64,000 nt of DNA, from assembly GCA_050951805.1 (NCBI GenBank), contig JBMNJT010000003.1, forward strand, positions 96,001 to 160,000. The letters are read 5' to 3'. Below are positions 1-64,000 of this stretch, piece after piece (positions within the stretch are counted from its first letter, which is position 1; the number at the start of each line of letters is the position of its first letter). This stretch comes from Bacillota bacterium. GTDB lineage: Bacteria > Bacillota > DTU025. The notes below the pieces were generated by a model that worked only from the letters and a program-made list of their open reading frames with translations, did not search any database and was not told where the DNA came from. The position numbers were made by a program, and so were the translations under genes.

Positions 1-1049
1 CGCTGCGTCAATATTCCGACCTGGAAGTGGCTTTGATAGGGCCTTCAGAGTTGGCGGAATCGGTGCGGGGCGTGGCCGGGCTCAGGCTGTACCCGGCGGC
101 CAGCGAGGAAGAGCAGCATCGCGAGATGGAGCGATTGCTCGATGCCGGCGAGATCGATGCATGTGTCACCATGCACTACAACTTCCCAATAGGCGTCTCC
201 ACAGTGGGGCGGGTTGTCACCCCAAGTAGGGGACGGGAGATGTTCATAGCCACAACCACTGGCACATCAGGGACAGAGCGCGTCGAAAACATGGTGAAGA
301 ACGCTGTGTACGGAATCGTAGCGGCGAAAGCCAGCGGGGTGGTTGAGCCTACAGTAGGGGTGCTCAACATAGATGGGGCAAGGCAGGTTGAGAGAGCTTT
401 GAGAAAGCTATCTGATGCCGGATACCCCATCCAGTTTGCGGAATCGGCGCGGGCTGACGGAGGCGCGGTCATGCGTGGCAACGATCTTTTGATGGCTACT
501 CCTGACGTGATGGTGTGCGACAGCCTCACAGGCAATCTCTTGATGAAGATCTTCTCGGCCGCAAGCACCGGGGGGGACTACGAAGCGACCGGGTACGGTT
601 ATGGTCCCGGGATCGGCGAGGGATACGGGCGGATCATCATGATCCTCTCGCGCGCATCGGGCGCGCCAGTGGTGGCTGGAGCGATCAGATACGCGGCTGA
701 CCTGGTGAAGGGCGGAGTTCACGAGGTGGCCAGGGTTGAATTTGCCGCCGCCCGGAAGGCGGGCTGGCCCGAGATAGGGCTCCCCACCGGAGCGGGAGCT
801 TCGGCGTCTGCGCCGGCTCAGGGCGACGCGGCTGCTGCCGCTGAGAGTGTAGAGCCGCCGCCGAAGAAAGTCGTCACTTCCGACATTGCGGGAGTGGACA
901 TCCTTCAGTTGGAAGAAGCTGTGAGCGTTCTGTGGGGCGCGGGGATATATGCCGAGACCGGTATGGGATGCACCGGCCCTGTAATCATGGTAGCAGACGA
1001 AGATAAGGACGCGGCGAGGAAGGCTTTGGAGTCTAGCGGATACCTATAG
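1..1049 (+). CDS. grdD: Glycine/sarcosine/betaine reductase component C, alpha subunit (5' end outside window)
   Basis: Motifs VTMHYNFPIGVSTVGRVVTP, MFIATTTGTS, MRGNDLL, GIYAETGMGCTGP; frame is open back to the window edge. Confidence 0.9.
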   Translation, partial: LRQYSDLEVALIGPSELAESVRGVAGLRLYPAASEEEQHREMERLLDAGEIDACVTMHYNFPIGVSTVGRVVTPSRGREMFIATTTGTSGTERVENMVKNAVYGIVAAKASGVVEPTVGVLNIDGARQVERALRKLSDAGYPIQFAESARADGGAVMRGNDLLMATPDVMVCDSLTGNLLMKIFSAASTGGDYEATGYGYGPGIGEGYGRIIMILSRASGAPVVAGAIRYAADLVKGGVHEVARVEFAAARKAGWPEIGLPTGAGASASAPAQGDAAAAAESVEPPPKKVVTSDIAGVDILQLEEAVSVLWGAGIYAETGMGCTGPVIMVADEDKDAARKALESSGYL

Positions 1050-1064
1050 AAGGCCTTTGCAGGC

Positions 1065-1097
1065 GAAGAGGGGCGGGCACAAGATCCGCCCCTCTTC
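1065..1097. terminator. Hairpin after grdD (between convergent genes)
   Basis: Perfect 12-bp inverted repeat gaagaggggcgg / ccgcccctcttc; U-tail weak. Confidence 0.6.
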
Positions 1098-1307
1098 CAA
1101 TCGATTGAAAGCAGGTAGTACAGACTCCAAGGTCGAGCAAGGCAGAGCTATTTGCTTGTGGTGGTCGGCGATTCTCGACTGTATCAGTTCTTGCTGTGTT
1201 TTGAGTAATATTCTTTGGCGTGAAATTACGGCATAATTCGCAATATCCTCTATTGCGGCGAGGGGTTTGGTGAGCTCGGCGGGTGGGAACCGCACGGGCG
1301 GCGCAGG

Positions 1308-3350
1308 TTATCCGGCAAAAGGCACAGTGAAAAAGAAAGTACTTCCCTGGCCCTGCACGCTGCGCACCCAGATTCGTCCTCCATGTGCCTCAACGAGCTC
1401 TTTACATATGTACAGTCCGAGACCCATCCCTTCTGATCTTTCTCGAGCTTCGGAGGCGCGCCAGTAGCGTTCGAATATGTGGGGCAGCTCGTCTTCGGCA
1501 ATGCCCTGTCCGTGGTCGGTTATGGATATGAGTGCTTGATCATCGGAGTCCTGGTAGCGAGCGGCTTCCACAAGCACTTCTGAATCGCCGGTAGAATACT
1601 TGAAGGCATTGGTGGTCAGGTTCGTCAGGATTCGTTCCAGGCGAACGGGATCGGCGTATACAGGCGGGAGATTCGGTTCAATATCAAGCTTCAGCCTTGT
1701 TGTTTCTGGCGCATCAAGCCAGCGCTCTACACAATCAGACATGAACTTCGCAAGATCGAAAACTTGCCGTTTCAGCGTGATCTTGCCCGACTGAATTCGG
1801 AAGGAATCCGAAAGGTCGGATATCATGATATTCATGTACCTGGCGGACAAGACGATTCCCATGGCATTCTTGCGGACGGTGTCGGGTTTGTCGGCTACGC
1901 GTTCCATCATCTGCGCTCGCGCAAGTATCAGCGTCAGCGGCGAGCGGAGGTCGTGAGAGATGAGCCTGATCATTTCTTCTCGGGTTTTCTCCATTTCATA
2001 CATCCGAGTTATGTCCCGCATGATTATTATGGCAGACGACATTTGGCCCTTTGCGTCCCGCACGATGCCTCCGTTGAAGCTCATGACCCGGTAGGAGCCG
2101 TCTGTGTAGTGCATGATGTAGTGCTGGTCGGCAAGGGTCCCTTCTCTCAAAAGCTTGCAGTAAGGCATTTCCTTCAATGAAACCGCTTCTCCGTCAAGCT
2201 TTTCGAGAGTGATTCCGAACGCGATATCATCCCCATACCTGGACTGGGGCTTTCCAACGTCGAGCATTTCTTCGCACGCACGGTTCGTCAGCATCACGTA
2301 GCCGTTGCGGTCGTACACAACCACTCCGCATTCGAGGCTTTCGAGGAGCGCCTCCATCTGCGCCGCCTTTGCTGTTGCAGCGCGATGCGCTTCTTGCTCA
2401 GCGGCGAGGAGGCGACCGTATTCTGCTATTGCCGCATCGGCGGCGATCGCCATGGCGCACCTTTCAGCTACCAACTCCGCAAACTCGATGTCTTCCTGGG
2501 GCGGCACGTACCCGATCTTCTTGAAGACCGCCGCCATGACCCCTATTGGCCTTCCTACTGTCATGAGCGGAATGCGCAAGTACCCATAGGCGCCGATGGA
2601 GCCGAGCCATCTTGCTTCGCATGCGCTCGCCTGGGGTAAAGATACATAGGCCGAGGCACTCGTCTCGATCCCACATGGCCATTCCTCTGGCGAATCAAAT
2701 GTGATCTCTGAAGGGAGCCAACACAAGGGTTTGGATTCAGCGACGCGCAGGAGGCGGGGGGTGTCTTGATCTAGCAGAAAAGCTGCACAGTAGTCTGCGG
2801 AGATGGCCGCAGAGCATTTGCCGATTCCATCGCCGAGGAACTCGTCAAGACTATAGCCGCGGCTGAGGCTCGATCCGAGGGCGCTGAGGGCTTTTAGTCT
2901 CTTGAGGAGGACAGATTGCTCGGAGACATCTTGGGACAAGATGATTGCGTGGTGCGTGTTGGAGGCCCCGCTCGGTACAGGTTGGCAGGCGATGAGCCAG
3001 TAAGCGTCGGAGCCTCCTTCTTCGGCGCCCGATCGGGCCTTGCACACCGTGACACGATTCTTGGTCTCTATAGCTCGGTCGACCAGGGGTATGATTACAT
3101 TCATCCATTGCTTTGGCAGGACTTCTTCGCACCGGCTTTCTGGAGCCAGAGAATGCGACTTGACTTCTCCGATCATCCTTGCAAAAGTCGAGTTGGCCAT
3201 CTCAAAAATATAACCGGGCATGCGCAAGAGAGCAACGCCCACAGGCAATGAATTGAGGACGAGTTCCGAATCTGATCCATGCAGCATATAGCGAATCTCT
3301 TCTGCGGAAAGCTTGCTTTCTATATCAGCTGAGGAACCGTCTGACACCAT
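1308..3350 (-). CDS. Soluble PAS-GAF-PAS sensor histidine kinase
   Basis: H-box ISHDLRSPL, N-box NLTTNAFKYS, G1 DHGQGI, G2 GMGLGLYI; start moved to ATG 3350 behind GGAAGGAG RBS. Confidence 0.9.
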   Translation of the reverse strand: MVSDGSSADIESKLSAEEIRYMLHGSDSELVLNSLPVGVALLRMPGYIFEMANSTFARMIGEVKSHSLAPESRCEEVLPKQWMNVIIPLVDRAIETKNRVTVCKARSGAEEGGSDAYWLIACQPVPSGASNTHHAIILSQDVSEQSVLLKRLKALSALGSSLSRGYSLDEFLGDGIGKCSAAISADYCAAFLLDQDTPRLLRVAESKPLCWLPSEITFDSPEEWPCGIETSASAYVSLPQASACEARWLGSIGAYGYLRIPLMTVGRPIGVMAAVFKKIGYVPPQEDIEFAELVAERCAMAIAADAAIAEYGRLLAAEQEAHRAATAKAAQMEALLESLECGVVVYDRNGYVMLTNRACEEMLDVGKPQSRYGDDIAFGITLEKLDGEAVSLKEMPYCKLLREGTLADQHYIMHYTDGSYRVMSFNGGIVRDAKGQMSSAIIIMRDITRMYEMEKTREEMIRLISHDLRSPLTLILARAQMMERVADKPDTVRKNAMGIVLSARYMNIMISDLSDSFRIQSGKITLKRQVFDLAKFMSDCVERWLDAPETTRLKLDIEPNLPPVYADPVRLERILTNLTTNAFKYSTGDSEVLVEAARYQDSDDQALISITDHGQGIAEDELPHIFERYWRASEARERSEGMGLGLYICKELVEAHGGRIWVRSVQGQGSTFFFTVPFAG

Positions 3351-3612
3351 ATGCCCAACTCCTTCCCGAAACACAGATAACATATGGAGGCAATGTGAGC
3401 AACAATGGCAGGTTATATATTGTTCAACGGAAATAATAGTTTTCCTTCCAAGAGTATCAATGGTTTGTGTTTTATACCCATATGCACTGTCCGAATGTAC
3501 GGTTGAAGGAACTGACATGGCTAAATGTGTGAGGGGCCGGGGTGCGCAGTGGGTGGGGTTGCCCGGCGTATGGTATCATGACAATGACATTGTGGGATTG
3601 GGGGGACCGGGA

Positions 3613-4536
3613 TTGATAATCAGTGCAAGTAGACGGACGGATATCCCTGCATTCTATGGCGAGTGGTTCATGAACAGGATTCGGGCCGGGTTCTGTCTCG
3701 TCCCCAACCCTTACTGTCCTACACAAGTGTCCATGGTGTCCCTTGCCAAAGATGATGTCGACGCGATCGTCTTCTGGTCGCGCGACCCCAGATCTATGAT
3801 GCCGCACCTTCACGAGCTTGACAACATGGGATATGGTTATCTGTTTCAGTATACGATCAATGGCTATCCTAGACTGCTGGAGCCTAAGATGCCGGACCTA
3901 GGTTCTGCGATTGCCACATTTGTCGAGCTTGCTTCCGTGATCGGCCCCTCCAGGACTTTGTGGAGATATGATCCGATAATCCTGAGCAACATCACACCTC
4001 CTGAATACCACATCAAGATGTTTTCGGAAATCGCTGCGGCTCTTGAAGGAAGCACCACGAGGGTTACGGTGAGTCTGCTCGACCTTTATCGCAAGACGAA
4101 GCGCCGTCTTGAGGAATTGGAAGAGATCTCGCTGTGGGAGACGGAGGTTCCCGGTGCTCCTGGGCAGCTCAAAAGCGATGTGTTGGGTCTTTTTGCCAAG
4201 ATTGCTGCGATTGCCAGAAGTCATGGGATGGTCATCACAAGTTGCGCTGAGCCGTATGACTTGTCTGCATGTGGGATAGGCCATGGAGCGTGTATTGACG
4301 CTGACACGATCCGAGCGGCTTTGGGTGTAGAAGTAAGCAGGCGGAAAGATCCCGGCCAGCGTGGCGAATGCGGATGTGTGGTGAGCCGCGACATAGGCGT
4401 CTATGATACGTGCATGCGCGGATGCGTTTACTGCTACGCTACGGATGGGACGGGGACGGAAAAGGCGCATGACCCGCATGCGCCTGCGCTCAACGGTAGG
4501 GTTTCTTGTACGCGTCAGGCGCGGCTAAGCGGATGA
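3613..4536 (+). CDS. DUF1848 family protein (C-terminal CxxxCxxC)
   Basis: N-terminal IISASRRTDIPAFYGEWF, WRYDPI, DIGVYDTCMRGCVYCYA; TTG start after a G-rich RBS. Confidence 0.85.
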   Translation: MIISASRRTDIPAFYGEWFMNRIRAGFCLVPNPYCPTQVSMVSLAKDDVDAIVFWSRDPRSMMPHLHELDNMGYGYLFQYTINGYPRLLEPKMPDLGSAIATFVELASVIGPSRTLWRYDPIILSNITPPEYHIKMFSEIAAALEGSTTRVTVSLLDLYRKTKRRLEELEEISLWETEVPGAPGQLKSDVLGLFAKIAAIARSHGMVITSCAEPYDLSACGIGHGACIDADTIRAALGVEVSRRKDPGQRGECGCVVSRDIGVYDTCMRGCVYCYATDGTGTEKAHDPHAPALNGRVSCTRQARLSG

Positions 4537-5119
4537 GCCAGTATATCGATACCCCGATTACAGTTGTGCCCAGCAGCATCATGAAGAATCCTTCTTCAAG
4601 TTGCTTTGCTCTGACGCCAGCGAGGGCAAAGAACATGTATGAAAACGCCATGGCCGCAAAAACGATTGCGACCGCTCTCTGTGCGCCGATGGCGAGCGCC
4701 GAGCGGATGGCCGGAGCTGAGTCGGTCAGTGGTTGTTCTGCTTGCGCATCATTCTCTTCCAAGCACGCAGCTTTATCCTCGAAACCCTCCATGAGATCGG
4801 GCGAGACATCCTTTCTCTGATATACAGAATTGATCTGGGCTGTGCCAAGGAAGCAGATGACTCCCAACCCCATGAGGGCGGGCTCAAACCAGGCTACAGG
4901 CCTTTTTTCCATAAGGCTCAAGGCGCATGCGGTTAGCACGCAAGCAGAGCTCCAGCCGAACGGCTTGAAATTTGCTGCTAACGTTCCCCACAAAGAGAGC
5001 GCAAGCGCGGCGGCTGCCGGGATCATTACATAGACTGTAGGCGTGATGCCAACCACGCAGATGACTACCAGGAGACAGAGAAACGCAGGCAACCAGCGAA
5101 GCCAGTCAATCTTTCTCAT
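4490..5119 (-). CDS. Multi-pass membrane protein, last gene of the MoxR operon
   Basis: About 6 hydrophobic segments; ATG at 5119 overlaps the DUF58 stop (ATGA). Confidence 0.7.
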   Translation of the reverse strand: MRKIDWLRWLPAFLCLLVVICVVGITPTVYVMIPAAAALALSLWGTLAANFKPFGWSSACVLTACALSLMEKRPVAWFEPALMGLGVICFLGTAQINSVYQRKDVSPDLMEGFEDKAACLEENDAQAEQPLTDSAPAIRSALAIGAQRAVAIVFAAMAFSYMFFALAGVRAKQLEEGFFMMLLGTTVIGVSIYWLIRLAAPDAYKKPYR

Positions 5120-6441
5120 GCCCATCCTCCCCTCGAAGTGCTTTGCCAAGGGCTCCGCCCTGCAGATCTGAAGCCTTGTCCGCCGAAGTAATGGCTGAGG
5201 CAGGCATCGAGCGAGCCGTTGCCATCCCATTCTGCAACTTGAAGACCGAGCGCCCTGAGCTTCTTCAATTTTGCCTTGTGGTTGAGGCCCCACCATCTTT
5301 TTGCAAGCTGATCTTCGGCAGAGTCCTTGAGCTGATCTTCAATGAATGGTATAGGCGAGACATACAGGACCATTGGATTGCAACCCCGGGCCGCCAGCCC
5401 CACTATCATGTCAATGGCTCTGTCGTCGAGGAGCGGGGTGATGACGAGAACAAGGGATCCCGGCGGCAGGACTGATCTGGGAAGAAGCCTCATGTTGGGC
5501 GCCACAAAACTCTGGACGGCGTAAAGGCGCGCCAGCCTGTCGAGGATCACGTATAGCTGGTTGCGGCCGGGACGCGGCACAGCCCAGTCCACTGCGCCCG
5601 CATATCTCACAATTCCGACCCTGTCCCGGTTCTCCAAAAACCCCATGGCTATGCTGGCGGCTGCGCGCGAGGCGCAGTCGAGGTAAGTTGAGGGGGATGT
5701 TCCCACGTCAGCGAGACCGTCTACTACTATGACCACATCGATGTTGCGATCCCTCGTGCTGTCATTGACGTAGAGCTTCCCGAACCTGAGCGTTGCCCGC
5801 CAGTTGACTCGTTTGACGGGGTCGCCTGGCATGGCCGCGCGAATGTCCGATATCTCCAACCCTTCGCCGGGCACTCGCGAAGGACATTCCCCAACGTGCT
5901 GGCGGGATCTGGCTGCCAGGCCCCAGTCGACGCGAATGGGCTCCGGTCGCGGATAGACCAGGCAAGCTTCGCCCGGCCACACGCGGTCGCCGAAGGACTT
6001 CAGCCCTGACCTGGTGTACGAGCGCGAGACTGTGTCCCCCACGTAGAACATGCCCCGCGCCGGCATGTTAACGCGGAATGTAAAATTGCGGATCTCTCCC
6101 GGCCTCATAGAGAGGGAGAGTTGTCTCGAAGAGATCACGTGGTTTTCTTCATCGCACAGGAGGATGTGGGCCTCAAGAAGAGGGATGTCGGATCCAGAAG
6201 AAATCGAGACCTCCAGCAACACCTGTTCGCCTTCGAAGCATCTGTCATGCGAGACATTGACTGAGATGGAGTATTCAGGTTCATCCTGCTCGTATGCAAC
6301 GGCGAAGAGGCCGAACATGAACACGGAAGCGAGCAGCAACAACTCCCAACGGTCCAGGAGTATGCTTGCCAGGACGAGAGCTCCGAAGGAAACTATATAG
6401 ACGTAGCCTTTTTCAGTAAGCCGCGAGCCCATGCCGATCAA
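5116..6441 (-). CDS. DUF58 domain protein
   Basis: N-terminal TM pair, LVYP, GEGLEISDIRAAMPGDPVKRVNWRATLR, DRVG; adjacent to MoxR. Confidence 0.88.
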   Translation of the reverse strand: MIGMGSRLTEKGYVYIVSFGALVLASILLDRWELLLLASVFMFGLFAVAYEQDEPEYSISVNVSHDRCFEGEQVLLEVSISSGSDIPLLEAHILLCDEENHVISSRQLSLSMRPGEIRNFTFRVNMPARGMFYVGDTVSRSYTRSGLKSFGDRVWPGEACLVYPRPEPIRVDWGLAARSRQHVGECPSRVPGEGLEISDIRAAMPGDPVKRVNWRATLRFGKLYVNDSTRDRNIDVVIVVDGLADVGTSPSTYLDCASRAAASIAMGFLENRDRVGIVRYAGAVDWAVPRPGRNQLYVILDRLARLYAVQSFVAPNMRLLPRSVLPPGSLVLVITPLLDDRAIDMIVGLAARGCNPMVLYVSPIPFIEDQLKDSAEDQLAKRWWGLNHKAKLKKLRALGLQVAEWDGNGSLDACLSHYFGGQGFRSAGRSPWQSTSRGGWA

Positions 6442-6450
6442 CCTCCGCCT

Positions 6451-7431
6451 CTAGTCAACAGCTCTTGCCCAATCAGCGACAGGGACTGGCACCCGATCGA
6501 GTGCGTCCTCCACTATGGATTCGCCCGTAATGCGCTCAGCCCAAAGCTCGGGCCGGAGCAGAATGCGATGGGCGAGGGCGGGGACTGCCACTGCTTTGAC
6601 GTCGTCGGGCACCACGTAGTCTCTTTCGTACATGAGTGCCCGGGCTCTCGCCAGCTTAAACAGAGCCAGGCTGCCTCTGGGCGATGCACCCAGCTGGACT
6701 CTGCGGTCGTTGCGGGTTTCTGTTGTGATGGAGACTATGTAATCTTGGATCTCGGCACTGACATATACATGTTCCACTGCGTTTTGGATCTGCAGAAACT
6801 CGCTTTTCTCGATGGCCTGGTGCGCGACTGCTCTGTCGGTGCGCCGGTCCTGTCTGCGCGAGAGGATCTCGCGCTCTGCTTCGGGGGACGGGTATCCCAG
6901 CCGAAGCCTGGCGATAAATCTGTCTATCTGGGCTTCCGGCAGGGGATAGGTCCCTTCGAATTCGAGGGGGTTTTGGGTGGCTATTACGAGAAAAGGCGGG
7001 TCAAGCACGTAGCTTTGTCCTTCCACAGTAACCTGCCTCTCTTGCATCGCTTCGAGAAGGGCCGACTGGGTTTTTGGAGTGCCCCGGTTCACCTCGTCTG
7101 CGAGGATGAGATTGGCGAATATCGGCCCTGGTTTGAACTTGAAATCCTCACGCCTGGCATCGTATATCGCGCTTCCGGTGATATCTCCCGGGAGAAGATC
7201 GGGCACGAACTGAATTCTCTTGAAGTTCAGGCCAAGAGCTTGGGCGAAGCATTGGGCCGTTAGAGTTTTGGCGACTCCCGGCACGTCTTCCAGGAGAAGG
7301 TGCCCGTCGGCAATCATGCTCATCAGGACAAACTGAAGTTCGTCATCTTTGCCAACGATAACTGCGGATACTGACGAGATGATCTCGTGACATTTTGCGG
7401 ACGCCTGGATTATCATGTCTGAAATGCTCAT
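6451..7431 (-). CDS. moxR: MoxR family AAA+ ATPase
   Basis: HLLLEDVPGVAKT, RIQFVPDLLPGDITG, LADEVNR, ATQNPLEFEGTYPLPEAQIDRF, GASPRG. Confidence 0.95.
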   Translation of the reverse strand: MSISDMIIQASAKCHEIISSVSAVIVGKDDELQFVLMSMIADGHLLLEDVPGVAKTLTAQCFAQALGLNFKRIQFVPDLLPGDITGSAIYDARREDFKFKPGPIFANLILADEVNRGTPKTQSALLEAMQERQVTVEGQSYVLDPPFLVIATQNPLEFEGTYPLPEAQIDRFIARLRLGYPSPEAEREILSRRQDRRTDRAVAHQAIEKSEFLQIQNAVEHVYVSAEIQDYIVSITTETRNDRRVQLGASPRGSLALFKLARARALMYERDYVVPDDVKAVAVPALAHRILLRPELWAERITGESIVEDALDRVPVPVADWARAVD

Positions 7432-7934
7432 AGCAACTCCTCCATCACATCAAGGACTGAAGATATGTCATCAGGCGTCATGCGTTCTCCGTTGCCACGG
7501 TAGCCGCCTTTGACATGTTCGATTACATCGACTGGGGCCTCTTGTTCTTCTAAGAAGCGGACCATGTAGCGGCTTCGGCCCTGAGAAAGCCTGACTTTCC
7601 GGCGGAAGGCGTCGAATTGGGGGCAGACTGCAGGGGAGGATGCGCGCCGCTTGCGCCATGGCGCCCAAGAGTCAACCCATTCCCAGAAGTTGAACTGCGT
7701 TACCAGCCATGGCATGGGATTCTCCCGCCCTTGTTTTGCTCCTTGCCATGCCCGGAGGCAGGCGATGTAGAGGCAGCCTACCCCGGAAATCTTGGGGACC
7801 AGGGGGCGTTTGTGCGGAGACATCAGCAGGTAGAGCGCTATTGAAAAGACGGCAAAGGCCGCAAGCGTCAGAATCATCTCCACAAAAGAAACGAGTTCTT
7901 TCTGTCTGATATCCTCATCGAACCTGGAAGACAT
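7428..7934 (-). CDS. Hypothetical membrane-anchored protein in the MoxR operon
   Basis: Two N-terminal hydrophobic helices; stop overlaps the moxR start. Confidence 0.7.
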   Translation of the reverse strand: MSSRFDEDIRQKELVSFVEMILTLAAFAVFSIALYLLMSPHKRPLVPKISGVGCLYIACLRAWQGAKQGRENPMPWLVTQFNFWEWVDSWAPWRKRRASSPAVCPQFDAFRRKVRLSQGRSRYMVRFLEEQEAPVDVIEHVKGGYRGNGERMTPDDISSVLDVMEELL

Positions 7935-7940
7935 GGATGA

Positions 7941-8915
7941 TTACCCCCTCTGGCCACTGGCTGCCTGTGCGACAGAAATGGAATCTATATGCGACTTGAG
8001 GCTTCGCAGCGAAGCCAGGGCAGCTGCCTTGTCCTGGCTCGTCACATCATGGGTGCTGAAGAAAGCTTTCTGATATGCTGCAAGCAGATCCGAAAGGGAT
8101 CTTCGCGGCACTTTGAAGGCCTTCTCGGCGTTGAGAGCGCATTCTTCAGGAGTGTAGTGGGATTCGGCGGGAGCTCCGCCCATCTCCAATGCAGACAGAA
8201 AAGCGAGATAGCACATGAGGACCGCTATCTGGGCATCTGGTTCTTCCTCAATCGCCTCTATGGCGGCGTCTGAAAAGTCAACCATCTCTATGGACAGCAT
8301 GTCCGCCATTGCCAAAGCGTCTGACGCCACAGGTTTCGGGGTGACAGCGGTGCGCTGTGGGCCGATTACGGCGACGCCTATGACTGCGATGAAGGCTATG
8401 GCTGCAAAGATCAGCCCATATTTCCACCAGGGCCACGGGGCCACCTTGGCAGGAACGACTAAAGGAGGTTCAGGCCTCGGGGCATACTCCGACTCAGGTT
8501 CCTCGACGGACTCTGCCGGCGCCTTCTTCTCGCCTCCTTTTGCCTCTGGTCCCGGCGTGGGCTTCTCATGCTCTGTGGGCGGGGTGTATGTAGCGGCCAC
8601 GAATGCGAGCATGACCAAGGCCAGTGATAGGATGCGGACCCAACCGGGGACATGGGTTGGCGCGCGGAAGATTCTCTTGCCGCCGCTCTGCTGCCTTTCG
8701 ATGATGACGAAGGCAAGCACGGTTCCGATGAAAAGGACTGCGAGCGTGGATATGGCGATTACCGTGGCATCCCTAATGCGCTCCGCTAGGCTGGCAATGG
8801 GCTTGATGGGCGCAGAAGACCGAGGCGGGCTTAGAGAGAGGCCTATCATCATCAGTGCCCCGATACACATTACTGCGAGTGTTGCGGGAAAAGCCTTTTG
8901 CATCGATTGAAGCAA
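7941..8915 (-). CDS. DUF4129 domain membrane protein
   Basis: 4 TM segments, Pro/Glu linker, C-terminal YTPEEC...LLAAYQKAFFS. Confidence 0.75.
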   Translation of the reverse strand: MLQSMQKAFPATLAVMCIGALMMIGLSLSPPRSSAPIKPIASLAERIRDATVIAISTLAVLFIGTVLAFVIIERQQSGGKRIFRAPTHVPGWVRILSLALVMLAFVAATYTPPTEHEKPTPGPEAKGGEKKAPAESVEEPESEYAPRPEPPLVVPAKVAPWPWWKYGLIFAAIAFIAVIGVAVIGPQRTAVTPKPVASDALAMADMLSIEMVDFSDAAIEAIEEEPDAQIAVLMCYLAFLSALEMGGAPAESHYTPEECALNAEKAFKVPRRSLSDLLAAYQKAFFSTHDVTSQDKAAALASLRSLKSHIDSISVAQAASGQRG

Positions 8916-9101
8916 CTCCGTTCTTTCCCAGGCCCGGCCCAGGGCTACCTGAAATCGCAGGAGATTTGGGCCTTGTGGAACGGGCGGGGGGGCGAGCTTT
9001 TAAGAATTATAACACATAAGAAGCCCTATGGGATTCCCTGGGCGCCATGCAAGTTGATGTTCGGCAAATGCGCAGATGGATAGTGGGGCCAACCTTATGA
9101 T

Positions 9102-9929
9102 TTAGCGGCTAGGGATTGGGGCAATAGGTGGCCTCACGAACTTATGTTGAGCGCTGCGATTTAGCGCCTCCACTCGGTCCCGCACTTCGTCCGAGGCTTC
9201 TCCTGTGAGTATGTAGCGATCCAAGTCGGCATAGGAGATGCCCATTTCGCCTTCGTCTGTCTGGCCGCTCCACAGGCCGGCAGTAGGGGGCTTTTCAATA
9301 ATGCTCTGGGGTACGCCCAGATATGCTGCGAGTTCGCGCACATCGGTCTTGACCAGGTTGCCCAAGGGCAATAGGTCGGACCCGCCGTCTCCATACTTTG
9401 TGAAATAACCTACTGTTAACTCGCTTCTGTTTGTCGTCCCTGCCACCAGATAGCCGAGGACGTTGGCGTAGTAGTAGAGCGCGGTCATCCTCAGACGCGG
9501 CTTGAGGTTTGCCTCAGCCATTCGGACTTTCGAGCTTTCCAGGCGTGAAGCTGACTCGCCGGTTCCATCGGGGAGAGAATCTGCATCTTCTGCATGGAGC
9601 CGCCTTCGATCCTTGGCAGCAACATAAGGATCGAGAAGTCGTTGAAGATTTGCGAGGTGTTCGTCATAGATCGGGCCCAGATCGTAGGTGATCGTAGGCA
9701 GGTTGAAACAGCGGGCCACCAAGTCTGCGTCCTCCACATCCTGTGGATCTGAGTGACATGGCATGATTACGCCAAGGCATCCCTCTGGCATTGCCCTCAT
9801 GCCCAATCCGGCCATTACTGCTGAGTCGAGCCCTCCGGAGAGTCCAAAAACTATTCCGCTGCATCCTGCGCGCAGCGTGTTCTCCTTTAGCCAATCGCAG
9901 ATGACATCTGCTACTGCCTTGCAATCCAT
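9102..9929 (-). CDS. nadE: NH3-dependent NAD+ synthetase
   Basis: GLSGGLDSA PP-loop, ANLKPRLRM, GYFTKYGDGG, PPTAGLW, QTDE. Confidence 0.95.
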   Translation of the reverse strand: MDCKAVADVICDWLKENTLRAGCSGIVFGLSGGLDSAVMAGLGMRAMPEGCLGVIMPCHSDPQDVEDADLVARCFNLPTITYDLGPIYDEHLANLQRLLDPYVAAKDRRRLHAEDADSLPDGTGESASRLESSKVRMAEANLKPRLRMTALYYYANVLGYLVAGTTNRSELTVGYFTKYGDGGSDLLPLGNLVKTDVRELAAYLGVPQSIIEKPPTAGLWSGQTDEGEMGISYADLDRYILTGEASDEVRDRVEALNRSAQHKFVRPPIAPIPSR

Positions 9930-10257
9930 ACTTCCATCACCTTGCCCGGCGCCTACGCACGCCCATCATAATAGTCTGCTGTGGGCTGATCCACAACAGC
10001 CCACGTAGACATGATAACACATCCCCGGGCCCATGACGCGATATCCGTCCCGCTGCATCCACGCGTGGGCGGGGGAAAAGTGGCAAATGCGGCTCTGGCT
10101 TTCTTGGCATTAGTCCTATGGGCTAGGGTGAGGCTAGCTCCGCATCTTGAACCGCATGTTCCCGTTCCTTTGATCCACGGGACAGAGGAAGGCGCTGAGT
10201 CGAGAACTTTATGGGCAATATGGCATTTGAGATTGGACTCATAGTAGATTGCTGGGA

Positions 10258-10308
10258 TTGACGCGCTCAAAAATTGTGTGTAGAATATTAATAAATGAAC
10301 GATTCGTT
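10258..10308 (+). promoter_or_regulatory. Sigma-70-type promoter with candidate TetR operator
   Basis: TTGACG (10258)-17 nt-TAGAAT (10281); palindrome AACGA-T-TCGTT at 10298-10308 just downstream. Confidence 0.6.
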
Positions 10309-10334
10309 AAATAATTAAGTGGACGGATGGCGGC

Positions 10335-10943
10335 ATGGAGGCTGAATACGTGAAAGAACAAGAACGTAATGATGAAGTTATGAAGGCCGCGTTTGAGGTG
10401 TTCGCAGAATACGGTTACAGGAAAGCGACGCTCGATGATATCGCTCAACGACTGGGATTGACAAAGAGCGCTCTTTACCTGTATTCCGACGGCAAGCGGG
10501 ACCTATATGAGAAATGTGTGGGCCGTGCGCTGATAGAGTGGCAATCATACGTGGCCGATGCGGTAGCGAAGGAAGAGAATGTCTGCAGAAAGTTTGTTGC
10601 ATTATGCCAGTCGTCCTTCGATTGGCTTCTGAACAATCGCGACATGCAAATGATCCTAAGTCGCGACCCCAATGTCTTTCCGCTATTCGGAGAGGATGAT
10701 CCGTACTTCGAGATCAACCAAAAGTCCATCAAAATGCTGGATGACGTGTTAGAGCGCGGAGTGGCTGAAGGACGTTTCAGGCCAATAGACCGGGAGGTTG
10801 TGACGAACCTGCTTTTTTGGATATACAAGATGGTCATAATCGGAACCTGCGTCACCCCGGACGCCGTAGATGTTAGGCGCCTCATCAACGGCGGGCTCGA
10901 TGTGATATTGCACGGAGTGTTTGTGCCCGGTGAATGCGGGTAA
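10335..10943 (+). CDS. TetR/AcrR family regulator
   Basis: AAFEVFAEYGYRKATLDDIAQRLGLTKSALYLY HTH. Confidence 0.92.
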   Translation: MEAEYVKEQERNDEVMKAAFEVFAEYGYRKATLDDIAQRLGLTKSALYLYSDGKRDLYEKCVGRALIEWQSYVADAVAKEENVCRKFVALCQSSFDWLLNNRDMQMILSRDPNVFPLFGEDDPYFEINQKSIKMLDDVLERGVAEGRFRPIDREVVTNLLFWIYKMVIIGTCVTPDAVDVRRLINGGLDVILHGVFVPGECG

Positions 10944-10991
10944 GAACGGGGAGACGAGGGAATACGCGAGTTGCAAGGGAGGAGGGTCACT

Positions 10992-11393
10992 ATGGAAGAC
11001 AAGCTCAAATATCTCAGCCCTGAGTGGCGTGACGAGGCGTACAGGAGGCTTTCAGCCGAGCTCGACCCGGAGAAGATGAACTATGCAACTACGTCTTTGG
11101 TATCCGTCTATCACAACTGCCCTGACGGAAAGGAACGCTATTTCTTTGTGAGCTGCGCGGATGGGGCTATCGGAGATGTGTCTGTGGGCGAGGGCGAGCC
11201 GCCGGAAGCGGAGTTTTCAATCTCCGGCGACTATGACGTGTTTGCCAAAATGTCCAGGGGCGAGCTGGGAGCTCAGGCTGCCCTAATGAGCGGCAAGCTG
11301 AAACTGAAGGGGAACATGGTTAAAGCCCTCAAATTGTCGTCGCTGGCTGACAGGCTCAATCGCGTAATAGCCACGATTCCCACTCAATTCTAA
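10992..11393 (+). CDS. SCP2 sterol-carrier (lipid-binding) domain protein
   Basis: C-terminal AQAALMSGKLKLKGNM signature; GGAGG RBS. Confidence 0.85.
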   Translation: MEDKLKYLSPEWRDEAYRRLSAELDPEKMNYATTSLVSVYHNCPDGKERYFFVSCADGAIGDVSVGEGEPPEAEFSISGDYDVFAKMSRGELGAQAALMSGKLKLKGNMVKALKLSSLADRLNRVIATIPTQF

Positions 11394-11409
11394 TCGAGGA
11401 GGCGAGATC

Positions 11410-12642
11410 ATGGGAAAGAAGACATGTTGTACAGAGAACGATCCGTTCTTCATCGATTATCCTGGGAGGATCAAGAGCATACAGGAAGCCATGGCCAATG
11501 AGGGCTTTGATGTTTACCTCGGTTCTCGCCTGCGCACCATTTCGTGGACTACTGATGCCTTTTGCCCGTGGCGAAGCTATATCGTGATTCCTAGGGAAGG
11601 GCTGCCAACGCTTTTCACCTTCGTCATCGACGCCTCACGGGTGGCTGATGACACATGGCTTCCGGAGGACAATGTTAGGGGTTATGCTCCCTTAGGCGGG
11701 CAGGATCAGATCACGCAGATTTCCGACTTTATAAAGGATGAACTGAAGATAAGGAAAGGGCGGCTCGCTTACGAGACAGGCCTTTCCAATTACACGCCTG
11801 AGGGCAACCTCAGCCAGTATGAGTATGAGATGTTTACTGCTGCGTTGCCGGGCCTCGAGTTCGTCAATGCCCATATCATTGTAGACAGGCTGTCGCTGAT
11901 CAAAGATGAGGGAACCATCAACCGTTTTCGGGAGGCCTCGCGGTACACCGACGTCGGCCATGAGGCGGTCAGGGAGGCCCTTGTGAACGGGGGCTGGAAG
12001 GGCAAGACCGAGACTGAGATCGCAGGGATCGCGGAGTGTGCAATGAGGAAGGCTGGGAGCGAGTGGGCTTGGTCTTTCACTGCCGGCAACGAGATAGCTT
12101 CAGGGTATCGCACGGGATATGCGGGAGGGGCATGCACGCCTGCGACCCGTAGGGAACTGCAGCCCGGCGATTCCCTCATGGTAGACCTCCACGCCATGTA
12201 CAGGCTGGGTCTTGGGGATTATGCTTATAACTACCTTATAGCTCCTGTTACCGACAGGATGAGGTGGCACGCGCGTAATTACATAGACGTGGTGCAGATG
12301 TGCATCGACAACTACCGGGAGGGGATTACTCCTCTGGGACTGGCCAGTATGGTGATGGAAATGGCGGAGGAACGCGGGTTCACCGATTACGTGGTTCCAG
12401 GGTTTGAACATGGAATCGGGATGATGGGAGACGAGTGGAGGATAGGCTTGAACACCGGGCCTATCAAGTACTGGACGGATCCCAACCATGTGTACCAAGC
12501 CGGGGAAATGCTCATATGCGCGGTGCAATATGCGTGCCCGGAGGAGAAAATTGGGTTCAGGTATGAATGCCCGATTCTCATACACGAAAACTGCTGCGAG
12601 CTGATGGCCAAGTTCCCGCTTGATGTTGAGGAGATAGATTAG
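11410..12642 (+). CDS. M24 (pita-bread fold) Xaa-Pro peptidase/creatinase-like hydrolase
   Basis: Creatinase-like N-domain, IKDE, TETEIAG, VDL...GD, EHGIG, GFRYE. Confidence 0.8.
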   Translation: MGKKTCCTENDPFFIDYPGRIKSIQEAMANEGFDVYLGSRLRTISWTTDAFCPWRSYIVIPREGLPTLFTFVIDASRVADDTWLPEDNVRGYAPLGGQDQITQISDFIKDELKIRKGRLAYETGLSNYTPEGNLSQYEYEMFTAALPGLEFVNAHIIVDRLSLIKDEGTINRFREASRYTDVGHEAVREALVNGGWKGKTETEIAGIAECAMRKAGSEWAWSFTAGNEIASGYRTGYAGGACTPATRRELQPGDSLMVDLHAMYRLGLGDYAYNYLIAPVTDRMRWHARNYIDVVQMCIDNYREGITPLGLASMVMEMAEERGFTDYVVPGFEHGIGMMGDEWRIGLNTGPIKYWTDPNHVYQAGEMLICAVQYACPEEKIGFRYECPILIHENCCELMAKFPLDVEEID

Positions 12643-12706
12643 GCCTGAACGGACGCTCGTAGAGGGACTATAGGGCCGAAGAATATCCGTTTGCGAGGAG
12701 GGTCGC

Positions 12707-14119
12707 TTGATGTACGATGTAATCGTTGTCGGCGGGGGAAGCGCAGGCTTGTGGACTGCAAAGACGGCCGCGGAGAACGGATGCAAGGTCTTGCTCATCG
12801 ACAAGAGGGCAAAGGATGACATAGGAAGGAAGATCAGCTACGACTCTACCCCGCCCTATGTTTTCGAACAATTGGGGATCCCGCTTCCGTCAGGTAAGGA
12901 ACTGGATGATACAGGCGATGTGCTTACGGTGATCTCACCTAACAAGAAACACAGGGTCGAGGCGGCTGTTCCAAACGTCCTTTTCAGCCGTCGCCTCCTA
13001 GGACAGAGGCTTGCCGGCTATGCTGCCGACGCCGGTGTGGAGTTCATGTACAGGACTGAGGTTGTGGGCCCTGTGATTGAGGATGGCTATGTGGTCGGCG
13101 TGAGAGCTAGGCATCTCGATTCCTGCGACGAAGAGGAGATTCGCGCGAGGATCGTAGTGGATGCATCGGGGTTCTACGCAGTCATACGGAGGAAGCTTCC
13201 TCCCGAAATCCTCGTTCAGGATCCGCAGTACTGCGAGGATGTGGTCTTGGGATACAGGGAGGTGCGGAGGATAGTAGGGGAATCCAATGACTGTCCGCCG
13301 CCGGAATATCGCGGATATTACGACTATCTGGGGTACCATGGAGGTTACTTGTGGATCGTTCGCGAAGAGAACAACTGGGCCAACATTGGCATAGGCGTTC
13401 AGGATTATCCGGGGAACCCGGGTCCGGTAAGGCCGGTGCAGGAATTCGCCGACGACAATCCCGCCATTGGGCCTGAATGCATGGTCAGGGGGAGTGGCGA
13501 TCCCATGTACATACCGCTTCGCTCTTGCCAACCGCAGCTTTCGGCCAATGGGTTCATGATGGTTGGCGACGCGGCGTGCCAGGTCAGGCCGTCTACGGGA
13601 TATGGTTGGCATACGGGTCTTCTTGCCGGGGATATTGCCGGCAAGGTGGCGGCCGAGGCAGTGAAGAAGCAGGACGTGAGCCGGGAGGCCTTGTGGGATT
13701 ATGATGTTGGGTGGAAACGCGGGCTCGGGGCGATTCTCGCTTCGTTTGATGCGATCCGCATCATGTGCCAGAGCGTTCCCAATGACGAATTGGATTTTCT
13801 ACTTGCCAAGGGGATCCTCGGATCAGAACAGATAGAGGCTTTGTGGAATGACAAGCCGTTTGAGGTGGGAACAGGAAAGCAGGTTTCATCCTTCTTCGCT
13901 GGAATAGGTCATACAGGGCTTCTTTTGAAAGTCAAATCCGTTATCGATTCTGCGGACAAGCTTTACAAGCTCTTTTTGGAGGCGCCTGACTCGCCTGAGG
14001 GCTTTGAAGAATGGAACCGAGAGCGTGTAGAGATATTTACTAATCTCAGGGCCAAACTAGGCGTTAAGGTGCATGAAAAAGATTACTTCGGCGAGGGCAT
14101 GAAACACGAGTTGAAATGA
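12707..14119 (+). CDS. Geranylgeranyl reductase-family FAD oxidoreductase
   Basis: YDVIVVGGGSAG, VDASG, GYLW, NIGIG, VGDAACQVRPSTGYG. Confidence 0.85.
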   Translation: MMYDVIVVGGGSAGLWTAKTAAENGCKVLLIDKRAKDDIGRKISYDSTPPYVFEQLGIPLPSGKELDDTGDVLTVISPNKKHRVEAAVPNVLFSRRLLGQRLAGYAADAGVEFMYRTEVVGPVIEDGYVVGVRARHLDSCDEEEIRARIVVDASGFYAVIRRKLPPEILVQDPQYCEDVVLGYREVRRIVGESNDCPPPEYRGYYDYLGYHGGYLWIVREENNWANIGIGVQDYPGNPGPVRPVQEFADDNPAIGPECMVRGSGDPMYIPLRSCQPQLSANGFMMVGDAACQVRPSTGYGWHTGLLAGDIAGKVAAEAVKKQDVSREALWDYDVGWKRGLGAILASFDAIRIMCQSVPNDELDFLLAKGILGSEQIEALWNDKPFEVGTGKQVSSFFAGIGHTGLLLKVKSVIDSADKLYKLFLEAPDSPEGFEEWNRERVEIFTNLRAKLGVKVHEKDYFGEGMKHELK

Positions 14120-14180
14120 ACAGCAGGTGGAAAGACGCCCGGCAATGCCTGTCAACGGCGTCATGCGAACCTACCTTCGC

Positions 14181-14222
14181 TGGGCAACGCGGCAGGGGAC
14201 ATGCTCTCTGCCGCGTTGCCCA
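14181..14222 (+). terminator. Long hairpin ending the TetR-SCP2-M24-GGR operon
   Basis: tgggcaacgcggcag...ctgccgcgttgccca inverted repeat. Confidence 0.6.
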
Positions 14223-14293
14223 TTATCTGACGAGGCGGAGCCTTGAGGACGGCGTGCGATAATGGCCCCATACTACGATTGGAGGAGAGACAG

Positions 14294-15310
14294 ATGAAGG
14301 CTCGGCGCAGGATTGTCGGGATGTTAGTTGTCGGGTTAATATTGGTGGCGTTGGCACCTACAACCGTTGCCATTGAGGCTCTTCACTACCGCCTGGTGGG
14401 CGAGGTGAATGGAAAATGGTCTGTGCAGATGGACTTGGTTGTCGATGGCGCGCAGGTGTCAGGGGAGTATTGGTATGATGCATACGGCATTCCGCTCGTG
14501 CTCGACGGGGTGAATAGAGGGGGATCGTTGATCGTTAAGGAAAGAACTGCTGATGGCAAGGTTTCCGGAGAGTGGGCCTTTGATTTCAACCCCTTTGTCA
14601 CCGAGTGGAAAGGAACCTGGACGAGTGCTGACCGGACAAGGAGATATCCCTTCTCCCTTCGGCTTCTGGCGGACATGGTTCAGACTCAGGAGGTCAGAAG
14701 AGGATTCATCCGCGTGTGGTTGGAGCGCCCGTTATTCGCAGAAGCCAAATCTAATAGGAGCATGGCAGTGGTGCAGGAAATAGTAGACAGTCAGCTCTGG
14801 TCCTCAGTTGATGAGGATTTCACGTTTTTTCCCGAGATGTACCCCGACTATTGCAGGGCAGGCATGTACTGGGAACACGTAGACCACGTAACGATCAGGT
14901 ACGCATCGAACAGTATCATCAGCATGATGCATGAGACGTACGGGTATGCTGGAGGCGCCCACGGCATGACGTGGTATACGCCTATCAATTTGCGGCTTTC
15001 GTCTTCCGGCGCGTCAGGATTCGGCCTCGATGACGTGTTCCTCAAGGGCAGCGGTTGGGAGAAGAAGGTCTCAGAGCTGATAATCGCGGACTTGAAGAAG
15101 CAGAAAGCGGGTTGGATAACGCGTGGCGAGGTGACCGAGGTCGGTGTGGACTTGCTCGACAGGTTCACTGTGAGCCCTGCCGGAATCGACTTTTACTTTG
15201 GCCCGTATGAAATGGGGTGCTATGCGGAAGGAAGCTATGTTTCCTTCCTGCCTTGGTCAGCTCTGAAGGGGTTTGTTGATACGTCGGGGCCAGCGGGCTT
15301 TCTAAAATAA
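14294..15310 (+). CDS. Secreted DUF4163/DUF3298 (RsiV-like) protein
   Basis: Signal peptide, YGYAGGAHG, FYFGPYEMGCYAEG. Confidence 0.8.
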   Translation: MKARRRIVGMLVVGLILVALAPTTVAIEALHYRLVGEVNGKWSVQMDLVVDGAQVSGEYWYDAYGIPLVLDGVNRGGSLIVKERTADGKVSGEWAFDFNPFVTEWKGTWTSADRTRRYPFSLRLLADMVQTQEVRRGFIRVWLERPLFAEAKSNRSMAVVQEIVDSQLWSSVDEDFTFFPEMYPDYCRAGMYWEHVDHVTIRYASNSIISMMHETYGYAGGAHGMTWYTPINLRLSSSGASGFGLDDVFLKGSGWEKKVSELIIADLKKQKAGWITRGEVTEVGVDLLDRFTVSPAGIDFYFGPYEMGCYAEGSYVSFLPWSALKGFVDTSGPAGFLK

Positions 15311-15526
15311 AGAAGCGATGGGATGAGGCGTTGTCGTATGCTGGTTTCTTGATGCAGCTTTGCGCCTGTGGAGCTGCTGGTGCGCTTGCCGTAAAATGGA
15401 ATAGTATGGGGTGGCAGACCGTGCTGATCGCGTATGCCTCGGCGAATTGGTGCTGATGGCAGTCGACTTTGACGGTCTTGTTTCATAGATTGGCTGTGAT
15501 GAGGCTGAAGGAGGTGCAATCGTGAC

Positions 15527-15985
15527 ATGATGCCTGAGGAGTTTTTCGAGTTGCTCAGGCCGCACGCTGAAAAGGTTTTCGAGGAGACCGGGATTCCGGT
15601 GGAGATCATGCTGGCTCAGGCTGCTCTCGAGACTGGGTGGCTGAAGAACCCTATCCGCGACAAGTATACGGGAAAAGAGGCGTTCAACCTTTTCAACATA
15701 AAAGGAGAGGGACCTGCGGGTTCGGTTATGGCGAACGATATTGACTACATCAAGGGCAAGAAGGTTCACGTCGAAGCCGAATTCAGGGCCTACAACAGCT
15801 ACGAAGAATCATTTGCCGACTATGCGTCCCTCCTTACGGAGGCGCAACGTTATGCTCCGGCCCTGGCAGTAAGGGATGATCCAGTCGCGTTTGCCTGGGA
15901 GCTCCAGCGCGCGGGCTATGCAACTGATCCCAATTACGCAAACAAGCTCATCTCGATTATGCAGCGTCACATGGGAGTAACATGA
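15527..15985 (+). CDS. GH73 glucosaminidase/muramidase, FlgJ C-terminal-like, stand-alone
   Basis: AQAALETGW, NLFNIK, FRAYNSYEESFADY, AGYATDPNYANKL. Confidence 0.9.
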   Translation: MMPEEFFELLRPHAEKVFEETGIPVEIMLAQAALETGWLKNPIRDKYTGKEAFNLFNIKGEGPAGSVMANDIDYIKGKKVHVEAEFRAYNSYEESFADYASLLTEAQRYAPALAVRDDPVAFAWELQRAGYATDPNYANKLISIMQRHMGVT

Positions 15986-15993
15986 CCAACAGC

Positions 15994-16025
15994 AGGCGCG
16001 CAGCAGGGCCACCTGTCGCGCGCCT
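15994..16025. terminator. Hairpin between convergent genes
   Basis: aggcgcgc-agcagg...cctg-gcgcgcct imperfect inverted repeat. Confidence 0.45.
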
Positions 16026-16040
16026 CGATATCGGGGTTTG

Positions 16041-18926
16041 CTATAGCGGGGTGCCTGACAGCTTCACGTAGATCGTGAAATCAGACTGTGGTTCGGGCGC
16101 CGTCCCGCGCCATACTATAGGTTTGGCCAGGCCTAAAGAGATAAGTCCCCTTCCACTGGTGTAGCCCGGAACTATGGAAGCTCCCACTTCCATGCCCACG
16201 CTGGCCACGAAGTTTTCCAATGTGAAACACGGACCGGCCGAACCTGCGTCGATGAAGACAGATGCCTGAAGATCATCGATGAAGATGCTGGTCGGCCCGA
16301 AGCTTGCCTCAACCGGCGCCAATGTGAATGCGTACTCAGCGCTGCCGAGCATGATGTGGGTTCCCGATGAGTAGGCGTGTTCGACTCCTCTGACGGGATA
16401 CTTCCCATCATGTCCTCCTATGCAAAGCATGTCTGCATAACTTTCAGAACCAGTCCATCCCGCCACGGCTTGGACTTCAAACCGGTTGTTCCTGGTCATC
16501 GGCAGCCTCACGGAGTCTGCCAGTGTCACCGATATCTCCGGTGTCCATGGCCCCGCAAATGTGCTAGAGGTCAGTGCGGCTTGTGCCTGCAGCGTGGCTG
16601 TGGACCGGAGGAGATCGCGTCCCACAATATGGGATAGGTCTCCATCGGCGGCGAGGAGATGATAATGGGTTCCTGTGAGGCCTGCATGGGCATATTCTAT
16701 GGTGAGCCCGCCTGACCAGGACGGATCGCCCCACATAGGAAAAGAGATAGCGACGCTCTGCGAGTTGCCTTTCGGGCCACCTGATATTGTCAAGCTCAGC
16801 GGGAAACGTGCATTCTGCTGGTCCATGTAGGCAAGTTGGCAGGTGGGACCGCCATTGGCCAGATCCAATCCCACGCCGGCAACGTACTGTCTGAGCCCCA
16901 CCGGTTCGACGCCGAGGACGAGCGCCTCCACACCCTCTGCAGTGACGTTTGGGACCCAAAAAGTAGGCGCCATGTGAGCCAACGGCATGTATGGCGTTAT
17001 CTCGTATTCCCATGCCTGGCGAGGCGGAAGGTCGGGGATGGGGTCATGTTTTCGGGGAGCGGGGCGAGCCGATGCGATGTCCAAGTCTGTGAGGAGGAGA
17101 TCGTAACCGTCCTTGCCGTACCCCACAAAAAGGAGGAGGCTGCCGTCAGGAGAGACTGATGGGAAGAACGCTCCTGAGAGCACGTTGGTGACCTTGCATA
17201 TTTCGCCGGTCTCGACATCAGCTGCGTATATGTTATAGACTCCATCAGGATCTGAGCTGAAGAGGACGTGGCGTCCATCGGGTGTCCATGTCGGGTCGCA
17301 ATCCTGCGCCAGATCTGACGTGACCTGCACGATATTGCTCCCCTCCTGCGACATCAGGTAGATGTCTTGGTATCCCCCTGGTCTCCATATTGACAAGGCT
17401 ATGCTCTGGCCGTCGGGGGATGGTTCGAATGAGTGTATTGCGCCCCGCCAATCTGCAAAAGAGCGGATGGCGCGGGTTGTTCCCGTGGCCATATCCACAG
17501 CGCACAGGGCTGAGCTGCCATCGTGGCCGTCTATTCTGGCGTAGTAGACTTGGTTGCCGTCGGGGCTGAACCGTGCGTAGTAGGCGCGCTCTCCCTTGGT
17601 GAGCCTCGTCTCCTTGCCTGATCTGAGGTTGCGGACGTACAGGTCGCGTTCGAGGTAGGGACCTGCATTGAACTGTGGTTTTGAATAGACTATCCATTCG
17701 CCATCTGCAGAGAGGCCGGGGAATGCGCCGTCATAGCCTATGCAGGCGAAAGCCTCCCGGTCTGCGCCGGTTGCGGGGTCGATCAACCTCACTCCGTTCC
17801 TGATTGAAGAGTAGTTTGCGTAGGCCGCAAGGCCTGTTCCTTTCGACCAGGAGGGTGATTCCACGACTCCGCCGAGGGACGTCAGTCGGATGGCGGGGGT
17901 GAGCCCTTCTGCGGCTATCGATTCTGCCTCGGCCAAAAACTCTCCACGGAGAGCCTCGATGAAACCGTCGTACAGCTCCGCTATGCTGACGCCCAGGGCT
18001 TTGCGGACGGATCGGTTGAAGCTGCCGCCCAATGGGAACCCTCTGGCGTATATGTCGGCGATGTCGGCCAGGGCGCGATCGCCATAGGCATCTTCGATGT
18101 ATTTCATGAAAAGTGCCCCGAAGTTGTACCCCAGGAGTTGTGACGGAGGCCATAGATCCCGCTTGTAGAAGTAGCTGATCTGTTCGAAGGTGGGAAAAGC
18201 GTCGTCGAGCGCCATTTGCCGCGCCATCATCCTCGTGCGGGAATCGGATACGCGGGACTCGCCAAGGGCCTTGTATTTTTCATAGACTGCGAGGCCTTCT
18301 ACGAACGGGATTGGCTTGACGGAGTTTGGCATGACTATTTTGCCAAAAAGCAGCCTGGCGAGGCGTGCGCCCCCTCGGACCTGATTGAGCTCTATTTCGT
18401 GGACAAGCTCGTGAAAGAGCAGGGCCTCGAGCCAGGAAGGGTTTTTTGTGTTTCCCACATCAGACCATCTCAGGTTCGCGGTGTATATGGTTATGCAATC
18501 GAACACGGGAAGGGTGAATCCATTCGTCGCATCTACCTGGTCGGTAATGACTAAATCAATGACGTTCTGGGCTTCCCCAAACTCCTGTTTCAAAATGGCG
18601 TATGCGTGCTCCGCCAGGAAGGCCGCTTCCTGAGCTACGTCTGCGAGTCCATCATGGAAATGGACGTTGAAATGCTCGGTCTTCAGCGTCCACCACCTGA
18701 TGTGTGCAGAGGATGCATCTTGTTTGGCGGTGGCCGCCAGGTATTGTTCTGCAGATGCGTGGACTGAAGGTGAGTGGGCAAGGGCTACTCCGGCGCAAAG
18801 AAGGAATGCGATCATGACGACGGGAAGCGCCGGATGCGGATTTTGGCGTGATCGCCTATGTGCTACGATAGATCTTCTCAAGGCAGAAACCTCCCCGGGG
18901 CATGGCGCGCCGGCTGAGCGCAACAT
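16041..18926 (-). CDS. Exported protein: gluzincin-like peptidase + TolB/PD40 beta-propeller + Omp85/BamA-like C-terminal barrel (start uncertain)
   Basis: Signal-peptide-like segment; HELVH and EGLA; repeats FSPDG/PSPDG/WTPDG/VSPDG; PVRG...SAEY...VFIDAG barrel motifs. Confidence 0.75.
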   Translation of the reverse strand: MLRSAGAPCPGEVSALRRSIVAHRRSRQNPHPALPVVMIAFLLCAGVALAHSPSVHASAEQYLAATAKQDASSAHIRWWTLKTEHFNVHFHDGLADVAQEAAFLAEHAYAILKQEFGEAQNVIDLVITDQVDATNGFTLPVFDCITIYTANLRWSDVGNTKNPSWLEALLFHELVHEIELNQVRGGARLARLLFGKIVMPNSVKPIPFVEGLAVYEKYKALGESRVSDSRTRMMARQMALDDAFPTFEQISYFYKRDLWPPSQLLGYNFGALFMKYIEDAYGDRALADIADIYARGFPLGGSFNRSVRKALGVSIAELYDGFIEALRGEFLAEAESIAAEGLTPAIRLTSLGGVVESPSWSKGTGLAAYANYSSIRNGVRLIDPATGADREAFACIGYDGAFPGLSADGEWIVYSKPQFNAGPYLERDLYVRNLRSGKETRLTKGERAYYARFSPDGNQVYYARIDGHDGSSALCAVDMATGTTRAIRSFADWRGAIHSFEPSPDGQSIALSIWRPGGYQDIYLMSQEGSNIVQVTSDLAQDCDPTWTPDGRHVLFSSDPDGVYNIYAADVETGEICKVTNVLSGAFFPSVSPDGSLLLFVGYGKDGYDLLLTDLDIASARPAPRKHDPIPDLPPRQAWEYEITPYMPLAHMAPTFWVPNVTAEGVEALVLGVEPVGLRQYVAGVGLDLANGGPTCQLAYMDQQNARFPLSLTISGGPKGNSQSVAISFPMWGDPSWSGGLTIEYAHAGLTGTHYHLLAADGDLSHIVGRDLLRSTATLQAQAALTSSTFAGPWTPEISVTLADSVRLPMTRNNRFEVQAVAGWTGSESYADMLCIGGHDGKYPVRGVEHAYSSGTHIMLGSAEYAFTLAPVEASFGPTSIFIDDLQASVFIDAGSAGPCFTLENFVASVGMEVGASIVPGYTSGRGLISLGLAKPIVWRGTAPEPQSDFTIYVKLSGTPL

Positions 18927-19154
18927 TTCCCCAGCTTTCGTTATCTTCGGAAATATGGCCTAGTTATGATGATTACTCCCCTCGAAGTCATTATCCTTCC
19001 AGCTTCGGGCGAGTCAGTTGCCAGAGGGGAGGAGGTTGGCGCTTGCAGTGGGATCCGAAAGGCGAGCACAAAATGGTGTGCGGTTCTACCAGTTGGGGGC
19101 CGGCCGGGAGGGCCAGCCCCCAACGAAGAGTCTGCACAGTCAATAGTCTGAGTT

Positions 19155-19556
19155 CTACGATTCGGGCGACGATCGATCTATCTGAGGTTTGCGGTCGTCC
19201 AAGAGAGAGTCGACACACTTTGCGACATCCCATATGTCGAATGGCTTTGTAATGAGCGCTTGATAGTCGCAGGCGTTTGGGAAATCGTCGCTGTCGGGTG
19301 ATGCTCCTGTAATGAGGATTACAGGCAATCCGCTGGTGCGAGGCGCGGCTCCAATCCTGCCGAGCAGCTCTCTGCCATCCATCACGGGCATCATGACGTC
19401 GACAAGCAGGATGTCGGGGAGAGGATCACAAGACAGTAGGCCTATTGCCTCCAGCCCGTTGCATGCCGTTGCCACACAGTGACCGAGCAATTCGAGCGCT
19501 TCCTGGAATACTCCTCTGATATCTGGGTCATCGTCGACAATTAGGATGTTGGCCAA
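19155..19556 (-). CDS. Single-domain response regulator (receiver)
   Basis: ILIVDDD, LVDVMMPVMDG, TKPF; TTG start behind AGGAGG. Confidence 0.88.
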   Translation of the reverse strand: MANILIVDDDPDIRGVFQEALELLGHCVATACNGLEAIGLLSCDPLPDILLVDVMMPVMDGRELLGRIGAAPRTSGLPVILITGASPDSDDFPNACDYQALITKPFDIWDVAKCVDSLLDDRKPQIDRSSPES

Positions 19557-20133
19557 AGCAAATCCCTCCTCGTTGCAATCCTGATATGAAAGACTGGGCT
19601 CACAACACTGGATTCCTAGCGATTTGGTTTCCACTGGGTTGACATTGTCATGTTCTGTCTTGCGAGTTTATGGTGGCACACGCCAGACGGTTCCAGGCTC
19701 TGGAAGCACCAAAGGACTGTGTGAGCATCGCAACTTATGAAGATAATTCGGCGAAGCTTTCTTCGAACCTCTTACCTTTTGCCGCCATATATCGGCATCA
19801 TTCGAGGTAAATCGTGTTTTCTATGGAGACGTGCGTTAACACGTGCTGTTGCTCACTGCAGAAGGCATGGGGTCTTTGATGCCGGGTTTTTTCGTTGCAT
19901 GGTAGTTTGATACAGAAAGGGGTGGTCGATCGTGGAGCGTAGATAGTTCGGACGATCCGGGTCGAGGTTTCAACTCTGGTTTTTGGCTGTGTGCGGTTGA
20001 CGACGCGAAACAACGAACCCAGTGCCATACTGGAGGATGAAGCTATTGAGAGGACTTGCTGTGGCGGCTATGGGTTAGGGCGAATGCGCCCACATAATGC
20101 TGGGCAACCTCTAGTAGGTAGGGGGTATGCGAC

Positions 20134-21144
20134 ATGCGTGGCTATATCGGCGTCGACGTTGGATCGGTCAGTACGAACCTAGTCCTCATCGGAGATGATG
20201 ACGTCTTCATAGATTCGATCTATTTGAGAACCCGCGGAAACCCGATTGAGGCGGTGAAGGACGGTCTCCGGATGTTGAGGACGAAGCATTCCGAGTTCGA
20301 AGTGCTTGGGGCCGGCGCTACTGGAAGCGGTAGAAAACTTGCCGGTGTGATAGTCGGCGCCGACATTGTGAAGAACGAGATAACTGCTCATGCTGTGGCG
20401 GCCATGTCTGCCGTGCCTGGCGTGCAGAGCGTAATCGAGATCGGAGGGCAGGATTCGAAGATCATTCTCTTGCGTTCGGGAGTAGTCGTTGATTTTGGGA
20501 TGAACACCGTATGTGCTGCAGGAACTGGTTCGTTCCTCGAACACCAAGCGCAACGTCTTGGTGTGGCCATAGAGCAATTTGGCGACCTTGCGTGTGCCTC
20601 TCAGTCTCCGGTTCGAATTGCCGGAAGGTGCGCGGTCTTTGCCGAATCGGACATGATCCACAAGCAACAGGTCGGTCATTCGCTGCCGGACATTGTGAGT
20701 GGCCTCTGCGAGGCGCTGGTCCGCAACTACTTAAACAATGTGGCGAAGGGAAAGCAGATTCTGGCGCCCGCCGTTTTCCAGGGCGGAGTTGCCGCAAATA
20801 TCGGGATGAGGAGGGCTTTCGAGCGGGCGTTGGGGTACGAGGTGGTGGTGCCCGAGCATTTCGATGTGATGGGGGCGATAGGCGCGGCGATGTTGGCCCG
20901 GCGCCATATCGAATCGTCCAAAAGAAGCACGCTCTTTGCGGGATGGGAGGTTCCGGAGCAAACTTATACAACATCCTCCCGGGAATGCTCAGGGTGTCCA
21001 AATATGTGCGAGATCGTGGAGGTTGCACGTAACTCCGCCGTTGTTGCAAGGTGGGGCGGAAGGTGCGGAAAATGGGAGGATATGAGGAGGGCGGATCATG
21101 AGAATTGCGATCGTGACAGACAGCATAGCGGATCTCCCTGCTGA
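20134..21144 (+). CDS. 2-hydroxyacyl-CoA dehydratase activase (BadF/BadG/BcrA/BcrD ATPase)
   Basis: GVDVGSVST, EIGGQDSK, MNTVCAAGTGSFL, RCAVFAES, C-terminal CxxCxNxC...C. Confidence 0.9.
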   Translation: MRGYIGVDVGSVSTNLVLIGDDDVFIDSIYLRTRGNPIEAVKDGLRMLRTKHSEFEVLGAGATGSGRKLAGVIVGADIVKNEITAHAVAAMSAVPGVQSVIEIGGQDSKIILLRSGVVVDFGMNTVCAAGTGSFLEHQAQRLGVAIEQFGDLACASQSPVRIAGRCAVFAESDMIHKQQVGHSLPDIVSGLCEALVRNYLNNVAKGKQILAPAVFQGGVAANIGMRRAFERALGYEVVVPEHFDVMGAIGAAMLARRHIESSKRSTLFAGWEVPEQTYTTSSRECSGCPNMCEIVEVARNSAVVARWGGRCGKWEDMRRADHENCDRDRQHSGSPC

Positions 21145-21947
21145 TGTGGCCAGTGAAACGGGATTTTCGTGGTTCCCCTCCATGTGATCTTCGGGGAGAA
21201 ATCTTTCCTCGATGGCGTAGACCTTTCATCTCGGGAGTTCCTTCGCGAGACTTAAAGTTTCGGATGCGGCACCTTCTACGTCGCAACCTTCACCAGCCAG
21301 CTTCATCTCGCTCTATGATCGGCTGCTGAGGGAGTACGATTAAATTTTCTCCTTCCAAGCTGAGCGGGACCTTCCAATCTGCCTGCATAGCCAAGGACAC
21401 GTTGGAGAGGGGATCGACAGAGGTGATCGACACCCACCAGGCAACCATGTGCCAGGGGTTTGTAGCCCTTGCCGCGGCTAGGGCTGTGACGGCAGGGGCA
21501 GGACCGGATGGCCCAAGAGACGCAATATACCGGGGGATTAGCTCTGCAAGGCTCTTTTTCACCGTTGATACGCTGGAACACCTTGCGCGGCACGGACACA
21601 TAGGGAAGGCAGCGTCCATGCTAGGAACCATGATGTCTGTAAAGCCGATTGTCAGCATCATAGACGGTGAGGTGACGCCCGTGGCCAAGGCATACGGACG
21701 GGGGTCCATCTTGCCACGTGTTATCGAGCTCATGGGAGAGAAGATTGGACCAGCGCAGCCTATACATGCAGCCATAATCGATGCAGACTCCGCTGATAGG
21801 GCAGACGAATGGCGCGTGAAGATAGAGTCCCTCTTCAGTTGTCGTGAGATCATTATGACGGAGTGTGGTCCGGTGGTTGGGACACATGCTGGCCCCGGGG
21901 CCATCGGGGTGGCATGGGTTCCCTGCGGCGGAGCAGACTTGGAATAG
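21098..21947 (+). pseudogene. degV: DegV family fatty-acid binding protein, disrupted
   Basis: MRIAIVTDS, VVPLHVIFG, PSTSQPSP, SSKLSGT, GTHAGPG occur in different frames, with an in-frame TAA near 21341. Confidence 0.85.
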
Positions 21948-22167
21948 GCTTAAGCGTTTTTAGGACAGCCAGGTTTTAAACTCCAGACAAGGCGATCACG
22001 CAGATGGAATCCCTCAGCGCCGATGATTTGGGGGATAGATCAATTCTCATTTAAGGGATGAGGATCGCACGTTGCACCGCCGGGTCTTCTGTATTGGGCG
22101 GAGGGTGATGAAACGGGTCAGAACTTTCGGTGTATCGCTGCGGATAACGGCCCGTGTGCACTGCGGG

Positions 22168-22194
22168 TAAAAGTTTGCTTTGGCATGCCGATAA
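22168..22194 (+). promoter_or_regulatory. Sigma-28 (FliA/SigD) promoter of the MCP pair
   Basis: TAAA-N15-GCCGATAA. Confidence 0.8.
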
Positions 22195-22257
22195 TACTAA
22201 AGATCGATAAGTCTTAATGTTTGACATTGTGCTTTTGCATAGGGAGGCATAGAACAC

Positions 22258-24117
22258 ATGTTCAGCAAGATTCGGGGGAAGCTTCTGGCAAGCTTCCTTG
22301 CGGTTGCAGTGGTGATGGGAATCGCCACGGGGTTGCTCTACTTCGGGCTGGAGAGGTACGAAGTGGAGGTGCGCCGCCTTGCAACTGAGGAAATAATGGG
22401 TTTGAAAACTGCAGAATCGCTCAGAACTGCAGACCTGATGCTATCGAACGCGGTTTGCGGCATAATCTCTGATCCATATGAACCGATTTTTGCCGCTGCC
22501 TATGAAGATGCGTTGACGAAGATGGAGACCGCGACGCGGGAGGCTACAAGCCGATTCAAGTCGGGAAGGGAGAAGGAGATTGCAGCGGAGATTGCCGCAG
22601 GAAACGAGGAGCGTGAACGAGTTGAGCGGAAGATCATCGATTGCGCTTCCTTTGATCGGATTCAAGCTGCAGCGATATTTACTGAAGAATACAACCCTGT
22701 GAGGGTAAGGCGGGAACAGGTCCTGGATGAATTCGTCTCTTTGCAGGAAAGAAAGATAGAAGAAGCAGTGGAAAAGGCTGAGGCCGCAAGCGATGCCCTG
22801 CAGATGGCGGCGACTGTGTTGACAGGAGCAAGCGCGGCCTTGGCGGTCATCTTGGCGATGGCGGCATCGAGGAAGATCGCAGTTCCCGTAGTCCAGCTCA
22901 CAGCGGATGTGAAGCGTGTAGCTGAAGGGGATCTGACTGTTGAAACCCGTGTGAAGTCGAGGGATGAAATCGGAGACCTTGCGGACGCGTTCAACAGGAC
23001 GGTGGGTTCGTTGAGCGTTCTGGTGAGCGATGCCGTCAGTTCATCGGAGATTGTGGCAAGTGCGAGTCTGCAATTGTCATCGTCGATGCAGGAGTCTGCG
23101 GAGGCCATGCAACAGATATCCGACACGGTCCAGCAGATGGCCACCGCAGCTTTGCAGGGGAGTGATAGCGCAGAGCAGTCCGCGGCGGCTGCAGAGCAGC
23201 TGAGCATGGCTATCGGACAGGTTGCGGCGGGCGCTGAGTCGCAGACCACAAGTGTGCACGAGGCATCTGTGATGTTGGGAGACATGGGGACGGCGCTGGC
23301 CAAGTCCGCAAATGGCCTTGAGAATGTGAGTTCTGCCACAGAGAGCACCAAGGAGGCTGCGGCTGAAGGAAGTGCTGCCGTGAATTCCATGGTGACTAGT
23401 GTGGAAAGCGCGCGCGTTGAGGCGGCTCGGGTCAGTGATGCCGCGCGCGAACTGGATGAGAGCTCCCGGGAGATAGGAAGGATAGTCGAGGTAATCAGCG
23501 ATATTGCGGACCAAACCAACCTCCTCGCGCTCAATGCCGCCATCGAGGCTGCTAGAGCAGGGGAGCACGGACGTGGATTTGCTGTGGTGGCCGACGAAGT
23601 CAGAAAACTGGCAGAAAGGTCGCTTGCTGAGACTAAGGCCATTGCAGGCCTTGTGGAGGGGCTCAGGGATTCCACGGGCAGGGTCGTTACGGCGATAGAA
23701 GTCTCCAACGCTGCTACGGCGGAGGCTGCGGAGAATGCATCGGGGGCTACGGGCCTTCTCGAAAAAATCTTGGCAAATGCCAACGAGACCGCTACATACG
23801 TTCAGGAATTGGCTGCGTACGGGAATGATTTGATTACTGCTAGCGCTCGTCTTCAGAAAGCTGTCGAAGAGATCGTAATGGTAGCAGACGGCAATGCGGC
23901 AGCTGCCGAGGAAATGGAGGCGGGGGTCGGCGAGGTGAAGGCATCGATCGATTCGGTGGCTGCCGTATCCCAGGAGAATGCAGCGGCTGTAGAGGAAGTG
24001 TCGGCCGCTGCTTCAGAGGTGAGAGCATCGATCGAAAGCGTGGCAGAGTCGGCGGACGCTCTTGCGAAGATGGCTCGCAATCTGCGCGAAGCCGTATCTA
24101 AGTTCAAGGTGGGGTGA
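22258..24117 (+). CDS. Methyl-accepting chemotaxis protein (2 TM, HAMP)
   Basis: [38 protein letters not shown]; HAMP DEIGDLA. Confidence 0.95.
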
Positions 24118-24211
24118 TAGGTTCTTCTTTCATTTAGCATGAGTCTATATCTTCGGTCATGTCCATGTTCGGCAAGGGGATGAACATGGCGCCAACTGAG
24201 GAGGGTCGCGC

Positions 24212-26071
24212 TTGTTCAAGCATACCAAGGCTAAGCTTTTGGTGACGTTTTTGCTTGTGGTTGTCTTTGTCCTCATTGGGAATGTCATGATGTATCTGCA
24301 GCTTGCGAATTACGACAGGAACATGACACAAGTCGTAGACGAGGAGTTATTATCGCTTCAGCTAGTCGAATCGCTCAGGGCGTATGATCTTGAGGCGGCG
24401 AATGCCATAAGCGGATTGATAATCGATCCTGGCAATGCCGGATTCCAGCGGGATTATGATGTGGCGTGGGAGAAGACGGAGAATGCTATGCGCGCTGCCG
24501 CCAGGCGTCTTACAAGGCCGGAGCTGGTCGAGGCGTTGTCGGAAGTGGACGAGCTTGGCAAGTCCATGTCGACGGTGGCAGTATCCGTAACGGGCATGGC
24601 GGGGCTCAGCCCCGAGATGGCACTGTCGATATTTTCAGACACGTACGAGCCGGTAAGGCGGCAAAGGGCTGAGATCCTTGATGGATTGGTGCGCGCGGAA
24701 CGGGACCACATAGGGCGACAGATAGCTAGTTCCAAGGCCAGCGTGAAGCGAGGGACACTTGTTGCGAGTCTCGTTTCGGCGATAGGGATCGCTGCCGCGG
24801 TTGCCATGGCGCTCAGGGTGTCGAGGGCTGTGTCGGAACCTGTGGAGCGCCTTACGAATGCTGTCAACAAGGTGGCGGAGGGAGACCTGACGGTTCAGTC
24901 CGATGTTGATTCCCGGGATGAACTGGGCCATTTGGCGCAGGCTTTCAACAAGACGGTGGAAAGTTTACGGGAGATTGTAGGCAAGGCGCTGGACGTTTCG
25001 CAGCAGGTGGCTGCGGCAAGCGTCCAGCTGTCTGCATCAGTGGAACAGTCTGCGGATTCGGTGCGGCAGATTGCCGACACGGCCCAGCAGATATCGGCAG
25101 GCGCAAAACAGCAGAGCAGGAGCGCTGGGGAGACTGCAAATGCGGCTGAGGCTCTCATGCCCACTGTGGAGCGGGTTGCGGTGTGTGCTCGCGGGCAGAC
25201 GAATAGTGTGGGCCGGGGCTCTGCTGCGGTCGATGAGATGCGTTCATCGATCGCACAATCTTTGGAGGGCCTAAAACGGGTGAGCTCCGCTGCGCAAGGT
25301 GTGGGCGAGGCAGCCAGGGAAGGCAGCACTGCCACGCGGGACATGGCGACTAGTGTAAACCTCGCCCGTCGTGAATCTGCAAGGGTGTCGGAGGCGGCAC
25401 GGGATCTCGATTCGAGTTCCAAGGAGATTAGAAGGATTGTGGAGGTGATAAATGATATTGCGGACCAGACTAATCTCCTGGCGCTGAATGCCGCCATAGA
25501 GGCCGCAAGGGCAGGAGAGCATGGACGCGGGTTTGCTGTGGTTGCGGACGAGATTCGGAAACTGGCGGAGAGATCTTTGGCTGAAACCAAAGCCATTGCC
25601 AAGCTCGTGGAGGATCTGGGAAGATCCACAGAAAAGGTGGCCGAGGCGATCGGCGGGTCCGATTCAGCCACTGCGGAGGTGTCCGAGAGCGTAGATCGGA
25701 CCATGGAGGTTCTCAATCGGATTATCTTAGGCGTACAGGAGAGTGTAGAGCTCATCGAGGCGTTATCGGAGACTGCGGGCTCTCTCGAAGGTTCGAGTGA
25801 CCGGGTGCGGAGGGCCATGGCGGAGATCGTGGCAGCATCGGACAGTAGTCTGAAGGCTGCGGAGGATATGAATGTCGGCATAGGACAGGTGAAGGAATCT
25901 ATTGATGCTGTTGCCGCGGTATCCTTTGAAAACGTGGCGGCGGTGCAGGAGGTCACGGCGTCGACTGAGGAGGTCGATGCGGCAATCAGGGAGATGCAGG
26001 CGTCTTCCCAGGCGCTAGCGGACATTGCGGCGGGGTTGGAGGAGCTGATCTCCGGGTTCAAGCTAACATAG
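24212..26071 (+). CDS. Methyl-accepting chemotaxis protein, tandem paralog
   Basis: Same signalling motif and same length (619 aa) as the upstream MCP. Confidence 0.95.
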
Positions 26072-26379
26072 CGATGTCTCCTCCCCGCCCACATGGCATG
26101 TAGTCTGATGGCCAAAAGCCTGCCGCTACCGTGCATCGCCCGTGATGCGTGTTGCGGTGGGCTTTCTGTTGATGCGGGCATGTACGGGTGGGGCGGCAGT
26201 TGCGGGTGCCGGTTGTAGAACTTGTGGAAAGGACGCAAAGACTCTGGCCAGGTTTGACAACCGCAAACCCTGGGATGTGCATGGCCTGTAGGGAAAGCGT
26301 GGGTGGCTATAGAATACATATCCATGCGGAATGCGATGGGCCGGCAACGCTCATCAGGGTGGCATATGGGGGTCATTCT

Positions 26380-27060
26380 ATGCGGGTTATTGCCGTCTCA
26401 GGGCTTCATCGGACGGGAAAAACTACGACTGTGGAGCATATTGTGGGCGAGCTTGTCAGGCGGGGCTATGCGGTGGGCACCATCAAGACCATCCACCGGG
26501 AGGGGTTTTCCGTCGACACTCCGGGCAAGAACACACACAGGCACAGACGGGCGGGTGCGAAAATTGCGGCGGCGCTAAGTCCGGGGGAGACTGCCGTCAT
26601 CATCGACGGCAAGCTCAGTTTCGAGGATCTTTTCAGATACTACGACACGGACTGGATCATTATCGAAGGGGCGCATGAGGCGCCATTTCCGAAGATAGTG
26701 TGCGCCCGCACTGAGCACGACATAGAAGAACGTGTCGATGAACATACTTTCCTCATATGCGGCGAGGTTGCCTCCGCGATTTCGAGCTGGCGGGGGATTC
26801 CCGTGCTCGACGCGACTTCCAGGATCGGGGAGGTTGTTGACATGGTCGAATCTCGGGTGCCGGAAGGTGCAGACAGGAAGATGATTGATCCTGCGGCGTA
26901 CCATGGTTTCAAGACTGCGGTCTACGTTGACGGAAAAGAGATTCCCATGGTCCCGTTTGTTCAGGATTTCGTCGCCCGGACTATCCTCGGCATGCTCTCA
27001 TCGCTCAGGGGTTATGAGACCGGGAGTGAAGTGAGGGTGGAGATAAGGCGGGGCGAGTAG
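26380..27060 (+). CDS. mobB: Molybdopterin-guanine dinucleotide biosynthesis protein B
   Basis: VIAVSGLHRTGKTT, GTIK, DTPGKNTHRH, IIEG; C-terminal VDGKEIPMVPFVQ extension. Confidence 0.85.
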   Translation: MRVIAVSGLHRTGKTTTVEHIVGELVRRGYAVGTIKTIHREGFSVDTPGKNTHRHRRAGAKIAAALSPGETAVIIDGKLSFEDLFRYYDTDWIIIEGAHEAPFPKIVCARTEHDIEERVDEHTFLICGEVASAISSWRGIPVLDATSRIGEVVDMVESRVPEGADRKMIDPAAYHGFKTAVYVDGKEIPMVPFVQDFVARTILGMLSSLRGYETGSEVRVEIRRGE

Positions 27061-27063
27061 ACT

Positions 27064-27894
27064 ATGGGCTGCAGCGATGGCGATGTCGTCAGGGCACTGG
27101 TGCCGATTCTTGGCGACAGGGCCCGGGATGTGCGAGTCATTACCGACTTGTCCACCAAGAAAAGCAGGGCTTTTCTCCTCTGCCTCCCTGAGGACGGTCC
27201 GGCGCGCGAATGTGTGATGGTGGCGAAGATATATAGGGATGAGGGGCGTGCCCTTAGAGAGGCCGAAGTTCTTGCGGCGTTGGAGTCGGCAGGTGTGGCT
27301 GTCCCTGCGGCCTGCGGGGCTACGCCTACTGTCCTTTTGAGAAGATACGTTTACGGCCCCGTTCTGCGCGATGTACACTGGACTTTGGAGCTTGCCAGAA
27401 AACTTGGGGCGTGGCTTTACTCGTGCCACGAGGCTTTACGATTGGCCCCGCAAGGCGTCGGCGGCTACGGCCGCACGCGACTTGTGGGGGATATGAATCT
27501 TAGCAATTTCGTCATCGATGTGGCGCAGGCGGACGGGGATGAAGCGGTTGCCTGGCGCGATTGCGGCACGCGGGGGATTGTGTGCGGGATCGATTTCGGA
27601 GATACGCGCGTGGGGGATCCGCTGGAGGATGTGGGTGAGGGGTTCATGCGGATCTTGAGCCACAGGCCGGGCTACACCATGGAGAGGCAGGCGTGCGCGG
27701 CCGCGTTCGTGTGGGAGTATGGAAGGCTTTCCGGGGCGGGGGATATGGTGTGGTCTGAGGTTGAACGCCACGTCCTCGCGGCTTTCCGGAGAGTGGCGGC
27801 ATGGCGCAGGGATCCATTTATGAACGATGTAGCAGAGGCCGTTGGGGCCATGTGGGGATCAGGCACCCCCCAGATTGATTGGGATGGGGTATAA
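27064..27894 (+). CDS. APH/choline-kinase-like phosphotransferase
   Basis: VAK, GDMNLSNF, IDFGD, GDPLED. Confidence 0.75.
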   Translation: MGCSDGDVVRALVPILGDRARDVRVITDLSTKKSRAFLLCLPEDGPARECVMVAKIYRDEGRALREAEVLAALESAGVAVPAACGATPTVLLRRYVYGPVLRDVHWTLELARKLGAWLYSCHEALRLAPQGVGGYGRTRLVGDMNLSNFVIDVAQADGDEAVAWRDCGTRGIVCGIDFGDTRVGDPLEDVGEGFMRILSHRPGYTMERQACAAAFVWEYGRLSGAGDMVWSEVERHVLAAFRRVAAWRRDPFMNDVAEAVGAMWGSGTPQIDWDGV

Positions 27895-27919
27895 AGTCTT
27901 TGGCGCCTTTGGTCGATAA
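27892..27919 (+). promoter_or_regulatory. Sigma-28 promoter of cheX
   Basis: TAAA-N16-GTCGATAA. Confidence 0.65.
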
Positions 27920-27948
27920 GTAATAGTGAACGGAACGGGGGGCGGCGT

Positions 27949-28410
27949 ATGAAAGCGGAATTTATAAATCCTTTTGCGTCGGCGGTGATGATGGTCTTTC
28001 AAAAGGAATTCGGCATGAATGTCATGCGTGAACAGCTTGATCTCCATTCGAAAGGTCCTCTTACGGGCTCGGATGTGAACACGATCATCGGTGTCACTGG
28101 CCAGTTGGAGGGGCAGGTCATATACACCTTCGAGGAAGGGGTTGCTATTCGCATAGCTTCTGCCTTGGTGGGGGAGACCGTAGAAGAGTTGGACGAGATG
28201 GCGAAAAGTGCTGTGGCTGAACTGACGAATATCATGACTGGAAATGCGGCTATTTCTCTTTCGGAAAACGGGTACAGCTGTGTGCTGACCCCTCCTACTT
28301 TGCTAACCGGCAAGGAATTGATAGTGACTACTTTCACTCCAATCCTTACTATCCCATTCATGACTGACTTCGGCACTGTCACTGTGCACGTGGCGCTCAG
28401 GGAAAAGTGA
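27949..28410 (+). CDS. cheX: Chemotaxis phosphatase CheX
   Basis: EFINPF, IIGVTG, SAVAELTNIMTGNA, TPPT. Confidence 0.92.
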   Translation: MKAEFINPFASAVMMVFQKEFGMNVMREQLDLHSKGPLTGSDVNTIIGVTGQLEGQVIYTFEEGVAIRIASALVGETVEELDEMAKSAVAELTNIMTGNAAISLSENGYSCVLTPPTLLTGKELIVTTFTPILTIPFMTDFGTVTVHVALREK

Positions 28411-28455
28411 GCAATTATTGCACAGTTCGAGAAATAAATGCATGACCAAGATGAA

Positions 28456-28484
28456 AGGCGCTCCCCTGAGGGGAGCGCCTGTTT
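28456..28484 (+). terminator. Intrinsic terminator after cheX
   Basis: aggcgctcccc-tga-ggggagcgcct followed by gttt. Confidence 0.7.
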
Positions 28485-28632
28485 GCCGCATATAGCTGGC
28501 CTATGGCTGGTTGACTTCCTGTGGCATGCATCTTGCTTACGTATATTGTAGGGCGGTAATGCCCACTTCAGTATATCGGAGGTTCCGTGCCGGTTCTCTG
28601 AGACGCTTGACGCGGGATCTGGGAAGGGAGGG

Positions 28633-29370
28633 ATGTTTTTGCTGAGGGGCATCTATTCTGCGGCTTGTGGCATGAGAGCTCAGGAAACGAGGCAGTCCTT
28701 GATCACCAACAACTTGGCTAATGTGGCGACCCCCGGCTTCAAAAGGGATGTCGGGGTTGGGGAGTCTTTCTCGGAGATGGTTGTGAGGTCGGGAAGGACG
28801 CCGGTGGGGCGCCTTGGGATGACAAGCGCTATAACTTCTGCCTATTTTGACATGTCGGAGGGCTCGGTCTCCAATACGGACTGTCCCTACGATTTTGCCA
28901 TTGAGGGCGACGGGTTTTTCGCTGTGGAGACCGACTGGGGAATCAGGTACACCCGGGCTGGCAATTTTAAGCTCGATGCCGATTCGTACTTGGTTACGAT
29001 GGAAGGTCACAGGGTCTTGGGAGATGATGGTCCGATCCGTGTTGATGGGCAGCTAGTTGCAGGTTCGGACGGCGTCCTTTACGCGGACGGTCGGGAGATC
29101 GGCAGGCTTTTGGTGGTGATGCCTTCGTCCCCGGATGCGCTGACGAAGGAAGGCGGGGGACTCTTTGCCGCCAGGGGAGAGGTGATTCCAGCAGGAACCG
29201 GACAGGTTCGGGTGATCCAGGGGGCTTTGGAGCTTTCGAATGTCAGTGTTGTGCGGGAGATGGTCGAGATGATAGCCGGTTATCGGGTTTACGAGGCCGC
29301 GCAACGGGCATTGCTTTCCCACGACGCATGTCTTGACAGGGCCATTAACGAGGTGGGAAGGGTAGGTTAG
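28633..29370 (+). CDS. flgF: Flagellar basal-body rod protein FlgF/FlhO-type
   Basis: NNLANVATPGFK, YTRAGNF, LELSNVSVVREMV. Confidence 0.85.
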   Translation: MFLLRGIYSAACGMRAQETRQSLITNNLANVATPGFKRDVGVGESFSEMVVRSGRTPVGRLGMTSAITSAYFDMSEGSVSNTDCPYDFAIEGDGFFAVETDWGIRYTRAGNFKLDADSYLVTMEGHRVLGDDGPIRVDGQLVAGSDGVLYADGREIGRLLVVMPSSPDALTKEGGGLFAARGEVIPAGTGQVRVIQGALELSNVSVVREMVEMIAGYRVYEAAQRALLSHDACLDRAINEVGRVG

Positions 29371-29520
29371 TCTGCCGCATTGGGTGATGGCAACCCGGGG
29401 CGGCGAGGGACGTGCTTTGGACGAAAATCAAGATCTAATCTATGCGGCCGGACCGCGCAGCGGGGGCCGCGGGCTGCTGAATGACGGAGGCAGCCCACAC
29501 AAAAGAAGGAGTGAATTGCC

Positions 29521-30309
29521 ATGATGAGGGCGCTTTGGAGTGCGGCCACCGGAATGCATGCCAAGCAGCTTGACATGGATGTTATCGCAAACAACCTTGC
29601 CAACGTGAACAGCGCGGGATACAAGAAGAGCAGGGTTGACTTCCAAGACCTGATGTATCAGACCATCAGGAGCGCGGGCAGCACTGTTGCTCAAGGGTCG
29701 AGGGTGCCCACAGGCATCCAAGTGGGACTGGGAACCAGGGCTGCTGCGATTCAAAAAGTCTTTTCACAAGGCGACTTCGTTCAGACGGAAAACCCCCTTG
29801 ACATGGTGATTGAAGGGGACGGCTTCTTCCAGGTGCTCATGCCTGACGGGTCAATCGCCTACACGCGCACGGGCGCATTCAAGCTCGATGCCGACGGAAG
29901 GATTGTCACGTCCGATGGGTATGTGATGGAGCCGGAAATCGTCGTTCCCGACAATGCGGTGAGCATCTCGATTGGAACTGACGGGACTGTGTCGGTGGAG
30001 ATCGCAGGGGAGAATGAGCCTCAGGAGCTAGGCAGCATCGAACTGGCTCGTTTTCTCAATCCCGGAGGCCTGACGTCGATGGGGCGCAACCTGTACAGGC
30101 CTACTGCCGCTTCTGGCGAGCCTATTATTGGTACGCCTGGCCTTGACGGCATGGGCACGGTTGCACAGCAATTCCTGGAGATGTCCAATGTCAAGATAGT
30201 CGAAGAGATGGTCAATATGATCATTGCTCAAAGGGCGTACGAAGTGAACTCCAGGGCTATCCAGGCTTCTGATGACATGCTCGCCACGGCCACGAATCTC
30301 AGGCGTTAG
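29521..30309 (+). CDS. flgG: Flagellar distal rod protein
   Basis: [38 protein letters not shown]. Confidence 0.95.
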
Positions 30310-30331
30310 CCACGGGCGGGGCTGATCTGAA

Positions 30332-31294
30332 ATGAAGTGCGCAATCCCAAAGCTCGGGGGGCCGATGCCGGCGGCTGGCCGCGAAGCGACCGGCTGGTTG
30401 CTGCTTGCGATCCTCGTGGCTGTGGTATCGGCGGCGGTTGTCACTTCCGGCGGAGTCGCGATGGCGTCTGCAAATGAGGCGGTTGACGATGTGCATTGGC
30501 TTTCTGGGCCTGATCCGACGTTTGGATCTGAGGGAACGGTGCCGGCGCCGTCCGACTATGCTGACATGACTATCGAGCTGTTGCCTTCTGCCTGCAGTGA
30601 AGGTCCGCAGATCCTCCTAGGCGAGATCGCTGTGGTGCACGTCGAAGATGACGCGCTCCGGGAAGCCCTTCGATCGCTGGAGGTAGGTTCTGCACCCCTT
30701 CCTGGGTCATCCCGCAAGGTCAATCTCGGGCAGGTGCAGGTGAGGATGAGGGCGCGGAAGATAGACCCTGCGAAGTTCGTCTTTGTCGGGGCGCCTGAAG
30801 TTGCGGTTGCGGCGGCGGCGAGGCGGATTGCTGCGTCCGACATAGAGGCTGCTGCGATCGACGCTGTATGCGTTTTCACTGGACATGCTCTGTCTCCCTC
30901 TGATTTCAGGGTGGCCAGGACCGATGCGCCTCAAGGGATGCTTGTCCCGCCGGGCGAGTTGCGGCTTGAGGCGCAGGTGGCGCAGACAGGCGCGGATGTG
31001 GCTTTTGTGAGGGTGAGGGTGCGGGCGATAGTCGACGGCGTGGAGGCTAGGAGCGTGTTGGTTTGGTTGGAGATAACTGCGCCTTCCGCGGTCAAGCAGC
31101 TTGCGGATGTGACTTTGATGGCCCAGACCGGGGATGTGCGGGTTAGTGTGCCCGCGGTGGCACTCCAGGATGGCCGTCCCGGGCAGAGAATACGTGTTAA
31201 GAATGCTGTCACCGGAGTTGTTGTTTGGGCGCGCGTTATGGATTCGCAGACTGTTACGGTGTGCGCCGCAGATATGGAGGGATCGCCGTGGTGA
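30332..31294 (+). CDS. flgA: P-ring formation chaperone
   Basis: C-terminal ALQDGRPGQRIRVKN; position between flgG and flgH. Confidence 0.8.
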   Translation: MKCAIPKLGGPMPAAGREATGWLLLAILVAVVSAAVVTSGGVAMASANEAVDDVHWLSGPDPTFGSEGTVPAPSDYADMTIELLPSACSEGPQILLGEIAVVHVEDDALREALRSLEVGSAPLPGSSRKVNLGQVQVRMRARKIDPAKFVFVGAPEVAVAAAARRIAASDIEAAAIDAVCVFTGHALSPSDFRVARTDAPQGMLVPPGELRLEAQVAQTGADVAFVRVRVRAIVDGVEARSVLVWLEITAPSAVKQLADVTLMAQTGDVRVSVPAVALQDGRPGQRIRVKNAVTGVVVWARVMDSQTVTVCAADMEGSPW

Positions 31295-31962
31295 AGATAG
31301 CGAAGGCTTTCGGTAGGACCAGGGGCATGGTGATGCAGGATCGAAGCGGGGCCGCTGCGGCCATGGCGGTTGCGGCGGCGGTGGCCTTCGCGGCGGTGCT
31401 TGTCTTTTCAGGAGGCGTCGTTCGGGCTACGTCTCTTTACAGTGAAGACGCGTCTCCTTTTGCGTCGATGTATGCGGATCGAAAGGCCAGGCAGGTGGGG
31501 GACTTGGTGACCATACTCGTTGCTGAAGTCTCGTATGCGCAGAACAGGAGCCAGACCAATACGGCACAGGGCATCGGGGTCACTGCTCAACCAGGTGTAG
31601 GGGTATTCGACTTTATCCCTGCCGCTAGGTTGGATGTGGGTGATTCATCAAAGGGAGCGAATGAGACTACGCGTTCGGGCAGGCTGGTTGGGACCATGAC
31701 TGCAGAGGTTATTGAGGTTCTTCCCAATGGGGACCTAGTAATACGTGGTTCGAGGGAGGTCTCAGTCAACCGCGAGAAGGAGATCATGGTCGTTGAAGGC
31801 GTTGTCAGGCCGCAGGATATAGGGCCGAACAATACTGTTCCTTCGACTATGGTGGCGAACGCGCAGATAAGCATGAGCGGCGGGGTGTACACTGGGCAGA
31901 AGGGCGGATTCTTTAAGACGCTCTGGGATGGCCTGGTTTGGGTGTGGAATACGATTTTCTGA
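31291..31962 (+). CDS. flgH: Flagellar L-ring protein
   Basis: DRKARQVGDLVTI, EVLPNGDLVIRG, GVVRPQDI, NTVPSTMVANA. Confidence 0.9.
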   Translation: MKIAKAFGRTRGMVMQDRSGAAAAMAVAAAVAFAAVLVFSGGVVRATSLYSEDASPFASMYADRKARQVGDLVTILVAEVSYAQNRSQTNTAQGIGVTAQPGVGVFDFIPAARLDVGDSSKGANETTRSGRLVGTMTAEVIEVLPNGDLVIRGSREVSVNREKEIMVVEGVVRPQDIGPNNTVPSTMVANAQISMSGGVYTGQKGGFFKTLWDGLVWVWNTIF

Positions 31963-31979
31963 CCTTGGGGGTGAGGGTT

Positions 31980-33143
31980 TTGCGAAGACGAAGATCAGGC
32001 CTGTTCAAGATTGCGGCGTGGCTCGCGTTGCTGCTTATGTCATGTTCTATCCCCAGGGTCTACGGCGCGCAGCCGACGGAGGTTGTGGAGTCTCAGGCTA
32101 GCCAGGGTGAAGGGAGTAGTCAACCTGCGCTGACTGGCTCGGCGGGGAAAGATGGCGCAACTGTTAGGGTAAAGGACATTACCAGAGTGTACGGGGTCAG
32201 AGATAACCAACTCATAGGGTACGGACTTGTGGTAGGGCTCAAAGGTACCGGAGACTCCCGGAACACGCCGTTCACCGCGAGAACGCTATCGAACATGTTG
32301 GACAAGTTCAAGATCACCGTCGACCCTCTGGAGATCAAGGCGAAGAATGTCGCGGCGGTAATGGTCACTGGAGTTTTGCCCGCTTTTGCAAGCCCGGGTG
32401 ACGCCATAGATGTCGCAGTGTCATCGGTAGGAGATGCCAGGAGCCTTGCAGGCGGGACGTTGCTCCTTACGGAATTGGCCGGTGCCGATGGACGGGTATA
32501 TGCTGTGGCCCAGGGTCCGGTTGTGACTGGCTCCGAGGCCAAGGCGACTGTGGGCAGGGTGCCTGCAGGGGCTACCGTCGAAAGACATGTTCCCATGGAA
32601 ATGCTCACTCCCGATGGCCATCTGGTGCTGTCGCTTCTCAACCCGGATTACACTACTGCAGCCAGGATAGCACGGGCAGTATGCGATAGGTTCGGGCAGG
32701 GAGCGGCTGTCGCAGTTGATGGAGGAACGGTCAGGGTGAGTGTTCCAGAATGGCTTCAGGAGACTCCGACGCCGTTCATCGCCGAAGTTGGCGAGCTCGA
32801 GGTGGCGCCCGATGCTCCTGCCAAGGTTGTGTTGAATGCGCGCACAGGCGTGGTGGTAATAGGCGGCAACGTGAAGGTGAGCGCCGCAGCTGTCTCATAC
32901 AACGGGTTCAATGTGAGTGTAGGAGGCTTACCCGGATGGCAGGACGGGGCGGGTGCGTCAAGCGGAAACGTGGTGGCCATGCCTGCACAGCCAGGCAGCA
33001 CGATCACGCTTGAGGCTGGAAGTACCATTGAAGCGTTGGCTGCCGCGCTCAATGCCGTAGGGGCGAGGCCGACGGATATCATGAATATAATGGAAGCTTT
33101 GAGGGCGTGCGGCGCTCTCCAGGCTGAACTGCAGATAATGTGA
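31980..33143 (+). CDS. flgI: Flagellar P-ring protein
   Basis: RVKDI, NQLIGYGLVVGLKGTGD, KNVAAVMVT, GDARSLAGGTLL, GALQAEL. Confidence 0.95.
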   Translation: MRRRRSGLFKIAAWLALLLMSCSIPRVYGAQPTEVVESQASQGEGSSQPALTGSAGKDGATVRVKDITRVYGVRDNQLIGYGLVVGLKGTGDSRNTPFTARTLSNMLDKFKITVDPLEIKAKNVAAVMVTGVLPAFASPGDAIDVAVSSVGDARSLAGGTLLLTELAGADGRVYAVAQGPVVTGSEAKATVGRVPAGATVERHVPMEMLTPDGHLVLSLLNPDYTTAARIARAVCDRFGQGAAVAVDGGTVRVSVPEWLQETPTPFIAEVGELEVAPDAPAKVVLNARTGVVVIGGNVKVSAAAVSYNGFNVSVGGLPGWQDGAGASSGNVVAMPAQPGSTITLEAGSTIEALAAALNAVGARPTDIMNIMEALRACGALQAELQIM

Positions 33144-33164
33144 GCGTGGGAGGTGCAGGCAGCG

Positions 33165-33599
33165 ATGGGCGATGTTTCGCCGGTTGGCATGGATTTGGGG
33201 ACGGCTGGAACTATGATGCGTCTCTCGCTCCCGTACGGCCTTGCTGCGGGGGCCGGCGATCGCAGGAACTTGGCGAAGAGTGTCGAGCTCGAGACGGCCG
33301 GAGGGTCTGATGCCGCAGCTGAGGCCAGCGCTAGAGCCCGGGAAAACGAGAGGCTCGCGCAGGCCTGTTCCGAGTTTGAGGCGATTTTTATCGAGATGAT
33401 TCTCAAGTCGGCACGGGCTAGCATTCCCAAGGGTGGACTCTTCTCATCTGAAGAGGAGGAACTGGTCAGGGAGATGCTCGACTCCCAGCTTGCACAGGAG
33501 GTTGCCAAGGGCGGCGGAATCGGGCTTGCCAGGTTCATGGAGAGGAACATGACAGGCGATGGCAAGGCGGTGAAGCAGGGTGGCGCTGGAGAACTGTAG
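33165..33599 (+). CDS. flgJ: FlgJ rod-binding domain protein (no hydrolase domain)
   Basis: LAQACSEFEAIFIEMILKSAR, GGIGLA. Confidence 0.85.
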   Translation: MGDVSPVGMDLGTAGTMMRLSLPYGLAAGAGDRRNLAKSVELETAGGSDAAAEASARARENERLAQACSEFEAIFIEMILKSARASIPKGGLFSSEEEELVREMLDSQLAQEVAKGGGIGLARFMERNMTGDGKAVKQGGAGEL

Positions 33600-34044
33600 C
33601 CGCTGCGGGAAGCTGTTCCATCGGATTTCGAAGCCGCTTTGCCCGGATTGCCTTGTGGAAGCGGAAAAGCTTGCGGAGAAGGTAGTGGAGTACCTGAGAA
33701 GGCATTCCGGCGCAACCTTGACTGAAATTGCGGATGCTACTGGTGTGGACGAGGCATTTGTGCTGGACCTTCTAAGGGATGGGCGGATAGAGATGGCTAG
33801 CGACGTTCGGCCGGTACTGTTCTGCCGAGCTTGTGGGGCGAGTATAGAGTCGGGCGTGTACTGCGCCAAGTGCTTGGACAAGTTCGGGAAGGCCTTTTCG
33901 GGCAGGGGCTGCCCGGGAGGGCAAACAGGCCTTGGTCGGGGCGATGATGGTGAAAAGAGTCGTTATAAGAGGGCACAATTAGGGGAAAGAGCTTCCGGGG
34001 CGCGGATGAGCGTTCCTGAACGCAGGAGAAAGGGTCGCGAGTGA
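33580..34044 (+). CDS. YvyF-like flagellar operon Zn-finger protein
   Basis: NCSRCGKLF...CPDC, HTH, CRACG...CAKC; directly upstream of flgM. Confidence 0.8.
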   Translation: MALENCSRCGKLFHRISKPLCPDCLVEAEKLAEKVVEYLRRHSGATLTEIADATGVDEAFVLDLLRDGRIEMASDVRPVLFCRACGASIESGVYCAKCLDKFGKAFSGRGCPGGQTGLGRGDDGEKSRYKRAQLGERASGARMSVPERRRKGRE

Positions 34045-34064
34045 AGCTTCGGTGGTCTATGGGC

Positions 34065-34092
34065 TAAAGTAAGGGCGGGGCCATGCCGATAC
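34065..34092 (+). promoter_or_regulatory. Sigma-28 promoter of flgM
   Basis: TAAA-N16-GCCGATAC. Confidence 0.8.
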
Positions 34093-34113
34093 ATAAGTTA
34101 GGACTCAAGAGAG

Positions 34114-34446
34114 GTGATGGCCTTGAAAATATCCGGAAGCCGGGGATTTGATCGGATCAACCTATACTCCCAACTGGCAAAGAAGGCTGAAAGGGCAGAA
34201 CGAACGGGCGAGGTGAAGCCCGATGAGGTTGAGATCTCGGATAGGGGCAAGGAGATTCACCACGCCATGCAGGCTCTGTCTTCCGTGTCCGATGTTCGGG
34301 ACGACAAGGTTGAGGCTGTTCGTTCCCGCATTGAATCGGGCACATACGAGGTCAGCGGCAAAGATGTTGCTCGCAAGCTCTTTGCCGGGGCTGTGAGACG
34401 AGGTGACCTGGGTGGATTACGCAAAGGAAATGGCGAGGATTCTTAA
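34114..34446 (+). CDS. flgM: Anti-sigma-28 factor
   Basis: DEVEIS, DVRDDKVEAVRSRIESGTY. Confidence 0.9.
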   Translation: MMALKISGSRGFDRINLYSQLAKKAERAERTGEVKPDEVEISDRGKEIHHAMQALSSVSDVRDDKVEAVRSRIESGTYEVSGKDVARKLFAGAVRRGDLGGLRKGNGEDS

Positions 34447-34912
34447 TCGCGAGTTTGCGCTATGTTCGGAGTTGCTCTACGTGGCCAGGGCGCAGCGCAG
34501 CGTTATCACGTCAGGGGATGTTGCGGCCCTGGCTGAGCTAGTATCGAGGGCGGAAGAGATAATAGGAGCCATCAGGGATGAGGAGATCGGTCTTGCTGAT
34601 CTGGCAAAGCGTTGGGCAGACGAGACCGAAGTCGAAGTTGAAGATGCTGAACAAGCTCTCGCTGTCATGATTGCATCGTTCAAGGAAGAGGAGATGGCGG
34701 AGTTCGAGGTCCTTCGGGATTCGATCGCCGGCATCCTGGCGGAGATAGACTCGGCGAATGCAATCAATGCAATGCTCATCCAAGATGCAATCGAATATAT
34801 AGAGAATACCGTCAGGCTGATAGCTGAGGCGGATGGGACCAATTCGGTCTACAGCCGCTTGGGACGCATGGACAAGAAGGCTGTGTCTTCGGCAGTGGAC
34901 GATACGGCTTAG
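34412..34912 (+). CDS. flgN: Flagellar export chaperone
   Basis: Helical protein with ANAINAMLI, between flgM and flgK. Confidence 0.8.
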   Translation: MDYAKEMARILNREFALCSELLYVARAQRSVITSGDVAALAELVSRAEEIIGAIRDEEIGLADLAKRWADETEVEVEDAEQALAVMIASFKEEEMAEFEVLRDSIAGILAEIDSANAINAMLIQDAIEYIENTVRLIAEADGTNSVYSRLGRMDKKAVSSAVDDTA

Positions 34913-34937
34913 CTGTATCAGATGGGGTGAAGCTCAA

Positions 34938-36266
34938 GTGTACTCTACATTCGTTGGACTGGAGACTGCGCGCAGGGCTCTCTACGCCCAGCGGGCGGCG
35001 ATAGACATAACCGGGCACAATGTCTCTAACGTGAACACGCCGGGCTACAGAAGACAGAGGCCGGTCATTGAGGCAACTCCCCCCGCGCCAGGGGCGCTTC
35101 AGCCCGGAACAGGGGTGAAGGTGGCTGGGATTGAGCGGATGCGCGACCAATTCGTGGACACGCAGATAAGGCATACCCTGGCATCTTTGGGCAGGTGGGA
35201 AGCGCGCCAGGAGATTCTCGAGGAGATCCAGGAAGTATTCAAGGAGCCGAGCGATATTGGCATCTCGGCGATGATGGACCGGTTCTGGATATCATGGCAG
35301 GAGCTTTCGGGCAATGCCACTGATCCGGGGAGGCGGACCAGTGTTCAGCAGGAGGCTATTTCGCTGGCGTCCGCTTTCAACTTGGCTGCCGCACAGCTCA
35401 ATGAGACGAAAGCAGACATTGATCAGAATATCAAGTCGCTTGTACATCGAGTCAACACGACCGCTTCCAGCATTGCGGAGCTCAACCGGGAGATTGTCAG
35501 GGGAAATGTAGTCGGCGAAAACGTAGCGGACTTGCTGGACAGGCGGGATTATCTAGTTCAGCAGCTTGCGTCCGATGTCGACGTTGCGGTTGTGGAAGAC
35601 AATAGCGGGCTCGTGCATGTTACTGTCGGGGGCAGGATCCTGGTGGCCGGGACTGATGCCAGGGAATTGGCTGAAGACGCCCTGATTACGGGTGGAAGGA
35701 TAAAGGGCCTCAATGAGGCGGCCAACATGATAATCCCCGGATATCTCAAGGAACTGGACGACCTTGCCAATGCGCTCATTGAGAAAATCAATGAGCAGCA
35801 CATGGCCGGGTATGACCTCTTTGGAAACTCCGGGGGCGTCTTTTTTGAAGGAGAGGGCGCGGCGGGGATTCGTCTTTCAGAAGAGATAGAGGGGAATCCG
35901 GGGTTGATTGCGGCGGCAGATCAGACTGACAGCCCCGGCAATGGCAGGAACGCGTTGGCCATGGCTCAGCTCAAGGATGGGCTCACTATGGTTGGGGGAA
36001 CGGCCACGTTCCGCGACTTTTATGGTTCGATTCTGACAGGCCTCGGGCTTGAGACCCAGGAATCGATGAGGTCGCGAGAGGTCTACGAAGGTGTGCTGGA
36101 GCAGCAAAAAGCGAGGCAGGAATCGGTATCCGGAGTTTCGCTGGATGAAGAGATGATCATGCTCATAAAGTACTCATCAGCGTTTGACGCGGCTGCTCGG
36201 TTGGTGACTGCGGTAGACGAGATGCTCGACAGGCTCATCAACGGAACGGGGCTTGTGGGAAGGTAG
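34938..36266 (+). CDS. flgK: Hook-associated protein 1
   Basis: GHNVSNVNTPGYRRQR, RMRDQF, SGVSLDEEM. Confidence 0.95.
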   Translation: MYSTFVGLETARRALYAQRAAIDITGHNVSNVNTPGYRRQRPVIEATPPAPGALQPGTGVKVAGIERMRDQFVDTQIRHTLASLGRWEARQEILEEIQEVFKEPSDIGISAMMDRFWISWQELSGNATDPGRRTSVQQEAISLASAFNLAAAQLNETKADIDQNIKSLVHRVNTTASSIAELNREIVRGNVVGENVADLLDRRDYLVQQLASDVDVAVVEDNSGLVHVTVGGRILVAGTDARELAEDALITGGRIKGLNEAANMIIPGYLKELDDLANALIEKINEQHMAGYDLFGNSGGVFFEGEGAAGIRLSEEIEGNPGLIAAADQTDSPGNGRNALAMAQLKDGLTMVGGTATFRDFYGSILTGLGLETQESMRSREVYEGVLEQQKARQESVSGVSLDEEMIMLIKYSSAFDAAARLVTAVDEMLDRLINGTGLVGR

Positions 36267-36342
36267 AGGCGGGCGCAGAGTGGCACAGGCCCTCTGGCGC
36301 GGGTTTGAGCGCAGCACATAGATGAGAAAGGGTGTTAGGGCC

Positions 36343-37251
36343 ATGCGGGTTACGAACAATGTCATGATGGAGCGGGCCATGCGCAATGTGAATGTGGCCT
36401 TTGAAAGATATGTGAAGCGTCAGGAGCAGCTGGCATCGGGCTGCTCGATAAACAGGCTTTCTGACGACCCGCACGGCGCTGCAAAGGCTGTAAGGCTTAG
36501 GTCTACCCTCAAAGGGCTCGAACAGTACAAGACCAATGCAGACATCGCGGATACGAAGCTCAGGGCTTATGACGGCGTTCTTGACAAGGTAGGCAGTATT
36601 ATGAACCGCCTTAGGGATCTTGTGGGGCGCGCCGCCAGCGATACTGTGACTCCGACGGAACGGGACGGGATAGCTGTCGAGGTCAGGGAGCTGTTCGAGG
36701 AGGTTGTCAACGCAGGAAACGAGATGCACAATGGGGAGCATATGTTCGCCGGGCACAAGGTTGGACAGGCCCCCTTCAAGGTGGAGCGGGACGCGGATGG
36801 CAGGGTGACTGGCGTGTTGTACCACGGCGATTCCGGCAAGGACGCAATAGAGATAGGCCCCGGGATTGTGATCTCTGGAAGCCTTGCCGGGGATGAAGTT
36901 TTCATGGCGGACGGCGCCAATGTTTTCGATGCCATGATCGACATTGAAAGGCACCTCCGGGAAAACGATGTGGAGAGCCTGTCGGAAGAGGATCTTGGGC
37001 GTGTGGATGCAGTAGTTGACAACATTCTCAAGCATAGGGCCGAGATCGGCGGAAAGGGCAAGCGCCTTGAACTCGTAATGGACAGGCTTGAGAGTGATTC
37101 CATATCTATTGAAGGCCTTCTCAGCAAGACTGAGGATATCGATTTCGCAGAGGCTATAATGCGCCTGTGTGAGCAGGAGATAGTCTATTATGCTGCTCTG
37201 TCGGCAGCTTCGAAATCGGTGCAGGCAGGCTTGCTGCAATTTCTGAGATAG
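36343..37251 (+). CDS. flgL: Hook-associated protein 3
   Basis: MRVTNN, QLASG...SDDP, EDIDFAEA. Confidence 0.92.
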   Translation: MRVTNNVMMERAMRNVNVAFERYVKRQEQLASGCSINRLSDDPHGAAKAVRLRSTLKGLEQYKTNADIADTKLRAYDGVLDKVGSIMNRLRDLVGRAASDTVTPTERDGIAVEVRELFEEVVNAGNEMHNGEHMFAGHKVGQAPFKVERDADGRVTGVLYHGDSGKDAIEIGPGIVISGSLAGDEVFMADGANVFDAMIDIERHLRENDVESLSEEDLGRVDAVVDNILKHRAEIGGKGKRLELVMDRLESDSISIEGLLSKTEDIDFAEAIMRLCEQEIVYYAALSAASKSVQAGLLQFLR

Positions 37252-37264
37252 GGGGGCGTCACAA

Positions 37265-37747
37265 GTGGAACATGGATTCGATGCGGAAGAGATTCAGCTT
37301 GTAGTCTTCGAGCTGGCTGATGAATCCTATGGCGTGGAGATCTCCCGGGTGCAGGACATCAACAGGATGCAGGAGATAACGGAGATACCTCATGCGCCGG
37401 AATCGGTAGTTGGCGTCATCAATCTTCGCGGGCGGGTTATACCCGTAGTCGACCTCAGGACGAGGTTTGGGCTTCCTCCTGCGGAGCACACGAAGTCCAC
37501 GAGGATAGTCGTTGTGCAGATGGGAGAGGAGCCGATAGGGATGATTGTGGACGCAGTCTCCCAGGTGCTTCGCATACCCACGAAGATAATCGAACCGCCT
37601 TCTCCTGTTCTTTCCGGTGTTGATTCGAGGTATCTGCGGGGCATAGCGAAACTCGAGGACGAGCTCGTGATCTTGCTCGACCTCGACTACGTGCTTTCCA
37701 AAGACGAACAGGAGTTTATCAGCGAGGCAATGGCCGAGAGCGTATAG
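37265..37747 (+). CDS. cheW: Chemotaxis coupling protein
   Basis: GVINLRGRVIPVVDLR, GMIVDAV. Confidence 0.95.
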   Translation: MEHGFDAEEIQLVVFELADESYGVEISRVQDINRMQEITEIPHAPESVVGVINLRGRVIPVVDLRTRFGLPPAEHTKSTRIVVVQMGEEPIGMIVDAVSQVLRIPTKIIEPPSPVLSGVDSRYLRGIAKLEDELVILLDLDYVLSKDEQEFISEAMAESV

Positions 37748-37758
37748 GGGGCAGTCCG

Positions 37759-39930
37759 ATGCTGGAATTTCCGGGCATGACGGCCGATGACATCAAGGTG
37801 TTTTTGATAGAAGCAGAAGAGCAACTTCAGTCCCTTGAAGACGGTTTGCTCGAGTTGGAGCAGGCCGGCGAGGACGATGAGGTCATTGGGCAAATATTCA
37901 GAGCTGCGCATACTCTCAAGGGTTCGTCTGCCACACTTGGCCACGACAAAATGGCTAATCTGACACATTCTATGGAGAGTGTGCTCGACCTGGTTCGAAA
38001 ATCGCAGCTCGAGGTGGGCCCTGATCTCATGGATGTCCTCTTCGAATGCTTGGACGTGCTCAGAGTGCTCAATCGTGAAGTCGAGACGGGCCAAGAGAGC
38101 GGAGAGGACATTACCGTGCTTACCGGGCGCCTGCTCGACATAATCGCATTTGCCGAAGAGGGAGGCTCGGGTTGCATCAGTGGTGAAAGCGAAGCGGGGG
38201 GATCCGGCGCCCAGTCTACCATGACCGTCGTTGATGGCGGCATTATGCACGGCCCGGGCGATGTGGAGCTTCGCATCGCTTTCGCAGATACTTGTCAGAT
38301 GCCTTCGGTCAGGGCTTACCAGGTTGTCGATAGGCTGTCGGTGATGGGGAATATAATCTATACCAGGCCTTCGATGGAACTGATCGAGGCGGGGCAGGAC
38401 ATAGGTGAGCTGACTGTGGCCATTGAGTGGGACGGCGATTCGCCGCAGCCCCTTGTTGAGGCCGCTATGGATGTTTCAGATGTAAAGTCGGCTCTGGTAG
38501 TTCAGGTGAGGCCTGCAGGCTCGCTAAAAGGAGAGGTCGATGCTGCTGCGGAGGCGTCGCGCGCGACTGTGGCTTCAGGGCCCAAGGAAAGTGAGCCCAC
38601 GGGTGTTGAGGCTGGGCGTAAGGCCGGTGTGAATAGGGGTTCAAGGTCTGCAACGTCGACTCGGGCCACTACTGTGAGGGTGGATGTGGCGCGGCTCGAC
38701 GCGTTGTCGAATCTCGTGGCGGAGTTGGTGATCGACCGCACGCACCTGGCTCAGCTCGAATCGAAGTTGGCGGAGAAACATGGCGGGGACGAGCTTGTGG
38801 CGGAGCTGAACAGGACATCCACTCACATAGGGAGGCTCACCACTGAGCTTCAGGAGGCCATAAACAAGGCCAGAATGTTCCCGATAGACAATGTTTTCAG
38901 GCGTTTTCCGAGAATGGTGAGGGATCTCGCGCAGAGCCAGGGAAAAGAGATCGACTTCATCATAGAGGGTGAAGATACAGAGCTCGACAGATCAGTCTCG
39001 GAGGAGATAGGGGATCCTCTGATCCACTTGATCCGAAACGCTGTGGGCCACGGTATAGAGACGCCGGAGGAGAGAGTCGCCGCGGGAAAGGCGCCCAAAG
39101 GGACTGTGAGGCTCTCTGCTTTTCATCAGGAAAATTACATAGTCATAGAAATTGCCGATGACGGGCGGGGGATAGATCCTGAGGCGGTCAAGGAATCCGC
39201 TATCCGAAAAGGCCTGATCTCGGAGGAGGCAGCGGCGAGGATGTCTGACCGGGACGCGGTCAACCTCATCTTTTCGCCGGGGCTTTCCACTAGCAAGAAG
39301 GTGGATGATGTCTCCGGGCGTGGCGTGGGCATGGATATTGTCCGAAAGAACATAGAACGGCTCAATGGCTCCATTTCCATAAATACACGTTTGGGAGAAG
39401 GCTCCACTTTTACTGTGAAACTTCCGCTCACCCTGGCGATAATCAGGGCGCTGCTGGTCGCCTACGATTCTCGAATTTACGCGATTCCTCTGGCTTCGGT
39501 GATGGAGATCACTAGGATAGAGCCTTCTGACATCCATACGGTGCACAAGCGCGAGGCCATACGGCTGAGGGGAGATGTAATACCCCTGCTATGGCTGGGT
39601 GAGATCTTTTCCAAAAGAGGCGAGGAGCGCGGGGCGGCTGAATGGATGGCAGCTGACGGTCGGCCTGAGGATGGCGCTGCAGGAGAGGCGCAGTCGAGAC
39701 GGATGTTCGCGGTGATCACCTCTTCTCATGAAGGCCAAGTCGGCCTCGTTGTCGATTCTTTGGTGGGCGAGATGGAGATAGTCATCAAAAGCCTGGGTTC
39801 TTTTATTGGAAACATTCCGGGGGTATCCGGCGTTACTATCCTGGGAGATGGGAGGGTAGCGCTGATACTGGATATTCCCAGCCTTGTCAGGAGAGTGGTG
39901 GAAGAGAGAAATGGCGCTGAACGGGGCTAA
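37759..39930 (+). CDS. cheA: Chemotaxis histidine kinase
   Basis: FRAAHTLKG Hpt, HLIRNAVGHG, DDGRG, SGRGVGMD, C-terminal CheW domain. Confidence 0.97.
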   Translation: MLEFPGMTADDIKVFLIEAEEQLQSLEDGLLELEQAGEDDEVIGQIFRAAHTLKGSSATLGHDKMANLTHSMESVLDLVRKSQLEVGPDLMDVLFECLDVLRVLNREVETGQESGEDITVLTGRLLDIIAFAEEGGSGCISGESEAGGSGAQSTMTVVDGGIMHGPGDVELRIAFADTCQMPSVRAYQVVDRLSVMGNIIYTRPSMELIEAGQDIGELTVAIEWDGDSPQPLVEAAMDVSDVKSALVVQVRPAGSLKGEVDAAAEASRATVASGPKESEPTGVEAGRKAGVNRGSRSATSTRATTVRVDVARLDALSNLVAELVIDRTHLAQLESKLAEKHGGDELVAELNRTSTHIGRLTTELQEAINKARMFPIDNVFRRFPRMVRDLAQSQGKEIDFIIEGEDTELDRSVSEEIGDPLIHLIRNAVGHGIETPEERVAAGKAPKGTVRLSAFHQENYIVIEIADDGRGIDPEAVKESAIRKGLISEEAAARMSDRDAVNLIFSPGLSTSKKVDDVSGRGVGMDIVRKNIERLNGSISINTRLGEGSTFTVKLPLTLAIIRALLVAYDSRIYAIPLASVMEITRIEPSDIHTVHKREAIRLRGDVIPLLWLGEIFSKRGEERGAAEWMAADGRPEDGAAGEAQSRRMFAVITSSHEGQVGLVVDSLVGEMEIVIKSLGSFIGNIPGVSGVTILGDGRVALILDIPSLVRRVVEERNGAERG

Positions 39931-40423
39931 AGATGTAGTACCGATCGGAATTGGCGAGATGCATGTGTCGGACAAGCCAGGGGATGTTCTTGTTGCATAC
40001 GGGCTCGGATCGTGTGTGGGCGTGGTCATTCATGACCCTATCGGGAAGGTCGGAGGAATGGTCCATGTGGCTTTGCCCGAGTCGCTTTCCGCCCCAAGGA
40101 GCGAGGAACGTCCTGATGCGAGGAGATACGCGGATGTGGGCGTTCCCATGCTCGTAGGCGAGGTGCTGAGGCTCGGAGGAATGAAGGCGAGGCTCGTGGC
40201 CCGGATCGCCGGAGGGGCAAAGATGTTTGACGTCACACCTGAGTTGGAATTCATGGATATCGGGGCGCGCAATTCCGTAGCTGTAAGGGCGGAGCTTGAG
40301 GCGATGGGGATTCCGATTGTCGCCGAGGACATAGGCGGGGCCGACGGGCGCACACTTCGCTATGTTGTCGGCAGGGAGCAGGTTTTTGTCCGAAAGCTTG
40401 GGATGCGAGAGGTGGAGCTTTAG
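39911..40423 (+). CDS. cheD: Chemoreceptor glutamine deamidase
   Basis: GLGSCVGV, HVALP, RYAD, GGAKMF, IGARN, EDIGG. Confidence 0.93.
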   Translation: MALNGAKDVVPIGIGEMHVSDKPGDVLVAYGLGSCVGVVIHDPIGKVGGMVHVALPESLSAPRSEERPDARRYADVGVPMLVGEVLRLGGMKARLVARIAGGAKMFDVTPELEFMDIGARNSVAVRAELEAMGIPIVAEDIGGADGRTLRYVVGREQVFVRKLGMREVEL

Positions 40424-40445
40424 CTTCAGTGGGGGTGTTTGGCAG

Positions 40446-40802
40446 GTGCCGACTGTCCTTGTTGTAGATGATGCTGCTTTCATGAGAATGAGGGCCGGGA
40501 AACTCTTGAGCCAGAGTGGCTACGAGGTGATTGAGGCAGAAAACGGGCTCGATGCGTTAAACAAGTACACGGAGTACGAGCCTGACTTGGTCCTTATGGA
40601 CATAACCATGCCTGTTATGGACGGTCTGACCGCGGTGCGGGAGATACGCCAGGTCGATCCGGAGGCGAAGATCATAATGGTATCTGCCATGGGGCAGCAG
40701 GCCATGGTGATCGAGGCGATCAAATTGGGGGCCAAGGATTTCATCGTGAAGCCTTATGAGCCTGATAATGTCCTGGCTTCGGTGAAGAAGTTGATAGGCT
40801 GA
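40446..40802 (+). CDS. cheY: Chemotaxis response regulator
   Basis: VVDDAAFMR, MDITMP, SAMGQQ, FIVKP. Confidence 0.93.
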   Translation: MPTVLVVDDAAFMRMRAGKLLSQSGYEVIEAENGLDALNKYTEYEPDLVLMDITMPVMDGLTAVREIRQVDPEAKIIMVSAMGQQAMVIEAIKLGAKDFIVKPYEPDNVLASVKKLIG

Positions 40803-41869
40803 TGATGCCCATATCAGTGCTGGTTGTCGATGACTCTGCATTCATGCGCAAGGTCGTATCGGAGATGATTGCCTCCGATCCGGAGCTTTCTGTGGCGGGC
40901 ACGGCCAGGGACGGCAAGGACGCCATAGAGAAGGCTAGGTCCGTGAGGCCTGATGTGATTACTTTGGATGTGGAGATGCCCGTCATGGACGGGCTCGAAG
41001 CTCTGCCAGTGCTAGCCGGGGAGCTTGGGATACCAGTGGTGATGCTTTCCAGCCTCACGCAGGAGGGGGCGGAGGTAACCCTTCGGGCGCTCGGCCTTGG
41101 AGCCATCGATTTTGTGCCCAAGCCTTCAGGCGCAATCTCCCTCGACATCGACGTTGTCAGAGAAGACCTGCTAACCAAGGTGAAGGCGGCAGCGAAGGTG
41201 TCGTCTGCACGGGTGCGGGGGCTTGCGAGGGACGCGCGGGTTCCATCGACGGGGTTGGGCCGCGAGGTTAAAGAGGCCAAGTCCGGGGCGAGGGCGGCCC
41301 GGGCAAGAAATGTAGTTGTGATCGGGACTTCAACCGGAGGTCCGAGGGCCCTTACGCAAGTGGTGCCATGGCTTCCTCCAAATCTGCCTGCCGGGGTGCT
41401 CATTGTGCAACACATGCCGGCGGGATTCACGAAGTCTTTGGCTGACAGGTTGAACCAGACGTCGAAGATAAGGGTGCTTGAGGCCCAGGGGGGCGAGGCC
41501 ATAACTGAAGGTGTGGCGCTCATAGCTCAGGGAGGACTGCATATGGTGGTGGAGCCTGATGGTACTGTTAGGCTAGACTCGAGTCCGCCCATGCATGGTG
41601 TGAGGCCTGCCGTCGATTTGACTATGAATTCCGCCGTCGACCTTTTTGGGAAAAAGACGGTGGGTGTGATAATGACCGGGATGGGATCTGACGGGGCCGA
41701 CGCCATGGCGCGGGTCAAGCGGATGGGCGGCAAGACCGTGTGCGAACACGAGTCCACTTGCGTGGTATACGGCATGCCAAGGGCAGTTGTTGAGCGGGGA
41801 GATGCCGACAGGGTGGTTCCGCTCCCTAAGATTGCCGATGAGATTGTAGATGCTGTTCTTTCATTATAA
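40802..41869 (+). CDS. cheB: Protein-glutamate methylesterase
   Basis: Receiver plus GTSTGGP, QHMP, TGMGSDG. Confidence 0.96.
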   Translation: MMPISVLVVDDSAFMRKVVSEMIASDPELSVAGTARDGKDAIEKARSVRPDVITLDVEMPVMDGLEALPVLAGELGIPVVMLSSLTQEGAEVTLRALGLGAIDFVPKPSGAISLDIDVVREDLLTKVKAAAKVSSARVRGLARDARVPSTGLGREVKEAKSGARAARARNVVVIGTSTGGPRALTQVVPWLPPNLPAGVLIVQHMPAGFTKSLADRLNQTSKIRVLEAQGGEAITEGVALIAQGGLHMVVEPDGTVRLDSSPPMHGVRPAVDLTMNSAVDLFGKKTVGVIMTGMGSDGADAMARVKRMGGKTVCEHESTCVVYGMPRAVVERGDADRVVPLPKIADEIVDAVLSL

Positions 41870-41910
41870 TCACTGAAGTTATGCTTGAGTGAGCCCGTGA
41901 GGTATTGCAT

Positions 41911-42723
41911 ATGAGCCTTGTTGACAACGCAGATTACGAGGTCTTCCGCAGGAAGGTACTTGCGCTGACCGGAATTGACCTCGGACTTTATAAGTCCCAG
42001 CAGATGCAGAGGCGCATAGGGAGCCTGATGGAAAGGGCTGGTGTTTCCACGTTCGCTGCCTATGGCGACCTATTGGGGCGCGATCGGGCAGAGCTGGATC
42101 GGTTCTGCGACTACATAACGATAAATGTGTCGGAGTTTTTCCGGAATCCCGAGAAATTCGATGAACTTGAGCGGGAGATACTGCCTGAGCTCCTTGCGAG
42201 GTCTCGAAACCTCAGTATTTGGAGCGCAGGGTGTTCCAATGGTGCAGAGATCTATTCGGTGGCCATGATCCTTCAGGAGATAGCTCCTAGAGGATACCAT
42301 CGCCTCCTCGGAACCGACATCGATACCGGGATTCTTTCAAAGGCACTAGCAGGAGTCTATGGCCCACAGGACGTGCGAAACGTGTCGGCGGCGAGGATGG
42401 CCAAGTACTTTAAGGCGGACGGGGAGTCGTACGTGCTTTCGCCTGAAATAAGGTCGAAGGTGCAATTTAAGATGCACAACCTGTTGTCGGATCCCTTTGA
42501 GAGAGGTTTTGACCTGATAATCTGCAGAAATGTCGTGATCTACTTCACAGATGAAGCGAAGCAAGATCTTTACGGCAAGTTCTGGGAAAGCCTCAAGGAT
42601 GACGGAGTGTTGTTTATCGGAGGGACTGAGACTATTCTCAATGCAAAAGACATAGGATTTGCGCCGATGGCGTCGTTTTTCTATAAGAAGGTTCCTGTTC
42701 GGAAGGAAGTTGGCGTGGGATGA
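41911..42723 (+). CDS. cheR: Chemotaxis methyltransferase
   Basis: TINVSEFFRN, IWSAGCSNGAE, CRNVVIYF. Confidence 0.96.
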   Translation: MSLVDNADYEVFRRKVLALTGIDLGLYKSQQMQRRIGSLMERAGVSTFAAYGDLLGRDRAELDRFCDYITINVSEFFRNPEKFDELEREILPELLARSRNLSIWSAGCSNGAEIYSVAMILQEIAPRGYHRLLGTDIDTGILSKALAGVYGPQDVRNVSAARMAKYFKADGESYVLSPEIRSKVQFKMHNLLSDPFERGFDLIICRNVVIYFTDEAKQDLYGKFWESLKDDGVLFIGGTETILNAKDIGFAPMASFFYKKVPVRKEVGVG

Positions 42724-43760
42724 GAAGGATAGCAGTGGAGCATATGAAGCCAGGAATGACGCTGGCTGAAGGGATATACAACGGCTCGGGCGTGACTCAG
42801 GTTTCCCCAGGCTCGGTTCTGAGTGAAACGGCGATCGCCAGGATCCGGCAGCTTGGCATTTCACATGTCTTCATAGAGGACCCTCGCACGGATGATCTGG
42901 TCATACGGGATGCGGTCCCGTGGAATGTGGCTGCTAGGGGCAGGGAGTTGCTGCGGGATTTCGAGGAACGCGTTCGGGAGGCCGGGGGTCCGGACCATGT
43001 CAAAGTGCCCTTCGACGATCTGCTCGAGCTGGTCCATGATATCGAGGACGGGCTGCAGGGTACCGACTTGAATGTCTTGGAGATACCCCCGGTAACCCGA
43101 CCAGAGGACTATCGGTATGCTTATCCCATTAATGTTGCGGCGTTGTCCATGTTCGTCACTGCCAAGGCGGGGTTGCCGCGGCGCACGACCGATGTGGGGC
43201 TGGCGGCGCTTCTGCTCGACATAGGCATGGAGCTTGCACCCGAGGAGCCCGAGAAGCATCCGGAGATGTCCCTTGCAGTGCTCAGGCAGGACGAGAGGTT
43301 TTCGGCCTACAGCAGGGCCATAGTATTTCAGCATGAGGAGAGGCATGATGGGAGCGGATATCCTCGGGGGATTGCCGGGGATGACATCGACCCCCTGGCG
43401 AAAATCGTATCAGTTGCCGATATGTACTGTAGCCTCATTTCTGAGGGCAACCCCATGGGCGAGAGGCTTGTCCCGCAGGAAGCCTTCGATTACGTGACCA
43501 GCGCGGCCGGGTTCGAGTTCGAGCGCACTACGGTGCTCGGGGTGATGCAGTATGTGGCGCTGTACCCGGTGGGCACGATGGTGCGGCTTAACACCGGGGA
43601 GTGTGGTGTAGTAACCCGGGTCTACAAAGGGCTGACAACGAGGCCCACGGTGCGGGTGCTCTATGGTGCAGATGGTGTGGAGGTTGCGCGGCCCTATGAG
43701 ATGGTGTTGGCGGAGCCGGAGCACCAGACGGTGCTGGTTGCAGGGGTCTGCGAAGATTAG
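42720..43760 (+). CDS. HD-GYP domain protein with degenerate metal ligands
   Basis: KPGMTLA N-terminus, DGSGYP, YPVGTMVRLNTGE; expected HD reads LLLDIG. Confidence 0.85.
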   Translation: MRRIAVEHMKPGMTLAEGIYNGSGVTQVSPGSVLSETAIARIRQLGISHVFIEDPRTDDLVIRDAVPWNVAARGRELLRDFEERVREAGGPDHVKVPFDDLLELVHDIEDGLQGTDLNVLEIPPVTRPEDYRYAYPINVAALSMFVTAKAGLPRRTTDVGLAALLLDIGMELAPEEPEKHPEMSLAVLRQDERFSAYSRAIVFQHEERHDGSGYPRGIAGDDIDPLAKIVSVADMYCSLISEGNPMGERLVPQEAFDYVTSAAGFEFERTTVLGVMQYVALYPVGTMVRLNTGECGVVTRVYKGLTTRPTVRVLYGADGVEVARPYEMVLAEPEHQTVLVAGVCED

Positions 43761-43781
43761 AAAGGGCTTGGGGGGATCGCA

Positions 43782-44249
43782 ATGAAGGTTCAGAGCTCTC
43801 GATTTGGCGCTTTGACCGTAGACGATAGCAAGCTCATTAGTTTCCCGAAGGGGATACCCGGGTTTGAGGACTCTCGAAGGTTCTTCCTATTGGATCATCC
43901 GGGGAGCGCGAAGGTGAAGTGGCTACACAGTGCAGACGATCCGGGGCTGGCGTTGGTGGTGGCAAGTCCCTTCGAGCTTTTTGCAAGTTACGAGCCGGAG
44001 GTGCCGGATGGGGTAGCGGAGGCGCTCGGGGCCGAAGGGCCTGAGGACATGTTGGTGCTTACGGTGCTCTCAGTGCATGCGGGGAACCCGCCCAAGGTGA
44101 CGGCCAATCTCTTAGCCCCGATTGTGGTATGCTCCGCTACCATGCGGGGCATGCAGGTTGTAATGGAGGCCGGCAAATACGGCGTGAGGCACGAAATGGA
44201 GCTTGTACCGGAAAAATGTGAAGCGGGGGCTAAATCTTCGGTCGGTTAG
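43782..44249 (+). CDS. fliW: Flagellar assembly factor (CsrA antagonist)
   Basis: SRFG, FPKGIPGFE, WLHS, TANLLAPIV. Confidence 0.92.
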   Translation: MKVQSSRFGALTVDDSKLISFPKGIPGFEDSRRFFLLDHPGSAKVKWLHSADDPGLALVVASPFELFASYEPEVPDGVAEALGAEGPEDMLVLTVLSVHAGNPPKVTANLLAPIVVCSATMRGMQVVMEAGKYGVRHEMELVPEKCEAGAKSSVG

Positions 44250-44258
44250 TGCCGATAG
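44231..44258 (+). promoter_or_regulatory. Sigma-28 promoter of flagellin
   Basis: TAAA-N16-GCCGATAG, overlapping the fliW 3' end. Confidence 0.8.
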
Positions 44259-44311
44259 AGATATTGAAGGCGGCTATAGAGCCTAAGTCCTGCAGGCAAA
44301 GGCATAAGCCG

Positions 44312-44358
44312 TGGCCTGCCGCAAGGATGCGGCGGCCAGTATAGACACTACAAGGAGG
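44312..44358 (+). promoter_or_regulatory. Two candidate CsrA binding sites in the flagellin leader
   Basis: Hairpin gccgca-AGGA-tgcggc, and a second CAAGGAGG overlapping the RBS. Confidence 0.65.
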
Positions 44359-44367
44359 TAGAGATAA

Positions 44368-45843
44368 TTGAGGATAAACCACAACCTATCTGCGCTCAAT
44401 GCGTGGAAGAACATGAGTGTGAACGACAGCGGTCAGAACAAGTCGCTCGAGAAATTGTCAAGTGGTTTGAGGATTGGAAGGGCGGCGGACGACGCAGCTG
44501 GACTCTCGATTTCGGAGAAGATGCGTGGGCAGATTTCAGGCCTCAACCAGGCCAGCCGGAACGCCCAGGACGGCATCTCCCTCCTGCAGACCGCAGAAGG
44601 CGCACTCCAGGAGACCCACTCAATCCTACAGAGGATGAGAGAGCTGGCAGTGCAGGCGGCGTCGGATACAGTGACCAATGATGACCGTCTTGAGATCCAG
44701 AAGGAGATTGACAACCTGCGAGTCGAGATGGACAGAATCTCGACGGATACTGAGTTCAACACGCAGAAACTTCTCAATGGCAAGTTCGCCAACAAGATCA
44801 TCCATATTGGCGCTAATGCGCAGCAGAATCTCAAGGTGAGCATAGCTTCGATGGGCGCTAGGGATCTAAAGGTGAACAAGGTAACCACAGCCTCGAGTGC
44901 CACTACGTTGAACGATGCATCCTTCATAGCTGAGCACGCTGGCGATGCCACCCTCACAGTGAGTGGGACATACACTGGACAAGCTCCCATCACGGCTCTG
45001 AGGACAAGCATCACCGAGGATGGCAAGGTTAGAGTCATAGGGAAGCGTGATGGGGCCGAGGGAGACCTGATAGTTGACCTGGATAGCGGTGCGACGAGCG
45101 TGGAAGTGAACGGCTTGACGTTCGCCATAGCCAACATCGCAGATGTGAGGGCCAATGCGACGACGATAGAGGGCGGGCCCGACGATGGCAAGATAGACAA
45201 TACAGGTGATGCGGGGACCGCGACACAGTTCTCATTCATAAACGGAGATGGCGCGACTCTCGCGATGTCTGGCACGGCCACGGAGAATATAACAGACATC
45301 TCTGCTACTGTGGTCGGTGACGGGCAGGTGCAGATCTCATACACGATTGGCAGCGATACGACGAGTGTGACACTGTATGGTGATGATACTAGCGCTACTG
45401 CCGAGCATACAGTCGCAGGGGTGACGTTCGAACTAACCGGTGCTAAGAATGTAAGGGAAGCCCCGACTACGTTTACCTGGGAAGACGATAACTTGCCGAT
45501 CAATGCCGAAGTAGTGGGCGGTCTAGACGTAGTAGACGAAGGAATCAATGTGTCGACTCAGGCTGCAGCTGACGCTGCAATCACTGTGATCGACGAAGCT
45601 ATCGTAACCGTTTCGGGTGAGCGATCAAAGCTCGGTGCTATTCAAAACAGGCTTGAGCACACCATCGCGAACCTATCGACTTCGTCTGAGAACCTGACGG
45701 CTGCCGAAAGCCGCATCCGCGACGTCGATATCGCAGTTGAGATGATGAACTTCACGAAGTATCAGATTCTGAGCCAGGCGTCGACCGCCATGTTGGCCCA
45801 GGCCAATGCGAAGCCCCAGGCAGTACTGCAGCTGCTGAGGTAG
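44368..45843 (+). CDS. fliC: Flagellin (TTG start)
   Basis: RINHN, KLSSGLRI, AADDAAGL, QNRLEHTI, AESRIRDVD, AQANA. Confidence 0.97.
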   Translation: MRINHNLSALNAWKNMSVNDSGQNKSLEKLSSGLRIGRAADDAAGLSISEKMRGQISGLNQASRNAQDGISLLQTAEGALQETHSILQRMRELAVQAASDTVTNDDRLEIQKEIDNLRVEMDRISTDTEFNTQKLLNGKFANKIIHIGANAQQNLKVSIASMGARDLKVNKVTTASSATTLNDASFIAEHAGDATLTVSGTYTGQAPITALRTSITEDGKVRVIGKRDGAEGDLIVDLDSGATSVEVNGLTFAIANIADVRANATTIEGGPDDGKIDNTGDAGTATQFSFINGDGATLAMSGTATENITDISATVVGDGQVQISYTIGSDTTSVTLYGDDTSATAEHTVAGVTFELTGAKNVREAPTTFTWEDDNLPINAEVVGGLDVVDEGINVSTQAAADAAITVIDEAIVTVSGERSKLGAIQNRLEHTIANLSTSSENLTAAESRIRDVDIAVEMMNFTKYQILSQASTAMLAQANAKPQAVLQLLR

Positions 45844-45884
45844 CGGGGGAAGTCACGTAGTTGTAGTGGTATGGTGGACGATAT

Positions 45885-45906
45885 GGGGCGGCCTTCGGGC
45901 TGCCCC
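45885..45906 (+). terminator. Hairpin after flagellin
   Basis: ggggcggcc-TTCG-ggctgcccc. Confidence 0.7.
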
Positions 45907-46555
45907 TCATAGTTCTCTTGCATCTATGCGGGGTAGTCGGTGGTAGAGGATATCGCCGTTCCCATGGAGTTGATGAATAGATCGCAATGTGCACTAGAGA
46001 AGCTGCCGATCACAGGTTTGAAACTGGTCTTGCGGTCTAGACAACTCCGCTTTGCCCGGCCGCCGTCCTCAGCAGAGACTGCATGCTGGTGTCAAGCCTT
46101 ACTAAACCGGTTTTTGGCGATTCCTATTACTGTATCTTGGTGAGAGTACTTGCGCTGCAGCAAACCTGCCCATTTCGTCAAATGAACCCATGATGTGATC
46201 CCTGCAGTTGAGGATGGCATCTATCCACTCTTTGGCAAACGAGATGCTTGCGCAGACATGGTTGTGTGGTGAGTCTGTATCGGCTTCTCCGGGGAAAGAC
46301 TGGCGCTCTGGAACTAGATTAGCATGTGCCGGGCGGGATTTCACACAGTGCTACATCGCAATGACGGCGTCAACCTACTGTAGGAAAGAACAGCTAAGAG
46401 ACCATTGGCTAATCCCGGTATGCCGACTCTGTCGTTAAAACCATATAAGCTTGTTTTATCCAGCGCTATTGTTTGATGCTGGTTGCATATGGGTGATGCG
46501 AAGTAGCGTATTCCCCCTCGGGAAAATCACAATGGCCGTCAACAACGGACCCATA

Positions 46556-47422
46556 TCATATGGCTATAGAATCCCGAAGTTCCCTGAATACCCGCGCAGT
46601 AAAGCTGGCGTTGCCCTTTAGGACTGGCACATTGCCCAGCTGGTTGCACGGACACTTCCCGCTAGTTCTAACCATAGTCTTTGCCTCCGAGCATAGCTGT
46701 TGAGCTTTACCCTGGTCGATCTTAATGCTCCCAAATCGGGGAGCTGTGCTGGGTAAGGCGCAGGCACTTACAGATTCGCCGTTGGCCTTTTTCACTCGCA
46801 GCTTGGCCATGATGTTGGCCCCTTCCTCGGACCATGACATCGGGCGGCTGGACATGCGATCCGAATAGATGTGGCTTACATGGCCTTCTGCACTGCAACC
46901 TACTACTTCCTGGTAATACCTCCGCCGGTTTTCGATTGCGCCCCACATGTTCGATATGTAAGTGCGGCATCTCTCAACGGATTTTGCCTGACCCTTAGTT
47001 ACCGTGGTGGATCCCGCTTCATCCAGAATCTCGAAGGTTTTGCTGCGCTCTGCTGAATCTACTGCCTTCCATAGCTTGCTCATCAGTTTTTTATCGCCAT
47101 GACAAGCAGCTACAATGTATTTGCGTAGATGGAACAGGTCAGGCAAGCGCACCCCATTCACCATGAATTCGGCCCCAAACGTTATCCAGTTGGCTCCATC
47201 CCCAGTGACGAAGATTATCTCTATGGAGTCGATATCATAAGTCTGCTCTATGTACCAGTATACTTCCCACCAGAGCTCCTCAGTGTCCTTGTACATTCCT
47301 CCAAAGTATTTCGCGTGCACCAGCTCGGTGCGGCCACGTCCAACCCTCTTTCGGCCCTCATGAACGTATACAAGCTTCGGTTCTAACCGCATTCGCTTAT
47401 TCCTATTATGCCGAAAACACAA
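46556..47422 (-). mobile_element. ISLre2-family (UPF0236) transposase, N-terminally truncated
   Basis: KLVYVHEG, GDGANWI, DLFHL, GCSAEGHVSH, RMSSRPMSWS; N-terminal part and terminal repeats not found. Confidence 0.8.
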
Positions 47423-47679
47423 GATGAGTTCGATCTTAATGTTGACTTTAATAAGCAGGCTCTGGGCAGGATGGTAAAGACCATACTCGAGCCATTCGGG
47501 TACTCTTGGACGGGGCAGGAGAAGCCCATTCGAAGAGAATTGTCGGATTTCATCACATCTGCTGCAGTGTATTCACTGGACTTTTAAGATCAGCCAAAAC
47601 TCGATCTTGTCGTTGGGCCCTTGATGGCGAACATAAAGAGGAATGCCTTAACGGCAAATCTAGCCGGGATTCACGATCC

Positions 47680-47713
47680 GTGTCACCTGTGCCCTTTTAA
47701 GCGCAGGTGACAC
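47680..47713 (+). terminator. Hairpin immediately upstream of the intron 5' end
   Basis: gtgtcacctgtgc-N8-gcgcaggtgacac, then ctt, then the intron start. Confidence 0.75.
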
Positions 47714-47716
47714 CTT

Positions 47717-49566
47717 GTTCGCCCGGCATGTTTGTTGAGCCGATGGACTGAAAGAAGTCCTGTCACCCAACCAGCGGGAAGACAACCTCAAGGCAAAGGC
47801 GTCGCTGAAAGCGGCGGGGTCTGAAGGAAGCTTTAAGGGGGAACACGGAACGTAGCGAAAGCGAACCGAAGTTGGCCTGTCAGGTGGGTAACCTTGCGAA
47901 GTATGGGAAAGCCCGAAAGCTGGATAACCTGGGGGGGTTTGACGGACGGGTTCGTGTTCAGGCAGACAAACTTAACCGGGGAAGCTCTGCATCATCCAGA
48001 TAGCTGGTAAGCCCAAACAAGCGGAGACGCAAGGATGGGAATATGTGGTGTGGGGTGGCAGATGAGTCCGTAGTAGTTATGAACCCTCAGCCCATGAAAG
48101 CTGGCAACAGACCGGAGGATAAAACTGAGGGGACAGCGGCCGGGAGCTGCTGGGCTGCATTGGCCAAAAGCCTATGCAGTTGCGAAGGGACGAAGGCAAA
48201 CCAAAGCGTGCAACCTAGTTACAGGCAAGCATGGGAGAGAGATAACAGAGGCTGAAATGCCGATGGGAACGGGGGAGCCGGGGGCGACGAGTCTGCTGGT
48301 CCCTGCGCCCGCTCAGCAGAGTATCAAAGTTTCGCGGGGTAGATTGCCTTAGAGCTGCATACAGGGCCGTCAGGGCCAACAACGGGGCTTCCGGGATAGA
48401 CGGTGAGACCGTGGACGCCTTCGGCGAGAACCTGGAAGCCAGGCTGGCAGAGATACCGAAGCCAGACGGAAGCAAAAGGCCTCTTGGCATACCCACCGTT
48501 GGCGACAGAGTAGTGCAGCAAGCGCTGCTCAATGTGGTTCAGCCAATCTTCGACCCCGAATTCCATCCATCGAGCTATGGGTACCGACCCGGGCGATCCT
48601 GTCATCAAGCAGTGGCAAAGGCAGAGAGGTTCATTAATCGCTACGGTCTCAAGCACGTAGTGGACATGGACTTGTCAAAATGCTTTGACCGACTCGATCA
48701 TGACCTGATCATTGAGCCTGTGAACCGAAAGGTCAGCGACGGAAGCGTACTTAAGCTGATCCGGAAGTTCCTTGAAGCAGGAGTCATGAAAGACGGGGCC
48801 TGGGAGGAAACAACCATAGGCAGTCCGCAAGGCGGAGTAATATCGCCTCTTCTTGCCAACATCTATCTTGACTACTTTGATCAGAAGATGAAGTCAAAGG
48901 ACATCAGGATAGTGAGGTACGCTGACGATATACTCATCTTTGCGCGGACAAGGCGACAGGCGGAAAAGTTCTTGGAGATAGCGTGCGAGATCCTTGAGGG
49001 CGAGTTAAAGCTCGTTGTGAACAGGGATAAAACGCACATAACCAGCGTCTATAAGGGAGTGCCCTACCTTGGGTTTGTCATACACCCCAAGAAGCTGGCG
49101 AAGTTCAAGGACGCCGTCCGCAAGCTGACTCCCCGCAATCATGGGATGAGTGTTGAGCAGATGGTGAAGCGACTGAACCGATTCCTTATTGCAAACTGCA
49201 AGACGATAGTAGCCAGCCTGATGGGGTGGATAAGGCGGCGTCTGAGGATGAAGCAGATGAGGGAGTGGAAGAGCTGGAGGGGCCTGCATAAAGCACTTCG
49301 AAGGCGAGGCTACTCAGGCGAATTCCTGAAGATATCCATGAGACGATGGAGGAACTCGGCAAGTCCTCTGGTCAACATGGCGCTTCCTCAGGCTTGGTTC
49401 AGTGAGATAGGACTGATTGACCTCACGAAGTATGAGGTCGGCGTCTTGCATCTCTTCTATGAAGCGAAGTGACTAAGGTTTGCCAGGAGCCGTGTACGGG
49501 GCCCGTACGCACGGTTCTGTGAGAGGGATGACGCCAGGCTGATTACCTGGCGCCACCCTACTCGAT
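47717..49566 (+). mobile_element. Group II intron, IIC-like
   Basis: 5' GTTCGCCCGGCATG; domain V gagccgtgtacg...cgtacgcacggttc; domain VI ending cctactcgat; internal RT ORF; insertion behind a stem-loop. Confidence 0.85.
48411..49472 (+). pseudogene. ltrA: Intron-encoded RT/maturase without En domain, probably inactivated
   Basis: IPKPDG-RPLGIP, SYGYRPGRS, DLSKCFD, PQGGVISPLLANIYL, RYADD. Upstream in-frame RAVRANNGASGIDG lacks a proper start, and several conserved stretches appear deleted. Confidence 0.8.
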
Positions 49567-50137
49567 ATGTCAGACTGTGCAACCGATGGCGTAGTAACTG
49601 ATGTCAGAGCCCCAATACAACGAAGACGTAGTAGCAAGGGGTAAATCTATGGGCCGTATCGACAACGTAGACACTGATGCTATAACACAATCGATTGTGT
49701 CATCCTTTTCACCCCTCACAGACATGCCTGTATCAACCTCCGTGGACGCTGATTGGCAAGAGGAGCCTGCTTCCGCTTACTTTCCAAAGCAAATGGCTGC
49801 GTTGGTTGATCATAATCGGAGTCAGTGGAAACCAGCATACACGGTTTCAGAAAACAATACCTGGCTCAGCGTGATTGTGCATTTCGAGATTGGTCACCAT
49901 TTGCTCATATGAGCGAGGCCGTAAAGCCCAGATCATTGATTCAGTAGCGGTGGTAGCAAAGCAAGACCAGGTGCACGATGCATTTTCGATCGTTACACGA
50001 CAAAAGGGAGCAATTGAGATTATGAGCGCCGGCGGATGCAGCCGGTGTTTGCGGTTACACGAAAGATACGGTGTCGCCCGCTTGTACTCAGCCTGCAGTG
50101 TTTGACCTAATTCAGACCCGTCCCTGGCCACCTCACC

Positions 50138-50545
50138 TCAGGGCCGCTCAGTCAGTCCCAGCTTTTCTTTGAGTGCATATTGCAGAACTTGTGAGAAGTT
50201 TATCCCCTCTTTTTCCGCTTCTTCATTGAGCCATTGCGGGATGGTGAGTGTCTTCTTGATGGACTTGTTACTGATCTCGTCCCGTATTGGCTCGGTCCTT
50301 GCAGTTACTAACGTCACAAATGCATCGCTTGGTAAATGCACAGAGGTAGGCTTGGAGGGAGAGGAAATCTCGTCGCCATCCCGCTCCATCCCATATAGAT
50401 GTAGAGCTAGGGCTTCTGACGCCATCCGGATTGCGTCGTCCAAGGTATCACCTTCCGTAACACAACCGGGCAGATCCGGAAAGGTAATAGTATATCCGCC
50501 ACACTCATTTGGATCGAAAACTGCAGGATAAATATACTTAGCCAT
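50138..50545 (-). CDS. hicB: HicB antitoxin
   Basis: YIYPAVF, FPDLPGCVTEG, KKTLTIPQWLN...INFSQVLQ. Confidence 0.93.
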   Translation of the reverse strand: MAKYIYPAVFDPNECGGYTITFPDLPGCVTEGDTLDDAIRMASEALALHLYGMERDGDEISSPSKPTSVHLPSDAFVTLVTARTEPIRDEISNKSIKKTLTIPQWLNEEAEKEGINFSQVLQYALKEKLGLTERP

Positions 50546-50578
50546 CTGTATCAAAACCTCCTGGCATGGCCGAACTCC

Positions 50579-50770
50579 TCATAAAAGCCCAGCCTGCTTA
50601 AGTATGGAGCTAACTGTCTTGGGAGCAAGCCTTGTCTTCGGATGAGGGATGGTAACTTTGCCGGGCTTCGTTAGGTGTTTGAACTGGTGGTGACTTCCCA
50701 CAACGGCTACCAAGTACCACCCATCTTGTTCTATGAGTTTGATCACCTCGCGGGAAGACATGCTCTTCAT
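50579..50770 (-). CDS. hicA: HicA toxin
   Basis: DGWY...GSHHQFKH...GKVTIPHP...SILKQAGL. Confidence 0.93.
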   Translation of the reverse strand: MKSMSSREVIKLIEQDGWYLVAVVGSHHQFKHLTKPGKVTIPHPKTRLAPKTVSSILKQAGLL

Positions 50771-50791
50771 GGCAACCTCCCTCTTGGCCAC

Positions 50792-50821
50792 ATTATGACA
50801 CGTATCAAACATACGTGTCAA
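50792..50821 (-). promoter_or_regulatory. hicAB promoter with overlapping operator palindrome
   Basis: TTGACA-18 nt-CATAAT on the minus strand; perfect inverted repeat TGACACGTAT-N5-ATACGTGTCA at 50796-50820. Confidence 0.8.
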
Positions 50822-51158
50822 CAGGATTTTGAGTAGCTGAGGAATGGAACAGAGATTCGCTTCAGCCGGCTACTACGAGTATGCTTGGGTCATCGCCCCG
50901 GGCACGCCATGGAGGCATTCAGGAGGTGCCCGTTGCCTCGTACATGGAGTTAGCGTTGAGTCAATAGAAGACTGAATTCACCGATGCCTGGATCGCCATG
51001 TGTCTCCGGTAATCCATGGATTGCCTCGCTTCAGAAATAGGGTTTCGACAATACACGAATCCTTATCGGAAAAACGCGCTCACGAAACGTGAGGAATATG
51101 TCTGAATACCGGTACTGCGACGCCGTAACGTAACAGGATTGAAAAGGAGGATTGCCAC

Positions 51159-51512
51159 GTGAACCCGTATAGGACTATAGGTCAACGCCTTCAGCGGGCG
51201 CGTGAACGAGCTGGACTCACCCAATATGAGGTGGCTGGCTACTTGGGGGTGAAGCGCGAACAGATATCGCAGGTAGAGAACGGCCACCGCAAGGTGGATG
51301 TCATTACCCTGACCAAGCTTGCTGATCTCTACAGCTATTCGGTTACGCACTTCGTTGATCAGGTGGCACCGGAGCAGAGGGATACCTCCATTGCGTCTAG
51401 AGCCCAGAAGATAGATGAAGAGGATCTTGAATCGCTTCGCTGGATAAACCGTTTTGCCCGTAAACTCAGCGAACTGACGAGCCTGATCGAGCGGAGGTCG
51501 AAGGATGCGTAA
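51159..51512 (+). CDS. XRE family HTH regulator
   Basis: IGQRLQRARERAGLTQYEVA...ISQVENG; AGGAGG RBS. Confidence 0.9.
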   Translation: MNPYRTIGQRLQRARERAGLTQYEVAGYLGVKREQISQVENGHRKVDVITLTKLADLYSYSVTHFVDQVAPEQRDTSIASRAQKIDEEDLESLRWINRFARKLSELTSLIERRSKDA

Positions 51513-52240
51513 AATGGAGCAGATTGCAAGTGTGAGAGCAGCTAAGGCCCGGCGTAGCCTGGGAGTGAGTGCCTCTGAACCAGTTGATGTCATCAAGCTG
51601 CTCAGAGAATACCGCGACATCAGCTTCGTTCTCAGACCATTTGTGAGCGACATCTCCGGTATGTTTGTGCGTTCCTATAGAGCAGAAGTTATTGCCATTA
51701 ACACGGCCAGAAGCCTTGGCCACCAGCGTTTCACTGCAGCGCACGAGTACTTCCACCTCCTCTATGACGAGGGAATGCTCGGGGCTGCCTGCAAGGTTGG
51801 TGTAGTGGACCAGCCAACTTTACGAGAGGCTGAGGCAGATGCTTTTGCATTATGCCAGGTGAGGGAATTGGCGCGCGCGTTGTGGCGCGCACAGGCGGCA
51901 AGCGCGGTCTTGCCATGGAGGATGTCGTCTACTTGGAGCAGCATTTCGGAGTGAGTCACAAAGCAATGGTCAGACGCCTTCGGAATCTAGACCATATAAG
52001 CGCGGACCAATTCGAGCGGATGTGGAGCCTGCCAATCCGTCAGGCAGCTCGAACACTAGGCTACGATATAGCCCTTTACATCCCAACGCACGAAGACAGG
52101 ATCATATCATCGTACGCCGAGAAAGCGACTCGGATCTGATTTCGTTCGGCAAGTACGAGCAGTTGATGCAGCGTCACATCAGCCAAGGGGAGTCTCTCGA
52201 ACTGAAAATGATTGCGGAGGGCGATATCGCTGACGAGTAA
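51505..52240 (+). pseudogene. ImmA/IrrE Zn metallopeptidase, frameshifted
   Basis: QRFTAAHEYFH and EAEADAFA; the continuation (MP...FGVSHKAM) is in another frame, with a second shift near 52130. Confidence 0.8.
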
Positions 52241-52249
52241 TTCCAGTTG

Positions 52250-52531
52250 ACTCAAGCCTCTAGGAAACCCAGGCCGCAAGAAGCAGCGATATAATACGTT
52301 CGCTTTCGTGGCGGCACGGTCGCAAGCAACAACCTGAGAGATGTTAGGGAATACTGTGAGGAGCATCATATGGGGCTCATTGAAACGGCAGACATCATGT
52401 GCCATGCGGTAGCTCAAGGGCTCATGTCGATTTCAGACGGTGAGAATCTTTGGAAGAGAATGAAGGCTCGCCGTCGCAGACTCCCGGATGGGGACTTCGC
52501 CGATGTGTTCAGGCGTGTCCAGGATTCTTGA
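52250..52531 (+). pseudogene. PIN-like protein C-terminal remnant
   Basis: Manual translation EAAI*YVRFRGGTVASNNLRDVREYC...ETADIM...GENLWKRMKARRRRLP; no start, internal TAA at 52292. Confidence 0.55.
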
Positions 52532-53034
52532 ACGATGTATAGTTGACCCCGATAGGGCTCGGTTATGATCAAAACCGGTGAAGCGGTGTCAAGAGATGGG
52601 AAATGAGCTGCCATGAGACTGGCGATTGTGAGATAAGCCTGGGCAACCCGGCGCGATTAACCACTTTGTGACTATGTTCTCAAGGCTGATGGCACCGATG
52701 TAGGCGACGAGGGAGCGGTCTCCTGGGCTAATAATCTATCCGATGAAGAATTGGAGACTGTCGTGTGGGCAAGAGGACTCGTTTCCGACATGGCGGTACT
52801 CGACAATTTACTCAGGGGGGCGGGGCATTGACGTTGCGAGCTACCGATTGCACATGTGATTGAAGCTAAATTCCAACTGGCACCTGGAGTTCACCCTCAA
52901 CATGATGCAGTAGAAGACGAGCTTCTCTGGGCGTGGCCTCTAGACCCGTCGCGCTGAGCTGCAAGATGTAGACGCCATAGCCCATGATGCCAATAAGAGC
53001 CAGTCCAAGTTGCTTGCATATGAACCTTCATCCG

Positions 53035-54375
53035 TCAGGCCAGCTGTATATCCAAAGCCTCCATGGAGTCGCAGCGTTTCCTGGCATCGTAGGACTCCTC
53101 AATGAAATAGGCGACTCGGATGCCAGGTTGAAGTTCATGCTTGGGCCCCTTGAAGGCCTGTCTATTGAAGTAGTAGTTGTTGCCATCATCGTCCCTGATG
53201 AACCCGGCTCCAGATGGTAGCAGGTTTGCCACTGTGCCTGTCCCGCGGGGGCTGAGGTTTAGTCTGACGCTCTGCCAATATCTCTCAAGCTCCGGCTTGA
53301 GGTCATGGAAGCTATCGATGTCATTATCGGTAATCCCAAGGCTACTACAGACACTGTCGAGCTTTGTGTTGGTGCCCCAACCCATCCGTTTCCGTTCTCC
53401 CGCGGCATAGGCAGCATGCTTTTTCGCCATATCATCTTCGTTGCACGCTATGAGGACCTGAGCGATTGTGAGAAAAACCTCCCATCTTTTGCTCATGTCG
53501 GTGGAATTGTCTATAGCAACTGCTTCTACTCCACACCGAAGCGCGGAATCCAGATCCCCCTTGCCCAAATATGCCTTGGCCAGAACATGCCTGATAAACC
53601 ACTCTTTCTTCTGGCGAAGGACCAAACGGAGAATCTCGATCGCTTCATCATGCCGGCCAAGTTCAACAAGGCACACACCTTTTCGGTATTTCATCCAGAT
53701 CTCGAAAGTTGGATGAATCTCGGGAAAGGCTGTGAGTGCTTCATCGCAGAGGCATAATGCCTCCTCGTGGCGTGCAAGGGATTGCAGAGCCTTCACGCTA
53801 GCGTTGTAGTAACGTTCTCTGTCTGACGGCGTTCTGATTTGTTTGCCATCATTTCCAGTCCAATAGCTCGCATTGGTCTCAAGCTCGTGGGGGTCGAGCC
53901 TGCCGGTCCATTCCAAAACCTGCTGGGCTGCGCTACTAGTGGCCCTTGGGCCAAGATAGTTCGTCACCTTAAAGCACGTGAGGATGTATGGAGACATGCG
54001 CGAATTCCATTGGCCTTCCGTAAGACGGACTATTTCATTTGCTGCCCCAAAAAACTCCTGCGGATTATCGGCGATTTCCTCGCGCTCCTTCTTGGCGTAG
54101 AGGTAATAGAGGCACCACGCGTGCACGTTTCGTATGGGGCCAAATTCCGGCCATTCCTGTTCTACCTCGTGGCATACAGCCAGGCTCTGCTCATAGTGGC
54201 CGACATGCTTAAGGCAGAATGCAAAGCCCCACCCGTCCCATTCGTTCGCATTGCCTCTGTGTTGCTCCCAGATGACGCTGTAGAATGGCAAGGCCTCTTC
54301 GATGCGGCGCCCTTTGCGCAGCTCCTGTGCTTTGCGCCGCAGTTCGCGCAGATCCGCTTGCGTCGACTCTGTCAT
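53035..54375 (-). CDS. TPR-repeat protein with C-terminal cold-shock/OB-fold domain
   Basis: TPR-like helices (YRKGVCLVELGRHDEA, LAKAYLGKGDLDSAL); C-terminus GTV...GAGFIRDDDGNNYYF...GIRVAY. Confidence 0.85.
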   Translation of the reverse strand: MTESTQADLRELRRKAQELRKGRRIEEALPFYSVIWEQHRGNANEWDGWGFAFCLKHVGHYEQSLAVCHEVEQEWPEFGPIRNVHAWCLYYLYAKKEREEIADNPQEFFGAANEIVRLTEGQWNSRMSPYILTCFKVTNYLGPRATSSAAQQVLEWTGRLDPHELETNASYWTGNDGKQIRTPSDRERYYNASVKALQSLARHEEALCLCDEALTAFPEIHPTFEIWMKYRKGVCLVELGRHDEAIEILRLVLRQKKEWFIRHVLAKAYLGKGDLDSALRCGVEAVAIDNSTDMSKRWEVFLTIAQVLIACNEDDMAKKHAAYAAGERKRMGWGTNTKLDSVCSSLGITDNDIDSFHDLKPELERYWQSVRLNLSPRGTGTVANLLPSGAGFIRDDDGNNYYFNRQAFKGPKHELQPGIRVAYFIEESYDARKRCDSMEALDIQLA

Positions 54376-54438
54376 TCTCCATACCTCCGATCAATTATGG
54401 GCTCTGCTGCAAAAGCGTCACTTGTCTGTCGCTAGCTC

Positions 54439-55278
54439 TTAAATGGCGGCCATAGCCTTGTAGTTCCGCTCCAATTCCGCAAAGTCATAACGCACCTCGT
54501 CAAGTTCGGGAAAGGCAAGTCCGCGCGCATGAGCTTCGTCCTTTAAGGCTATAGCCAGATCTATGAAATCGAAGTCGCACTTGGCATACTTCTGTAGCGT
54601 CTTGTAGTACACATCTGCCCGCCTCATGGCGGCCTCTGCAGATTGAGACGGGGAAGCACTGGATGATTCGCCGCCTAGTAGACTTGTGCGAATGGGTGCC
54701 CACAATTTGCCGATGCGGGCTGCGTCTTCACTGTTTGCGGGAGGAGTAGTGAACCTCAGCTCAAGTTGGTGCTTCGCTGTGTTGTAAATGTCGATTCTTG
54801 CTGGGACTCCCTGATTGAATAGGAGGTTCAGCCTTACATAGTGGTTGTAGATCCCGGCAAACTCCGCTTGGATGCCCGACTTCGCTAGGGCTTTCAGAAG
54901 AAGGTCGGCTGCGGTCCTGGCCTGCTCTATTCTCGTGTGGTTGGTGGCTGGCGTATCTTGCATGATCGGCCCAGGTTGCCGGGGTTGCCTTGAGCCTCCA
55001 GCCAAGCGGCAGCCTGTCGCAGCGCAGATCTCACAGAGAGTGCTTGCTGCGACATCATCGCGAATCGCCGCGAGATTGGCTGTGTATACAGCCCTATTGG
55101 GAGAGTAGGCCAGAAGAATATCGCCGATGTAATGCTTCCCCTGCGTCACTCTGAGCCTAGCCTGGTAATCGCGGAATCCGTAGGGATCAGTTTTGGCCAG
55201 AAGTTCGGGGCTCGTCTCCCCAATGGTTTTCTCCAGCTCCTGGTATTTCACTGCCAGCTCTTCTTTGCATTTGGTCAT
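54439..55278 (-). CDS. Hypothetical protein with two TBP-like alpha/beta repeats
   Basis: Intact 279-aa ORF, ATGA-coupled to the helicase; repeats DYQARLRV...GDILLAYSP and NHYVRLNL...ARIDIYNT. Fold call is inference. Confidence 0.7.
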   Translation of the reverse strand: MTKCKEELAVKYQELEKTIGETSPELLAKTDPYGFRDYQARLRVTQGKHYIGDILLAYSPNRAVYTANLAAIRDDVAASTLCEICAATGCRLAGGSRQPRQPGPIMQDTPATNHTRIEQARTAADLLLKALAKSGIQAEFAGIYNHYVRLNLLFNQGVPARIDIYNTAKHQLELRFTTPPANSEDAARIGKLWAPIRTSLLGGESSSASPSQSAEAAMRRADVYYKTLQKYAKCDFDFIDLAIALKDEAHARGLAFPELDEVRYDFAELERNYKAMAAI

Positions 55279-58200
55279 GGCCTGTCCACCGCCTCCACAT
55301 TCTTGAACATGCTGAGTGTCACGAGCAGGTCAGCCAGAGCTTCCTTCCCCTCGTCAACAGTGCCCTGTTGGAGAAGCGCATTCCGAATGTAACTTGCGCG
55401 GGTGATGATCCGGACGCATTCTATGCCCGAGTGGAAGCGCTCCAGTAAAACCTCGTTCATGGCCGCAAAGATCTCCGTATTCTGGTCATGGATGAAACGA
55501 TGAACCTGGACATCCCCATTGCAGCCCAGCTCGACTTGGTCTCCCCTGATCGTCACTTCGAGTGTGATGTCGGGGACAGACTTTTCGTCCACTGGGGCAA
55601 GGCAGGGGCGGAACTTGCCTTCACCTAGGAGATATGCAAGAAACATCATTGCTGAACTCGCATTTATCTGGCTTGCCCATGGACGAGATTCATAGCCCCT
55701 AAGGCACCTGTGGCAACCTTGCCTGTCGCAGTCGCAGCTTGCCACAATCTCATAGGCTTCCGCAAAAAGCTCCATCGAATCGAGATCCGCATAGATATCC
55801 TCGAGTCGCAGACAGTTGTTGCCGGTTGCATCGTATAGCGCCACGTATACAACTCTGTTAGAGCCCGGCAAGGGCGAATCGGAACTTGGGACGAAGTCGG
55901 CATCTATCATCATGCCGATTTCAGAATCATCCAGCTTGTACATGCTCTTGATCCCTCTGAGGATGGCGAGGGAGGTGCTTATGTAAAGCGATGCGTCGCC
56001 GCATACATCCCGCTCAAAACCGAAAACGAGCGTTTCCCGTTCCATCGGATACTCGATGATGAAATGCCGTTCTGTCGATTGATCGAGGAAACCTGTATCT
56101 TTTCTTCGATCGGGGCTGATCGGGCCCCTGTTTGCGATGGTGAGCTGGGCATGGCGTGAATATCCGGCCCATAGCACGGCTCTGTAATTGCGCCCCGTAT
56201 CTATTCGGTCGAGTTTGCATACGATATCTTGCCTGAGAAGGCGTGGACGCTTCTCCGCAAAGAGCTCGTCTTTTTGCGCGGCGAAGGCGCGATAGACGCG
56301 GGACTCGTCGAAAGCAAGCCCCTCTGCCTGGCGGGATTCATATTCCCCGGACGCAAGGATTATGAAGACGTCTCCTGCCATGTGAACCTGTTGGCCCGGC
56401 ACGAATATGTAGGCTGCTAATTCTGGGTCGCGTGAGGATATGATGATTTCATCGGTGAACGTGTGCGCCCCTATCTCTTTTGCACGCCGGAGACCCTCTT
56501 CATCGCAGACAAGCACTTGGTCGTCCCTGAAAGCAAAGTCAGGCATTAGGTTCGTCTGATTGTAAAGGAACTGCTCGAAGGAGCCCACCCGAGAAGCGGC
56601 GGGTTCCTTCAATGCTTTGATCGCATTTGAACACAGCTTGTTCCCGAGGTATTGGCCTATATCCATCGGGACATCGATGACGTTTCTTATCTCCTCTGCG
56701 AACCTCTCCGGCTCTTCAGCAATTTCTGCAATCCTCTGCCGGAAGCCCGCTTCATCCGAGACATGTCCTGCAAGCGCCATGGCGTTTGCATGCTCGACAG
56801 CGACTTTGAGGTTTTTGGCATTGAATGCCGGCGGTGAAACCACACCATCTATCATTCTGTGGGGATCATGGTAATAGACCATGTCGTTGGGGTTCTGTTC
56901 CGAACAGATTGTGACGATCAGCGAGTGCCCGCCACCTTGGCCCCGTCCTGCCCTGCCCGCCCTTTGGGCGTAATTCGCCGGTGTAGGGGGCACACCCATG
57001 AGCAGGATGGCTTGAAGCTTCCCAATGTCGATGCCCAATTCCAGCGTGGGCGTAGCCACTACCATGCTTATCTTGCCTGCTGCGAAATCTCTTTCGGTGT
57101 CAACACGGTCTACCCGCCTGATTTCAGCGCTGTGAGGCCTTACCCGGTCTGCAAGCTCTTGCCAAACCTCATGGATTGACGCAAATTCAGACGGTCCTAG
57201 GTCGAATTTGAGCTGTTTGGGGGATATGTAGAAATACTGTTTGCCATCGGGTGTGATCCGTTCGAGAAGCGGCCCGCGGCTGACAAGATCTTTAACTATC
57301 GACTTCACCTTCGCCTCTCCGGTTCTGGCTACCATCTTCAGATGTTTGCAGTTGGGGTTGGTCGACAGCGCTCTGCCGGGGTAGTCACGTAATCCAGAGC
57401 GTTGCCCCTCGAAATGGATGCCCAAAAGCGATGTGGCCTGGTGGAGCGAGTATCTTATCGCCCGACCCTCGAGGTCTGCTGGCAGACGCGGAGCTTGCTT
57501 GAGTATGGCGCGTTCCTCCACAAAGACTGACAATACGTCGAGTTCATCCTGCTTAAACTGGTCAGCATCGACAATCTGCATGAACTCGCGCTTTGGCCCA
57601 ATGTTGCGCGAAGGAATTGATATGAAGCGGGCAAACCAGACATCGAATTCCTGTGCAAGATTGCGTTCAGGCTCGGACATCCCGCTGGCGAACTCGGCCA
57701 ATTCCTCTTGAAGGCCGAGGTGAGCTTCTTCGATATTGGATGGGTTGTGTTGAAGGCAGTATATCCTCAGCATTTCCTCAAAAAGGGCTGAGGCGAACTC
57801 ATCGTCAAGGATTCGAGATTGTCTGGTGGCTTGCTCACGGCTGTCAACGAAGGCAAGCAGCTTTCTTCTGGGCCTAGTGGTATCCAGCATGGAACGGGCT
57901 ATGCAATGCGTGTATTGATAGTCGGCAAACTTTGGCGACATCAAAACCCCAAGCGCCTCTATTGCCTCGTCACCGTCTACGCGGAGACGTTCTATAGATA
58001 ACGGCCCGTTCTCATCGTAAGCAAACTCAATTGACCCGTAACCGCCGATCTGCGCTATGGAGACCCTGAAGGTTTCTGTGCAACCTCTGCCTTCCGCCGG
58101 CGCATCGTATCCGACAAGAACATATACTTGCAATCCTCGACTGCCCTCATCCGCTTCGAGGTGAGGAAGCAGGCGGCTGCTTTCAAGCCTGGCGATGCAT

Positions 58201-59687
58201 TTTGCTGTATCTTTGCCATACACGAAGAACAGGGGGGCGCCACATTTGGTGCAGCTTTCCGATTGCCCGGCGTGATACTTCCCACACCTGATGCATCTTC
58301 TGAGCAGGCCTTGGATTTCGTGCATGAAGAGGTGGACTCTGAAGTCGAGCACAGGATCGGGACGGTTGTGCGGATTTGGATACGCTCTTGCAATGCTCGA
58401 GTCTATGAAAGATGCAGCAGCCAGAGATCCCCGCAGAATCTCTTCCGGGCTGCCTGCTCCGGATATAGCGTCACTTACGGCGCCTGACAACTCCTCCATG
58501 GACTTCGACCCTTTGCGCAACGACTCTGCGATCGCTTGCATGCACGGGCTCGAAAGAAGGAGCGCGCGTGGGCCATCCGGTGCCAAAAGCCGATCAGGAT
58601 CGGCGAGATCTTCGCGGGTGAAAGAGGTGCCAAGTAAGGAGTTGAGGTTGGCTAGCGCGGCGCCGGGAGAGTCCATTGAAGCCACATTGTATCTGAAAAC
58701 CTTGCACGCGTTCGTGGTTGCGGATTGCAAGTTTGCCTGTGGCGGGTTTTCTGGACGGCCTGACTTGGCAGCCGGACGCACAAGGTCGTATTCGTCTGGC
58801 GCTACGTCCAACAGCGGACAGATGAACCTGTTCACAGCTTCGCCCGAGTTTCTTGAATCCAATGTGGCACTGCAACATATCTGCACGACGGGATTGGGAA
58901 CGGCGTTCTTCAAGCGCCTGAGGAGAAATCGAAGGTGAGTCGCGCGATTGCCCTTATAGCTATGGACTTCATCTAGCACGACAAAACGCAGATGATGGCA
59001 GCACTCTGTGAAAAGCCAGCGCTCCTGCGAGCGAGTGAGCATCCTGTCGAGCATCACGTGGTTGGTGACCAAAATATCGGGCGGTTCTGCCAGCATCTCG
59101 GATCTGTAAGCCAGATGGAAACGGCTCTCTCTTTCTACCGTTGCTTCCAATTCGTCGCGGGGAGTATCGCCGGTGTATACACCGTATGTTATCTCCGCTG
59201 CCGAGGCGCATTCGCCTATCCGCCGGAGCTGGTCGGCGGCCAGCGCATTTGTGGGATATACGATGACAGCCTTTATCCCTTTTTCACGTTCGCGAAGACA
59301 GTAGTCGATTACGGGGATGAGGAAGGACTCGGTCTTGCCGCTTCCCGTTCCGGTGGCGATCACGGTATGCCGGCAGGACGAAATGCTTCGGACAGCTTCC
59401 TCCTGATGCGCGTACAGCCGCTTTATTTTGGGGAATGGACCAGGAAGATTCTTGCTGAGGCCTATGGCTGCGCACAATTGGCCAAAGGGCAGTGCGCTCA
59501 TCTCATATCGCGGGTTTGCCGAAAGAAAAAGGCGGCCGCTGAGCTCGAGAGATTCCATTATCCACTTGACATCTGAATCCCTCGACACCCCGGTCTTTAG
59601 AGCGTGTCTCGCCAGGTTGGCATAGGCATCGCTTACATGCTTTGCAGCCGCGATCGGGTCATACAAGCCGCCGCCATCACGTTGCAT
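55275..59687 (-). CDS. Large SF2 DEAH-type helicase with Zn ribbon, DUF1998/MZB-like domain and C-terminal RNase H-like extension
   Basis: LYAHQEEA, TGTGSGKT, YPTNALAADQ, DEVH, SAT, CIRC...CTKC, TPTLELGIDIG, QRAGRAGR, CDCDRQGCHRCL. Confidence 0.9.
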   Translation of the reverse strand: MQRDGGGLYDPIAAAKHVSDAYANLARHALKTGVSRDSDVKWIMESLELSGRLFLSANPRYEMSALPFGQLCAAIGLSKNLPGPFPKIKRLYAHQEEAVRSISSCRHTVIATGTGSGKTESFLIPVIDYCLREREKGIKAVIVYPTNALAADQLRRIGECASAAEITYGVYTGDTPRDELEATVERESRFHLAYRSEMLAEPPDILVTNHVMLDRMLTRSQERWLFTECCHHLRFVVLDEVHSYKGNRATHLRFLLRRLKNAVPNPVVQICCSATLDSRNSGEAVNRFICPLLDVAPDEYDLVRPAAKSGRPENPPQANLQSATTNACKVFRYNVASMDSPGAALANLNSLLGTSFTREDLADPDRLLAPDGPRALLLSSPCMQAIAESLRKGSKSMEELSGAVSDAISGAGSPEEILRGSLAAASFIDSSIARAYPNPHNRPDPVLDFRVHLFMHEIQGLLRRCIRCGKYHAGQSESCTKCGAPLFFVYGKDTAKCIARLESSRLLPHLEADEGSRGLQVYVLVGYDAPAEGRGCTETFRVSIAQIGGYGSIEFAYDENGPLSIERLRVDGDEAIEALGVLMSPKFADYQYTHCIARSMLDTTRPRRKLLAFVDSREQATRQSRILDDEFASALFEEMLRIYCLQHNPSNIEEAHLGLQEELAEFASGMSEPERNLAQEFDVWFARFISIPSRNIGPKREFMQIVDADQFKQDELDVLSVFVEERAILKQAPRLPADLEGRAIRYSLHQATSLLGIHFEGQRSGLRDYPGRALSTNPNCKHLKMVARTGEAKVKSIVKDLVSRGPLLERITPDGKQYFYISPKQLKFDLGPSEFASIHEVWQELADRVRPHSAEIRRVDRVDTERDFAAGKISMVVATPTLELGIDIGKLQAILLMGVPPTPANYAQRAGRAGRGQGGGHSLIVTICSEQNPNDMVYYHDPHRMIDGVVSPPAFNAKNLKVAVEHANAMALAGHVSDEAGFRQRIAEIAEEPERFAEEIRNVIDVPMDIGQYLGNKLCSNAIKALKEPAASRVGSFEQFLYNQTNLMPDFAFRDDQVLVCDEEGLRRAKEIGAHTFTDEIIISSRDPELAAYIFVPGQQVHMAGDVFIILASGEYESRQAEGLAFDESRVYRAFAAQKDELFAEKRPRLLRQDIVCKLDRIDTGRNYRAVLWAGYSRHAQLTIANRGPISPDRRKDTGFLDQSTERHFIIEYPMERETLVFGFERDVCGDASLYISTSLAILRGIKSMYKLDDSEIGMMIDADFVPSSDSPLPGSNRVVYVALYDATGNNCLRLEDIYADLDSMELFAEAYEIVASCDCDRQGCHRCLRGYESRPWASQINASSAMMFLAYLLGEGKFRPCLAPVDEKSVPDITLEVTIRGDQVELGCNGDVQVHRFIHDQNTEIFAAMNEVLLERFHSGIECVRIITRASYIRNALLQQGTVDEGKEALADLLVTLSMFKNVEAVDRP

Positions 59688-59973
59688 ATAGCCTGCCCCC
59701 CCCACTGAAGAAGTATGAGGGTTTAGAACCTAATCATGATATTCGCACCAAATAGATGAATACCCTTCTAGATTCGTCCATACCATTTGCGAGAATTGCA
59801 TGAAATTTGTAGGCACAAGGGCCGGAAAAGGCGTTACGCAATGTGCAGTCGATCGATTTTCACTATATTTGAAAACAGGAAGGGATCCTAATAGCTTCCT
59901 GCGAATCAATTACATTATGGAACAACAATCGTTCCATTCATGTTCAATACTGAAAAGACGGGAGGGAATCAAC

Positions 59974-62900
59974 TTGGCCTCGACATCGATATCGAGGTTC
60001 TACGACTGGTTCGTTGACACGCTCACAGATGAGAAGCTCGATCAGGTGATCGATGAGGTCGTGGGGGGCGCAAAACATGCGGGCGCACCGCGCAAGCGTC
60101 CCCCCAAAGGAGGCTCGCTGCCCATTCTGCCACCCGACTGGAAAACTAGGTTCAGTTCGGAACAGAAGCGAGAATTCGTGGCAATGATGTGGAAACGCGG
60201 CGTAAGGGAATTCACCGAGCACTTCCATGAGGAATACGCAGAGTGCAAGGAAAAAACAGACTCGTACACCCTCGACAAGATCGAGGATGAAAAGGACGAA
60301 CTGATCAGCGCCTACGGAGGTCCGGCTGTTGTCCTTTGCCTGGTGTTGCAGCCACTCGACTACAAGCAGGAACTGGGCCTTCGGATCATGGATGAGCTTG
60401 GCGACACGTGCAAAGCGCCTCGCCTCAGCGGACATGGGTCTTACGACTTGGCTTTAGGATTGCGAGATATTGCATCGGCGCTTCGCTCAGGCGAAATCGA
60501 TGTCTCTGAAGACTCGATGGAAGCTGCCCTTTCTGATGTAGCCAGAGCATGGGCCGAATACAAGGAGACAAGCGTGGAGAGGCTCATCACTCGGATCGAG
60601 TCGACGCTCAACTTGATGGCAGAGCCATACACCGCATATTCATCCTTTTTCAAGGTTGCCCCGGGCCTTCCTATGGAAATAGGCGCATATGATAGCCTTG
60701 ATGGGGATGACGCCCGGGCGGTCTTAGCCGAACTTGAGGCTGTGGCCGACAAGGTCAACGAGACACGTGAGTTGTTATCACGGCCAGGATTGAGTATCGA
60801 TGAAGTCGAAGAGCAGCTTACTGCCGCGAAAGCTGCGCATGAAGAAATAGCGGCGGCAACCGAACGGGTTATGACGCGCTTGCCCCAGAAGCCTAATCCC
60901 CCCGAGGATCCTACCCCCCAAAACGACTCAGACGGCAAGAAGATTCACCACACCCAACCGCCAACCCCGCCTGAGCCCGATCCCCAGTCCAAAGAAAAGG
61001 GATCTTGCTCGAAATCTACATCGGACTTGGATCCAGGATTGAATGGCCCCTCCGAGGGTGAACCTGAGCCAGAAGAGGAGCCGGACACTGACATAACATC
61101 AGATGAGGAGCCTGGCGAGGCAGAAGAGACTAGTAATGAGTGGGCTGATGGGGAATCCCCGAGTGCTGAAGCCTGTCCCGCACAGTCTGAAGCGGAGCCA
61201 GAGCCTGAAGCAGAACCCGAGCCGGAGATTGAATCGGTTAGGCTCCGCACTTGTCAACGGGAAGAGTTGTCCCAACCCTGTGATCTGAAGTCCGCTATCA
61301 GAGATGCGCTGGCCGCCAAGGATTACGTTGTCGCTTACTGGTTGGCTCGCGAAGCTGAAGCCAGTAATCGCGCCAGTTTAACGTTGCCTTCATGGCTCTA
61401 TGCCGCGTGCTGCCTGGGTTCGGGCGAGTACGCTGCGAACCCGTATGCTCTACGGGCCCTCGACATCATCTACACAGAGCATTCAGCCCCAATGAGCGAG
61501 ATACGTGGAGAGCGGAGGCCTGGCGAAAGCCATGCTCCCTATTACGTCATTGCCGCCTCCATTGGTCCCGCCTTGTTCTCTCCCGACTATGCGGCCTTGG
61601 AATGGTTGAGGGATGCAGAACGCAACCTTGGTGCCAAAGATGAGACCCTTGTCTTGCTGGTAAGAGAGGTCCTAGATCTTCGCGCGCGTGTGAGCGGGGG
61701 CGTAGCTTTCGCGCTTGGGACTCAAGATCAGCGAGCCTCAGCAGTTGATTGGGGCGAAATGGCCAGCATGACGGCTCGACGGATTGAAGATTGGGTCGAG
61801 GTTACAAGAACAGCCAGGAGCAGGTACCTTCACGCTACTCGGGCCCAAAACTACCTTGCTAGCGTTGAGTCGCCTCTTTGGCCTGCAATCGAAGCGGCTA
61901 TGAGCAATGACCCGAGCCGCATCGATACAGTGAATTCTGCATTGAACAGTGATCTATCAGGGCGTAAGGCCATGGAAACACTCATTGATAATGCGGTGAA
62001 GATTACTTCGGCCACAGCCCCGAAGCGAATAGCGCTCGAGGGGCGAACTCGGGACGACGTGCTCAAGAAGGTGGAAAACCTTGCCCAACTTCTTAGCGAC
62101 TGGAGCGCAGCCGTTGCCCATGAGAGAGCGTTCCAGTATGGCGGTGGCTCTGGTGAAGGTGTGACGGCCCGATTGAGGCATATCGGCAAGCTGGCTTCGG
62201 AAGCCAAAGGCCAACTCTCGGAAGATGGAGGATCTGCTACTGCTCTGTCGGATGCCCTTGAAATGGTGGCAAAAGCGATTGATGACGGCGTGCTGCCGCA
62301 ATCCGCGGATGGCACAAGCATGTGCGATAGCGCATGGAAACGCGAACTCGTGTGCCCTCTCTTGCTAATTGCCAACCCACCCGCTGAGGAAATATCTAAA
62401 TGGTTGGAACAGGGAAGCTTTGGGCTGCCCGACTTCGAGTCGACACGCAATGGGAAGCCGGGCTTTTCTGAAACCGCAAATCTCGCTGCTGAAAGTATGG
62501 AGGAGGCATTCTATGCCCACATCGTTCGCGGAGACTTTCCTGCGGCGCGGCTTGCCATGTCTTACCTGTCGCCCGTAGATGATGAGCATGAGTCAACTCG
62601 TTCAAAGATCAACGCCGCATATGACAGGGCTGTGAAAAGTCTGACTAGGGAAGCCATGAATAGCGTGAAGACAGCCCGCAACAAACTGGAGGAGTCGACT
62701 CTGATGCACTTCGTCAACGATGCGGCGCGAAGCCGGCTTGAAGGGGAACTTCTCACGGCCGAGGATTGGCTTGCAAGATCCCAAAGCGCTCCATCAGAAG
62801 CGGTGAATGTAGGAGAGGTATCCGCTCAAATCGATGCTGTCATGAGAGAACTCGATATCCTCAAGAAGGAACGCGCTCGATCATTGGCTCGACAGGTAGA

Positions 62901-64000
62901 AGAGTTCGATCATCAGTTGGATGTCGGACAGAAGGACCTGGCGCAAGAGGTTGCCAACGCGGCGCGGATGCATCTTCAGACTGCGCGCCAGAAGCTGGCG
63001 GAAAACGATCTTGTGTTGGCAGATCATTACATTGTCACTGCCGAGCAGGTGGTGGATCTTGGAGAGGTGTTTGAGGCCGAAGAGAAGTCTCCCAAAGATC
63101 ACCCATATGTTCTGGAGTTCTGCGACATTGCAGGCAAGATAGAGCGCTACTTGGAGGATTACAGAGGACGTCCCGCAGATCTCGTGTCAACGATTCTCCG
63201 CATCCGAAATCCTATCGGGCTCAATATGCGGCGCGTTCCCCCCAAGCGCGTCGAAGAGGCAGAGGCCGGCCTTGAAGCCTACTTCTTCCTCAAAGGCAAA
63301 CGAAGATCGGCAGATGAACCATGGTTTGCCGACAACCTCAAGCTGCTTTTGAGCTTTGTAGGGTTTGGCAGGCCGAAAGTATCACTCACTGCATATGACT
63401 CGCAGTACGCTTACTTCAAAGCCACCATGGATGGCGAGAATATGTCGCCCCTGGCCGATTTCGGTTCTGAGCGAAATCGTTGCTACGATGTGGTGTTGAT
63501 GTACGAGCGGCCTAGCATCACGCAGATGCGTCAGATACTTGGAAGGCACGGCCTGGAGACGTCTAGACCTGTTATCATCTACATGGGCAGAATGCGGCCT
63601 GCCCAAAGAGGAGAATGGAGTGCTGCCTGCAGGGCTGAAAGGATCACCGCCATGTTTATCGATGAGGTTCTTCTGGTCTTTCTCGCCTCAGTCAGAGACA
63701 ACAGACTGGAAGCTGCTGTAGAGTGCGGAACCGCCTGGGGGTGGGCGATGCCCTACAAATCAGCAGGTAAGATTCCCCCTGAGATCTTCATGGGACGGAA
63801 GCAGATGATAAGGCAGATAGGCGAGCCCCGTGGAAGCTCGCTTGTATATGGGGGTCGGCAATTCGGAAAGACGACCCTTCTGCACATGGTCGTACGCGAG
63901 TATCATCGTCCGGAGCGTGGAAGCTTTGCCTGGGTTGAGGAGATCAGGAATGTAGGTTCGCCTGAGGATCCCTATGGTTCCTCCCGGGTATGGCAACTCA
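59974..64000 (+). CDS. Giant (>1340 aa) STAND-type NTPase protein, 3' end outside window; absent from the ORF track
   Basis: Read manually: GGAGGG RBS, TTG at 59974, no stop in frame 1 to the window end; PY...IPPEIFMGR, then Walker A GGRQFGKT at 63850-63873. Confidence 0.88.
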   Translation, partial: MASTSISRFYDWFVDTLTDEKLDQVIDEVVGGAKHAGAPRKRPPKGGSLPILPPDWKTRFSSEQKREFVAMMWKRGVREFTEHFHEEYAECKEKTDSYTLDKIEDEKDELISAYGGPAVVLCLVLQPLDYKQELGLRIMDELGDTCKAPRLSGHGSYDLALGLRDIASALRSGEIDVSEDSMEAALSDVARAWAEYKETSVERLITRIESTLNLMAEPYTAYSSFFKVAPGLPMEIGAYDSLDGDDARAVLAELEAVADKVNETRELLSRPGLSIDEVEEQLTAAKAAHEEIAAATERVMTRLPQKPNPPEDPTPQNDSDGKKIHHTQPPTPPEPDPQSKEKGSCSKSTSDLDPGLNGPSEGEPEPEEEPDTDITSDEEPGEAEETSNEWADGESPSAEACPAQSEAEPEPEAEPEPEIESVRLRTCQREELSQPCDLKSAIRDALAAKDYVVAYWLAREAEASNRASLTLPSWLYAACCLGSGEYAANPYALRALDIIYTEHSAPMSEIRGERRPGESHAPYYVIAASIGPALFSPDYAALEWLRDAERNLGAKDETLVLLVREVLDLRARVSGGVAFALGTQDQRASAVDWGEMASMTARRIEDWVEVTRTARSRYLHATRAQNYLASVESPLWPAIEAAMSNDPSRIDTVNSALNSDLSGRKAMETLIDNAVKITSATAPKRIALEGRTRDDVLKKVENLAQLLSDWSAAVAHERAFQYGGGSGEGVTARLRHIGKLASEAKGQLSEDGGSATALSDALEMVAKAIDDGVLPQSADGTSMCDSAWKRELVCPLLLIANPPAEEISKWLEQGSFGLPDFESTRNGKPGFSETANLAAESMEEAFYAHIVRGDFPAARLAMSYLSPVDDEHESTRSKINAAYDRAVKSLTREAMNSVKTARNKLEESTLMHFVNDAARSRLEGELLTAEDWLARSQSAPSEAVNVGEVSAQIDAVMRELDILKKERARSLARQVEEFDHQLDVGQKDLAQEVANAARMHLQTARQKLAENDLVLADHYIVTAEQVVDLGEVFEAEEKSPKDHPYVLEFCDIAGKIERYLEDYRGRPADLVSTILRIRNPIGLNMRRVPPKRVEEAEAGLEAYFFLKGKRRSADEPWFADNLKLLLSFVGFGRPKVSLTAYDSQYAYFKATMDGENMSPLADFGSERNRCYDVVLMYERPSITQMRQILGRHGLETSRPVIIYMGRMRPAQRGEWSAACRAERITAMFIDEVLLVFLASVRDNRLEAAVECGTAWGWAMPYKSAGKIPPEIFMGRKQMIRQIGEPRGSSLVYGGRQFGKTTLLHMVVREYHRPERGSFAWVEEIRNVGSPEDPYGSSRVWQL

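Follow-up and report, generated by a model that had tools for sequence, protein, structure and literature searches.

A three-gene operon encoding a YprA-type helicase, a TBP-type protein and a TPR-cold-shock protein is a reduced variant of TALON

Do the three minus-strand genes located at 53035-59687 of the window (the whole stretch of 64,000 nucleotides analysed here) form a novel anti-phage operon, as a preliminary description of this DNA had proposed? Its account of the gene organisation was borne out by the ORF listing, the translations and the letters at the junctions: the three genes are intact and co-directional, the helicase stop and the P0002 start overlap as ATGA (read directly in the sequence), and P0002 is separated from P0003 by a gap of 63 nt, with a GGAGG upstream of the P0003 ATG (Table 1). 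The likely helicase start codon is preceded by a G-rich RBS-like run, and the product that it gives is also the database form of the protein (P0008). In a promoter and terminator scan, sites were no commoner than in shuffled sequence.

Table 1. Features of the operon, its three proteins and the adjoining intergenic region, in window positions.
Feature	Position	Strand	Basis or remark
Helicase gene, YprA/MrfA-type SF2, TALON-clade	55275..59687	-	1470 aa from ATG at 59687 (likely start)
Helicase alternative start, GTG	59705	-	ORF 55275-59705, 1476 aa
RecA1 / DEAD, residues 99-286	58848..59411	-	Pfam
Motif I, GSGKT	59331-59345	-	G121-T125 identical in 73/73 clade sequences
Motif II, DEVH	58962-58973	-	D245, E246, H248 identical in 73/73 clade sequences
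Two CxxC motifs (C471/C474, C485/C488), insert between RecA domains	58242..58295	-	
RecA2 / Helicase_C, residues 854-921	56943..57146	-	Pfam
Motif VI, QRAGRAGR	56943-56966	-	conserved in 73/73 clade sequences
MZB / DUF1998 zinc-binding domain, residues 1247-1335	55701..55967	-	Pfam PF09369
C-terminal RNase H1-like fold domain, residues ~1375-1476	55278..55583	-	predicted: AF2 model, VIA-align, Foldseek
P0002 gene, 279-aa double-repeat 'TBP' protein	54439..55278	-	TALON TBP orthologue without RNase H insert, judged from sequence
P0002 repeat 1, residues 5-76	55051..55266	-	hhalign against repeat 2; low model confidence here
P0002 repeat 2, residues 112-205, helix-four strands-helix	54664..54945	-	pLDDT 72-88
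P0002 C-terminal helical domain, residues 211-279	54442..54648	-	invariant columns, alignment A1
P0003 gene, TPR + cold-shock/OB protein (TPR-CSD), 446 aa	53035..54375	-	
DUF7017/TPR of P0003, residues 226-342	53350-53700	-	Pfam
CSD of P0003, about residues 376-446	53038-53250	-	
Divergent intergenic region, helicase gene vs 2047-aa STAND-like NTPase gene	59688..59799	.	

TALON was named in a September 2025 preprint (PMC12458937), a computational work. These systems are rare and, according to its accessible part, largely confined to Chloroflexota. Their components are a YprA helicase of ARMADA-like type that ends in an inactivated RNase H fold, a NERD nuclease, a TPR-CSD protein and a TBP protein; the gene of the NERD-type PD-(D/E)xK nuclease, which is part of the name, is 'typically' present (PMC12458937). 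From the following lines of evidence, we conclude that the window's operon is a reduced variant of TALON and not a categorically new system. First, 64 cluster representatives (P0045-P0108) share 24-35% identity with the window helicase, mostly over 91-99% of the length; the matches from P0109 on have a coverage of at most 37%, and many carry PF04480, PF18741 or PF27116. Second, in a FastTree phylogeny of 81 helicases (read for its topology, not its support values), the window helicase and its two close relatives are nested inside the TALON clade, these reduced-form helicases standing on a long branch. Third, the clade member P0068 retrieved 10 loci (nine Chloroflexota MAGs and one Desulfobacterales), where P0002 matches the TBP gene in nine (E 1.8e-24 to 3e-10; the remaining one, L014, breaks off within the helicase gene) and P0003 matches the next gene in eight (E 1e-100 to 4e-22). 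Fourth, Pfam recognises the TPR-CSD counterpart of locus L018 by both DUF7017 and S1CSD-TOTE-2. Judging from these sequence matches, P0002 and P0003 are orthologous to the TBP and TPR-CSD proteins of TALON, respectively. The earlier claim of a novel, untested helicase-effector variant therefore stood in part: the combination already bore the name TALON (PMC12458937, as far as its accessible part goes), and no experiment on TALON or TOTE systems was found in the literature, so that the word 'defence' rests on homology and context.

The helicase had been described as a helicase-DUF1998-RNase H-like protein, which agrees with the DEAD, Helicase_C and MZB domains detected by Pfam and with the fold predicted for its tail. 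PF09369 was matched with E-values of 6.3e-8 for the full helicase and 2.7e-9 for the fragment alone, and its C1331 and C1334 are kept in 73/73 clade sequences. In the insert, C471, C474 and C485 are likewise kept in 73/73 and C488 in 64/73; by their position in the sequence, these CxxC pairs appear to match the inter-RecA insert that PMC12458937, in its accessible part, describes in TALON helicases as a Zn beta-barrel with CxxC motifs. The window helicase thus belongs at full length to the TALON clade, and the motifs of its ATPase/helicase core, the zinc-binding cysteines and the MZB domain are all intact. The C-terminal ~130 residues are alignable across this clade. The AF2 model of the tail (pLDDT 81.3) resembles RNase H1 and RT RNase H domains with Z 7.6-10.0 in the best 14 VIA-align rows (100 residues aligned), and these folds account for 50/50 of the Foldseek matches listed. 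Neither Pfam on the tail alone nor an HMM of the RNase H segment of the TALON TBP proteins gave a significant RNase H match, so that the assignment of the tail is structural only. In the tail, the acidic residues of a canonical catalytic site are not conserved, none of its acidic positions being invariant (alignment A3). From this alignment and the accessible part of PMC12458937, rather than from a residue-level superposition, we infer that the tail is catalytically inactive.

What sets the operon apart is the absence of nuclease modules. In the canonical loci, a NERD+UvrD-like gene lies between the helicase and TBP genes: both domains were found in 4/4 intervening genes scanned, and in the remaining six loci whose sequence covers this position, it is held by an ORF of 627-663 aa. 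The window has no NERD+UvrD gene between its helicase and TBP genes, because the two overlap by ATGA. Elsewhere in the host genome, NERD PF08378 was matched only on another contig (C2), and tblastn of this 97%-complete genome with two TALON NERD-UvrD proteins as queries revealed no orthologue. The loss of the nuclease modules is a derived state, because the sister-group locus L020 retains a 633-aa gene together with both neighbours (its TBP gene is split). The canonical TALON loci adjoin BrxC-like, HEPN, Eco57I-type methylase, GmrSD and HerA genes. Tables S1 and S2 of PMC12458937 may already list TALON loci that are NERD-less or come from outside Chloroflexota.

The second module concerns P0002, which had been called a TBP-like repeat protein, a description that held in part. 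The repeats were confirmed, the two halves being homologous to each other (hhalign 90.4%, E 1.4e-6), whereas neither TBP itself nor the RNase HIII N-domains are among the 50 fold matches listed for repeat 2. These include KA1, DUF302, the RnlA N-domain and the PGM C-domain at Z 6-8, values that are middling, may according to the tool's warning reflect a common arrangement only, and come from a low-confidence model (the mean pLDDT of the whole protein is 58.2). The best-conserved motifs of the family, DFDF..LA and (R)YDF..LE, are borne by the C-terminal domain (alignment A1, made of 11/35 database matches, with the window's own P0005 entered as P0002, plus P0006 and P0007). An RNase H insert occurs in 9/15 TBP-family matches scanned and is absent from P0002, P0006, P0007 and P0026; in P0002 the deletion is clean and in frame (A1). 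Three other candidate relatives (P0029, P0031 and P0043) are long repetitive proteins of unrelated Pfam content, which were regarded as noise and left out of A1.

The third protein, P0003, matches the PADLOC model PDLC01170 ('TPR fused to cold-shock OB') at 6.8e-61 over residues 8-444, in keeping with its earlier description as a TPR-cold-shock protein; against Pfam S1CSD-TOTE-2, it did not reach the E 0.1 threshold. It shares 20-37% identity with its nine TALON counterparts over the full length, or 25-37% without L018 (alignment A4). The predicted complex of P0003 and P0002 had a score of 0.00, which counts neither for nor against binding.

We propose that the operon is a reduced TALON-class derivative, in which the TPR-CSD and TBP proteins would form a sensing module and the helicase would be the sole effector, a reading that we favour with reasonable, though far from full, confidence. 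The loss of both predicted nuclease modules is also what decay would be expected to look like, and the three genes left after the NERD-UvrD and RNase H losses could be a decaying remnant that no longer protects. We regard this as unlikely, while giving it some weight. Besides the two missing modules, it finds support in the truncated UPF0236 transposase ORF of the island, which matches profile positions 177-392 of 400 only, and in a search of 400 other genomes sampled in the host phylum, which did not find the system. Five observations argue against it. First, the three frames are open at canonical lengths, with intact helicase motifs and Zn cysteines. Second, two diverged relatives share the architecture and the protein lengths (identity with the window's proteins is 80% and 67% for the helicases, and 73% and 64% for the TBP proteins). 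Third, besides the in-frame RNase H deletion, an ATGA overlap now joins the helicase gene to the TBP gene. Fourth, two studies have RNA-library contigs over the operon, the X15 contigs 55109-59615 and 53989-55114 bridging the helicase/P0002 and P0002/P0003 junctions, respectively, whereas a stretch nearby is silent (at 50934-51400, the depth is zero in three RNA runs versus ~19 in the DNA run); such contigs show neither strand, level nor transcript ends, and DNA can be present in RNA libraries. Fifth, near-identical DNA occurs in 14 DNA runs of 7 studies, some of them possibly the source itself. The parts of the operon that lack RNA-contig cover (e.g. in run X17) were left out of the interpretation.

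The reduced form was found in three lineages only, with proteins 64-80% identical, the two relatives being known from their proteins. The operon was not found in 400 further Chloroflexota genomes, and searches of genome contigs with P0003 alone, or with the close P0002 alignment A2, retrieved no related loci. A metagenome scan yielded only two contigs, with a P0002 match 100% identical to the window's, and the P0026 query gave a single weak locus, L009, in which neither the helicase nor TPR-CSD was matched.

An insert of ~25 kb, flanked by the flagellin gene and csrA/fliD, contains the operon along with a transposase fragment, a group II intron RT, HicB and a giant STAND-like NTPase gene. The statement that the other island genes are mostly decaying holds for the truncated transposase, but the HicB, M78 peptidase and 2047-aa ORFs are open. 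The 2047-aa STAND-like NTPase gene (59800 onward) is divergent from the operon, and could have replaced the lost nuclease genes to make a hybrid of STAND and TALON core, a possibility that we consider distinctly improbable. It is suggested by the ~112 nt between the two start codons, by the C-terminal 748 residues of the protein, which resemble AAA_22/nSTAND/NACHT clusters with scores of 0.96-0.98 (Pfam AAA_22 at 1344-1491), and by the RNA-library contigs found over both genes. These contigs end at 59615 and restart at 59962 in X15, across which the DNA contig is continuous, a break that gives a weak hint of promoters in the divergent intergenic region. Adjacency in a defence island is, however, weak evidence, and phmmer found no homologue of the 2047-aa protein, or of the two ORFs beyond, in 12 loci (L009-L020, including all 11 TALON loci fetched); PADLOC gave no match for P0002, P0004 or the next ORFs.

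A housekeeping role in DNA repair, with the small proteins as accessory DNA/RNA-binding factors, has also to be weighed, as the family includes the repair helicase MrfA/YprA (mitomycin repair; 10.64898/2026.05.13.724758, accessible part) and the window helicase has the MZB domain. We judge it very improbable: the nearest relatives of the helicase clade are ARMADA/Druantia-type proteins, the operon lies in a variable insert, and it was found in neither set of 400 genomes, a patchiness untypical of housekeeping repair.

Returning to the reduced TALON derivative, the operon is probably a defence system with the helicase as its only effector. By the model that we propose, TPR-CSD and the double-repeat TBP protein would make up a sensing/targeting module, in which single-stranded nucleic acid would be the ligand of the OB fold and the TPR array would act as a protein-binding regulator. 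The TBP-like repeats, together with the dead RNase H-like tail, may bind RNA:DNA hybrids, or the ss/ds junctions of replicating foreign DNA, and we infer from these components that ssDNA or RNA:DNA hybrids would be what the operon proteins sense. The module would then recruit or release the helicase, which would translocate on the invader DNA and unwind it at the expense of ATP, leaving any DNA cutting to host nucleases. A bolder version of this model, which we put forward only tentatively, is that the three genes work as a minimal TALON free of nucleases, in which the sensor pair and the helicase are the core that suffices for the whole class, and both NERD-UvrD and the RNase H insert are dispensable. 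As part of that tentative reading, the RNase H insert would have been lost independently in at least one other lineage of the TBP family, that of P0026, where it is also missing. If true, unwinding or stripping of the invader nucleic acid, guided by dead RNase H and TBP-like hybrid binders, would be an immune effector mechanism of its own. Since TALON and TOTE were named from comparative genomics only, this three-gene version from outside Chloroflexota is the smallest construct for testing the class: protection would mark the helicase and the sensor pair as the core and the nucleases as accessories, in parallel with unwinding versus cutting in Druantia III-A, whereas failure to protect would mark the nuclease modules as essential.

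The window shares with TALON the helicase clade, the full-length architecture and the RNase H-fold tail, and its TBP and TPR-CSD genes are orthologous to those of TALON, with order and orientation unchanged. It differs by the missing NERD(+UvrD-like) gene, by a TBP protein devoid of the insert carried by most scanned family members, and by a host with a P-ring flagellum (FlgI, FlgA), as against the largely Chloroflexota hosts of TALON. ARMADA is the helicase lineage nearest to TALON (PMC12458937, accessible part), and the next-best helicase matches after the TALON clade include Vsr-type PF04480 proteins similar to those of ARMADA types I/II; unlike these, the window has neither a Vsr nuclease tail nor the ARMADA partners (BrxHII-like helicase, methyltransferase). 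As for DISARM, DrmA gave a weak partial match only (2.2e-21, residues 854-961), and the DrmB gene, with the DrmC (PLD) and/or methylase genes, expected beside the helicase are lacking: their PADLOC models matched neither P0002, P0003, P0004 nor the eight ORFs beyond, and the ORFs scanned on either side of the operon have no methylase or PLD Pfam domains. That the usual DISARM, Druantia and Dpd partners are absent, as first noticed, is thus confirmed by the neighbouring ORFs and by PADLOC, whose version used here (2.0, 2023) is older than ARMADA and TALON.

TOTE stands for the TPR, OB, TBP, Effector conflict systems (Aravind, Iyer and Burroughs 2022, as cited in the accessible part of PMC12458937). 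The window resembles them by a TPR-OB(CSD) protein with DUF7017 and a TBP-type protein beside an effector, and by the S1CSD-TOTE-2 domain of a TALON counterpart of P0003; it differs by its effector, a YprA-family helicase, TOTE being known here by citation and Pfam name only. The components of the proposed combination, TOTE-type TPR-OB and TBP-type proteins joined to a YprA/DUF1998 helicase whose tail is RNase H-like, were all found. The TBP-like domains of RNase HIII bind RNA:DNA hybrids (PMC3710099, accessible part), and the modelled repeat 2 of P0002 appears to superpose on the TBP-like N-domains of RnlA at Z 6.6-6.9, a similarity that is fold-level only, with a middling Z from a low-confidence model.

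The best PADLOC matches of the helicase are DruE3 models (2.9e-75 and 5.2e-73), and the similarity to Druantia type III (DruE + DruH) extends to the YprA/MrfA-type helicase, the MZB domain and the shared insert domains. That the operon is itself a Druantia type III system is nevertheless hardly credible: the best DruE3 stretch spans residues 90-472 or 90-503 only, the DruH models of PADLOC matched neither P0002, P0003 and P0004 nor the ORFs that come next, and the full-length relatives of the helicase are the TALON clade. The window also differs by the lack of PLD domains, by the RNase H-like tail and by the TPR-CSD and TBP partners. The DruE protein of Druantia III-A is reported to clear phage by recognising ssDNA and unwinding in the 3'-to-5' direction, its PLD nuclease domains being dispensable (10.64898/2026.05.13.724758, accessible part). 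By analogy, DruE of Druantia III is likely the mechanistic model for the window helicase.

Three minus-strand ORFs occupy positions 53035-59705 of the window, encoding a YprA/MrfA-type SF2 helicase, a double-repeat protein (P0002) and a TPR-cold-shock protein (P0003). The coordinates and layout in the preliminary description are correct, since the ORFs stand in the ORF listing, and the ATGA overlap between the helicase TGA and the P0002 ATG and the 63-nt gap are read directly from the sequence. The helicase start at ATG 59687 follows a G-rich run and is also that of P0008, the database copy of the protein. Pfam matches (see the table) bear out the helicase-DUF1998 reading. Motifs I (GSGKT), II (DEVH) and VI (QRAGRAGR) are all intact, as are the CxxC of the MZB domain and two CxxC pairs of the insert that separates the RecA domains, and the key residues of these motifs and pairs are kept in 64 to 73 of the 73 clade sequences. 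The protein was shown to be an SF2 motor belonging to the Druantia/ARMADA lineage; it is intact and has zinc modules.

The last ~130 residues of the helicase match no Pfam family, and no similarity was detected between them and the RNase H segment that related TBP proteins carry. Their model (mean pLDDT 81.3; order b1-b2-b3-a1-b4-a-a-b5) supports the RNase H-like fold ascribed earlier to this tail: RNase H domains, either of cellular RNase H1 or of retroviral RT, make up the best 14 VIA matches among representatives (Z 7.6-10.0; 97-100 aligned residues), and each of the 50 Foldseek matches listed is to RNase H or RT (E from 1.7e-4). The tail is alignable clade-wide, and its alignment with the tails of ten related loci contains no invariant acidic residue, in agreement with the accessible text of PMC12458937, where a C-terminal inactivated RNase H fold is described as unique to TALON helicases. 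The tail thus fits a dead-looking RNase H1 fold, the catalytic positions being assigned by reading this alignment.

The TPR-cold-shock nature of P0003 was confirmed by PADLOC PDLC01170 ('TPR repeats fused to cold shock-like domain (OB-fold)'; 6.8e-61, residues 8-444), with further Pfam matches to DUF7017 and TPR families. P0002 matched no family in Pfam, PADLOC or NCBIfam. Because the two halves of its family match in a profile-profile comparison (90.4% probability, E 1.4e-6, 68 columns), P0002 is an internal duplication. The model built from its sequence alone is of low overall quality (pLDDT 58.2) but good at residues ~120-200 (helix, four strands, helix), which match KA1, DUF302/TT1751, RnlA N-terminal and phosphomutase C-terminal domains, as well as Bet v1/AHSA1-type proteins, at Z 6-8, a range flagged by the tool; TBP itself is absent among the matches listed. 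All these types are classed with TBP in the 'TBP-like' fold. Of the proposed 'TBP-like repeat', the repeat is sustained and the fold is tentative. According to the accessible text of PMC3710099, the N-terminal domain that some HEPN proteins of the RNase LS (RnlA) family carry is TBP-like, and its RNase HIII equivalent is tied to RNA:DNA hybrid binding.

As presented in the accessible text of Bell et al. (bioRxiv, September 2025; PMC12458937), TALON, a computationally predicted anti-virus gene cluster, comprises an ARMADA-like YprA homologue, a NERD-type PD-(D/E)xK endonuclease, a TPR-CSD protein and a TBP protein, the TPR-CSD fusion and TBP proteins being common to TOTE systems. A 2026 Druantia III-A preprint (10.64898/2026.05.13.724758) counts TALON, in its accessible part, among the uncharacterised YprA-helicase defences, and our literature search found no further paper on either TOTE or TALON systems. 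The observation holds, and its domains had been read well; its novelty had been overstated, because this type of system was already named.

A full-length search with the window helicase returned two close relatives, 80% and 67% identical to it, and then 64 cluster representatives with 24-35% identity and, in most cases, 91-99% query coverage; beyond these, coverage was <=37%, in proteins often bearing Vsr-type or other nuclease domains. One of the 64, P0068, led to ten loci in species-representative genomes, nine in Chloroflexota MAGs (Anaerolineae, Chloroflexia, other) and one in Desulfobacterales, with the gene order helicase, 627-683-aa ORF (split in L011), ~400-aa gene and ~435-aa gene. 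P0002 matches the ~400-aa gene in nine of the ten loci (the tenth ends inside the helicase gene) and P0003 the last gene in eight; outside these eight, the last gene of L018 is recognised by DUF7017 and 'S1/CSD-like domain 2 of the TOTE conflict systems'. Aligned full-length with nine counterparts (eight P0068 loci plus L020), P0003 shows 25-37% identity, and 20% for L018. The topology of a FastTree built from 81 helicases (3 + 61 clade members >1300 aa, with three shorter ones left out, plus 9 proteins from loci and 8 outgroup proteins) places the window helicase and its two relatives on a long branch within the TALON clade, beside a group with P0077, whose locus (L020, Anaerolineaceae) has kept a 633-aa gene, a split TBP gene and the TPR-CSD gene.

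Because the intervening gene of the P0068 loci carries NERD and UvrD-like helicase domains in all four cases scanned, the canonical TALON 'nuclease', given as NERD alone in the accessible text of PMC12458937, is a NERD-SF1 helicase fusion, and canonical TALON thus has two helicases. The gene splits in L020 and L011 may reflect frameshifts, errors of assembly or decay. The Chloroflexota TALON loci lie within defence islands, next to BrxC/DUF6079-like, RiboL-PSP HEPN, Eco57I/MmeI-type methylase, GmrSD and HerA-type genes.

Two lines of evidence show that the window locus is a TALON core lacking both predicted nucleases. First, the helicase-P0002 junction has no space for another gene, whereas canonical Chloroflexota loci possess the NERD-UvrD gene; in the 97%-complete genome, the NERD family was found in only two places, both on another contig, and tblastn with two TALON NERD-UvrD proteins as queries found no orthologue. 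Second, an exhaustive HMMER search with P0002 retrieved 35 proteins, mostly of ~400 aa, with E <= 1e-3, six of them with E <= 1e-10, and nine of the 15 TBP-family proteins scanned carry Pfam RNase_H (profile positions ~4-140 of 141) between the two repeats, whereas P0002 has a short linker there; the domain is absent from P0002, from P0006 and P0007 (its close relatives) and from P0026. The insert retains DGS, E, D and H...D motifs in the TBP-family alignment, which we take to be the catalytic set of E. coli RNase HI, so the RNase H of the canonical TBP protein is probably active. Because the sister-group locus possesses both modules, their absence from the window locus is a derived loss. Loss of the RNase H insert may have happened repeatedly: P0026 (301 aa, 23% identical to P0002), a second TBP-family protein without it, is possibly an independent loss, since its presumed helicase P0064 (the longest contig listed for each being 39112 bp) is placed in a different part of the tree from the window helicase. 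A contig of 17618 bp is likewise listed for both P0009, a close relative of the window helicase, and P0006.

P0002 gave one marginal match (E 0.009) in 400 other genomes of the host's phylum, and no P0002-type protein was found among 400 other genomes of the phylum of one Chloroflexota TALON carrier. A word-indexed search of 5.8 billion clusters returned only P0002 itself and two relatives, and a metagenome scan two contigs with a match 100% identical to the window's P0002. The host genome possesses the FlgI and FlgA (P-ring) flagellar genes, and the genomes sampled from its phylum are other entries than those of the Chloroflexota sample, both weak signs that the host is not a member of the Chloroflexota.

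The operon is part of a ~25-kb insert that has the flagellin/FliW genes on one side and csrA-fliD-fliS on the other. The divergent 2047-aa protein comprises an acidic, proline-rich low-complexity stretch, an AAA_22 P-loop domain (residues 1344-1491) and a C-terminal 748 aa similar to nSTAND/NACHT-type NTPase clusters (Atlas scores 0.96-0.98), and has no PADLOC match; its gene, also covered by RNA-library contigs, may represent a STAND-type conflict gene in its own right. Next to it come two overlapping ORFs, of 475 aa and 253 aa, that belong to no known family. Elsewhere in the window, two ordinary tandem genes for 619-aa methyl-accepting chemotaxis proteins (22258-26071) stand upstream of a flagellar/chemotaxis cluster (FlgG-like, FlgA, FlgI, FlgK, FlgL, CheA, CheB, CheR).

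Features of the TALON-like operon, its insert and the related loci
Feature	Position	Strand	Source or remark
Helicase gene	up to 59705 (GTG, 1476 aa) or 59687 (ATG, 1470 aa)	minus	ORF listing
P0002 gene	second in operon	minus	279 aa
P0003 gene	third, 63 nt past P0002	minus	446 aa; GGAGG upstream of start
DEAD	helicase residues 99-286	minus	Pfam
Helicase_C	helicase residues 854-921	minus	Pfam
MZB/DUF1998	helicase residues 1247-1335	minus	Pfam
~25-kb insert carrying the operon	window ~45900-64000 + L002 (stretch that runs on past the window's right end):1-10900		
FliW + flagellin genes	43782-45843		one flank of insert
csrA, fliD, fliS	L002:10925 onward		other flank of insert
Truncated UPF0236 transposase ORF	46556-47422		insert
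Group II intron RT/maturase ORF	48411-49472		insert
HicB	50138-50554		insert
M78/IrrE-like peptidase ORF	51505-51954		insert
Sir2-family gene	L002:10014-10823		insert
2047-aa AAA_22/STAND-like gene	window 59800-64000 and beyond, L002:101-6244		divergent from operon
NERD + UvrD-helicase/UvrD_C fusion	L010:14155-16206; L015:4526-6409; L018:4709-6592; L011:10574-12500		Pfam
Neighbours of Chloroflexota TALON	L010:5433-9981 + 18762-20678; L016:892-5349; L017:126-2123; L012:19067-20863		
Split genes	L020:6485-7642; L011:10574-12500		TBP, 129 + 253 aa; NERD-UvrD, 508 + 145 aa

Near-identical DNA (all sampled words) occurs in 14 DNA runs from seven studies (sludge, bioreactor, landfill and soil metagenomes); the source may be among these runs. 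In addition, 93%, 67% and 21% of the sampled words are present in RNA libraries of two studies. The three genes are tightly packed, with RNA-library contigs across them. When the runs were mapped on 50000-64000, one contig (55109-59615, run X15) bridged the helicase/P0002 junction, another (53989-55114) the P0002/P0003 junction, and a third covered 53193-53906, such contigs being blind to strand and level. Simple DNA carry-over is argued against by positions 50934-51400, where depth is zero in all three RNA runs versus ~19 in the DNA run. The X15 contigs are interrupted at 59615-59962, over the divergent intergenic region; the DNA contig is unbroken there. At 52814, contigs of DNA run X1 and RNA run X17 each depart from the window sequence with an identical 30-nt continuation, which points to a structural variant or the edge of a repeat some 220 nt past the stop codon of P0003; the long X1 contig ends at 52775.

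In the mechanism that we envisage, single strands would be bound by the CSD of P0003, hybrids or junctions would be the targets of the TBP-like repeats and of the RNase H fold, the TPR array would mediate protein contacts and the helicase would be the effector. What is new here is a reduced, apparently non-Chloroflexota form of TALON, devoid of both nuclease modules, which makes it a useful minimal test case for the predicted class; such loci may already figure in Supplementary Tables S1/S2 of PMC12458937. The nearest tested relative of the window helicase is DruE of Druantia III-A, which, according to the accessible part of the preprint (10.64898/2026.05.13.724758), binds exposed ssDNA, unwinds it 3'-to-5' and clears phage with the host unharmed. 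As DruE reportedly works with its PLD domains dispensable, a nuclease-free helicase effector is, by analogy, plausible for the window operon.

Follow-up and report, generated by a model that had tools for sequence, protein, structure and literature searches.

A giant STAND/Orc1-Cdc6-like NTPase gene at a Bacillota locus: probable switch for a HEPN RNase partner found in its relatives

STAND NTPases usually run from an N-terminal effector through a central NTPase to a C-terminal repeat sensor, and many STAND clades are non-immune. Their features, as reportedly set out by Leipe et al. in 2004, are a P-loop with a Walker A motif, a Walker B motif ending in acidic residues, and an NTPase core followed by helical and winged-helix domains (the NOD module). 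Avs/AVAST proteins carry effector, NTPase and C-terminal sensor on a single chain. A two-gene arrangement has been described in the nSTAND2 counter-invader operon, a mobile system predicted solely from genome data (Kaur, Iyer, Burroughs, Aravind 2021, eLife, PMC8195603). There, an active STAND NTPase is paired with a STAND-like module that has eroded NTP-binding motifs and is fused to an effector, most often GT4 or a HEPN RNase. Druantia, in the available parts of its descriptions, consists of DruE paired with variable subunits (10.64898/2026.05.12.722862); DruH has ~1100 aa, with immunoglobulin-like subdomains and a C-terminal ssDNA-binding domain (10.64898/2026.05.12.722862, 10.64898/2026.05.13.724758, PMC12458937). 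The stretch of DNA analyzed here (the window; 64,000 nucleotides of Bacillota contig JBMNJT010000003.1) ends within a giant NTPase gene. Together with a partner gene found in its relatives, this gene is best read as a variation on the known pairing of an active STAND protein with an inactive STAND-HEPN protein.

The initial annotation had pointed to 1342 uninterrupted codons on the forward strand, from a TTG at 59974 to the window edge at 64000, and to a gene continuing beyond it. Translation confirmed the open frame, and the gene is real. Given the base composition of the window, 1342 open codons would occur by chance with P = 1.3e-25; in 200 shuffled sequences of 10 kb, open frames reached 313 codons at most, and homologues begin at the same point. 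The same frame is also open upstream to an ATG at 59800 (ORF 59800..63999, 1400 aa, 3' open). TTG 59974 is likely the true start, because a Shine-Dalgarno-like GGGAGGG (59960..59966, forward strand) is read 7 nt 5' of it and residue 1 of the homologue P0002 (1975 aa) aligns with this codon, at 62% identity over 1349 columns. The frame is open at the edge and full-length homologues have ~1960-1975 aa; therefore ~630 aa of the giant protein lie beyond the window, which holds the first two-thirds of the gene (59974..64000, 1342 of ~1970 codons).

The domain order proposed from the sequence (helical N terminus, acidic Pro/Glu linker, ~700 aa of helices, alpha/beta segment, Walker A) was borne out by composition and by an AlphaFold2 model of aa 431-1342 (pLDDT 83.8). 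The N-terminal helical domain, or head (aa 1-300; 59974..60873), is limited to a small subclade: phmmer against 1.84 billion representatives returned 8 proteins only at E<=0.001, most of them giants (1914-2255 aa), and a Pfam search gave no match. The head is followed by a low-complexity linker rich in acidic residues and proline (aa 300-430; 60871..61263; 26 E, 10 D and 24 P per 131 residues), which is disordered and is unconserved in homologue alignment A1. An AYWLAR motif marks the start of the conserved core in the homologue alignments. The model is all-helical to residue ~1130, with single helices of up to 57 residues, beyond which come an alpha/beta domain and the first part of a P-loop domain. 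Foldseek found 0 matches in the PDB at E<=0.001 for the conserved helical region (aa 431 to ~1111; 61264..63306).

The alpha/beta domain (aa 1112-1258; 63307..63747) had been suspected of being an inactive restriction-endonuclease-like fold. Structure models give it the order a-b-b-b-a-b-a-b, which fits the a-b-b-b-a-b restriction-endonuclease core, so that the fold is a possible one. None of the PD-(D/E)xK residues is conserved in the 49-sequence alignment A6, where the only invariant residues are the G of FGS, the D of DE and one R, all at other positions, and a PDB profile search gave no significant match (best E 1.3). The Atlas feature-similarity lead, NA-iREase1/Mrr_cat, scored 0.78 only. 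The domain is non-catalytic.

The NTPase begins at about aa 1259 of ~1970, ~64% along the chain, so that the unusually late position noted at first reading holds. Its start (63748..63999) contains a PPEIFMGR arginine motif and the Walker A GGRQFGKT, which lies at aa 1293-1300 (nt 63850-63873) as predicted. The window edge precedes Walker B, and Walker B and the later domains are known from relatives only. The Walker A residues G, G, R, Q, G and K do not vary among 38 homologues; in a set of 55 rows, GGRQxGK[ST] occurs in all 55 and a Walker B of the form hhDE[ACST]D in 53. We used a model of the relative L002 (998 aa, with 42% identity to the window across a shared 367 aa; pLDDT 89.4, pTM 0.86) to view the whole C-terminal part. 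It is predicted to comprise the alpha/beta domain, a P-loop NTPase like those of Orc1/Cdc6 and STAND proteins, a helical lid (479-532), a winged helix formed by helices and a beta-hairpin (544-667), and then an alpha/beta domain and a helical domain with no long repeat array. The NOD module is seen in this modelled relative, and homologues have the Walker B and winged helix whose absence, according to the initial annotation, would have spoken against its reading. The tripartite STAND order is not seen, as ~1250 aa of head, linker, helices and alpha/beta domain precede the NTPase.

These data support an NTPase of the STAND/Orc1-Cdc6 kind. The best PDB matches to the L002 model were Orc1/Cdc6 proteins (2qby_A, 2e-7; 1fnn, 3.2e-6), archaeal ATPase 2qen (TM 0.63 by target), tandem AAA+ proteins and the plant NLRs NRC4 and NRC2; Orc1/Cdc6 and classical AAA+ folds are as prominent among the top matches as NLRs. 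Pfam matches to 49 C-terminal halves show the same mixture: AAA_22 in 48, AAA_16 in 43, ATPase_2 in 41, nSTAND1 in 15 (best 2e-8), nSTAND6 in 7, NB-ARC in 3 and NACHT in 1. L002 reached 29.6 bits with AAA_22 (cut-off 27), and the truncated window protein matched AAA_14 only, its 14.3 bits falling short of the cut-off of 27. Orc1/Cdc6 and archaeal PAB2304-type ATPases share the AAA+-like P-loop core, helical lid and winged helix, but at 12-16% identity and without the giant helical N terminus, HEPN partner or defence context. The STAND protein PH0952 (6mfv) has a comparable F-x-G-R before Walker A, with a sequence match that is not significant (E=0.18).

We found 81 homologues of 1444-2391 aa and 592 confirmed matches in species-representative genomes of many phyla, including Bacillota, Chloroflexota, Cyanobacteriota, Acidobacteriota, Myxococcota and Pseudomonadota. 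The giant ORF was recovered in 80 of 80 related loci. Pfam, NCBIfam and PADLOC have no specific name for the family, and PADLOC Avs and other STAND models matched none of 27 giant-family proteins (the window protein and 26 relatives). Heads differ among members. Cyanobacterial giants contain an RpoD-like sigma-70 domain at residues ~230-511 (472 bits to RpoD PRK07406), and members on rhizobial plasmids have an N-terminal domain that RefSeq labels RNase H. The cyanobacterial head is also similar to MzaA, the sigma-70-like protein from the MZA anti-phage system (PADLOC 7.5e-61; NCBIfam 1.6e-96), and no other MZA components were seen. By hhalign, the window head is unrelated to this cyanobacterial sigma-70 head.

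In relatives, the giant gene is commonly followed by a gene of ~400 aa. The window shows no DNA downstream of the giant, and this partner is known from relatives alone: it is present in 46 of 80 loci (as the immediate next gene in 42) and in all six closest loci with downstream DNA (L001-L006), and searches found no partner that could be assigned to either of the nearest two relatives, P0002 and P0003. Among 47 partner genes, 15 overlap the giant by exactly 4 bp and 39 either overlap it or lie within 20 bp. The pair also occurs on a Salinibacter ruber plasmid. The partner is absent from the other 34 loci; 5 of these end too early to tell, and most of the rest are cyanobacterial giants fused to the sigma-70 domain. 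These partner-less giants retain every domain of the giant protein.

In these relatives, the partner has a Walker-A-less AAA+/STAND-like fold and a C-terminal HEPN motif. RNxxxH is found near the C terminus in 43 of 43 sequences, with R, N and H invariant, and Walker A in 0 of 43. Judged by sequence, RNxxxH corresponds to the conserved Rx4-6H motif of helical HEPN domains. An Atlas model of the partner (pTM 0.80) resembles AAA_35, AAA_22 and NB-ARC clusters (TM 0.52-0.54), and a near Atlas feature neighbour (0.97) is auto-named Swt1-like HEPN. PADLOC, Pfam and NCBIfam contain no model naming the partner, and Pfam HEPN_Swt1 matched only 1 of 6 partners, at E=0.006 only.

The resemblance to the nSTAND2 operon is one of plan, as both have an active NTPase gene and an adjacent inactive NTPase-HEPN gene, here in relatives only. 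In the giant, ~1250 aa precede the NTPase and two domains follow the winged helix; its Pfam matches are AAA_22, AAA_16 and nSTAND1, and hhalign finds no relation between the partner and the NTPase of the giant. Of 39 Pfam families with matches to the C-terminal halves, the 25 listed do not include an nSTAND2 family. We do not place the giant in the nSTAND2 family: in the available part of PMC8195603, GGRQ[LF]GK is absent at the Walker position of the nSTAND2 alignment and occurs only in unrelated places, although a text search of alignments without profile comparison is a weak test. Avs/AVAST proteins share with the giant a STAND-like NTPase, a large helical region, a nuclease-type effector and a setting in defence islands, but the giant has its helical part before the NTPase and its effector in a separate gene. 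The six supplementary files available for a STAND census (PMC13581612) contain neither of two RefSeq accessions of the giant nor the word HEPN, though the main text uses that word.

The initial annotation had also proposed that the giant is the first gene of an uncharacterised defence system. The two-gene unit in relatives, the lack of a PADLOC model for it and the defence neighbours agree with this; the defence role itself we infer from gene context. Of 70 large neighbours, 24 (at 17 loci) match PADLOC models at E<=1e-10, by raw count. They include full-length BrxL, PglZ, SIR2, HerA, BrxHI and a type IIG RM enzyme. We consider the giant to be probably an NTP-driven sensor or switch that controls its HEPN RNase partner, in what is likely an anti-virus system. 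An invader cue would be sensed through the giant's head or helical region, and the giant would then change its nucleotide state or oligomerise. This would bring partner HEPN domains together to form an active RNase, which may cut RNA and so stop the infected cell or the invader. SF2 helicase-nucleases, either DruE-like or PLD-SNF2, could be a facultative third component or frequent island neighbours.

The helicases raise the question of whether the giant belongs instead to a Druantia-like system. In the window, a YprA/DruE-like SF2 helicase of 1476 aa (55275..59705, reverse strand; DEAD, Helicase_C and MZB/DUF1998 domains) lies head to head with the giant. Its best matches are DruE models (PADLOC DruE3, 2.9e-75, partial coverage) and, among solved structures, a 2108-aa DEAD/DEAH helicase (9tu7_Y, 5.2e-44). 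A 279-aa gene on the same strand (54439..55278), which overlaps the helicase stop by 4 bp, has no match in Pfam, PADLOC or NCBIfam and a weak PDB match to an Rrp44 homologue (E=0.04). The last gene of this cluster (53035..54375, reverse strand) encodes a 446-aa TPR protein with a cold-shock-like domain (PADLOC PDLC01170, TPR fused to cold-shock-like domain, 6.8e-61; Pfam TPR families and DUF7017). The window region also contains an ISLre2-family transposase remnant and a group II intron. PADLOC DruH models matched neither the window genes scanned nor the 27 giant-family proteins, and the locus does not qualify as Druantia type III, having a DruE-like helicase with partial coverage and no DruH. 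DruH, as far as the accessible descriptions go, is not an NTPase and has an architecture unrelated to that of the giant.

The giant could still replace DruH as the variable partner of a DruE-like helicase, with the HEPN protein as back-up effector; the helicase and giant of the window would then form one system. No DruH-like gene adjoins the window helicase, and coupling recurs elsewhere: L068 has a 4-bp overlap between a full-length DruE3 (1838.8 bits) and the start of the giant; L036 has a sigma-like and a DruE-like gene pointing the same way as the giant and its HEPN partner, with gaps of 43 and 67 bp; a PLD-SNF2 helicase lies 12 bp upstream of the giant (L046); and in 11 cyanobacterial loci a PLD-SNF2 helicase overlaps its start by 4 bp. 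Helicase adjacency requires at least 4 plus 2 separate changes on the gene tree. However, tblastn found relatives of the window helicase in only 4 of 80 loci, at 30-38% identity in the RecA cores, and most HEPN-partner loci have no adjoining helicase. The window helicase is divergent from the giant, not co-transcribed with it, and has its own co-directional genes. A YprA-family helicase survey makes no mention of STAND, HEPN or AAA partners in the passages available. A functional partnership of the window helicase with the giant is possible but unproven, and we regard a helicase-centred system as unlikely, though a serious candidate. It is quite improbable that the family consists of non-immune regulators of transcription or RNA metabolism of the MalT/LAL type, with the head as output and the HEPN-like partner as an RNA-binding or processing cofactor. 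The partner-less cyanobacterial sigma-70 fusions could indicate a role in regulation instead of immunity; they lie near ABC1 kinase, UvdE and SRAP genes, and non-immune STAND clades are many. In the accessible part of the STAND census, 198 of 589 clades are classed as defence-associated (PMC13581612). Against regulation stand a patchy distribution and a gene tree not congruent with phyla, members on plasmids and one beside a transposase gene, the common PADLOC-positive neighbours and the invariant RNxxxH of the partners; moreover, the sigma-like head is also MzaA-like, and that of the window is not sigma-like. Mobility, along with the transposase remnant and intron in the window region, would also suit a toxin-antitoxin-like module stabilising mobile elements, in which the HEPN RNase is the toxin and the giant its restraint, with no phage sensing. 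HEPN RNases are common toxins, as the available part of PMC3710099 describes, and the pair is found on plasmids and next to transposases. Yet ~1970 aa and an intact NTPase would make for an antitoxin of unprecedented cost, many loci lie on chromosomes amid defence genes, and partner-less giants keep all their domains, which makes such a module very improbable.

Beyond the switch-and-RNase reading that we prefer, the giant may be the hub of a modular immune class, a rather unlikely extension. Its interchangeable heads would be helical (window), complete sigma-70 (cyanobacteria) and RefSeq-labelled RNase H (rhizobial plasmids), with helicase-nucleases upstream and the inactive-STAND-HEPN RNase downstream. 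Attack at the DNA level and at the RNA level would then be linked, the giant would fill the role of DruH in DruE-linked loci, possibly including the window, and the sigma-70 heads would mean that RNA polymerase is sensed or used.

If the switch-and-RNase reading is correct, the family would be a candidate immune system, widespread but missed by the present models of defence finders. For STAND proteins the layout is unusual, with a sensor-sized part before the NTPase and the effector as a separate gene, and the family would therefore be a useful test of how an NTPase switch controls a HEPN RNase in trans. The recurrent linkage to DruE-type and PLD-SNF2 helicases is relevant to the role of the helicase's variable partners in Druantia-like systems.

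The giant NTPase gene that starts at TTG 59974 on the forward strand is a real gene of large size. Translation from this codon to the window edge at 64000 gave 1342 codons and zero stops, in a frame that is open already from ATG 59800 and leaves the window at its 3' end. Based on base composition, the probability of an open run this long is 1.3e-25, and the longest open frame in a shuffled control (200 shuffles of 10 kb) was 313 codons. The start and length proposed in the initial annotation are right, since the stop-free frame is joined by a GGGAGGG sequence 7 nt upstream of the TTG and by residue 1 of the homologue P0002 (1975 aa), which aligns at this very codon (62% identity over 1349 columns). 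Searching with the last 501 residues of the window protein matched 81 proteins of 1444 to 2391 aa. The two nearest, P0003 and P0002, are 1963 and 1975 aa long and 66 to 70% identical over those residues, and a Calderihabitans maritimus member of 1961 aa aligns over its full length at 26% identity. From these three lengths, approximately 630 residues of the giant lie beyond the window.

The giant family has an intact NTPase of the Orc1/Cdc6-STAND-like type. As a proxy for the missing part of the window protein, we modeled the C-terminal 998 aa of its relative L002, from a Thermacetogenium MAG (42% identity over the common 367 aa; pLDDT 89.4, pTM 0.86). The model runs from an alpha/beta domain through a P-loop core with helical lid, a helical/winged-helix module, and a second alpha/beta domain to a helical C-terminal domain. 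Its best PDB matches were Orc1/Cdc6 structures 2qby_A (2e-7) and 1fnn, the archaeal Walker ATPase 2qen (TM 0.63 by target), tandem AAA+ machines, and the plant NLRs NRC4 and NRC2. A viral structure library returned generic AAA+ matches and nothing more specific. Pfam profiles matched among 49 C-terminal halves were AAA_22 (48), AAA_16 (43), ATPase_2 (41), AAA_14 (35), nSTAND1 (15, best 2e-8), TniB (11), nSTAND6 (7), and NB-ARC (3). All 55 aligned rows have the Walker A, GGRQxGK[ST]. Walker B and a winged helix, by which the initial annotation had proposed to test its STAND assignment, were found in homologues: the former as a DE[A]D-type motif in 53 of 55 rows (missing in L077 and in the window, which ends ahead of it) and the latter in the L002 model. 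Thus, these structural matches, Pfam profiles, and motif counts justify "STAND-like" as a label for membership in the Orc1/Cdc6-STAND assemblage, not in an exact clade. Compared to usual STAND proteins, the domain order of the giant is unusual.

Directly after the winged helix, the giant may have another, degenerate P-loop-like domain (residues 675-842 of the L002 model, L002:8-3004), in which GVxLVFGSxAxG stands where a Walker A would be. Aligning the NTPase with this domain by hhalign gave a probability of 16% (E = 0.0016), a weak signal that tentatively points to internal duplication. Whole-model Foldseek matches of L002 aligned 650 to 810 columns to tandem AAA+ proteins.

Ahead of the NTPase, the sequence and an AlphaFold2 model built for window residues 431-1342 from a 49-sequence alignment (pLDDT 83.8, pTM 0.60) bear out the layout first described for this protein. 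An N-terminal head of ~300 aa and an acidic Pro/Glu linker precede a region that is all helices from aa 431 to ~1130, the longest of 57 residues, followed by an alpha/beta domain of order a-b-b-b-a-b-a-b and the start of the P-loop domain. The head is rare: 1.84 billion representatives yielded only 8 proteins at E≤0.001. No solved structure resembles the helical region, for which Foldseek against the PDB gave 0 matches at E≤0.001. We treat the alpha/beta domain as non-catalytic: PD-(D/E)xK is absent from the 49-sequence alignment, in which invariance is limited to the G of FGS, the D of a DE pair, and a single R. The initial annotation had suggested an inactive restriction-endonuclease-like fold here. 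The strand order in the models is compatible with a restriction-endonuclease core, but a profile search against PDB sequences found nothing significant (best E 1.3), and the only other hint of an inactive endonuclease is feature similarity, at a score of 0.78 that the tool itself grades as no more than a lead; the fold call is unproven.

The head varies within the family. All other domains are retained in giants with or without the partner gene described below. In cyanobacterial giants (2395 to 2457 aa), a complete RpoD-like sigma-70 domain is fused N-terminally at residues ~230-511; it scores 472 bits to RpoD PRK07406 and additionally resembles MzaA, from the MZA anti-phage system. Such giants occur at L035:5525-12898 and at L039, L041, L048 to L058, L066, and L079, and these loci have no HEPN partner. 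An hhalign comparison rejected a sigma-70 likeness of the window head, which is unrelated to the cyanobacterial one.

The family is widespread. In a pattern scan that took one genome from each species, at least 599 stretches matched and at least 592 of them were confirmed; among the matches listed, the 80 kept loci come from Bacillota, Chloroflexota, Cyanobacteriota, Acidobacteriota, Binatia, Myxococcota, Pseudomonadota, Planctomycetota, and other phyla. The maximum likelihood (ML) tree of 54 rows, which omits the window (NTPase cut) and 26 other loci (truncated, split, or near-duplicate), does not follow phyla. Plasmids also carry the genes. Plasmid pSR118 of Salinibacter ruber holds giant and partner under the RefSeq names "ATP-binding protein" and "hypothetical protein," and Bradyrhizobium elkanii plasmids encode a 3100-aa relative labeled "RNaseH domain-containing protein" (pS15H, L081:2374-13329; Walker A GGRRLGKT at residue 2422). 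After this relative comes a 549-aa "AAA family ATPase," a partner-like protein that scores 86.5 bits against the partner profile, retains RNKVAH, and has an additional C-terminal P-loop domain. At four loci (L017, L063, L068, and L069), a short giant ORF (1142 to 1502 aa) is followed by a shared 291- to 602-aa ORF and then the partner; therefore, the giant gene appears to be split or frameshifted there near the C-terminal domains.

Pfam, NCBIfam, and PADLOC hold no specific family for the window protein or its relatives, which match generic AAA families only, and no specific name for the partner. Literature searches, whose reach did not extend to bioRxiv supplements, found no paper on the giant family. 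Two giant RefSeq accessions are absent from six supplementary files of a 2026 STAND census (PMC13581612), files that lack even the word HEPN found in its main text. Given these two gaps, the family may be listed in literature outside the reach of the search.

In most relatives, the giant is tightly coupled to a HEPN-motif partner. We called ORFs in the 80 loci, recovering the giant in all of them, and clustered four neighbors per side (496 proteins). One cluster of ~365- to 450-aa proteins lies on the same strand as the giant in 46 of 80 loci and is the next gene in 42 of the 46. The cluster has 47 members. For 15 of them the overlap with the giant stop is exactly 4 bp, and 39 either overlap the stop or lie no more than 20 bp from it. 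The partner is present in all six closest relatives with downstream DNA (L001 to L006). Among the 34 loci that lack it, 5 end too early to tell and the remainder are mostly cyanobacterial. No partner attributable to P0002 or P0003 was found among the 8 + 9 matches of word-limited searches; in the same searches, partners could be paired with giants P0008 and P0006.

Based on its RNxxxH motif, the absence of Walker A, and its ESM Atlas neighbors, the partner resembles a fusion of a degenerate AAA+/STAND-like module with a HEPN RNase. The R, N, and H of the C-terminal motif are invariant in 43 of 43 partners, and Walker A occurs in none of the 43. Pfam gave HEPN_Swt1 alone, in one of six partners (E = 0.006). 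In the Atlas, the L002 partner model (pTM 0.80) has AAA_35, AAA_22, NB-ARC, and ORC1-type ATPase clusters as structural neighbors outside its own family (TM 0.52 to 0.54) and a feature neighbor at 0.97 that is auto-named Swt1-like HEPN. When the partner was aligned with the NTPase, alpha/beta, or C-terminal domains of the giant, hhalign gave probabilities of at most 5%. The nearest described design is the nSTAND2 two-gene operon, in which an active STAND accompanies an eroded-motif STAND fused to GT4 or HEPN (Kaur et al. 2021, PMC8195603). The Walker signature of the giant family is absent at the Walker position of that study's alignment.

A second association to weigh is with helicases. Divergent to the giant and upstream of it, the window encodes a YprA/DruE-like helicase of 1476 aa that contains DEAD, Helicase_C, and MZB domains. 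DruE3 is its best PADLOC match (2.9e-75, partial coverage), and among solved structures it is closest to a 2108-aa helicase (5.2e-44). The window helicase belongs to a reverse-strand cluster (53035-59705) with a 279-aa gene and a TPR/cold-shock-domain gene. The 279-aa gene overlaps the helicase by 4 bp and matches no family, with a weak PDB match to an Rrp44 homologue (E = 0.04); the TPR/cold-shock-domain protein matches PADLOC PDLC01170 and, weakly, PDC-M16B. At L028, a TPR/cold-shock relative and a PDC-M16A-like gene lie downstream of the giant-partner pair. The accessible parts of the Druantia/YprA-family sources (10.64898/2026.05.12.722862, 10.64898/2026.05.13.724758, PMC12458937) describe Druantia III-B as a compact DruE without PLD domains plus DruH, and in those parts the YprA-family survey does not mention STAND, HEPN, or AAA partners. 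The window helicase has no PLD domain and no DruH neighbor. The giant itself is not DruH, because DruH, as far as those parts of its source describe it (10.64898/2026.05.12.722862), is a ~1100-aa protein of Ig-like subdomains and an ssDNA-binding C-terminal domain; the giant's architecture differs, and 27 giant-family proteins gave no PADLOC DruH match.

We rejected the window helicase as a conserved partner, as its relatives occur in only 4 of 80 loci; these are 30 to 38% identical to it in the RecA cores. Elsewhere, 11 cyanobacterial loci have a PLD-SNF2 helicase gene that overlaps the giant start by 4 bp, and in L046, where the HEPN partner is also present, such a gene lies 12 bp upstream of the giant. 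A full-length DruE3 overlaps the giant start by 4 bp in L068; the ORF upstream of it, considered as a DruH tail, had no PDB sequence match. A Chloroflexi MAG (L036:1-15797) has four co-directional genes: a protein of >1125 aa with an MzaA-like sigma domain at its end, a DruE1-like helicase (1650 aa), a giant (2024 aa), and the HEPN partner. Helicase adjacency requires at least 4 + 2 separate changes on the giant tree. Given these repeated changes and the recurrence directly upstream, helicases are either an optional third part or common neighbors of the giant in its islands. In the window, the helicase-giant link is positional only.

The surroundings of the giant family are mobile and defense-rich. 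The PADLOC scan covered 70 non-redundant neighbors, each no shorter than 423 aa and no more than three genes away from the giant; 24 of them, from 17 loci, matched at E≤1e-10. The near-full-length BrxL, PglZ, SIR2, and HerA matches all come from L018; other matching neighbors were BrxHI, a type IIG RM enzyme, DrmD, DpdF, and DrmMI. These neighbors back a defense role, as support that is not quantitative, since there was no background control and 152 smaller clusters were omitted. In L018 (2259-18261, an Armatimonadota MAG), the giant-partner pair stands between BREX genes and a SIR2-HerA pair (PglZ 1058.7, BrxL 967.4, SIR2 276.4, and HerA 508.2 bits). Within the window, a 288-aa ISLre2-family transposase ORF (46556-47422, reverse strand) is probably a truncated IS remnant, as its match (profile positions 114-382 of 382) is confined to the C-terminal two-thirds of the model. 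A forward-strand group II intron at 47801-49566 (Rfam D1-D4 at 47801-47971, domain V/VI at 49485-49566) contains a reverse transcriptase/maturase ORF at 48411-49472. Flagellin is also encoded upstream of the helicase cluster, with the IS remnant and the intron. GC skew falls from about +0.2 to about 0 at ~46 kb.

The initial annotation suggested that the giant may be the first gene of a defense system. In relatives, a HEPN-motif partner does directly follow it, in 42 of the 80 loci; the immune role is the part that we infer. In such a system, the head and helical region would sense a cue, the giant's NTPase would then switch or oligomerize, and the HEPN domains of the partner would be brought together to cut RNA.
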